This document shows, piece by piece, positions 1 through 64,000 of a stretch of 64,000 nt of DNA (position 1 is its first letter; each line of letters begins with the position of its first letter). The translations under genes and the position numbers were made by a program. The notes below the pieces were generated by a model. The model ran no database searches. It was given only the letters and a program-made list of their open reading frames with translations, and was not told the DNA's origin. The stretch comes from Azolla caroliniana (lineage: Eukaryota; Plantae; Polypodiophyta), in contig JBHGNT010000005.1 of NCBI GenBank assembly GCA_043228905.1, positions 10,106,001 to 10,170,000 of the forward strand. Direction: 5' to 3'.

Positions 1-12667: not shown

Positions 12668-14954
12668 GTCCAGCCAAAATAGGAGCCGTTTGGTTGGACA
12701 GCCCTAGATCTGTGCAGCCCATTAGTGGTTCCATTCCCTCTAAGCAAGTTAGTGATGTGTTCGTAGCCCAAGTAATAGTTAGTACTAAAAGTACCCCTCC
12801 AGTACATGTCCTAGCACTCCTAGATTCCGGAGCTAACTCTTGCTTTATGGATAAGAAATTTGTTCACGCTCATAAGATATCCCTAAGAAAACTCCAGTGT
12901 CCAGCCTCTGTAGTAGTCATTGATGGACGTCCCATTGCTTCCGGAAATATCATAGAAGAGTCAGAGCCCATTAATATTGTCCTAGATAACTTAGCATGTG
13001 TAGTATCATTTAATATTATTAGTATCCCAGAACATCCTATAGTTTTAGGATTACCGTGGTTCGAGTTACATAACCCAGACAAAGATTGGAGAACAAGAGA
13101 AATCCGGTGTCGACAAACCCAAGGGTCAACTCAGAAGATGGCAACCAATTCGCTACGTCAGTTGCGTAAAGAAGGGCACAAGGAGGAAATGTTCCTCTTT
13201 GCAATATCAGTAAACCCCTCCAGCACCACTAAAGAAGAATCCACCGTTCAACTTCCCGAGAAGTATCGTCATTACGCTGATGTGTTCGATAAAGTACAAG
13301 CCAACACACTTCCTCATCATCGACCGTACGATTGCCCCATCGATTTACAACCGGGAAAAAAGCCGCCATGGGGACCGATCTACAATTTGTCACCAACCGA
13401 GCTGGAAGTCCTTCGGGCCTATATAGAGGAGAATTTGGAAAATGGTTTCATTCGGCATTTGAAATCTCCAGCCGGCGCGCCCATTTTCTTTGTCAAAAAA
13501 AAGATGGATCGCTTCGTCTCGTTGTAGATTACTGTGGCTTGAATAAGGTTACAATCAGGAATAGGTATGCTCTTCCCCTTATCTCAAGTCTTTTAGAACT
13601 GATCAATGGTGCTAGGTTCTTCACGAAGATCGACTTACGGGGAGCATATAACCTCGTACGGATCCGACCAGGAGACGAATGGAAGACCGCGTTTCGCACC
13701 AAATATGGGCACTTCGAGTATACGGTCATGCCGTTCGGCCTCACTAATGCGTCGGCAGTCTTCTAGCACATGGCTAATGATATATTCCGAGATCTATTGG
13801 ATGATTGTTTGATCATCTATTTGGATGATCTACTGGTTTATTCAAAGACCCAAGAAGAACATGATTCTCATGTACTATTAGTACTAAAACGAATTCGAGA
13901 ACATGGTCTATATGCAAAACTGGAAAAATGTAGTTTCGGGTGCAACCAAGTGGAATTTCTCGGCTACATCATTTCGTCAGAAGGCATCTCCATGGACCCA
14001 GCTAAGGTCAAAACGGTGGTAGAATGGCAAACTCCGCGTTCGGTGTGGGATGTGCAATGCTTCTTAGGCTTTGCCAATTTTTACCGAAAGTTCATACAAG
14101 ATTACTCAAAGATCGTTCTACCTCTCACACAACTTACCAGGAAGGGACAACCGTTCATCTGGTCTGAAGAAACGGACATGGCTTTCGAGAGTCTTAAAAA
14201 GGCATTTACATTGGCTCCAATTCTAGCTCATGTCGATCTGGAAAAACCATTCATTATCGAAGCTGACGCATCAAATTTTTCATTGGGGAGCATTCTGTCA
14301 CAACAAGGGAATGATGAGAAGCTACATCCTGTGGCTTTTCACTCACGCAAGTTTGACGCCGCCGAAATCAACTACGAAATTCATGATAAGGAGCTATTGG
14401 CAATAGTGGATTCTTTTATGCAATGGAGGCATTTTCTGGAGGGATCCTCTCATCCAGTCACCGTATTTAGTGACCACAAGAATCTTGCCTACTTTCAGGA
14501 TGCTCGTGTGTTGAATCGACGTCAAACTCGGTGGGCCCACTTCCTCACGCATTTCGACTTCAAAATTACATATTGTCCGGGGAGGCACCAAGGGAAGGCA
14601 GATGCATTATCACGGCGTTCGTATCTAGCACCCCGTCCCAGCGAGCTAGCTTTCGATAACCAAAAACAAGTCATCTTGGGACCGGCACGACTACAAGCAA
14701 CACAGATCTTTGACATGCCTATGTATTCCCGCGTTATCGATACCATACGTGAAGACTTGAAGACAGATGTGTTCGCCCAAGCTATACTAGCACAAATTGA
14801 TCCCTCTCGAGCGTCGTGTTCACAGTCGCAACCACCAGGTACGGACTATCGGCAATTCAAATACCATGATGGATTACTCTTCTTTAAAGAACTTTTGTAT
14901 GTTCCTAATGGTTCTTGCCGCCTTCGAGTAGTACAAAACTGTCATGACACATAT
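12655..14954 (+). pseudogene. pol: Pol 5' part (protease, RT, RNase H), disrupted
   Basis: LLDSGA protease, YLDDLL RT and ADAS..DHKNL RNase H motifs. Frameshift in the A run near 13495-13502, stop at 13764-13766, cut by the nested insertion at 14955. Confidence 0.92.
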
Positions 14955-15457
14955 TGTTGTTTGTCTGGCCGGACTAGCCTCAACACAGGTGTCTATCCGA
15001 CACTTCTCCAAAGGGGTGGTAAGGATTGGATGCTAGGTTAGACGCGTAAGATGATAACAATTAAGCACAGACGGTAAACAATACGAGATACAGATAAACA
15101 CGCAATAATTACTATTGTATTACTTCCGTCAAAACCCTTTACAAATCATCGGATCCTTTTATAGGCATCCGGCAAGGTTACAATCGGTGCGCTTAGGCAA
15201 CCGACATCCAAATCGGTCCGGATCCGGATCGGTACAACTGTACCGGATCTGTCCCTCCGAATAATAATTCTACTATTATTTACTTCCTATTATCCGATCC
15301 GACTCCGCCTTCCCACTTGTCCTTGCTCTTCTGACCGGCCAACACATGGCACGCCCGTGGGAAAGTGCCTTGCACTTCGAATCCACTCCCGACCTCAGTC
15401 TTCCTCCAAAATATCGAGCACACTCTGCTCGATGGTGTCAAGTGGTGCTTCTTCCTC

Positions 15458-18400
15458 CTATTCCTGTTCCTTGCCTGCCTGGTCTCCGACCTCCGGTTGG
15501 GTGGGTTGTTCCGTAAAAATTTGCTGCTCCAACTCTGCTTGATTCTGTGGTGCCGGTGCTTCCTCACCGCTTCGTCCGGGTTCTTCCTGTTCTCCCTCCG
15601 TTCCTGGCTCTGTTCTGTTACCAATGTCGCTTTCTCCGGTCTCGACTGGTCGACTCGATATGCCTCCTTCCTCTGCTCTGGTGTCTTCCGGTCTCAGCTC
15701 TTCTTCTTCTCCGGCATCGGTCTGCTCCTGCTCTTCTTCAAGTTCTTCTTCGGGTATTCCTCGTCGGGGTTGTTCGGTGTCGGTTGGTTCATCTTCAGCC
15801 GGTCGCTCTCCCTCACTTATCGTGATTGGCGTCGTTCTTCCCTTAGCTTCCTGTCGTAACCGGTCCTGCTCATATCTCTCCAACTCCAACTGAGTTGCGA
15901 GCTGCCCGTCATCCAACCTCTCTACCAACCCTCAGATTTCTTTGAGGTGTTCTTCTGCTAAAGTGTAGAAATCCTCCGACAATTCTTCCCGAATGGCGAC
16001 GATACTTTCTTCATCCATCTTGTAGAACTTGTCACCGGTCTTCCTCCGATTCTCGGCATCCGCTCGGAGTGTCTGCAGCTCGGCTGCCTGTTGTGACCAC
16101 TCCTTCCATAGCTTTTCCGTACTTTCTTTGATGCTTGCCTGAGCTCGGGTACTCCATCCTGACATGATGAGCTTGATCCGGTCAACCCCTGCCTTAGCAT
16201 GCGCATAAGCTTCCTGCTTTTCCTTCCTTGCCCGTTTTATAATGTCGGCCATTATCTGAGCTTGGGCCTCGTAATCCGCTTTCTGCTTTTCATAGGTACT
16301 TTGCAGTTTGTTGATCGTGAAGGTCGATTTTTCCTTTTCTTCATTCCTGATCTTGGTCAGGTCCAGCTTTTCCCACCTTAGCGCCTCTAATTCCTTCCTT
16401 CTCTCCGTCGCTTGGGCTATTTCCGCCGACAATGCTTCCTTGTTGGCACTGACCTCATCCATTGCCTTAGCCAGGTCTAATCGGGTCTCTTTGAGTTGTT
16501 CTTTCAGTTTCTCTATTTGCCGGTCGTAGTCTGCTGCCCGTTTCTTGTTGTCCGACTCGGCCTGCTTGTGATCTCGGTAGAGACGGTCGAAGTCCTCCGT
16601 CTTCTGCTTCAGGCGTCGGTTTGCCTGAGCTCTTAACCGATCATCCCGGTCCTTCTGTTGTCGGAGTTCTTCCTGCAGTCGTTCTATCTCTTGCTCGGCA
16701 TGTCGACGTAGTCGGTCCTTCTCCTTTTGCAGCTTCTCTTTTTCTTCTTGCAGTCGGTCATTAGCGGCTCGACCTTTCCGGAGGCCTTCTTCCATTTTTC
16801 GTCTGTCGTCCTCCACCGCTTTCCGCTACTCCCTTTCTCTTTCCCTTAATGCCTCCTAAGCTTTTAACTCCTCTCGTAAGGTTTCTATTATTTTTTCGGT
16901 CTCAGGGCCGGTTTGCAAGGCTACCGGTTCCGGTTCCGGTTCTGGTTGCTTCCTTGTTGTCCCGACCGGCTCGGTGACAACTTGTGCCTGTTGAATTCCT
17001 TCCCTTGCCTGCAACAGCTCCCCTTGCATTTCCTCGATCTGTGTTCGGAGCGCGACCAACTCCTGAGTTGTTGTATGCGTCAGCTCTTGCCTACACGTTT
17101 CTTCTTTTTCTAACTGGTCCGCTACTCCCGATAACTGCTCCGAAAGCCATCTCAGCCATTGTGGCTTTGTTCTTCCTGTGTCGGGGTGGCCTTGCTCACT
17201 TAACTCAGGCTGTTTTTCCGGCCTTTTCTCTGGCTCCGGCACTTGTTCCTTCTTCTTCTCTAGGATGACCAGTTCTCTGAAGTCCGGCCCAACCGGTGTC
17301 GGTGCTGCTTCCCTCGGTACGGGTTCCGGTGTTGTTTCCGCCTCGGCTACTAGAGATGGTCCTTGCGCCCTCTGCTGAGTTCTGTCCACTGGTGGAGCCG
17401 GTCCTTTCGCCCGTTTCTCCCGACCTTGTCTTGTTGGGAGTCTTACCAGTGGTTCGGATGAGTCTTCTGTTTCAACTTCCTCCTCCGGTGCGGTTACCAG
17501 ACGGACCTTTTGTATAAAGTCCTCTGGTTCCGGTTCCGGCCGTCGCAGCGTTATATGGATTGGTTTGCGCGCTACCGGTTCCTCCTCGGCCGATTTCCCT
17601 TTGCCTTTACCTGCCGGTTTTGCCTTTGTTGCCGGTTCCTATTGCTGTCGGGATGGTCCTTCCCCCTGTTGTTCTGCTTCTTGCTGGGTCCATCCGGGGG
17701 TGTGTTTCTCCAAGATCTGTCGGCGCTTTGTGACCTTTTTCGGCGTCGTCTCCTGCCGACCTCTTTTCTTTTGTGTGATGGGGAGCACCAGTGGGACTAA
17801 CACCGTTAGCCATTGTGCTATCCCGGCCCATGGCTTTTTTCCTTCCACAAGATTTTTGATGGCCTCCTTCAATCCTTCGGTTATGAAATGGAGCCAGTCT
17901 ATTTGTAAGCCTTCGTACGCTGCTATTAAGAACGCTGCCCCGTACTTGGCTATGGCCGAGGGACGGGGATTCACGAATCCGTATTCCATCATGGCGCGGG
18001 CCACTTCTCCGAACAGCAGGTTCTCTCCGCCCTGCGTTCGGTACGCCTTGCTGCTGATAGAGTACTCACCGAAATATTCAAACAGGATCTCACTTGAAGG
18101 GTTTTCGATTGTTTGAAGTCCTCCTGCTTTTATCCCCGTGAGCGCCTGCACCGCTCCTTCCGTGACTTCTGATATATCGATTGATGCTGCCGCCTGCTCT
18201 GGTTCTGCGTGTGGTGGAGCGTCGGCGATCCGCAGCAATCCTTTTAACCCGTTCTCCCTCATCCATTGGCGTGCCTCTTCCGACAGTACCATTGTTTCGA
18301 ATTCTTCTTCTGCTGCCTGTTGTTCGGGATCGCGCTGTGTGTGCTCTGTGCGTCGGATCGCTCTTCTGTGCTTCTGCGCCTGTATGTAGGAAAATTCGTA

Positions 18401-18493
18401 AAAAGTGAGCCCTTCGCAGGCCTGTGTCTTATATAGTGGCTTTTGCCTCGAGCCGCCCTTTTTCGTTTCCCGCGCATGTTCCTCTCCCGCCAT
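15458..18493 (-). pseudogene. extra ~1000-codon ORF (coiled-coil, Glu/Lys/Pro-rich) downstream of integrase
   Basis: ORFs 17639-18556, 16856-17389, 15932-16816 and 15458-15928 share one frame, separated by point stops. Probable start MAGEE at 18493. Confidence 0.75.
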
Positions 18494-18757
18494 AATTAGT
18501 ATGTCCTTCCTTGTTTGCCGCGTGTGAGTGCCCACGTTCCATGCTTTAAATAGCAAGTACGCGCACGTCCTTCTTTAATGCATGGCGCCTCTTCGTTGCA
18601 TGGTGGCGCTCCCACCTCTTGTGATCTCCCCATTATTACTATGATTCGCGTCGATTTTGCCCACGTCTTCTTCTTTTTTTTTCTTTTTTCTTTTTTTTTT
18701 TCTTCTTCTTTTTTTTTTTTTTCTTTTTTTTCTTTTCTTTTCTTTGTTTGGACCACG

Positions 18758-21700
18758 TCATTTGCTGGTCCCCCCCGATTTGTTCGGGTCGATTCGTGTG
18801 GATACCGGATCCTTCTGTCGGTTTTCCGGGATCGTCTTTGTCCATATCGGTGTCGGTTCTTCATCTTGCCGGATTTCCGGGTTTTGCTTGAACGGGTTTG
18901 CTGGCATATTTCCCTTATACGGCTTTAGCCGAAATCCATTTGCCCACTTGCCGATGACATCTCCAGACAACGTGCCGAGCTGATACGACCCGTTGTACTC
19001 CTTGGTGATCCAGAACGGTCCGGTCCATCGAAACCGCAACTTTCCCGGCATGTTCCCCATCCGTGTCTGGAATAGTAGCACCGGTTTCCCGACTTCGAAC
19101 TCCTTTTCATTGCCACGCCGGTGTCGGTCCACGAAAGCTTTTCTCCTCCTTTGCTCCAGTTCGAGTTGTAGTAAGCTGGCTATTCGGTTTTCTTCTAATT
19201 CCAACAACGTCGCCAGCCGGATTCGTTCGGACTCGTTCTCACTTAAGCGCTCCTTCACCTGAATCCGTAAGCTGGGGATCTGGAACTCTACCGGCATGAC
19301 CGCTTCTAAACCGAATGCTAGTCGGAACGGGGTTGTCCGGATGCTGGTTTTGTAGGTTGTTCGGTACGCCCATAGCGCGCTTTGCAATTTCGTATCCTAG
19401 TCGGTCCGGTTCTCGTTGACGATTTTTCGTAGGATGTTCTGCAGAGTTTTGTTCGTTGATTCCGCTAGTCCATTGGCTTGAGGGTAGTAGGGAGTACTCT
19501 TTTTATGTACCACCGCGTAAAATGACGTCAGGCTTTCTACTACCTGCCCGAGAAAATGTCCTCCTTGGTCACTTATAAGCTTGATCGGGCATCCATACCG
19601 GCACCATATGCACTCGTACAGAAACTTTGTCGTGGACGCGGCCGTGTTGTCCCGTAAGGCCTTTGCTTCTACCCATTTGGTGCAATAGTCGGTCGCCACT
19701 ATGACATACCGATTTCCGGTTCGCATTGCCGGTGGTTTGAAGGGACCGACAAAGTCCAACCCCCACTTTTGAAACGGTTCCAAGGGCAAGACCGGGTGGT
19801 GTGGCATCCGGGCCTGCTCTGTGGGTTGGCCCAGTCGTTGACACAAATCGCATTCTCTGCTATACTTCACGGCATCTTTTAGGGTGGTCGGCCACCACAG
19901 TCCGCTCTGCCATATTTTCCGAGCGGTTGCGTCGCCAGCATAATGCCCACCGGCAATTCCACAGTGGGCTTCCCTGAGGATTAAATCCTTCTCATCGCTC
20001 CGCACTGCTCGTCTCCAGATGCCATCTGCCCCCTTGTGATAGAGGGTGTCTCCAACCAAGCAGAAATGTCTACTTCTTACTGCTACCCTTTTCCTTTCAT
20101 CGTGGTTCATGTTCTCCGGGGGAACTCCGGTGCTCAGGAACTGATGCATCTCAGTTAGCCATGTGTCTTCATCGGCTACCGTTGTATCCGTTGCCGGTTT
20201 CGTCGTGATCCGGAACAATTCGGCGTCGGGAAACTCATCTTGGACGCCGTTCCCTGCTTCTCCGGATTCGAGTCTGCTTAGGTAGTCCGCTACCGCATAC
20301 TGCGCCCCGGGTCGGTGGAAAATGTCGAATTCAAATTCCTGTAGCAGCAGTGTCCACCGTACAATTTTTCCCGTCAGGGATGCCTTCGAGACCAGGTAGA
20401 GTAGTGCCGAATGGTCGACATGGAAGGAAAACTTCCTTCCGAGCAGATAGTGCCTGTACTTTGTGACACTATACACCATTCCCAATGCCTCGCGTTCCGT
20501 CGTAGAGTAATTCCGTTCGGCTTTTGAGAGTTTCCGGCTTGCGTAGTACACCGGTCGGTACCATTTCGGCTCCGTGAGTTGCATCAGAACGCTGCCGATT
20601 GCTACGTCCGACGCGTTGACGAAGACGTGAAAGCTTTTACTCCAATCCGGCGGTTGCACCACCGGAGCTTGCGACAGCATAACCTTCAACGCTTTGTAGG
20701 ATTCCTCCTCCGTCTCCACCCATAGGAAGGGTACCCTATGTACGGTGGTATGTAACGGTGTAGCGAAGTCTGCGAGGTGCCGTATCATCCGGCTATGCCA
20801 CCTTATTTGGCCCAGGAACCGGCTTAAAGCCTTTGCGTTACTTGGTGCTGGTGCCTCGAGAATCGCCTTGACTTTATTCGGATCTACCGCGATTCCTTCC
20901 TTACTCACCACGTGCCCTAGTAAGTTGCCGCTTGCCACTCCAAAGACGCACTTGGCCGGGTTCAAGCTCAATCGGTACTCGCGGCACTTCTCCAAGCACA
21001 GCCGGAGGTGATCGAGATGCTCTCCGTGCCGGCTGTAGACCGCGAAATCGTCAAGGAAGACCTGCATAAAACCGGGGATATATTCCCCGAAAATTTCCAT
21101 TATTATCCTTTGAAAGGTCACTGGAGCCGTCTTTAGTCCGAACATCATCACGACCGTGACGAACACTCCCCATTCCGTCACGAACGTTGTCTTCTCCTGG
21201 TCGGCCGGGTTCATTCGTATTTGGTTGTAGCCGCTAAATCCATCCAGGAAGCTGTAAACTTCGTGGCCGGCTACCGCATCTAACACCCCGTCCGTAAATG
21301 GTAGTGGAAACGCATCGGTCACTATTGCGGCATTTAGTTTTCGGTAGTCCACGCATACCCGGATTTTGCTGTTCTTTTTCGGGACCACCACTATCGGACT
21401 CAGCCAGGTTGCCTGCTTGACCGGTCGGATAAATCCGACCCGGAGGAGCTTATCAATTTCCTCCTTCACCTTTGCCGCATAATTCGGATTCATCCGGTAC
21501 CTGCGTTGAGCGATCGGTTTCGCGTCCGTACATAGGTGAATTTGGTGCTGATAGAGCTGGGGGTCCAGCCCTCGCATGTCTTCGTACGACCACGCGAACA
21601 CATCCTTGAAGTCTGTTAATAATGCTACCATTGCCTTCTTTTCTTCCTTCGGCAATTCCTTTGCAACATTTACCGGTCGGGGCTTGTCTGCTGTGCCGAG

Positions 21701-24500
21701 GTCCACCTCCTCGAGTTGGGATGCTTTTACCCTCTGGGATATCGTCATTTCCATCTCTAGGGATTCCTGCGCTTGTCGCAGTTCCCGGATCGCCGCTTGG
21801 TCCGGTTCATCCGGCGTCGTAATGTACGGTTCTACTGCCGCCGTGATATCCACCTCAAATAGTGGGACGATTCGTGGGTGTTCCTCGAGGTACCGCTCGA
21901 CTTCCTCGTCCAGTAATCCCTCCAACATGTTAATGCTTTCCGCATACAATGGAGTTGCTTCCTTACTGGTGATCACCCGTGGTTGCGTCGTTACTCGTAC
22001 CTTTGTTTTCCCTCGCCAGAATGTGATCATGTTCTTTTGCCAGCTCTGCTTGATATGCGTTGTTCGCAGCCATGGTCGTCCTAGCAGTAGGGGGTACGCG
22101 CCTTGTACATTCAACTGCAGCACCACGGCCGATATCCGGAATACGTGGCCTCCGATCGTTACTTCCAAATCCCGGATAAGCCCGGTCGGTCGGACTGAGC
22201 TGGTATCTGCCATGCGTAACCAGAAGGGGCATGGTTCCCATTCCCGGATGCCCAGGTCGTTGCATGTCTGTTGGCTGATGACATTTACCCCGGAGCCTCC
22301 GTCAATAATCGTTCCAGCAATTTCCTTTCCTTTCACGATTGCCGTGATCGTCGGGCTACTTGTATCGACCACCGCTGGTCCTTCCTCCGGGTTGGAGAAG
22401 AATGCCGGTGCTGGCGTCCGCTTCGGTTTGCTGACGGATGCCTGTAGGTCTGTCGTAAACCGTGGCACTAACTGTAGTAGTCGTGCTAACGGCAGCACGA
22501 TTTGACAGTCTTGTAGCGCTTGCCACGTCGGGTTTTCTCCTGGCTGTATGATTTCTTCGTCTTTTGGCATATTTTGGTCTCTTACTTCTGCCGCATTCTG
22601 TTCATTGGCCTCCTTGATCCATTGTGCCGCTTGTTTTCTGATTGCCTCCTGGGCTTCCCACTCGGCGGTCTTTCCCTTTGACCGGGTTGTGACATGCTGT
22701 ACTTCTGTTATTTCGGCTGTAACCATGTTGACTTCCGGCTGCTTGTGATTGGTTTTGCTTGGGCATTGGTTACTATAGTGGCCTTCCTTACAGCAGTAAT
22801 AACAATACACCTTGTGACTGTTGCTCGTTTCTCCTTTGTCCCCGGTTTGGAGGGTGGGTATGCTCCGGCGGTCGTCTTCGGTTTTTCGGTTATCCGGTAC
22901 CGATACCGGGTTGTCATTCCTCGCTGCCTCCCGACGTTCCTCTCTTCGGAAAAATCCACGCTTCTGATTCCGTCGGAAATTTCGGTTCCCTTGTCGCCTC
23001 TCTTCTCTGCGTCGGTCGTATTCCGGGGATTCGTCTCGGTCGTACCGGTCCCGGGGGTAGCTATCTCTGCATCTCTCCTCTCGGTCATAGTTGTCGTGTC
23101 TTCTATCAGCGTATCTGTTACCGCGTTCGCGTTGGTAGCGGTCATCTCTCCGGAATCGATCCTCGTCCGGGTTCTGATTGCGCGGTTCTATGTGTCGAAC
23201 CGGTGCTGCCTGCCGATTTAACAGGTTATATTCGCATTGGTCCGTTGTATGGGCTCGAGAGTTGCAGATCATACATTGTGTCCGCAGGGTGCAGTCTACT
23301 GTTGAGTGCCCCGAATTTAGGCATGTTGTACATTGTAAGGCCTGTCGAAACCTCAGGTCTTCCTCCTTTGGGAGTGCCCGGTGTAACATCCCCATCGACA
23401 AGAAGGGGCTAGTCTTGTCCATTTCTAAAACCAAGTGCTGGTTTGGAAATCAAGGACTCCGCACATTGTTCGAAGTGGCTCTTTTAGTGCGGCCAAAAAG
23501 ACTGCTTTGGCTTCGTCTTCGGGTGGTGCTCTTGTCAGTTGGTTGTGCAGGGTCTGAAACCGAATGATGAATTGTGGCACAGTCTCGTTCTCTTCCTGCC
23601 GGGTGGTGTAGAACTGCCCGACCAATTCCCTTTGCTCAAATTGTCTGTGAAAAAGCCTGAGGAATCTGGCCTTCAAGACATCGAATGTGGCAAAGCTGCC
23701 TGGTAAGTGCTTTGCGTGCCATCGGGCCGCCGGTCCTTCTAAGGTTATGCCGAATTCGGCGACTTTGGATCGTTCGGCTTCGGGCTCCGTCAGTCTTTGG
23801 GAGACATGGTTGGCTTCCCATGTTTGGAGGAATGCGTACACGTGTGCCTCCGCGTCGGCCTCATCCCGGTACTTTGGGTATGGGTACGGCATCGTGTCGT
23901 CCAACTGACTCTCCTGTTTCCTCCGCTCTCTGTCCGCTGTTGGCGTTGGTGTGAGAACCTTTGGTTCCTCCGCGGGTGTTGCCGGTGTCCGGTCCTTTGG
24001 TTCCTCCGCGGGTGTTGTCGGTATCCGCTCCTTCGGTTCCTTCGCGGTTGTTGTCGGTATCCGGTCAGCCTCCCTCGGCGATTGCCGGTCACCGAATTCC
24101 AGGGTTATTTCTTCCTCTGGCGCCGGTGTTACTGAGTCTTCCGACCCCTCGTCCTCCCGGTTGTTTGGTGTGTCTGGCTGCTTTTATACCGGGACGCAAC
24201 GCTTCCATCGCTTTCCGACTCCGCCTCAAGTGTTGCAAATGCTTCCGAGTCCCCGTCGCCCCCGGCGAGCGTCTGCAGTATCGTTTCCGCCTCTTGCAGG
24301 CTTGTTATGCTGCTGCCTTCGTCGGGGATTTGCAGAACCCGGAACTGCAGTGCTTCTTCTGCGACTCTCCGAAGAGTTTTGGAGAATGACCGATCCCGCC
24401 GGATCTCGTCGACGGCTTGCTGCAGGTCTTCCCGTCGTTGCTCGCGTTCGGTGTATCGTCTCCCTCGTTCGGTGATGTGGTCGTCGTTTGGTCTAGACAT
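18758..24500 (-). pseudogene. gag-pol: Gag-Pol polyprotein of the nested element (capsid, zinc knuckles, PR, RT, RH, INT)
   Basis: ORFs 24129-24584, 23425-23904, 19397-23434 and 18758-19387; motifs IIDGGSG, FLDDF, WGLDFVGP, YYPQANGLAE, WTGPF. Frameshifts in gag and an in-frame TAG at 19397. Confidence 0.92.
23963..24065. repeat. 36-bp tandem repeat x3 in gag 5' region
   Basis: GGTTCCTCCGCGGGTGTTGYCGGTRTCCG... recurs three times. Confidence 0.8.
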
Positions 24501-24931
24501 CCATCCCCCGGTTGTCCTCTGCACTTTGCAGGAATCGTGGTCGCCAAAATAGTGTTGTCTGTCTGGCCGAACTAGCCTCAACACAGGTGTCTATCCGACA
24601 CTTCTCCAAAGGGGTGGTAAGGATTGGATGCTAGGTTAGACGCGTAAGATGATTACAATTAAGCACAGACGGTAAACAATACGAGATACAGATAAACACG
24701 CAATAATTACTATTGTATTACTTCCGTCAAAACCCTTTACAAATCATCGGATCCTTTTATAGGCATCCGGCAAGGTTACAATCGGTGCGCTTAGGCAACC
24801 GACATCCGGATCAGTACAACTGTACCGGATCCGTCCCTCCGAATAATAATTCTACTATTATTTACTTCCTATTATCCGATCCGACTCCGCCTTCCCACTT
24901 GTCCTTGCTCTTCTGACCGGCCAACACATAT

Positions 24932-26227
24932 ACAGCTGGGCATTTTGGTAGTACTAAAACATTACATTTAGTACAACGAACATTCTGGTGGCCCTGTATG
25001 CGACAATTTGTCGAGGATTTTGTTCGGACTTGTGATACATGTTGCAGAGCGAAAATGCCAAGGCATCATCCATATGGTTTATTAGAACCATTACCAATTC
25101 CAAGCAAGCCGTGGCAATCCATTGCTCTAGACTTCATCACAGATCTTCCAGTCTCTAAGGGGTTCAATGCGATTCTAATGGTGGTCGATCGATTTACGAA
25201 GATGGCTCATTTCTTGCCATGTACTAAGGAGATCTCCAGTGAAGACACTGCCGAAATTGTCATGCGTGAAGTATGTCGGCATCATGGACTTCCCGATAGT
25301 ATCATCAGCGACCGTGGACCCCAGTTCGTGTCAAAATTCTGGAAGCACCTTTTTAACATGCTCAAGGTCACTTGTAACCTCTCCTCCGGCTACCACCCAC
25401 AAACCGACGGCCAAGCTGAACGAACAAATCAAACGTTGGAGCAGTATCTGCGGTGCTTTCTCAACTATCATCAAGATGACTGGGCAGATATTCTCCACTT
25501 CGCCGAATTTGCCTATAACAACTCTATCCACGCATCCACTAAAGTTATGCCATTTTATGCTTATATGGGATGTCACCCCCGGTGGAGTGTACTTGAAACC
25601 CCAGAGGTGTCCACAAATCCGTGCGCGGAGGATCGTTTGGAGCAGTTATGCAAGATACAGGCGGATTTATCTACTCATCTCCAGCAAGCTCAACAAACAC
25701 ACAAGGTCTACGCGGATCGTCATCAACTTCCATCCAGTTTTAATATTGGAGATCGGGTGTGGCTGCTACGACGACACATCAAGACTACTCGTCCATGTGA
25801 GAAGTTAGATTATCGGCGATTAGGTCCTTTCCGTATTATTGGACAGATTAATGATGTCGCTTTTCGTCTCAATCTACCTCCTCAACTTCGGATACATCCG
25901 ATGTTTCATAGTTCTCTCCTCGAACCCTACCACGAGAGCACCATCCCAGGACGTCTTATCCAACCTCCACCCCCGATCGAACTTGAAGATGGGCCGGAGT
26001 ACGAGGTTGCCGCTATCCTTGATTCCAAGATTGTTCGCAACAAGCTCTACTATCTAGTCGATTGGCTAGGCTATAGCCCCAGCGAACGTACTTGGGAACC
26101 GATCGAGAATGTGACCAATGCTCGTGCTCTTCTTGAAGACTTCCATCATCAATATCCACACAAACCAGGTCCTCAATCCAAGACGACTCGTGACACTCAT
26201 CGTTTTAAAGGGGAGATAGTGTCATGA
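24932..26227 (+). pseudogene. pol: Pol 3' part (integrase plus chromodomain)
   Basis: Continues the CHDTY/TAGHFG zinc finger after the nested element; DFITDLP, SDRGPQF, YHPQTDGQAER, GPF and chromodomain YEVAAILD..YLVDWLGY..TWEP. Confidence 0.92.
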
Positions 26228-26677
26228 TATGGCAAGACTCGAACCCATGACCTTAGGTTATATGGGTCGAGCTCTTGACCATTAGATCATCTATTGTAAT
26301 ACGTAAAATATTATTTTCATTTACATTTTATTATAGGAAATTAGCATATATTCCAGATTTCTCTCGAACATTCTAGAAGCTTCAGGATTACTCTTGAAAA
26401 CAGTATAAAAGAGGGCACTAGGCATTATTTTGAACCAAATTGGTTCAACGCCAGTCTTAAGCCTTTTAGCCACCATTGTATATTCTCTTCATATAATACA
26501 TATCTTTCTTATCATCACTCTCTCTCTCTCTCTCTCTCAATCTCTCTCTCTCTCAATCTCTCTCTTTCTCTCTGTCTCGCTCACTTCTTCCTTCTCTTGA
26601 AGAAGTTCCACACCTCTCATAGTACTAATCCTTCGTTTAGTACTAATTCCTTCTCTGTCTCGATACTGTTCATGACA

Positions 26678-29600
26678 GCAACAGTCATAACCTCGTTCCT
26701 GTATAGTAAAACATTCCATGGTCCAAATCCATCCCAGTAGAAAATACATGAACTTATTCTTTTAAATCATTGTTCAATTACATGCGTTTCTTGACTTAAT
26801 TGCATTCTAATGCGGCGCACAATTCAAGTCACTACAATATATCTTTGTATCTTGTAATGAACACGACATGAATCGAACCTGCAACCTTTTCCTCTTGATC
26901 CAAACACACAGGCATTGCATGGTGGATCCCGCTTGTATGCATAAATTGATAGCATAATCTTGTTCGTTAGTACCAAAACATTGCATGCTCCAATGGCATC
27001 GCATTGGAAAACGCATGTAGTTATTCCTCCTATCCATTGTTCGATTGCTTATATTTCTTGACTTAATATAGTTAGAATGCATCCCACAACTCAACTCAGA
27101 ACATGAGATCTTTGTGTCTTAAAATGACTTTGATATGCATAGAACATGCAACTTTATAATTTGGAATCAAAAGACTTGCCATTGTGCTAGGCACGTCGCT
27201 TATGTAAGTTTTTTTGTGATAGTTTTGTCCCCGAGTGCTAAAATATTTTATTATCCAAAATAATTACATTAGAACAAAACATCCAATTATTCGTGTAATC
27301 AAAATAGTGAAAGTGCACGTTATGCTTGTTTAAATTTTACAAAACTGTGACCGCAATTCCGATCACAACACCAGATCTTGCCATGTAGAAATGAACCCGA
27401 CATCAATCGAACACGAAACCTATTCAGCTGAAGTCAAACGCGCGACCACAGCGCGACATATCCCGCTTCTGGTTTGATTTCATAACCTCGTCGTCAAGTA
27501 GGTAAACATTGTAAAACAAATCATCCACCTATTTCTCTAATCAATTGCACGAACTAATTGATTTAATTATACCCCACAACTCCGAAAATTCTAGTTATAA
27601 CACTAGATCTATGTTGTTGAAATGAACTAGACGTGAATCGAACAACACAATATCTTCGCATGTAGAAATGAACCCGACATGAATCGAACACGCAACCTTC
27701 TGATCTGGAGTACAACACGCTACCATTGCGCCACGGATCCCGCTTGTGGTTTGATATCATAACCTCGTCCTCAAGTAGGTAAACATTGTAAAAACTATCA
27801 TCCACCTATTCCTCAAATCAATTACACGAACTAATTGATTTAATTGTACTCCACAACGGCCGAAAATTCTAGTCATAACACTAGATCTATGTAGCTTGAA
27901 ATGAAGTAGGCGTGAATCGAACATGCAACCTTTTTATCTCAAGTCAAACACACATGCATTGCACTGTGGATCCCTATAGGACATGTTTTGAGGTCAAAAC
28001 TCATCTGTACAAACCAAACCATTGCATACTCCAAAACCATCACATTGGAAAAGAACATAAACTTATTCCTCCAATCCATTCTTTGATTCCATGTCCTAGT
28101 CTACTTAATTTTTCTCCAATAACGTTGAGAATTCAAATTACAACACAATACCGATGCATCTTGAAATAACCTCAACATGAATTGGACATGCAACGGTTAT
28201 AACCTCGTTTCTGTATAGTAAAACATTGCATGCTCCAAATCCATCCCACTAGAAAAAACATGAACTTATTCTTGTAATTCATTGTTTAATTACATACGTT
28301 TTGTGACCTCATTGCATTTGAATGGGGCCCACAATTCAAATCACAACAATAGATCTTTGTATCTTGTAATGAACACGACATAAATCAAACAGGCAACCTT
28401 TTTATCTAGTGTCAAACACACAAGCATTGCATTGTGGATCCCGCTTGTGTGCATAAGTTGATTGCATAATCCTGTCCATTAGTACCAAAACATTGGATGC
28501 TCCATTGGCATCGCATTGGAAAACCCATGCAGTAATTCCTCTTATCCATAGTTAGATTGCTTATATTTCTTGACTTAATATAGTTCAAATGGATCCCACA
28601 ACTCACCATAGTTAGATTGCTTATATTTCTTGACTTAATATAGTTCAAATGGATCCCACAACTCAACTGACAACATGAGATCTTTGTGTTTTAAACTGAC
28701 ACTGATGGGAATAGAACATGCAACCTTCTAATTTGGACTCAAAAGCCTTGCTATTGCGCTAGGCACTTCGCTTATATAAGTTTTTTTTGTGATAGTGTTG
28801 TCCCCGAGTGCCAAAATATTTTATTCTCCAAAAAAATCATATTACAACTAAACATCCAATTATTCGTGTAATCAACATTGTGAAAGTGCACGTTAAATTT
28901 ACAAAAAAATTGGCCACAATTCCATAACAACCCGATAACAACACAAGATCTTCACATGTAGAAATGAACCCGACTTGAATCGATCACGCAACTTTTTGAT
29001 CTGGAGTCAGACATGCTACCATTGCGCCACGGATGCCGCTTGTGGTTTGATGTCATAACCTCGTCGTCAAGTAGGTAAACATTGTAAAACAAATCATCCA
29101 CCTATTCCTCTAATCAATTGCACGAACTAATTCATTTTATTGTATTCCACAACAGCCAAAAATTCTAGTCATAACACTAGATCTATGTAGCTTGAAATGA
29201 ACTAGACGTGAATCGAACATGCAGCCTTTTTATCTCTAGTCAAACACACATGCATTGCAGCGTGGATCCCTATTTAACATGGTTTGAGGTTAAATCTTAT
29301 CCATATAAACACAAGTCACAACACAATACCTATGCATCCTAAAATAACCTCAACATGAATTGGACATGCAACAGTCATAACCTTGTTCCTGTATAGTGAA
29401 ACATTGCATGGTCCAAATCCATCCCACTAGAAAAAACATGAACTTATTCTTTTAATTCATTGTTCAATTGCATGCGTTTCATGACTTAAGTGCATTCGAA
29501 TGCGGCCCACAATTCAAGTCACAACAATAGATTTTTGTATCCTATAATGAACACAACATGAATAGAACATGCAACCTTTTTATCTAGAGTCTGACACACA

Positions 29601-29933
29601 AGCATTGCATCGTGGATCCCGCTTGTGTGCATAAATTGATTGCATAATCTTGTCCGCTAGTACTAAAATATTGAATGCTCTACTGTCATCGCATTGGAAA
29701 ACGCATGTAGTTATTCCTGTTATCCATTCTTCGATTGCATATATTTCATGACTAAATATAGTTCGAATGCATCCACCAACTCAACTCACAACATGAGATC
29801 TTTGTGTCTTAAAATTACTCTTATGTGAATTGAACATGCAACCTTCTAATTTGGACTCAAAAGCCTGGCCATTGCGTTAGGCACCTCGCTTATGTAAGTT
29901 TTTGTTATAGCGTAGTCCCGAAATTCCAAAATA
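26678..29933 (-). repeat. tRNA-Trp-derived higher-order array, right part
   Basis: Resumes exactly after the TSD; degenerate tRNA-Trp A copies at 27392-27463, 27669-27740 and 28965-29036. Confidence 0.93.
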
Positions 29934-29948
29934 TGAATGAAAGTGAAA

Positions 29949-30417
29949 TGTAAAGGGTGGTTATGTGCACAAAGGAGTTAGTGAGGAATAATGGTGATGT
30001 GTACATTAGTGCACATACACATAGTGGGTAGTGGGGGAGTGTGAAAGTAAGGGAGATTTAGTGTGAAACAGAGAGGAATATTTGACCGCATTATAATGTC
30101 CTTCCCTCTTTGGACTATAAAAGGAGGAGAAGGGGCTCTTGTTAGGGGTTCCATTCCGTTTTCTTTTGGTTCCGAGTTTTGGGTTTTCCTTTCTCTCTCC
30201 ATTTTGCAGTCCCCTTTTGGTGTGTTAGGTTCATTTAGGTATTTAAGGTTTCGGCAACTCGAATGCTCTGAGGTTGTCGGGGTTTTCTACTCTGACTACT
30301 ATGCAAGGTCTCCACTCCCAACCGCGAGCCCAAGAGCTCCCCGACTAGAGGCTTGCCTGTAGATGCTCATTGTATCCAATTCGTTTTTTCCAGCTCGAAG
30401 TCGTTGTTGTAATCGTC

Positions 30418-30478
<61 letters not shown>

Positions 30479-30843
30479 GTTGCGTACAACGCGTCATTTT
30501 CTATTTGAGTGTTTTATCATACTTTCTCTCTTACCAGTTTCTGTGTATAAGTTTGTGTGTTTTCTCTCTCTCGATCTCTAATCCGGCGTCGCGGTAGTCA
30601 AGAGGGAGGCCAATATACTTGCAAAGCGTAGGTCTAGGCCGCAGGGGCCCATCTGAATGATTGGGAGGCGGTCAAGTTAGATCGACCCGGAAGGACGAAG
30701 GGGAGTCGGTCAGCCAAAACCAGACGAAGCCAACAAGTGGCCACCACGGAGAGATGACGACTAGGCCGAAGCCCTAGTCAGGGTAATCGATACCGACGAA
30801 GCCTAGTTACCCATCTGCATCCCCTTCGTTCCAAGACCCCAGT
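29949..30843 (+). mobile_element. unclassified LTR-like fragment, continues at 36420-36580 after the inserted element
   Basis: Starts TGTAAAGG, has TATAAAAGG near 30116 and (TA)n at 30421-30475, then GC-richer leader-like sequence. No domain recognised. Confidence 0.4.
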
Positions 30844-31169
30844 TGTCAGAACCAAGGATAAAAGATAGAGTGATGGAAGAAGGATAGAGAAGAATGTATG
30901 TATAAGATAGAGAAAGAAAGAGAATGGATACAAGATATGTAATGAGAGCTAAAGACTGGTGTTGATTCGAATTGATTTGAGAATACATGTATGCGCTTAT
31001 TTATAGGTTCCTATAGAATAGCTTAGAAATTTCTAGAGTTTTTACAATAATCAATGTAATACAAGAAGTAGCTTTTATTGTTTCTATAACAATAAGCTAT
31101 CTTAATGGTTGAGGTTTTCAAGTATGAATTACAAGGTTCGAGGTTCAAGTCCGAGTGACGCCATAATGG

Positions 31170-34100
31170 TCATGTGTTCATGACACTATCCCTCCTTCGA
31201 GAATGCCGAGTGGAAGTCGGCGTTAACATTGTTGGGTTGGGCTTGTTTGGATAGTGACGATGGAAGTCGTTGACCAGAGCTTCAGCATTACAAACGTTAT
31301 CGATGGGTTCCCAAGTGCGATCACTCGGAGGATAACCAAGCCAATCAACTAGATAATAAAGCTTATTGCGCACAATCTTAGAATCGAGAATAGCAGCTAC
31401 CTCGTATTCGGGGCCGTCCACAAGTTGTACAGAAGGCGGTGGTGGCACGACACGATTTGGAATTAAAGAGGTGTGGCAAGGTTTCAAAAGTGAGCTATGA
31501 AAGACAGGGTGAAGTCGCATATGTGCAGGAAGGTTAAGACGAAATGTTGCATCATTAATCTGCGCCGTGATGACAAAAGGACCTAAGCGTTGATAGTCAA
31601 GCTTAGCACACGGTCGGGTAGTCTTGATGTGACGACGAAGCAACCATACACGGTCACCAACCTTAAACGGAGACTTAAGACGATGTCGATCGGCATTGGT
31701 CTTATGGTGTGCTTGCGCTTTCTGAAGATGTGACGATAACTCGAACTGGATTTGTTGTAGTCGGTGGAGGTGATGCGCCGCACTAGGGTTTCGTGACACC
31801 TCGGGAAGATCCAGTATACACCATCGAGGGTGGTTGCCGGTGTAGGCAAAGAAAGGTGTAACTTTGGTAGAAGAGTGGACCGTGTTGTTGTATGCAAACT
31901 CGGCAAGATGTAAAATTTTACTCCAATCATCTTGTTGATAACTAATGAAACATCGAAGATATTGCTCGAGCGTTTGATTTGTGCGCTCTGTTTGTCCGTC
32001 AGTTTGTGGATGATAAGCTGAAGAGAGTTTGCAAGAGATTTTGAGGCCTGCCCATAGGTGCTTCCAAAAGAGTGAGATAAATTGAGGACCTCGATCGCTA
32101 ATAATATCATTCGGGAGACCATGATGGCGAAACACTTCACGCATAATGAGATCTGCAGTTTCTTCACTATTGATGGTCTTTACACATGGTACAAAATGTG
32201 CCATCTTGGTGAACCGATCCACTACTGTTAAAATAGTATCAAAGCCTTTGGAAGGTGGCAGATCCGTAATGAAATCCATAGAAATAGACTGCCATGGCTT
32301 GTTGGGAGGGGGTAATGGTTGTAGTAAGCCATAAGGGTGATGCCGGGGTATTTTGGCGCGACAGCAGGTGTCACAAGTGCGAACATAATCTTCGACAAAT
32401 TTTTGCAAGTGAGGCCACCAAAATGAATGTTTCACCAGCTCAATGGTCTTGGAAATACCAAAATGTCCAGCCATGGGGGCATCATGACAATGTTCCAACA
32501 CTTGAAGTCGGGGTGATCCGTCGGGGACGTAAAGGAGATTCTTGTAGAAGAGTAAACCATCTTGCCACTTGAAGTCCTGATAATGTTGAGATGACCCTGG
32601 CAATGTGGAGCAAGATGGACGACTTGAACCACAGTGGGCTAAGACATCCTTAGCAAAATCATCCGAATGAAGTTGTTGCCGAATAGTGTCAAGAAGGGTA
32701 GAATCAAGTGGTGTGGCATAAATTGTTGTTACCTGTAGCTTTGATGGCCCGAGGAGAGTTTGCTTTTGATTGTCAAAGGCCGGATCTCCAGGTCGAAGTG
32801 CTAGATACGAACGCCAAGACAGAGCATCTGCTTTCCCTTGTTGTTTTCCGGGGCGAAAAATGATCTTGAAATCGAAACGCGTTAGAAATTGGGCCCACCG
32901 AGCTTGTCGTCTATTTAATACTCGAGTTGTTTGAAAATATGTGAGATTTTTGTGATCACTATAAATGATAATCTGATGAGGTGATCCTTCTAGAAAATGA
33001 CGCCATTGCTCGAATGAGTCGACCACAGCTAGTAACTCCTTGTCATGCACCTCATAGTTTATCTCCGAAACAGTAAACTTTCTCGAGTGAAACGCGACTA
33101 GATGTATCTGCCCGTCCTCGCCTGGTTGCGATAGGATACTCCCCAATGCAAAGTCTGATGCATCCGCCTCAATAGTAAATGGCTCTTCAGGATCAATATG
33201 TGCTAAGATGGGTGCTGATGTGAATGCCTCTTTCAGCTGCGTAAAAGCCTTGTCTGCTTCGATACTCCAAAAAAATGCTTGATTTTTCTTGGTGAGTCGA
33301 GTAAGGGGGGCAACACAATGCTTGAATAATTATGTATGAATTTGCGATAGAAGTTCGCAAATCCGAGGAAACACTGGACATCCCGAACTGAGCATGGGGG
33401 TTTCCATTCCAATATTGTTTGGACTTTTGCCGGGTCCATGAAAACACCCTGGGATGAAATAGTGTATCCCAAAAATTCGACTTGTTTGCAATCAAAACTG
33501 CATTTCTCAAGTTTGGCGTAAAGACCATACTTCCTTAGGCGTTCAAGTACTTGCCGCACATGTATATCATGCTCCCCTTGTGTTTTAGAGTAAATCAATA
33601 GATCATCTAGGTAGATGATTAGAAAAATATCCAAGAAATCCCGGAAGATGTCATTTGCCATATGTTGGAATACGGCAGGTGCATTTGTGAGCCCAAAAGG
33701 CATGATTGTATACTCGAAATGACCATACCGAGTACGAAATGTTGTTTTCCACTCATCTCCTGGCCGAATTCGAACAAGATTATATGCACCCCTTAGATCA
33801 ATTTTGGTAAAATGCTTTGCCCCACCAATGCGTTCTAAGAGATTGGAGATTAAAGGTAAAGCATACCTATTCCTTATGGTGACTTTATTTAAGCCTCGAT
33901 AGTCCACGACCAAACGAAGGGAGCCGTCCTTTTTCTTCACAAAAAAGATAGGAGCACCAGCTGGAGACTTTGAATATCGAATAAACCCATGTGCAAGATT
34001 TTCCTCGATGTATTCTCGAAGAACCTCAAGCTCAGTGGGTGATAAATTGTCAATCGGACCCCACGGAGGCTCTTTTCCTGGTTGGAGATCAATAGGACAG

Positions 34101-34840
34101 TCGTACGGCCGATGCTTTGGAAGAACACTAGCTTTGACTTTGTCGAAAACATCAGCATAGTCTTGATATTTTTTGGGAATTTGGATGTCTGAATTCCCTT
34201 GAGTGACACTAGAAGGTGTCACTGATACTGCAAATAAGAAAAGGTCCTCCTTGCCTCCCACTTGGTGCAATTGTTGCAATGTGATGGCTGAAATTTTATG
34301 AGAAGGATATCGTCCATCGGTAGAACTATATACTTTGGGAGGATAATCCCGAGTTCGATCCTTGACAATGATATTTTCTGCTAAAGGGCACCTAATTTCT
34401 CGCTTCCTCCAATCGATTCTAGGGTTATGTAGCTCGAACCATGGCAAACCGAGGACAATTGGATGCTCAGGACTACGGATTATGTTAAAGGAAACTACAC
34501 ATCCTAAATCACCCAAGAGTATGTGTATTGGCTCAGACTCTTCAAATATCTTCCCAGAAGCTATGGGGCGTCCATCAATCACTACTACGGAAACTGGACA
34601 AGGAAGTTTATGCAAGGATATTTGGTGTTTTTGGGCAAAATCTCTATCCATGAAACAAGAATTGGCTCCAGTATCTAAGAGGGCTTGGACTTGAAGTTGA
34701 CAACTGGGTGTCCTAACCTGTACTAGGGCTGAGAAGACTCTACTAACATGCTTGGAAGAAATGGAACCCACACTAGGTTGTACATATCTAGGGTTGTCCA
34801 ACCAAATGGCTCCTATTTTGGCCGGACTTATTCGTTTGAC
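31170..34840 (-). pseudogene. pol: Pol (PR-RT-RH-INT-chromodomain) with one frameshift
   Basis: ORFs 33233-34801 and 31170-33146; LLDTGA, YLDDLL, DFITDLP and chromodomain motifs. Frameshift at the homopolymer run 33305-33310. Confidence 0.93.
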
Positions 34841-35991
34841 TCCTCTTCTAATTGGCTTAGGACTTCAAATTTATTGGACAAGGGTGGATTATTCATAATA
34901 TTAGATTCACTAACTACTTCTAAAATGTTGGACTCATTTTTATTGTCATAGTGAATTTGATTTACCTGACGTCTCGGCCTACGGGAGCAATGAATGGCTA
35001 TATGTCCTGGACCTCCACAATATAAGCACAGATGGTTTGCTCGACGACGTTGCTTCTCTTCGTCTGACAACGGTCCTCGTCGTTGAGTCATATCGATCTC
35101 CATGGGTGTAGGACTATCCATTGGGACTGGACTACGTGTTTGCCTTGGAGTTGGAGCAAGGCTATACATTTGCCTTGGGGATGATTGCGCCGTTACTGAT
35201 GCATAAGTTGGTGTGAATCTAGATCTTGTTATTTGTTGTTGTCGCTCACATCGACGCTCAAAAAGGCGATTATCACACCGTATTGCTCGACTAATAGCTT
35301 CTGTAAGTGACCTTGGATCCTCGGGGAAGGTAAGAAGTAAGTCTTTGACATCACTACGAAGGCCTGAACGGAATTGCTCCATTAGGGCTTGTTCATCCCA
35401 AGGAATATCGCTTGTGATGAGACGAAAATTGGCAGCATATGTTGAAGCTGGTTGATCACCTTGACGAAGTGTACGAATCTTGTTGATAGCTGTTCTCGCC
35501 CCATCAGTATCTCCGAAACAAGCCTTAAATTCCTTGATAAATTCCTCGAAATTATTCAGTAGAGGAGAATTGGTCTCTAGCAATGGAGCAAACCACGACA
35601 ACGCTATGCCAGTCAATAAAGTGCCCACTAGCCCGACTCGTGATGCATCTGTTGGATAACGTGCGGGATGCATTTGAATCACCAACCGTACTTGATTCAA
35701 AAAACCTCGGAAATGCGCCCTCGACCCATCAAATTTAGCTGGGAGGCTAATTTTGGGCTCCTTGATAAGTCCCTGACCTTCAACCCTTTGTTGTTGTAAC
35801 ACGACGATTGTCGACTCTAACTGTTGCACTCGTCGCGTGAACTCCTCTTGTTGTTGTTGCTTCTCTATAGTAACCTTTTGTAGATCCCCAAGTAGACGTT
35901 GATTCTCTACTTCAAGAGATGCGAACTTGGATTTAAGGTTCTCCATTTCTGCAACAAGGGTGAGATATTCTTCTGAGTTAATGGCAGCCAT
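34828..35991 (-). CDS. gag: Gag (starts MAAINSEEY)
   Basis: Homologous to Gag 11507-12667; CLYCGGPGHIAIHC zinc knuckle. Confidence 0.93.
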   Translation of the reverse strand: MAAINSEEYLTLVAEMENLKSKFASLEVENQRLLGDLQKVTIEKQQQQEEFTRRVQQLESTIVVLQQQRVEGQGLIKEPKISLPAKFDGSRAHFRGFLNQVRLVIQMHPARYPTDASRVGLVGTLLTGIALSWFAPLLETNSPLLNNFEEFIKEFKACFGDTDGARTAINKIRTLRQGDQPASTYAANFRLITSDIPWDEQALMEQFRSGLRSDVKDLLLTFPEDPRSLTEAISRAIRCDNRLFERRCERQQQITRSRFTPTYASVTAQSSPRQMYSLAPTPRQTRSPVPMDSPTPMEIDMTQRRGPLSDEEKQRRRANHLCLYCGGPGHIAIHCSRRPRRQVNQIHYDNKNESNILEVVSESNIMNNPPLSNKFEVLSQLEEESNE

Positions 35992-36016
35992 GGTTTCAGG
36001 ATGGTTACAAAGGAGG

Positions 36017-36062
<46 letters not shown>

Positions 36063-36589
36063 GAATCAAACTGTCAGAACCAAGGATAAAAGATAGAGTG
36101 ATGGAAGAAGGATAGAGAAGAATGTATGTATAAGATAGAGAAAGAAAGAGAATGGATACAAGATATGTAATGAGAGCTAAAGACTGGTGTTGATTCGAAT
36201 TGATTTGAGAATACATGTATGCGCTTATTTATAGGTTCCTATAGAATAGCTTAGAGATTTCTAGAGTTTTTACAATAATCAATGTAATACAAGAAGTAGC
36301 TTTTATTGTTTCATATAACAATAAGCTATCTTAATGGTTGAGGTTTTCAAGTATGAATTACAAGGTTCGAGGTTCAAGTCCGAGTGACGCCATAATGGTC
36401 ATGTGTTCATGACACCAGTGGTCCCACTGAACTTTCTAGAGCCGACAACATTCTTCTTGACAAAGTTCAAAAAGACGATTATCACACTGAATGGATTGGG
36501 AGATTACCTGAGAGAATAATGTGGGCTCTAGAAAGTTTAAGAGAAGAATCCTTACATCGTTTCAGAGGCCATAACGGAAATGGTCGCAT

Positions 36590-36939
36590 TTCTTGGTCTC
36601 CATTGGACAACCTTACCAACTAAGCTACATCCATCTATGCATCCTTATATTAAATCATACTTGATGTATTGTAGATTGAACACTAGAAGTTTCCTAGCTT
36701 GCATATATATGTATTCTCTATTCCTAGCTTGCATGCATCCTCATGCATTCTCTATTTCTAGCTTGCATGCATACCTCCACCTTCTACTATAAATACTCAG
36801 GTGCACCTTGATTCTAATCAAGGTGAACAACACCAGTTACTGAACCATAAGTTGAGTTCTTGTTCTCTTTCTCTTGTCTATTCTCTCTCTTAGTACTTAG
36901 TCTCGTCTTGCTTCAGCTCTATTCTACTTGTCTGTGACA
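36590..36939 (+). mobile_element. 5'-truncated LTR fragment, related to 38277-38704
   Basis: TATAAATA near 36788, ends TGTGACA, and is similar in inverted orientation to 38277-38645. Confidence 0.7.
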
Positions 36940-37455
36940 CATCCCTTGGTTGGAGTCCTTGACACCACAAATTTGGCAAGTAGTGCTTTGGATTGTGAGA
37001 GGGGATCAATCAAACCCATCCCTCCTCTCAATTTGGGTGATGTGAGAACATGCCACACCACCTTGGCCCGAGATGCATGACTTTCCTTACCAAGCCAAAT
37101 TTGTAATTGTGCTCCAGTCGTTGAATCTTATGTATACTTCCTTTAGAGATCATCCAACATGATAGGTTGTACCATGTTGTTGCTAGTAATACCTTATTCA
37201 CCACCATAATGCGTCTTGCCGGTGAGAGTTTTCTCAAGTTCCAATTTAACAACTTTTGTTGAATGGAGTGAATGATTGGTGCAATTATCATCTTAGGAGG
37301 AATGTTGAAGCCAATTTGGAAGCCCAAATAGATGGTGCTCACTCCCTACTTGATCCACATGAAACAGGGATGTAGGCACTCGATTGGATGTGATTCATCG
37401 GCGAGCCATATTGCATAGGATTTATGCCAATTGATCATGACATTTGATCTCTCAC

Positions 37456-38089
37456 TGTTACCGTACGAGATGTAAGGGTGATTGATAAGTGTGATAAGTG
37501 AGGGTAAAAGATGTAATGTGTTGATATGTATGTGTAATGTTATACGATTATGAGTGTGAATGTAAGTGTGAGTGTGGTTGATACAAAGAGGTGTGAGTGG
37601 GTGACTAGGTGTGAATGCCAAGGGGGCTTGCACCCTTGTGTATCTACCCTTTTGTACCTATTTAACCCCTTATGGGGAATGAATGAATACAAGGATCATT
37701 TCTCTCTCTCTCTCTTTGACTTCTCTCTCTCTCTCTCCCCCTCCCCTTAACGTTGAACCCCCTTGGGAGGGGGGTGGAGCCATTCTAGGCACCACCCCCC
37801 ACCCCGTAATGCTTCTCAATGCACATCCCGCAATCATCATCAATCATCATCATTATCATAAATATTAAACCTAACCCTAAAAACTAGGTACAAAAGGGTA
37901 GATACACAAGGGTGCAAGCCCCCTTGGCATTCACACCTAGTCACTCACTCACACCTCTTTGTATCAATCACACTCACACTTACATTCAAACTCATAATCG
38001 TATAACATTACACATACATATCAATACATTACATTTTTCACCCTCACTTATCACACTTATCAATCACCCATACATCTCGTACGGTAACA
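37456..38089. mobile_element. 634-bp fold-back element with 205-bp inverted arms
   Basis: Arms 37456-37660 and 37885-38089 are reverse complements with few mismatches; termini TGTTAC..GTAACA; TSD CTCAC. Confidence 0.9.
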
Positions 38090-38276
38090 CTCACAAAACA
38101 AGGATAGTCCATTTCTAGCGTCTTTAGATTCTCCTCGTCCTTGCATGTAGATTATGGTATAATCCGCAAATTCTATATCTATTTGGCAATGGTGAGAGTG
38201 CAGCACAAGAAGACCATGTAGGTTTAGATGTCGCACGTTGATAAAGCTAGAGAGTGCTTCTACATATAATAGAAAT

Positions 38277-38304
38277 TTTCATGAACAAGTAGGCAAGGCT
38301 AAAT

Positions 38305-38351
<47 letters not shown>

Positions 38352-38704
38352 ATAGACAAGAGAACAAGAACTGAATTTATGATTCCGTAATTGGTGTTGT
38401 TCACCTTGATTAGAATCAAGGTGCACTTGAGTATTTATACAAGAACGAGGAGGTATGCATGAAAGCTCAGAATATTCTAGAAAATCCATGAGGACGCATG
38501 CAAGCTAGGAAACTTCAAGAGAATGCATGAAGATGCATTCTCTAGAAGTTTCTTGAAAGTTCTAGTGATGAATCTACAATGTAAGAAGTTAATCTTATAT
38601 ATTGATGCACAAATCGATGTAGTTCAATTGGTAAGGTTGCCCAATATGATCAGGAGGTCATGGCTTCAACCCCTACATTCCATTGTGGCATGATGTCTAT
38701 GATA
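38277..38704 (-). mobile_element. solo LTR of a chromovirus-like family
   Basis: Decayed TGTCATGA-type termini, flanking GAAAT duplication, minus-strand TATAAATA and a (GA)n tract. Confidence 0.75.
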
Positions 38705-41059
38705 GAAATAGGCATGGAGCAAGTGGGCATCCCTATTCCACGGAGCGTGATATTTGGAAGAAAGGACCCCTTTCACTTGCTAATGATGCGCAATTGTTGG
38801 CATTTTATGTCGAGGCCAGCAATGCCTTCAATCCATGAAACTCTTGGAATCCAAGTTTCCCCATCACATTTTCTTGAAAATTCTAGCATACCCTATCATA
38901 TACTTTCTCGAAATCTAGAAACACCACAGCCTCCTTGTTGTTGATACGCTTGGCAAGGGATACTGCTTCCCAGAATGAGAAGAGGTTGTCCATAATGCTC
39001 CAATTTTTAACAAAGCATGTCTAGGAGGAGTGAATGAGTTGAGGGAGAAGGGGTGTTAAGTGGTGTGCCACAACTTTTGCTAACAGCTTGTAGACATTAT
39101 TGAGAATAAGTTATGGGTTACCACTTACTGATGTCGTGGGTATTCCCACCACCTTTGGGAATGAGATGCATCATCCCCTATCCAAATTCCTTCGGCATAT
39201 TGCGAGATGTGATGATCTCCTCATACGCTTGGAGGTCTTCTTTAATAATATTCCAAAGGTTAGTGACGATGTGAGGAGTTAGGCCATCAATTCTGGGGCA
39301 GCTATCTGCATCCAACGGGCAGAGTGCCTCCCATATTTTGATGATCGATAGGGGACGAGCAAGCCATGTGTTCATTTCAATTGGGACTTCCTGGGGTATG
39401 CTCTAGAGGATAGTATCTTCTCTCGTGTCTTCCCATGTGGCCAGTATGCATCACTGTTCTAACATGCCTTGGTCCTTTGAATCGGAAGAGAACCTTCTTG
39501 GTTTTGTTCCCTACTCAAATCCATCAAGCTATGCTTCCATGAAACTACATGTCATAGATTGCCTTTTTTGTCGTGAGTTCTTGTTTCGTTGTGGCAACAT
39601 ATCCCACGATCCAACTACATGATGGGCATCTATGTTGTGGTCATAGTACGACTATTAGTCCATACCTGATCCTTTGTCTCTTTTCCTAAGCATCCCTATT
39701 TTTGGTCTTGATAATCTCGTGTAAAAAATTCAAGCTCTTGTTAGTTTAGATAGCAGTTTCTCGGATGACGATAAATCACTAATGAGTATAGCGACCATTG
39801 GGTGGCGAGTTGTTCCTTCACCTCTGTAACCGTGTAAATAGTGTGGGGGATTCAAAGTTTAAACGAACCCCACTTTCAGCGCATTTGAAAATGGCCGGAG
39901 AACAATATTCAACTATCATGCATAGTTTCGGAGAGTTGCAATAATTACAGTTTAAGACGTTATGATACATGATTGTATGAATATTAGATATGAAGTGTTA
40001 TAAAACATAAGTTTATGGATTGCATACGACCTTTTATGATGCCATGACGCATGGATATGTAAATAATGTTTCACTTGCCCAGGAAAGTTGATTTATCCAA
40101 AAAGTTACATGAATGTTAGATCTCTCCATTGTTTTACTCGTGTACTTACATAAAAATAAAGAAGGAAATGGTGGATTTTTGTGCAAGTGATAACGTGGGT
40201 TTTATGTGATTTCAAGCGTTTTTTCAAAGGAAAAAGTGACATGCGTGATCTTTGTGACTTTGTCTCTATTTGAAAGGTATATCATTAGTCATTATCATTT
40301 TTGTGCCATATGCAATTGTCAATGGTCATAGACTCATATGTATGAACCTTTCTACACATTATTGTGATGTCATGAATCACATGGTATGCATTTACATTGC
40401 AATTTAAGTTTTAAGTTTCCAAGTAAGTTGAAACAATGTAACATTACACAACATAAATAAATTAACACAACAAAAGTTGTAACCAAATTGTTTTCACAAT
40501 CAAGGTACACTCCTTGTTCTAGTGACATACATGTATCCTATCCTTTCGTCCTATGACTAACCATTTGATTTTTGTAATGAGATGATAGGTGTTTTTCCCT
40601 TCCAAGGCAATTTATGAGAAGCATGTAGTGATGATATGATGAGAAGGTTCTTTTTCCCCTATGTAAGTTGAAACAATGTTTAAACATGTAAGAGTTTAAA
40701 GATTTCTATATTGTTGATATATGAAGGTTTCTAACAAATTGTACATTACCAAGACAAATTCAAAGAATGCGGCGATAATATATATGGAGGTTCAAACTTC
40801 AGACTTATGTGGTGCTCCTGATATGGAGGTTATGGGAAATATGTGAATTGAGGGCATATATCTCGAATTTCTCGATTCAAACATTCCTCATAGCTTAAGG
40901 TTCGAATAAATGTAAACAAGGTAGTAATGGCACAAAAGCAAATGCAATGCACCGGTGCATGAACACACACACACACACACACATATATGTATGTATGTAT
41001 GTATGTATCTTATTCATGCTTCATGATGAAGCAACACACTACTGGTAGGTGCTCTGAGC

Positions 41060-41091
<32 letters not shown>

Positions 41092-41661
41092 TGTATGTAT
41101 GTATGTATGTATGTATGCATGCATGCCACACACAAGGACAGAGTAGGTAGCTAGCTAGCTAACTAAAAAGCTACGACAAGATGAAAGAAGACAACATCTT
41201 CTTCTTCTTCTTCTTATGATGGATGGATGCATGGATGAATGAAGAGAGAGAGAGAGAGACCACCATATGTTCGTTCAAATGTGGTACAAATTACGATAGG
41301 GGATGAGATTGTTGTAGACCCAATCAAGATTATTGAGTTATGTATTACTCATTTTAAGAATTTGATTGGGCCAAAGTAGAGAGAGAGAGAGAGAGAGATT
41401 TGAGATTCAGAATACAATGGAAATGGATGTCTTTTGGTAAAAAACTAAAATCAAAAAGCAAAAAAGTAAATAAATTTTAGAATATGTGAGAAATAAATAA
41501 ATAAATTATATATATATATGTATAGGAGCGGTGAACTAGGGCATGGTGTGTTTCTTGCCCATGTCCCCATTCCAAGGTCTCCCCTGTTTCCATCTTCAAA
41601 AGCCCTAATCCGATTCTCCCTCCCCCTCACTCATCTGTCGTTCCTCTGTGTGATTCGAGGG

Positions 41662-41692
<31 letters not shown>

Positions 41693-41963
41693 CGAGAAAG
41701 GAAAGGAAGGAGACAGAGACAGAGATAGAGATAGAGATCCAGATCTCCCAGATCAGTCTTAGCACATCCCATGACATTTCAAGTTATGTTGTGCTGAAGA
41801 AGAGATCAGAGCTGAAGAGAGGAATCCCCATACATATTTGCGTCTGCCTTCATTAGATCCTTTTCTGTGGACAAGAAGAAGAAGAAGGAAACCCATTGTC
41901 TGCACTTAATACATTGTCTTTTAACCAGAAGAAGCTGAAGAAAGAAGAAGAGGAAGAGAGAAA

Positions 41964-42983
41964 ATGGCACTAAAGATCGAATCAAAAGCATCAGTGGCAT
42001 CCCTTGTGCTAGGGTATGCTCTGTGTTCCAGCCTCCTCTCTGTGATCAACAAGTATGCAATCACAAAATTCATGTATCCAGCCCTACTCACAACGCTTCA
42101 GTACTTAGCAAGTGCATTCGGAGTGTGGTTTCTTGGCCTGATGGGTTTCTTGAAACATGATCCAATCACATGGACAAATGTGAAGAAATTCTTACCTGCA
42201 GCTGCAGTCTTTTACATGGCGATCTTCACCAACACAAACCTACTCAAGCATGCAAACGTTGACACGTTTATAGTGTTCCGATCCTCCACACCTTTATTGG
42301 TTGCGATCGCGGATACTGCCTTCCGGAAACAACCATGGCCATCCAAATTCACGTTTCTGTCTCTGGTTCTAATCTTGGCGGGAGCACTCGGATATGTTGC
42401 ATCTGATTCAGGGTTCAATCTCACCGCTTACTCTTGGGCCACTGCATACCTCATCACCATCACCACGGAGATGGTCTACATCAAGCATATCGTCTCAAAC
42501 CTTGGACTAAACACATGGGGATTCGTTTTGTACAACAACTTCATTTCGCTATTGATCTCACCCTTCTTTTGCATCCTTACTGGAGAAATCAAGGAGATCT
42601 TCGATGTATTTAGCTACTCGGGCAGCTTGCTGAGCTTCGGAACAACATTCCCAGTGGCTCTATCATGTGTTTTCGGGTTCGCAATCAGTTTCTTCGGATT
42701 CGCGGCTCGGCAGGCTATTTCAGCCACTGCATTTACAGTTACTGGAGTTGTGAACAAATTCCTAACTGTCATTATCAATGTGCTTATATGGGATAAGCAT
42801 GCAACTGCAATGGGGTTATTCTATCTTATTCTAACTCTTGTGGGAGGTGTTGTATATCAACAATCTACTACCATAAAAAAACCATCACCTACTGTGATGG
42901 AAGCTGAAGATATTCCATTAGTAGAATCCGAGAAACATTCCTCAACAAACCAAATAGATGAAGAAACTGGCAAGAATACTTAA
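41964..42983 (+). CDS. GFT1: Golgi GDP-fucose / GDP-sugar transporter (GONST4-type), intronless, 339 aa
   Basis: GYALCSSLLSVINK, FTNTNLLKHANVDTFIVFRS, AISATAFTVTGVVNKFLT; multi-transmembrane nucleotide-sugar transporter. Confidence 0.9.
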   Translation: MALKIESKASVASLVLGYALCSSLLSVINKYAITKFMYPALLTTLQYLASAFGVWFLGLMGFLKHDPITWTNVKKFLPAAAVFYMAIFTNTNLLKHANVDTFIVFRSSTPLLVAIADTAFRKQPWPSKFTFLSLVLILAGALGYVASDSGFNLTAYSWATAYLITITTEMVYIKHIVSNLGLNTWGFVLYNNFISLLISPFFCILTGEIKEIFDVFSYSGSLLSFGTTFPVALSCVFGFAISFFGFAARQAISATAFTVTGVVNKFLTVIINVLIWDKHATAMGLFYLILTLVGGVVYQQSTTIKKPSPTVMEAEDIPLVESEKHSSTNQIDEETGKNT

Positions 42984-44071
42984 GTTATTTACAACTGTTC
43001 TATCTTCTTGTATTGTTTTGCTCCCAGTTGAAGTCTTTTTTCCCTGTTTCATACTGTTGGGGCTGGAGAAAGAACACGTGTATTATTATTATGTTTCTCA
43101 CCCTTTTTTGCTAGAAATATCCTTGAGAAGTTACTTGGATTTTACAAAATAACAGATCTATTTTCTCTTCCATTTCTTCAAGATGATGAAGAGCAGTTTT
43201 TTATTCAGCTTCTTGTGTATTTCTCATTTTCATATTCACATGAGGTCAAGAAATGGCCATTATGTTCACAAATCATCATATAGTGATAGTGTTTGCAGCA
43301 CTTGCACCATTTAGAGGAGGATTGTTATTTCGTGGTGGTAATTTATTTTGGCAGTATCTTCTTAATCTTGGCGCATGCACGTTTATGCTCTTAATTATCT
43401 AAGCACACATCTATATACCATACCATGAAAAAATACACGTACATGCAAGCATATAGGAATACTTGCGGCTTTTTTTACACTGAATGTCACACAACCAAAA
43501 CGATTGATATACCACTTCTGCATTCTACATGTCAGCTTCTTTCTGTACAGATATGATTCAGAGTCCCAAAAGCTTTTATGTTACTCTACATACACAAATG
43601 ACAATAATATAATTCATGATTTACTTGAACACTACAAATACAATTTAATCTTCAAATTGATCATTCCTGTTTAGCCTTTACAAATTTTAATCATATTCCA
43701 AATATCTTAAAAACAATTTCTTGAATAAAATGCAACTAATGGCATATTTTCTCAGCACCACATAGCACTGTATTTTATTCAGTGAGGGTTATCTAACTTC
43801 CTCTCAAACGTGTTCTGTAAGGAGAAGAAATGAGATGGCAATTGTTTCTATATATTCTGGCAAAAGAAAAGAGGGGGCAAAGTAAAAGCCTCATATAAAA
43901 CTTTATAAACTGTGGTGGGCAATGACTAGACTTCATTTCATCCAGGGAAAACAGCATTGCTACAATTCAGTCTGCCACATCTCTCTGAAGGAAAGCACCT
44001 TTTCCCAGTTATCAATAGAAGCTGCCCATGCCAGAGGGCCAGGTGCCTCACCTCTCGTGTTATTGTCATCA

Positions 44072-47000
44072 TTAGAATCCTCCTTGCTTGTCCCCAAACA
44101 TTGCCGAGAGCACTAGTTGCTGAACAAAGTTTGCTCTCCTAGTCGCATGTTCCAACTTCTGCTCCCGCTCTTCTGCAGATAAGTTTCCTTCCACCACCAA
44201 ACTAAAAAACACAATACATTCTTAGAATCCCGATATATATATACATGAAACTCTTTTTCCTCTCTCTGAACACATCTCTCACACACACAAATACATGTGT
44301 ACATCGTTTTCTACCCAGTCTCTCAGAAAATGCAAGAGCTATGGCTCATCATCACAGCTAATAGAAAACCTAATTCTGAGCAAATGGCCTGATGATGTTT
44401 GAAATTCTTGAATAGTGAACACTATTAATCAGTATTCACTACCTGGTAACTTCACATTCTATTTGGGGTGATACTGTCGCATGGAATGCAAGTAGAAGCT
44501 CAACAAGAAACAAACTAAAAATAATACTGAATGTCACTTATGTTGCAAGCTAAGGTACTATTTAAGTCAGAGTGTGAAGAAGGAAAGGAGATTAATGAAG
44601 CGTGTTCCAGGGACCCTGGTCGGCCATCAAACTTGGATACTCATAGTTGCTATCCATCATGCTCTGTATCACACAAGCAGGTGGTTGAATTGTAGATAGT
44701 CATCCCACTACACATTTAAGATCCATCTGAATTAATTTTCTTCTCTCCATCATCAGCGGCAGCAGGTCCTAGTTACCAGTGCTGGATGCAATCCAATCTT
44801 TCATTCTTACAATATGTCCAAGCTCTCCTTTTGTCCAACATCCCTTCGATATATTATCTGTCCCTACCCTAGATGTAAGCAGGTGGTTAAATTGTAGACA
44901 GTCATCCCATTACACATGTCATCAGTCTGTCTGCTTGGCATTTCTCATCCTCATCAGCAGCAGCGGGTATTAGTGACCAGTATTGGACGCATTACTTCAC
45001 AAGTTGATGTTATCTTCCTCTATATGCATGCTCACTTTGGTCACTTTAAATACGACTCTTTACCGTAAGCTGCCAAAAATCATGTGGTAGATCCCACTTA
45101 TTTGGCCTTTACCATTTTCCTGCTTGACAATATGGGAGATGAAACCAACTTCCAATTCCAACAGCTGTCTCTTCATGCATATCAAACTGTCTGGCTCAGG
45201 TCATGCAGATCTTTGTGGATCTAACTCCACAGAATCTTTTGATAGAGCCCTCTACTTTCTTTGTGTGCGTAGATGACTTTATCAGTGCTGCCAGGTATTC
45301 TCCCTTGAATATAAGTCCAAGGCTCTTGATAATTCTGCTCATGGATAACAATGACAAGCAGAAAATGAACAGGAAGTCAGACAACTCCAGCAAAGGGGAC
45401 AAATCCAGTTCTCATGAATTTGATCACTTTTGCAGTATCCAATGAAAACTTGCATTCCCTACACTCCATTCCATGAACGATCCTTGAATTAAACTTTATT
45501 ATACTTTCTTACACCTCCTTGCCGTGGCTTTTTGTGTAGATCCAGAATTGAGCTGCACCGGTTGCCCTAAAAAATACTGTTATTGCACATTTCAGTGTCT
45601 AGCAAACATCCACACCCCCATGAGAGTCACCAAAAGATGAACCCAAACCGGCTACTGTGCAGAATTCAAAATCGTTTGCCTTTATTAAGCTGACTCTTCC
45701 TCCATTGTGATAAGCTATGTCCTTTCTGATGTGCCCAAGTGTTTTGGAACCTACCAAAAAAACTACTACCCTACCACCTCCAGATGAATACTGATGATGT
45801 TCCCAGTGTCTTGGATATCTGATGTAATACTGCTCACCAAGAGAATTTTGATAGGCCTTACCTGTGGTTCAGATAACCATAATCCAAACAGTCCTTGCAT
45901 TTCCTAGCCCTCATTATGGTCTCCATTTCAGATAAATGTCAAGACCACCTTCCTGAATGGAGATTGATTGATTGTTTTTTTTTTGGTGTCCATAAAGAGG
46001 GCAATATCGACCCACGAGACAAGTTTTTTATTAAAAGGGAGATTCCTATCCACAGGATGTATGTGGACCAGCCACCTAGTTTCTTATCCACAATAAGGAG
46101 GGTTCTGTTTGTAGGCTACAAAAAGACTTATATATTGTCTAAAACAAGATCCTTGAGCTTCACACCAGAGATTGGGCATTTTCCGGAAAGGGTGATTTTA
46201 TTCGTTATGCTCTACGACAATAACTGTTGTAGTTTATGTGGATGGTCTCATCTTTATGGGTTCGTAGACAAATATTTAGTACATCATCCAATCCTTGGTG
46301 CACACGTTTGAAATGACAAAAGCTAGATTTCTGCACTGCTTTCACCACTTTGACATCTACCACATCACAAGGCATCATCTTCTATATGAGATTATGCCCG
46401 TGAGATGCAACAACTATTTCATATGATTAAATAGGTGTGAGACCACTCCTGAACCTGGGGTCATTCTCCTCAAATTTGATCCATCTGCATCCATTGACCA
46501 TAGCCACTAACGTTGGCAAGAGGGCTACATAGTCTGGCTTACATCTGAATAGACATTTCCTACATTATCTCACTAAGCTCCTTTGCTGCTGAGCTTTATC
46601 AAGTTAACTTATCCGTCAATTGAAGGATTTAGGGGACCTTCATTACTTCCTTGGGATCGAAGTGATCCTCACCCCCGACGGCATATTGAGCAGTCAACAC
46701 CACACTGTGTTGAATATGTTGTACAAGTTCAGAATGACAAATTGTCGATCCATCACAACTCCTCTTGATAGGAATCAAAAGCTTCGCCACGACTCAGCGC
46801 CGGCTTGCGACAAGAAACATTTTCAACAAATTGTCGGAAGCTTCATCTACTTGGCGATCACCCGGCCAGATCTTAGATATCCTGTTGGAGTGATCAATCA
46901 GTTCATGTCAAGGCCGACATGACAAATGCAGGGCCCATTCCAGCACGCCTTGTGCCTTCAGCATAGTGCGATCTTTGTCGACACTTGGCATCGTCTCTGG

Positions 47001-50000
47001 TTGATTCGGCTTTGTCCAAATCGGTCCGTTCCAACCAACACTCCCTTTCTTGTCACCTTTCTTGCCACAATACCAGTGGTGCCAGCTTCCAACACCACCT
47101 TGACTCCCCTTGCTCGTGGAGGGTCCATTATTGCTGTCAGCACCCCCATTGTACCTCTGATTTTGCTCATGTCAGCCGCCATTTGTGCATGCCGATCTGC
47201 CTCGTTCTCCATGACCCCAGGGCCGATCCGCCTCCGTATCAGCATGCGTGCTTGTCAACGCACCCATGTGGTTCTCCTCTACCAGGAGCATTGACTACAA
47301 GTCGAAGAACGATGGTTGTTTCTCCCTCGTGCAAATAGCAGTCCGAATCGGCCCATATTTTTCTATGCTAGACCACCCAGGTAGATCTGCACCATCTCGT
47401 CTTCATCCATCGTCACATTGATGGACCCAAGTGCGTTGCAGATCTCCTTGATTTTAGTGGTGTAGTCAGTTACCGACATTCCTCCCTGCCGGATGTTGTT
47501 GAGCTCTTGTCTGAGTTGGGGCTGTGGTGCTTGCGGCGAAAATCCTTTCCAGATTTTGCCATGCCTTTTTCGGCGACTTCGCATCCCTGATGTACCTGAG
47601 GATCTGGTCGTGGACACACAATGCCAAGTTGTACAAGATTCAAGTTGCTACTTGCTCCCAAGCTGGAAGGTCTATGTGTGTCGACTCTGGTGGTACATCA
47701 TTTTCTCATTCCACATAACTCCAGTACCCGTGTCCTAGCAAGTACTAGTGCATCTTGAATTCCCAAGATGCATAGTTGTTCCTCTCGAGTTTCCCTATCG
47801 GCAAGGAACTTCCCATTGCTCTGTCCGTGGTCTTGTCTCTTCTTCTATCCGGAAAACGAAAACTTTGTCTGTGTGAGAACACTTGTCAATTGCAAAGGAT
47901 TCTTCTCAACCCTCGCACTCTAATACCATGTAAAAAGTTGAAGTTCGGACGCTATCAGACAAAATGGCTTACTTGGCAACAGTACACAGTTGGTAAGAGC
48001 ATGCCGAAGTTTTATTGGGCCAAAGCAATCAGAACGACCGTGTACATTTAGAATTGGATATCTGCAACCAGAGGCAAAGTGTTCCCACATGAGCTGTATT
48101 TCAGGCGCAAGCCGAATTTGGCACACTTGAGGGTGTTCGACAGCATAGCATATGTGCATGTGCCAAATGAGAAGCGGAAGAAACTAGATGCCAAAGCCGA
48201 GAAATGCATTTTAGTTGGCTACTTGCACAAGCAAAAGGATCATAAGTGTTGTAACCCCTGAACCAAAGAGGTGCAAATCAACCGAGATGTCATGTTTGAC
48301 GAATCAGTTTCCTAGTATTCACTTCCAGCTAGTTCAACCCTTGAAAACTCTATGCCGAATTCCCGGACAATTGAGGAAGAAATCGGCACTCAAGACGAGA
48401 GTCCGATTTCGTTTCGGCTAGTGGGCTGATTGAAGAACCAAGCCAAAACGACTGGTCAATTGAGCAGTCGGCGAGTGAAGAGGACTCGGCCATGCAATCC
48501 CCCAAGATGAAGCCCAAGAGGAGGCTTTTTCGCTGAGAGAAGGGGAAGAAGAAGATGCCAGAGTACGGTAGTGAAGAGGGCACATTGGATCAGAGAGAAT
48601 CCGATGGCGCCATGAGTAGCGATGGCGAACCCCAAGAGTTGAGATCAGATTTGGCTAGGAGGGCCTTGAAATTGGCCAACGAGAAACTGCGACGAATGAC
48701 TTGCCACAAGAACCTCGTCATTCAGTACGAATACAACAAGCACATGGCGCATCACTATGCGTACATGACGAAGGTGGCAGAAGTCCGAGAGCCGGAGAGC
48801 TACGCGAAGGCATCACAACATGCCAAGTGGAAATTGGTAATGGAGGAAGAGATGAGAGCTTTAGCCAAAATGAAACGTGGGTCCTGGTTGACCACCCAAA
48901 GGATTGCAAGCCGATCAGATGCAAGTGGGTATATAAGGTGAAATACAACACCGACGGCACTATCAACAGGTATAAGGCCAGATTGGTCGCCAAGGGCTAT
49001 GCACAGTCGCACGGGATTGACTATGATGAGATCTTCGCGCCAGTAGCGAAGATGGTGACGGTCTGTGTTGTGCTAGCCGTAGCAACAGCAAAGGGTGGCA
49101 TCTGCATTAGATGTATGTGAAGAATGCGTTCCTACAAGGCGATCTTGAGGACCAGGTGTACATCATAGAACCCCTCGGATTTCGGTCCGAAATAAACAAG
49201 TCAGCAATGTGCCGACTAAAGAAGAAAAGTGAGGTCTTCTCCTGTTTTTGAATCTGAAAAGTTTGATCGAGAGGGAAACTGAGAGAAAGATTAAGTGCTT
49301 GAGTTCGGATGGCAGAAAAGAATACATTTCCGGCCAATTCAACTGTTATCTGCAGAAAGAAGGAATTCGATGTGAATTCTTTTGCAGATACACGCCAAAG
49401 CAAAACGGCGTGCCCGAACTGAAGAACTGTACAATCGTGGAAGCGGCCAAGGCAATGCTAGTGACATCTATTTGGAACCTCCAGCTACAGTATTATATAC
49501 CCCCATAATATTGAGCTCATTCTCACTGGATGGTGAGATTCTGGTATGGATCTATATTGTGGAGCCTACAAACATCAGCAAACAATTGCTCTTTACCTAC
49601 AGAAACTAAATACTCTGCTGAAACACTTGTTACATTTCATGTGAGGTAGTCTGGATAAAAGACCTCCTGATGTAATTATCATTCATGTCTGCAATCTGGG
49701 GCCACCATTTCCATTGTAAGAATCAAAACTACATTTCAATCACACAGAATCCAGAGTTAAACATATCACTGTTCGACTTGTGATGGTCATTCCCTTGAAA
49801 AACAGTCAGAGGATGTTCTCTTCCAGTACCAAGGCATTCCGGCCAGCCAAGACGTTTCCAAATGCAAAATCAGGATTGAAACTCTGCATGCTACACACCA
49901 TTATTTCAATTTCTATGCTGATGGATTCTTCATAGCGTAACTTTTAGTCCTGCATACGAATACAAAGAGGAAACTTGCACTTGTGCCGATGATTTGCCCC

Positions 50001-52741
50001 TTAAGCTAAAGCCTATAGGTTGACATCAGCTTTCAGTAGACCTTAGATGTAGCTTTCTTTCTTTCTACAATCTTCTTTTATTCTGTCATTCTGATATAAC
50101 TTTCAAACTTCCTCATAAAAGCTTCAACATTCATTCTCTACATTTCTCAGCTGTTTATGAATACAAAGAGGAAACTTGCACTTGTACCAACAATTTGCAT
50201 CTTAAACTAATGCCTATAGGTTGACCTCAGCTTTCAGAAGACTTAAATGTAAATGTAGCTTTCTTTCTTTCTTTCTACAATGTTCTTTTATTCCGTCATT
50301 CTGATATAACTTTCAAACTTCCCCATAAAATCTTCAACATCCATTGTCTACATTTTCTCTCTGTCTCCTCTGTGTTTTAAAGTGGCCTCTTGCATGCTCC
50401 CTCGATATAACTCTTCATCCTCAACCTCATTATTTTTGACAACAATGTTTTAAACTCATGATGGCATGCATCAGAGATAATTATGAATACAGTTATTATA
50501 TTCCCTTGTTTGCTATCACAATATATGAACAAACCATCACATGTCCCTTAATCTCTCCAATTACTGTTGATAGATACCATATTCTTACTATTATTTCAAT
50601 AGTTGAATGGATTTCTAGAAATAAATAGTACAAGAGAAGTCTTGCGTTGTTTATTTTAGTGGATGTTCTTTTTTCACATAATAACAAAGATTATTCTTGA
50701 GATATGTTTCAATCGAAATTTCCAAATGTGTGATCAGGCATACAAAAATTGCCAATTTCCCACAACAATAAGAATTCAACCTACACACTCATGCCTCCAA
50801 AATGCTGTAATGAAGAAGGAACGTGATGGATATAAGCTATAATTTTATGTTTCCTTGCTAGTGTTTTGTATCTACAATGTATTTGGGGAGATCAGTACTT
50901 TTTGTTTAATTTAAGAGCAGAAATAGCAATACCTCCACATTAGATTGTAAGATCAAAGAAATACCTCTTCACTAAAAAACGAGAAAAATAGCATATCTAA
51001 ATTCTCCTATATCGCAATACTTCCATACTAGATTGCAAGATCAAAAACGAAATACCCCTTACTTGAAAATGAAAACTATAGCATACCTGGTCTTGTGGGT
51101 TGATGATGGAACCACGTTCATCTCACTAAGACATTCGTCTTGTTTTGCTGGATCTAATGGCAGATTATATGTTAGATCTGAAAGAAGACTGTCAGCAGCA
51201 CCGTTAAATGAACTGAAGGGGCTGCTACTGTTAGCAATTCCCGAGCCTCCAAGCAGAGCTTGCAAGTGTGCCTCTCGGTACTCCTTGCTGAACATTGCAA
51301 GAGTAGATCCAGAGGGCCTCCTAAATCTTCTCCTCCTTTGAATGTGGAAAACTTGTCAAAGAAACACATCTCTGCATACATGTATGCATACGAATATAGA
51401 TTAAGGACGCAGAGTAGTTATTCTAGTAGTTTGTGCCTTTGCCCTATAAGGCACATGCTGTTAGTTCAAATACCACCATCACCACAGAGGGCAAATGCAT
51501 ATATAACTACGCAGAAAGACATTCATGCCTAAAATTAGAGATTTTTTTATGAAGAAGGATATCTTGAAAAGTTGGCCATGATGAAGAGTCAAATGCCCCA
51601 CCATATCCTTCGGAACCTTCAACGCACAGACTGGACATGCCTACATTATGAAATAAAGAAGTGAGATTGAGGAAGCACATGTAAAATGATGTAGATCGTA
51701 GTCATAAAAGTGACCTAAAATGGCCATGAAGAGAAACAAAAAGATTGGAGCATGTCAGAGGCACAGAGCAAAACAGTTCAAATAGAAGCAAAATCAATTG
51801 AATGGATGAAATTTTGATAGAACGGATGCAAAAAAGATAGGACAGATGGATAATAGATGAGATAAAAGTTGCATATTTTTACCACTCCTTTGGATTCAAA
51901 CATGTGTTCCTCTTCCAAATGGGTGCAGAGGGCTGATATTTCAAACTCTTCATAGCAGTAAGGGCAAGCAAATTCCGGTCGAATGTCATCATCCCCTCCT
52001 TCAATTTCATCTATTCCCCCAAGATACTCTGCATGCCACCAATCATCTCCATCTATTAGAAACTATTTCAAACCCTTCATCTATGGATTCATGGAGGTCT
52101 TCTCTCAAATAAACATAAAATTATGGTAGAATAATAAGCACAATCATCTCACTCTAAGAGATTTGCGGAGATGTTATTCCAAGTTTTTCTTCTGTGCTAT
52201 CAACCAGTTTGCTTTAGGAAAACCTCACAATTTAGGAAGCCAATAAAATTAATCTTTCTGAGAGGAAGAGAGGAGCACTACGATAGTAGTACAATCACTT
52301 CATCTAAGTATTGATCAATTGTTTTCACAAGAACAAAACTTTAGGGACCATGGGCAATCGTCTATTTCTAAGACAGTGATTGCCATGTTTTTACATAACA
52401 CTTCTTCTGAGTAATGGTCAGTTTTCTTTCCAGGAAAGAAAAATTTTAACGAAGAAATATAATCAGCTCTTTCCATTACAAAAGTCGTTCTGCAGATGGA
52501 TTCGCTTGTATTTAGGAAACACAAAGAAAAATAAAAATGGAATAGAAATTCCATTTCTGTAATAAAATTTTAGGGTTCAGATTTCCATAGCCGAAACCAG
52601 GAAAGTTACTCATTTTGCTTCATAGAAAAATAAATAAAAGAGAATAATAATAAAAATCTTACCCCACTGATGATTCTGAGATTGGATAATGTGCTGGCGT
52701 TTAGAAGCAAAAAGGCGAGCAGCCCATGGATCTGCATCCAT
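44072..52741 (-). CDS. DI19: Di19 (drought-induced 19) zinc-finger protein, about 229 aa; exons 52663-52741, 51883-52028, 51563-51640, 51087-51343, 44072-44201
   Basis: [46 protein letters not shown] and C-terminal [17 protein letters not shown]. Splice phases are consistent (690 nt). Confidence 0.9.
46600..49460. mobile_element. scrambled Ty1/copia remnants in Di19 intron 4
   Basis: RT ([15 protein letters not shown]) on plus, gag ([12 protein letters not shown]) on minus, integrase tail ([14 protein letters not shown]), RT ([16 protein letters not shown]) and integrase core (PKQNG) on plus. Confidence 0.85.
49958..50360. repeat. about 201-bp tandem duplication (intronic)
   Basis: GAATACAAAGAGGAAACTTGCAC occurs at 49958 and 50159 with colinear downstream sequence. 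Confidence 0.8.
51344..51562 (-). other. U12-type AT-AC intron (Di19 intron 3)
   Basis: 5' site ATATCCTT, branch-like TTCTTTGAC about 11 nt before the terminal AC; joins FK to IQRRRR in frame. Confidence 0.9.
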
Positions 52742-53897
52742 CGCCGAGGAATAGAAGAAGAGCAAGAAGAAAAACAAATACGGATTTATGTAGCGATAGA
52801 GATGGAGATTCGAGGTGGGTTTTCTGTTTTCTTCTGTTTCTGAGTATTATCTCTCTTTTTTATTCGTGTGGGTGGTCGGCTATGGCGGTTCAGAGGTCCT
52901 TTTTCTCCTCCTCCTCCTCCTCCTTATTCTTCTTCTTCTTCTGTAGTCTTGTATCACACACTCCATTTTACAAATCATGAACACATATAGTTATATGGAG
53001 AGTCCACCGACAATTGTCCACCTCTTAGGAGAAAACCCATCCTTTCCTTGTCAAATTGCTTACCATTGGTCAAGTCACACTCTAAAATGCCATATGTCCA
53101 TTTGATTGTCAAAGGGTTGTCCCTCCATTCATCTCCGGGCAATGAATGGCCAAGGAGTCAGGACATTTCTTTGGTGTCCTTGCTTAGTGCTTGTGTCGTC
53201 TATGGGTCATGATTGACATCTTATGGTTCCCTAGATATATGATCAGTTCAATGCTTTATCATCGATAGGTCACTGCAGTTGGGCGTTATAGTTGTTTCCA
53301 CGTGCCTCATCCTCTTTTTGTAATAATTTGGTCTTGTAGTTGTTTCTTGGATCTGTTGTCAAGAATATATAGTTGCATTATCAATTTGGTCATGCCCATA
53401 TCAAATGTTGCTCGAGGAGAAATGTGCATCTTCCAAACAAGTCCTAGTGGTTGTCCCTTTGAGTTACTTATTGGATGGATTGTTGTTTTGTCAACAAGAT
53501 TCAAAATGTTCTCTATAGAAAAAGGCACCCCTTAAGTCTTAAAATTGGCATCCTTGACTAAATCATCATGTGAATGCTTGTAATGTCCTTAAACCATGAC
53601 AAGAGAGTTGGCATATGGGAAATCCACACTTTTAGGACAAATTTGCATACTTGATCACCTTGGGTATCTAGTTTCATAACGATTCTTGAACAACTTATGA
53701 GTTGTGACAAGATCAAATATGATAACACTCTTATGAAAATCACTCTCTTCTAATCAAGTATGAAAGTTTGTTCCCTTTACTTTATCCAAACATACTCTCA
53801 AGTAAGTTCTTTTATTATTTGTTTGGGTTGTGACAAGTTCAAATGTCTTGCTAGGGGAAAAAATGCATATTGCTCTGACTAAGTATTATGGTTGGCT

Positions 53898-54150
53898 CCT
53901 TAAGAATGCTTGTATCATCCATAGTTGCTAGTAGTATCAAATGTCACCCCCTCTATACATTATCAATATCGAAGGGCACTCATATCTTTGAAAGGAAAAC
54001 ATATTTCTCTCTTATTGTTACTTTGTTCCTTAAGAATGCTTGTATCATCCATAGTTGCTAGTAGTATCAAATGTCACCCCCTCTATACATTATCAATATC
54101 GAAGGGCACTCATATCTTTGAAAGGAAAACATATTTCTCTCTTATTGTTA
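53898..54150. repeat. 130-bp near-perfect tandem duplication
   Basis: TAAGAATGCTTGTATCATCC... at 53901 and 54031. Confidence 0.9.
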
Positions 54151-55438
54151 TTTTGTTCCTTGATTCGTATTGTGGGGTGGCCATGTGAGGCGCCATGTGC
54201 GTAATTTGCCCACCTACGAAGGTAGAAGAGGTTCCCATTCTTGTGTATACCACAATGTCATCCCTAATCAAACCATTTTTTATTACATGCTCCACCCATT
54301 CATTCCTTACAACTCAAGTAGTATGATGTAATTTTAATTGAATGTGTTACGTCATTTCATGCCATGCTATATAATGCTAGGAAAACACAAAAAGGATCAG
54401 CCATTATTTTAGAGGTATGATTGTCAATGCATGCATATACACCAAGATGTCCCTTATTTTTAACACCAAGATGTGCCTCATTTTTAATAAATAAGTGGGG
54501 ACACCACTCACATTCTCATGGATGAGTATCCATATTTTGTAGTGTATGATATCAACATCTCATGGATACATTCTCAAATGCACCACTTCTTGCTGCAACT
54601 CACAGATGGATTAATTGCATAGCAATATGATTATAATCAATTGTTTATTTCGCAATAATCTTTGAAACAAGACATTCATAGAAACTTTCAATACAACTGA
54701 GAAATTCATTAAGAATGGGGTGCAGGGTTTTATTATCCAATGATACATATATGGTTCTATTAGTGTCAGGTTAAGAATCAAATGTCTCTATAGGTGTTAC
54801 AACTAAGATTCAATATCACTCATAGAATTACAATTACAGTTTCATACTTCTGAATTTGCAGATGATCAACTGTATCCCCCATGATTCTCCAAATGGCATC
54901 GAATCGAGCAAGGACGGCAAGAATAAGTTTGGTTTCCAGCCATCCATCATCTCTTCTTGTAGCTAATCAGAATGTGTTAATGTTACTTACAAGATCCACG
55001 AGTGAGTATAATCCAGACTACATATCAATTCCAATGATTCTGCAGCCTCGAAGACTTGGAATGGCATGAGATCTATATTTTGATTGATGCACTAGCTTTG
55101 CTCTCATGCCTTCAGGGACTTTGCGCTCTCATGTATGTGGCAAACATAGTATATTAACAGACCCATATACTTTTTGGTTCAAGTCTTCTTATCATATTAT
55201 CCTTATCGAGAAGATATGGATAGCTTTTGATAAGTTCCAAACTTGCCCCAACTTTCTTCCAAAAAGGTAGATAATGTATATAGGCAATATATATCTTAGG
55301 ACTTCACTATTTCTTTATCAGAGAAACATTCACAAGGCATCAAAACTTCCACTACTATTATTGGCAGAAGTTTATCCACTGTTAACCCCGAATGCTTGAA
55401 ACCTCAGCTTGCACGGCCATTTTTTCGTAGTGAGCATG

Positions 55439-57588
55439 TTAATGATTCACAACAGCTTGTGCAATCTTCTGATGGAGATGGAATTTTTGTGAAATTAACG
55501 GTCGTACATCATCTACACCAACTAGAGACTCCAAAAATGGAAGAAGTTGTATTAGTCCAGTATCAGACTTATCATCAAACCAACTCTCAACTGGAATGCC
55601 ATTGTCAACTTGAAACCCAAATGCCTGCAAAATAAAGCCAAACATAGAGCTTCATATTCTACTTTCATATAGTCAGAAGGCCTTTGGACATCATTAGTAT
55701 GAATGTACAGAGTGTGTACTCCGTGAGTTGCAGAGGGTGCCTTTCTAGTGAAGCAAATGCATGCAAGCGAACCATATCAGATTACATTTACATAAAAATG
55801 CATGTGCAAACTACATTGCATTCAATAATTTTCTGATGTGTTTTGAAGAAGAATTAGTGAAGTGAAGTTTTCTCAAGTTCTGCATCTCCTTATACCTGGG
55901 GAGAATTGTCGACAATCGCCACCTTGGAGAGGTCACGACCTAAGATGGTTAGATCTTTCAAATAGTTTCCATCAACAAAAATGCAAGAGTCTCGAAAAAC
56001 ACGATGCTGAATTAGTTTTCCTTGTGGATCTAGGATATCAAGTAACTTCTCGGCATATATACTCTGACTTGCTGTAAACACAATTATTTCAAATAATTGT
56101 GCAACTCTCTCCATAAACATATGTAAATGAGGCCTGCATCTTACATAGACAGTGTATTCCTGAGAATTGATCATTAGAGGAAAGGTAAAATCAGCATCTT
56201 CAGAATACTCCAGGGTTGAATGTATCAATGTCTCTGTAAAAATAACGACAAGAATACACACGTAAGGAAATGAATATATGTATGTATGTGTGTGTGTACA
56301 CACACACACTGAGAAATGAATTAACATTGATTAAAGTGCAAAATGTACCATCAAGATCTAAAACAAGGGTAACAGGTGGACAGCCTGCAATTGGCTTTGG
56401 TACCAAAATAGGAGGGCAGCCCAATGCTCCCACTTCAGAAAGATCAGGCAATTGTTTGATAAATAAGTAAGGATCAAAGTCATCCAGATCGTCATTAACT
56501 TCAATTTGGGTGATAACAGGATTCCTATCCAATGCCCTAGATTGCTGTACAGCAAGGTATAAAGATGCTTCATCTGAATTCAAAAACTCATCCTCTAGGT
56601 GATGTTCTGCCGTTTGCATCGTATACCTATTCTCAACCTCAAGTTCCCATTCCATGTATGTTGAACCTAAGTCAAAAACTGATTGTTCCTCAAGTACTTC
56701 ATCTTTGTTAGCAGGCACGGAACTAATAGGATCAATGGTCACCGCCAGAGATACATCATCTGATACCGATGAAGCTCCTAGATCAATTAAGTTCTTCTCA
56801 GATATTGGATCTGAGACCACGCAAACCTGGCCTTCCTTCTCATCGGGTCTAAGATCACCACAACTGCACATATCACCACCATCTTGGATTTCAAGCTTAC
56901 TTTGCACATCTTCTAGTTTCTCATTCACATCATCAGCAGCTTCAACTGTAAATCAGTTTAACGATTGCATGAACTCAGAAACTTCAAATTGGGAAGCATT
57001 CTAAAACAAAAATAAGAAAAACCAACTAGCCATTCAACAGAAAAACATACCACTGGTTGACGAGCTGTTTGTAGTATCTCCACTGAACAAATGAAAAATG
57101 GGTGGAAAGAACGTGCTCAAGGGTGCATCCTATATAACATCAATTGAAATGTTTGAAGGTATCATCTTGTTATATTCTGCAAAGATTAAGGTTAAGGTGT
57201 CTGAACCTTAATACTATATCGACAAATAACTTACCTCATGATCAGAAGATGTTGCATTAATACTAGAAAAGGCTAGCCTTAGGTCACAAGAAGCATCATA
57301 TGGATTTCCATCAAAAACACCACATGAAATACTGTTCTTTCGCATTCTTTTTCTACAAAAACTACGGTGCGTTGTTGATGCATTACAGGAACCTTACAAA
57401 CGAGAACAAATTCAGTTTCCATGCGAAACACTCAGAGCAAAGAGAAGAAACTGGTATTAAAAAGAAAACATGCATTCACCTTGTCGATCTTTCTTGGAGG
57501 GAGATGTAATTACAGAAGTGAGTGCAAATTTCCTGTTTTCAACAGCAGTGTCATTTCTCTGAGAATCTTCCCTTTTCTTTCCTTTCAT
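55439..57588 (-). CDS. SCP1-like / CTDSPL2-like CTD small phosphatase (FCP1/NIF HAD domain), about 488 aa; exons 57480-57588, 57235-57392, 57051-57129, 56349-56945, 55896-56233, 55439-55624
   Basis: TLVLDLDETLIHS (DxDxT), YVRCRPHL, FTASQSIYA, YLKDLTILGRDL, VDNSPQAFGFQVDNGIP. GT-AG phases are consistent; the N-terminal exons are less certain. Confidence 0.87.
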
Positions 57589-58860
57589 GTTTGTACACGC
57601 CTAAGGTCTTCAATCTCTAGTTTGCTAGGGAGAAAAATTCTCTCCGGCATCTGACGAATTCGCTGGCAAATTAAGACAACAATTAGTTAAAAACCCAAAT
57701 CTTCAGAATCAGATAAGAACATCTAAAACAAACCAATACTCTACAAGGCATGCGAGCTGAAGGTGTATTTCACCAGAAAAGAGAATACATAGGGCTTCTG
57801 AAAAACTCAATGCCATCTTACTGTCAATGTGTAATATATAAGAAGATTTATAAGGAATTACGGCAGAGAAAAAGGGAATCGTTCAGAAGGAGCTTGATTG
57901 TGCAACAGATATATCACCAAATAAAGATCTGAAAGAAAGAATAAACGCCAGATTTCTATGCAGTACTGTAGAGAATAAAGGGAATCGTTCAGAACAACTT
58001 GCTTTGCTGCAGTGAATGTGCCATCAAATCACCGGAAAAGCGTAATAATGTGAAGAAATGAATAATGTATTTCATTGAAACAGAAAAGAAATAGGGTTCA
58101 CAAAACAGTCAAGGTCAGAAAGATGAGCAAGTGAAGGAAAATTCTGTACAGAAGACATATCAGATTCGATTAGATTAGAACATTTTTAGCGTCCATAGGG
58201 AGGCCAATCTAAGAGAGAATTATTTGTTACATTAGATTTGGCAAAACATGACAGGACATGTCACACATATTTCTGTAGAATGAAGAGAATCAAACATAAA
58301 GAGGTCGTTTTGCTTCGATATGTATATGGCTACATGAAGATCTGAAAGAAATCATGTAAAACAAATGGGTATTATCGTGAAAATAAGGGGGAAATGAGTA
58401 TTACAGTGAAATTAAGGAAACAATGAGCATCTCCATGAAATACCGTCAAGATTTTTAAAAAAAATCGTATGATTTATGTTGAGAAAACAGCAAATCCCTC
58501 ATAAAAAGCTTGATTTATTTTCAATGGAGGTATAGTCCAACAAAAATCAGAAAGAATCATGTTCGTATTTCAGTAAATACGAATTGAATAACTAAGGATT
58601 CTAGCACAATCAAGTTAGTTTTCCTGTATGACGGGCAAATTAGACAGATTTGAGTAGAGAAAACAGAGAATCGTTCAGAAGGAGCTTGATTTGCTTATTT
58701 ATATATGTTTCTAACACAGATATCAGAGAGACCAGGTGTATCTCTGTCAAATGGAGAAGAAAAACTCAAAATGAAGAACATTACTCAGGCTAATCATCCT
58801 GTATAGAGAACCAAGGAATCCCGGAGAGAAGGAAGAGAAGAGAGGACGAGAAGAGAGGAC

Positions 58861-58911
<51 letters not shown>

Positions 58912-59103
58912 GGATTGATGGAGAGTAGACCGAGGAAGAAAAATGAGCTCGATTTGTTTCTTTTTCGATTTCTGTTGAAGCAGAAAGTGAGAGTTACAAC
59001 GAATTGAATCGGAGGAAGAAAAAGAAAGGAATAACATACCTGGAAGGAGAAGAAGATCTGGCAATGGGGCGAGATACAGAAATCGGATGGGATGGGGTGC
59101 TCT

Positions 59104-59142
<39 letters not shown>

Positions 59143-62100
59143 GCAGGCAGAGAGGGAGAGAGAGACGCACAGAGCAGCAACAGAGCAGAGAAGAAAATGA
59201 AGAAGAAGAAGAAGAAGAAGAAGAAGAAGAAAAGGGGGAGAAAAGGAGGAGAGAATCGGCTTCTTCTTCTTTATTCAGAGTCGAGTCAAGCTCTGGGAGG
59301 ACGGTTTCACACTCGTCCGGACAAGAACTCCTCCCCTCTTTTGTCCAGGGCACTTGCTTGTGTGTGTGTGTGTGTGGGGACACGACTTCTTGACCGGACA
59401 AAACCACCGGACTCATTCCATTCACATATCAAGTCAATGCCTTCACTTTCCCTTCCTCTCTACTACATACAACATATCTCCATTAGCCTTGCCCCCTTGT
59501 TTCCTACACAACCTCCCGGTTTGTCTGTCCGACACAAAAAAAAATAAGATACCGACTCCTCCTTCTTCACCCTTGTCTAGAAAACAAGATACAACCTATC
59601 TCGGGTTGAATGATGCAACTTTCTCTCTTTGAGGAAGTAAACTTGGCAAACATGGCCTCGTAAACTTATGGGAAGAACTGAAAGTTCTCAACATATGAAT
59701 GCAACCTTCTCTCTCCTTGTATCTCTAGCCTCGAACAATGAGAATTCTTAAGCAACCAGCTGTAGTTACGTTAGCCACTTGCTTGTCGCCATTTTATTTT
59801 TCTTGTGCTCCATTACTTGTGATTCACCATTGGCGTACACTTACTCTAAACTAGGTCTTTATATTAAGGATTCTAGTACTTCGGGAACTTTTGTTTAATC
59901 GATCAGAGATTCGTTGTTGATGCATGCCGGAAATATATGCAAGTTCATAGGAACTAGAGGAAAGTATACATTGATGTCATATATTAGGTATTTCCAAATA
60001 CACAAATCTTAGACACTCGACTTACATTCGGTAGCACTTCATGAATGAAGACACCTTTTCCTAGATCATGGCAATAACCTATTTCACGTCATTCATTTGA
60101 GATCAATCAATCCTTTCCTTTTGGATCTTACATTGTGATGTAAACATTTGAGGGTGATAAAATGAGAGTATATCCTGGTCGAATGAGAGAACATTTTGGT
60201 GCTCTTGGGAAGGGTTTTGAGCTTTTTCAAACCCCAGTTTTGAATAAGCAAAAGTATTCAAGTTCTACATTTTGTCAAACTCCAAAGGTTGTGGATCTTC
60301 CACCATACTAATGTCTTTGAACAACATAATGATAAAAGGGATCCATCCGTTTTCCTATGAAAGAAATCTACAATCTGGTTTCATTGCTAGGATATGTGCA
60401 TCTACCTAGTGGCATCAACCAAATCTCAAATGGAAAGTTGTGTTTCATTTTGTAATATTGTTAACTCCCAATCTAATTTGCACAATTTACTTTTTGCCAT
60501 GGTTGTATGTTCATTGACTTTGACATTCATTGGTGTGCCTTTTGTAGTGTTTATTCATGTTATCAACATAACATCTCTAGGTTCACAACTTCTCAGGATT
60601 CTTGGAAAGCAAGACTCCCTGAGTGTAAATTGATTGACTCAAATTTGCATGCGTAGCTGTTTTTTAGGCAAATCGACCCACTTGCTATATATGCGCATCA
60701 ATTGGCACACGGAGTTTTGGGTGACATGGCCCTAATTAATGTGATTGATTTTGTTCCTAAAGTATCCTAAAAATATAATGCGCAACATCTTGGCTAATGC
60801 AACTTGATTATTGGCTCACCTTATTCATTGCACAATAATATTGTTTATAACTAGAAATACAAACACATCATTAGTTCTTCACTTATTATCCAGTACAAAC
60901 ATCCAAGAAAATATTATCAAAGCCACCTTGCTTCATGTATGCATTATGGCATTAGGGTATTGAAATTCTTGTCCATATGGTGCCTTGTCAGATATCCTCA
61001 TTTTCTCTTTCACAAACAACAACTTGAACTTTTTCTTAATAAGTCTTATTAGTTGCACGCTTTATGCATATGTGATAAACAATTAGCAATGTGTACTAGT
61101 TTCTTGGTTGGCACTATCTATGTACATCATATTTAAATGTGGCAATAGCAGATTTTATTAGAAGAATGAGATATTGGAAACTTAGATTAAGGGTGCTTAA
61201 CAATGTTTACTAGCCTCAAGCAAAGGACAAGAGACAAACATAATACCCCCATTGACACCTAGTACCATTGAATATGGCTTTACATTATACCTTGTAAATA
61301 AGGCAATTGAAGGATCCAAAACATGTGAGCTTTGCATGGTTGACAAAATCTCAACAACATGTTGGAGAGTTTGTGTCAAAGGGAGTATCTAGTTCCCTAG
61401 GCTGCTACATGCCCCTAGATTCTTATGGAATTTCCTAAGTCCTAGGATAATCGGTTTCCCATTTATCCTACCCCTTGAACCCAAAAATTGCTTCATAAGA
61501 TTATGCCCATAATAGCACACTTTATGTTGTAGAAAAGCTTGCAAACACACAACTTGCTTTATGTGCAAAAAGTACACTCGTGATTTCCACCATTACATTT
61601 AGATAGTTGCTTAGATCCTTTGGGCTTCATCATGGTGACTAACCACTTCACATACCTTCCTCAAAACATATTATCAATGGATTGTTTGTTGAGGATATGG
61701 TGGTGGGTAGTGGATGATGATGATGTGCCCTGCAATAAGATGTGTATAGCAAAAAACATAGATATGAAACAAGAAGAGAGATAGAATATGGACGCAACTT
61801 TAGAGCTTCAATGGAAGTTCTTATTCTCTCTCTCTCTCTACAACTCTTACACTCCAATATTCAAGATTATATTTGTTACAATGTTAGGGTTGAGCTTATA
61901 TACTCAAGCCCTAGTTAGAGGATGTGTTCACACTAAGGATACAAAGTGGAAGGAGTCGGCCTTTTATGCCAACATTGTTGGCCATAAATATGTTAGCACT
62001 TCACCAGTTGCTTCGTAACAACCTAATTCAATCAAAGACATAAGAGTTCTATAAGAGGACAATTTTCTTTTTGAGTAACAAAGAGTAATGTGTGATCATT

Positions 62101-62271
62101 ATCTCCAAGAGAGTGCCTTCTCATAGTTTTCTCTTGAAGCAAAATATTCACTTGCACCTTCGTCATTTACCGAGGCACAAAAATTATTGTTGAGAGATGA
62201 AGCTCAACTTAGTTTAGTTAGTTAGTCAACCATGTAACTTCGTAGTTACCTAGATAGAATCTAGTTAGAAG

Positions 62272-62520
62272 TGTTGACTATAACGCCTTAAATAGGACCT
62301 TGTACTTAAGTGGGATATTCTAGATCCTCCACTCCCAAGTACATTTAATATAGGACTTACACCCTTGTACCTATATTCTCCTCACACATGTGCACCCTTG
62401 CACATGAGATCTATATATACCTAATTGTGAGTATTTTTGTATTTGATGATACTAATTTAATATAGAGTTAATCATCCCCCATCTTGTGTTGTTCATAAGT
62501 GTTAACTTCCTCTCTCTTTT

Positions 62521-62554
<34 letters not shown>

Positions 62555-63414
62555 CACTTAATCTTTCGCTTAGCTTAATCACATAATTAGGCACTAATTA
62601 ACCTTGCTTAATTACCTAATTCTTAACATGGTATCAAAGCATGTGGTTTAAAAAATCTACGAAGCCACCCGACTCCATGCTTGTGTGTTCGAGACGCCAA
62701 CGACAAAATCTGGCTATCGGCTACCGTAGTGCCACTACATAGCACGTGTACGTGATCGAACGAAGAAAAGCAAAAGAATAGAAGACAATAATCAAAATGA
62801 ACACACAAATGGGTAGCTCGCTTCCTAGTGAAAAGCTAGACCAGAGCAATTATTCATCTTGGGAGTACAAGATGAACCAATACCTCGTCGGCCAAGGGTA
62901 TTGGAGCTACATCAACGACGCTCAAGAAAATTGACCTATCCCAAAGAATGTTGACTACTCAATATGGGGGCAAGTAGCGAGTCGAGTCATGTATTGCTTG
63001 GCAACATGTGTCCACAACCACATGCGTAGCCACATTCGAGACACCAAGAGGCCCAAAGAGGCATGGGAGAACTTAACGAAAATGTTCGCCGCCAACACGA
63101 CCGCCTGAAAGCTTCAACTCCAACAAGGATTGAACAACATTCGACAGGAAGACATGTCCGTGTCGGACTACACTGCCAAGATCAAGAGCATTTGCGATTC
63201 GCTTGACTCCATCAAAATAAACATTGACGAAGACGAGATGGTTCAAGTATGCTTGGGGGGCCTCGCACAACGATTCGACTCGTTGAGGACGACAATCTTG
63301 GCAAGGGAAAACCCTCGTTCGTTCTTCGACCTTCAATCAATGTTAATGGTTGAAGAGAACCATGTCCAGACCAAAATGAAGACATCGAAAGGACAAATGT
63401 TCTTCTCAAATTCG
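62272..63414 (+). mobile_element. decayed Ty1/copia 5' end (LTR about 62272-62628, tRNA-iMet PBS, gag with stops)
   Basis: TG..CA block followed by TGGTATCAAAGC at 62629; gag EKLDQSNYSSWEYKM..EDEMVQVCLGGL resembles the intronic gag at 47.0-47.8 kb. Confidence 0.8.
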
Positions 63415-63492
63415 TGTTGGGAGACAGGTCCCTCCGGATGGGAAGGGAGAAGAACAGTGCTGATGAACAAACTCGGCCGAGGCCGAAACCGT

Positions 63493-63660
63493 ATGAGGAG
63501 TACCCGGCTACGGAGAGCCGGATGATGCAGACCCGGTGAAGACCGGATGAGGAGTACCCGGCTACGGAGAGCCGGATGGTGCAGACCCGGTGAAGACCGG
63601 ATGAGGAGCACCCGGCTACGGAGAGCTGGATGGTGCAGACCCGGTGAGGAATGCTCACCG
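63493..63660. repeat. 54-bp tandem repeat x3, in a probable LTR starting TGTTGG at 63415 and running off the window
   Basis: ATGAGGAGYACCCGGCTACGGAGAG at 63493, 63547 and 63601; TATA-like element downstream near 63740. Confidence 0.75.
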
Positions 63661-64000
63661 GATGAAGAGACATATTCGCAAATATGTTTCTGGGAGTCCA
63701 TCGAGGCTATATTTGTAAATAGCCGAAAAGTCATATTAGTATAAATATGACTTAGGGCAAACTTTTTTGGTGAGTGTGGTTATCATTTCTTGTCTGCGTG
63801 AGATCAGAGCTCGCACAGTGTACAGAGAGAGAGAGAGTGAGAAAGAGGTCGTTGCGTCTATTGTAACCGCCGCCTGTGGCGAAGATCGTGAGCACGAGGT
63901 CGTTGCCTCCGTGAACTCACTGTTTGTACATTTCAACATAGTGATAGTTTGCAGCCTGTGGGCTGCCGTGGTTTTTTCCCTTAGTTTGGGTTTTCCATGT

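Follow-up and report, generated by a model that had tools for sequence, protein, structure and literature searches.

Starting the plus strand from a polypurine tract (PPT) is taken as the rule in LTR retrotransposons and in retroviruses (PMC5371799, PMC6317226). Canonical Ty3, Ty1 and retroviruses carry direct LTRs, a TSD, a 5' tRNA site and a priming signal abutting the 3' LTR, and in Ty1 and Ty3 the tRNA site is bipartite, pairing with the acceptor stem and the T-arm of the tRNA that primes the minus strand (PMC5371799). LTR elements can change primer, as in the self-priming of Tf1 and the half-tRNA priming of copia and Ty5, but these exceptions are described for the minus strand only, with a PPT kept for the plus strand (PMC5371799; 10.1101/2022.12.06.519325). 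Here we examine an element in a window of 64,000 nucleotides from Azolla caroliniana (the whole stretch of DNA that was analysed). It shares the canonical features and has a bipartite tRNA site, but the signal beside its 3' LTR is a pyrimidine-mixed copy of a tRNA end rather than an RNase H-resistant purine tract, and, in contrast to the Ty1 and Ty3 arrangement described in PMC5371799, the bipartite site lies on the cDNA strand, at the predicted plus-strand start.

The element is a non-chromovirus Ty3/gypsy retrotransposon of 9,972 nt (about 9.97 kb; 14955-24926). It sits inside the integrase gene of a Tcn1-like chromovirus (10995-26678, plus strand) that has an ordinary PPT. Because CATAT flanks it on both sides (14950-14954 and 24927-24931), both element ends are fixed, including the LTR edge at 15344. 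The two direct LTRs (14955-15344, 390 nt, and 24553-24926, 374 nt, both on the minus strand) have TG..CA ends and align with 369 matches, 5 mismatches and one 16-nt indel. The only TATA word of the LTR, TATAAAA near 15160 in the left copy, is on the minus strand; the right LTR is therefore the 5' LTR. All genes face the same way, in the order GAG-PR-RT-RH-INT, in agreement with the sequence-only reading of a minus-strand element with TATA and gag-pol. Gag (Retrotrans_gag, 23425-24183) and pol (18758-23449; PR-RT-RH-IN, no aRH, no chromodomain) are in different frames in this copy, and a stop at 19397-19399 interrupts the integrase. Most of the interval between pol and the 3' LTR is occupied by an extra ORF (15458-18292, minus strand), which is broken by stops here and open over 1030-1161 aa in three related loci (L021:71-3397, L008:1408-4890 and L012:167-3256). 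In the open copies its N-terminal domain is conserved and its C-terminus is coiled-coil-like. None of the three matches a Pfam family above the cut-off, and the Atlas leads, to Transposase_32 and ATHILA clusters, are weak (0.84, below the 0.9 mark).

Among described groups, Athila (classed as non-chromovirus, OTA) shares with this element the non-chromovirus character, the lack of an aRH, a 5-bp TSD, the 7-23 kb size range (PMC6317226) and, separating pol from the 3' LTR, a long stretch that holds an extra ORF (PMC6317226, PMC2844528); the PF03078 ATHILA ORF-1 family is reported in 16% of Athila (PMC6317226). However, Athila PBSs are for tRNA-Asp, Asn or Ala, mostly Asp (72%; PMC6317226), whereas the PBS here is of the Arg type and is unlike the Asp PBS given in PMC2844528. 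The Athila element FIDEL also has a PPT (PMC2844528), in contrast to the window element's group, which has no terminal PPT and has LTRs of 374-500 nt. Tat, Ogre and Retand share a tRNA-Arg PBS (Ogre 89%, TatIII 64%, Retand 30%), a 5-bp TSD and extra 3' ORFs, but are defined by an extra aRH and have one forward PBS plus a PPT (PMC6317226, PMC11963269); the pol of the window element has no PF13456 match, nor does that of its sister element L127. Phygy and Selgy are likewise non-seed-plant non-chromoviruses without an aRH (PMC6317226). Phygy differs in its 4-bp NCGN TSD, tRNA-Trp PBS and lack of an extra ORF, and Selgy in its 4-bp TSD, tRNA-Ala PBS, lack of an extra ORF and length of about 5 kb, against a 5-bp CATAT TSD, a tRNA-Arg PBS and an extra ORF here (PMC6317226). 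The forward PBS does not complement the tRNA-Trp-like copies found in the window, which end differently from its complement. The element is thus not a Tat element, and it does not fit Phygy or Selgy, which the sequence-only reading had named as relatives. The integrase C-terminal frame has no Pfam chromodomain match, while both Tcn1-like neighbours have the domain; Tcn1 itself is described from moss and club-moss (PMC6317226). Outside seed plants, the nearest named proteins belong to Riccia, Marchantia and Adiantum (41-48%). A single clade of the RT-RH with eight seed-plant or JGI rows, which we take to be Athila-like and which were named as a group after the tree had been seen, is rejected (p-AU 0.004). 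The element is best left in an unplaced non-chromovirus clade of non-seed plants.

A tRNA-complementary site at the 3' LTR junction

The PPT that usually, though not as a strictly defining feature, stands directly before the 3' LTR is missing from the window element: over the 40 nt that precede this LTR no purine run exceeds 4, compared with 10 and 10 in the two Tcn1-like elements of the window. The earlier statement that the element has no PPT holds at the LTR junction but not for the interior, where an A-rich, 80-nt purine run follows pol (18745-18666, minus strand). Purine runs also follow pol in L021 (34 and 20 nt), whereas L008 and L066 have none at that place and no run of at least 14 purines anywhere between pol and the extra ORF.

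In place of the PPT is a CCA-ending site on the plus strand, separated from the TSD-fixed LTR edge at 15344 by a 2-nt spacer (15345-15346), as the sequence-only reading had it. That reading recognized box A (15347-15362, 16 nt, TGGCACGCCCGTGGGA), which is complementary to nt 76-60 of tRNA-Arg(UCU) save for a single tRNA base that bulges out, but made the site too short, for it continues to 15386. Box A is followed by a hairpin (15363-15377) lying opposite tRNA nt 59/58, with a 4-bp core (15365-15368 with 15372-15375) and a 3-nt loop, and then by box B (15377-15386, 10 nt), which complements tRNA nt 58-49, that is, the T-loop and the 5' T-stem. The two boxes together complement tRNA nt 76-49, and the whole reverse site is antisense to gag-pol. 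By itself the first 11-mer is not significant: the window has a single copy of it when up to 1 mismatch is allowed, against 0.24 expected by chance, and 22 of 100 shuffles reach that number. The case rests on the position of the site, the longer split match and its conservation.

The tRNA used for comparison is a complete tRNA-Arg(UCU) with CCA found in a related locus (L006:1190-1265; ARAGORN, and 71 bits in Rfam). In the window, box A matches the complement of this tRNA over 11 nt and, beyond a 1-nt bulge, over a further 5 nt; box B, past the hairpin, matches it at 9 of 10 nt; the window copy has T at 15382 and most relatives have C. The earlier reading was right about the tRNA-Arg(UCU) complement, CCA included, but had an A where the L006 tRNA has G, so that the match is split by the bulge. 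The L006 tRNA occupies the place expected for the forward PBS of that family, and the letter after it is the first of the family's spacer. It is likely an RT copy of a mature primer in a deleted element whose LTR would lie beyond the contig; accidental copying of whole tRNA primers by RT has a precedent (PMC12220202).

The forward PBS, TGGCGACCAC (24537-24546, minus strand), follows the 5' LTR at 6 nt, with coordinates and spacing as first reported, and the same 10 nt are common to 9 loci. The end of human tRNA-Arg(UCG) matches it over 12 nt (10.1101/2021.02.06.430044), and the same human motif is labelled R or W in PMC4724089. On this comparison with the human tRNA end, host tRNA-Arg(UCG) is thus the likely forward primer. 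A pattern scan for tRNA-Arg(UCG) found none in the viral contigs; one viral record has a tRNA-Arg(UCU) with a similar end, which is uninformative on host tRNAs. The searched supplements of PMC11658184, PMC5389709 and PMC11700998 held no plant tRNA-Arg 3' end. A small hairpin follows the forward PBS at about 24518-24531 (minus strand) in the window copy and in L066.

Conservation of the reverse site

Contigs from 4 sequencing runs of 3 organisms were aligned to 15300-15460 at 80% likeness. Across 15340-15381, the sole difference listed at a level of at least 1% in the 4 runs is the loop base 15369, with none listed in box A. At 15382, most of the depth in organism C carries the letter that gives a perfect box B. 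Contig depth, which is not a copy number, peaks at the reverse site, and among the rows listed the loose ends of aligned contigs join other LTR ends and interiors to the same core.

We also searched the metagenome with the pattern AACA, 0-6 nt, box A, which gave at least 123 matches in at least 121 loci (about 200 estimated). Two loci, L010 and L075, are long contigs without hairpin or box B and were left out as chance matches. The 119 remaining loci come from one accession series and are not mutually independent, and loci too short for a given test were left out of its count. Box A is part of the search pattern, so its constancy in these loci is by construction, and sisters bearing a PPT could not appear among them; the checks unbiased by the motif are the contig alignments over 15300-15460 and L127 alone. 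Among the matches listed, the spacer is 2 nt in 95 of 123, 4 nt in 13, 5 nt in 14 and 1 nt in 1, and outer LTR copies confirm that the 5-nt spacer is real. The expected conservation at a fixed distance from the LTR therefore stands for the site, which recurs across many LTR families, but not for the distance, which is 2, 4 or 5 nt.

Features outside the search pattern are also kept. The hairpin core has all four Watson-Crick pairs in 90 of the 114 loci listed and three in a further 14, and box B is within 1 edit in 81 and within 2 edits in 108 of 114, compared with 0 of 446 control windows within 2 edits. In 109 of the 115 loci listed, no purine run longer than 4 is present in the last 40 nt; in L101, a purine microsatellite replaces hairpin and box B. 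All 4 hairpin pairs show double changes, and the 29 cells with such changes are reached in 0 of 500 shuffles, a count inflated by relatedness within the set of 47 sequences (the window plus 46 hand-picked from 88 distinct sites). The LTR ends beside the site fall into 35 clusters among 106 at 22 of 30 identity (loci listed).

The orientation of the site is likewise consistent. Among the 121 loci listed, 45 have a coding match on the inner side and 76 have none; 44 of the 45 matches are antisense to the reverse site (43 of them the extra ORF and 1 a nested gag), and the exception, L076, has a 35-aa RT piece in the opposite direction 1.9 kb from the site. None of the loci listed has gag in sense behind the reverse site, as it would be behind an ordinary PBS. 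Contigs that cross the LTR, from collapsed or tandem copies, show a forward PBS of the TGGCGACCAC type in 9 loci and of the TGGCACGCCC type in 11, with 10-13 nt and a spacer of 2-7 nt across loci, while the reverse site is unchanged. Six units of about 1.8-2.5 kb without a gag-pol match (L013, L022, L032, L045, L060 and L073) keep both sites, which fits what would be expected of cis signals required for copying. Some short non-autonomous units are arranged in tandem LTR-interior arrays. In the viral contigs, a protein search found no relative, and the motif matches there were unrelated in 4 of 4 cases.

A further element, L127, was found without the motif, by a protein-alignment scan of genome contigs that returned 11 loci. 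It is a whole element with 62% identity to the window element over RT-IN, and in the tree it is sister to the window's group within a 100/99 clade. Its LTRs are 1.64 kb long and 93% identical, its TSD is not clean, and its forward PBS, 2 nt from the LTR, is of a third type. Before its 3' LTR are an 8-bp hairpin and, at a 2-nt spacer, a CCA-ending site that agrees with the end of the L006 tRNA at 13/15 positions (2 mismatches); the probability of this match by chance is about 4e-4, allowing 9 spacers and 50 tRNAs. The purine run at the 3' LTR is 3 or less, so that L127 has no PPT there, and its box B is weak. The junction falls in a 325-aa stop-to-stop frame. The L127 contig (G001:C10) is from a bacterial MAG and joins bacterial sugar-transport genes to plant-type retrotransposon DNA; it is likely a chimeric assembly.

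No LTR pair surrounds the match in the other 10 protein-scan loci, which therefore supplied no outgroup with a PPT. The sequence-only reading had set out three grounds for dropping its proposal, namely PPT-bearing sisters, variability of the motif and the lack of a tRNA with the matching end; none was encountered in the material examined. In this lineage of active elements, a real, conserved and structured tRNA site takes the place of a terminal PPT.

Proposed tRNA priming of the plus strand and its alternatives

What is observed is where the site lies and how it is oriented, its split complementarity, the covariation of its hairpin, its presence in short derivatives and the lack of a terminal PPT; to this we add a proposal. 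We think it probable that tRNA-Arg(UCU) anneals to the minus-strand cDNA at the reverse site and primes the plus strand. Minus-strand synthesis would begin as usual, from tRNA-Arg at the forward PBS. After transfer, RT would copy U3 and the reverse site, and RNase H would remove the RNA, leaving single-stranded cDNA that could fold the 4-bp hairpin. The tRNA would then pair through nt 76-60 with box A, with one bulge, and through nt 58-49 with box B, forming a three-way junction at about A58, a position that is usually methylated in tRNAs. The tRNA 3' OH would thereby come to lie 2 nt from the edge of U3 (4-5 nt in certain families), at the position expected for the end of a PPT, and RT could extend it into plus-strand strong-stop DNA. 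Finally, the tRNA would be removed and the reverse site re-copied from the element, which would explain why neither the bulge nor the hairpin has been brought into line with the tRNA. On this proposal we hold it reasonably likely that a non-seed-plant Ty3/gypsy clade without a PPT uses host tRNAs to start both strands, the second through a bipartite docking site on minus-strand cDNA.

Cofolding yields the predicted junction, which in 78 of 88 sites becomes weaker when box B is shuffled (RNA parameters, without modifications). The cofold gap between strands (-23 vs -8 kcal/mol) follows from complementarity and is not support. The T-loop letters of box B make sense as partners for a tRNA rather than as a tRNA mimic, since the hairpin would break the loop of such a mimic. 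Among the points against a tRNA primer, the second tRNA cannot bind the sense RNA, yet must enter the particle, and the internal purine run of the window copy and L021 could itself prime the plus strand.

The main alternative, which we hold unlikely, is that the element's own tRNA-like sense RNA survives RNase H and, cut after CCA, serves as a non-purine plus-strand primer. Position and 2-nt spacer are as for a PPT, a second packaged tRNA is unnecessary, and the T-stem halves of the sense RNA can pair around the hairpin, with 80.9% of cells paired; self-priming RTs of Neurospora retroplasmids moreover recognise a CCA-ending tRNA-like end (PMC12220202). However, the hairpin is inserted in the T-loop and there is no adjacent 5' acceptor strand, so the tRNA fold is not rebuilt, and the T-stem pairs have no double change and shift register between families. 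For the T-loop letters of box B the sense RNA offers no partner, whereas on the antisense strand they pair with the tRNA, and HIV RT prefers the PPT to non-PPT primers (PMC2665208). Changes tolerated by the tRNA outnumber opposite transitions by 47 to 9, in a box B made up of 8 C/A and 2 T/G, with one inherited change making up 25 of the 47; sequence alone, these wobble counts included, does not separate a tRNA primer from such a self-primer.

We regard as improbable a role in which the site binds tRNAs or their fragments for packaging, dimerisation, 5'-3' pairing, an antisense-RNA decoy or a Pol III promoter, while the plus strand starts elsewhere, for example at an internal purine run. The runs of 80 nt in the window copy and of 34 and 20 nt in L021 would suit it, as would A-rich runs in short derivatives, and the sense site could pair with the TGGCACGCCC-type forward PBS. 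Yet L008 and L066 have no candidate run, and priming from within the element would leave the end of U3 undefined (PMC5371799). The reverse site does not covary with the forward PBS and stays constant while the PBS type switches, and in the 9 loci, the window element and L127 the forward PBS shares only TGGC with it; this independence argues against 5'-3' self-pairing, which we rejected. A Pol III promoter was likewise rejected, the B-box GTTCRANNC being absent from 114 of the 114 sites listed.

It is highly improbable that an antisense transcript, or either strand, is the packaged genome and the reverse site an ordinary PBS. The classic 2-nt geometry and a tRNA match longer than that of the forward PBS would agree with it, but the window element and 11 of 49 loci have TATA on the gene strand, compared with 2 of 49 that have it on the opposite one, and every gene is on the TATA strand, which also leaves the earlier suggestion of replication from either strand unsupported. 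Since the other end lacks a PPT as well (purine run 5), two tRNA primers would still be needed. Just as remote is the view that the site is a functionless leftover from a copying accident or a chimera. RT is known to copy a whole tRNA primer accidentally, and the full tRNA with CCA in L006 fits such an event. Against this, compensatory changes conserve the site while LTRs and interiors diverge, it is kept in short derivatives and in L127, and the family, which inserted recently (5 LTR mismatches), lacks a terminal PPT; conservation and covariation appear to have largely refuted a relic already.

In open-licence papers and bioRxiv, a search that mostly did not cover subscription journals, we found no description of tRNA-primed plus strands or of the present lineage, as the earlier reading had supposed. 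If a tRNA does prime the plus strand, this would be a new priming route for LTR retroelements: RT could use a tRNA annealed to a DNA template to begin the plus strand, and integrase would nevertheless receive correct ends, and the element would work as a Ty3/gypsy element with an altered plus-strand signal. Even with a tRNA-like, non-purine self-primer, the priming would be unusual. Such elements would likely be missed or flipped by annotation software that relies on a PPT for detection or on the PBS for orientation.

Surroundings of the element

The second Tcn1-like chromovirus of the window (30844-36415, minus strand), which served as a control, has LTRs that are 99.4% identical and an ordinary PPT. 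A tandem array of 0.9-1.3 kb units, at 800-10740 and 27360-29240, is split by the Tcn1-like element that hosts the nested insertion; its units carry tRNA-Trp(CCA)-like copies, of which ARAGORN called 9, several of them degenerate. Nested inverted repeats at 36602-38645 (220 nt at 94% and 117 nt at 88%) are possibly a foldback or MITE-like element. An open frame at 41925-42983 (plus strand) encodes a triose-phosphate transporter family domain.
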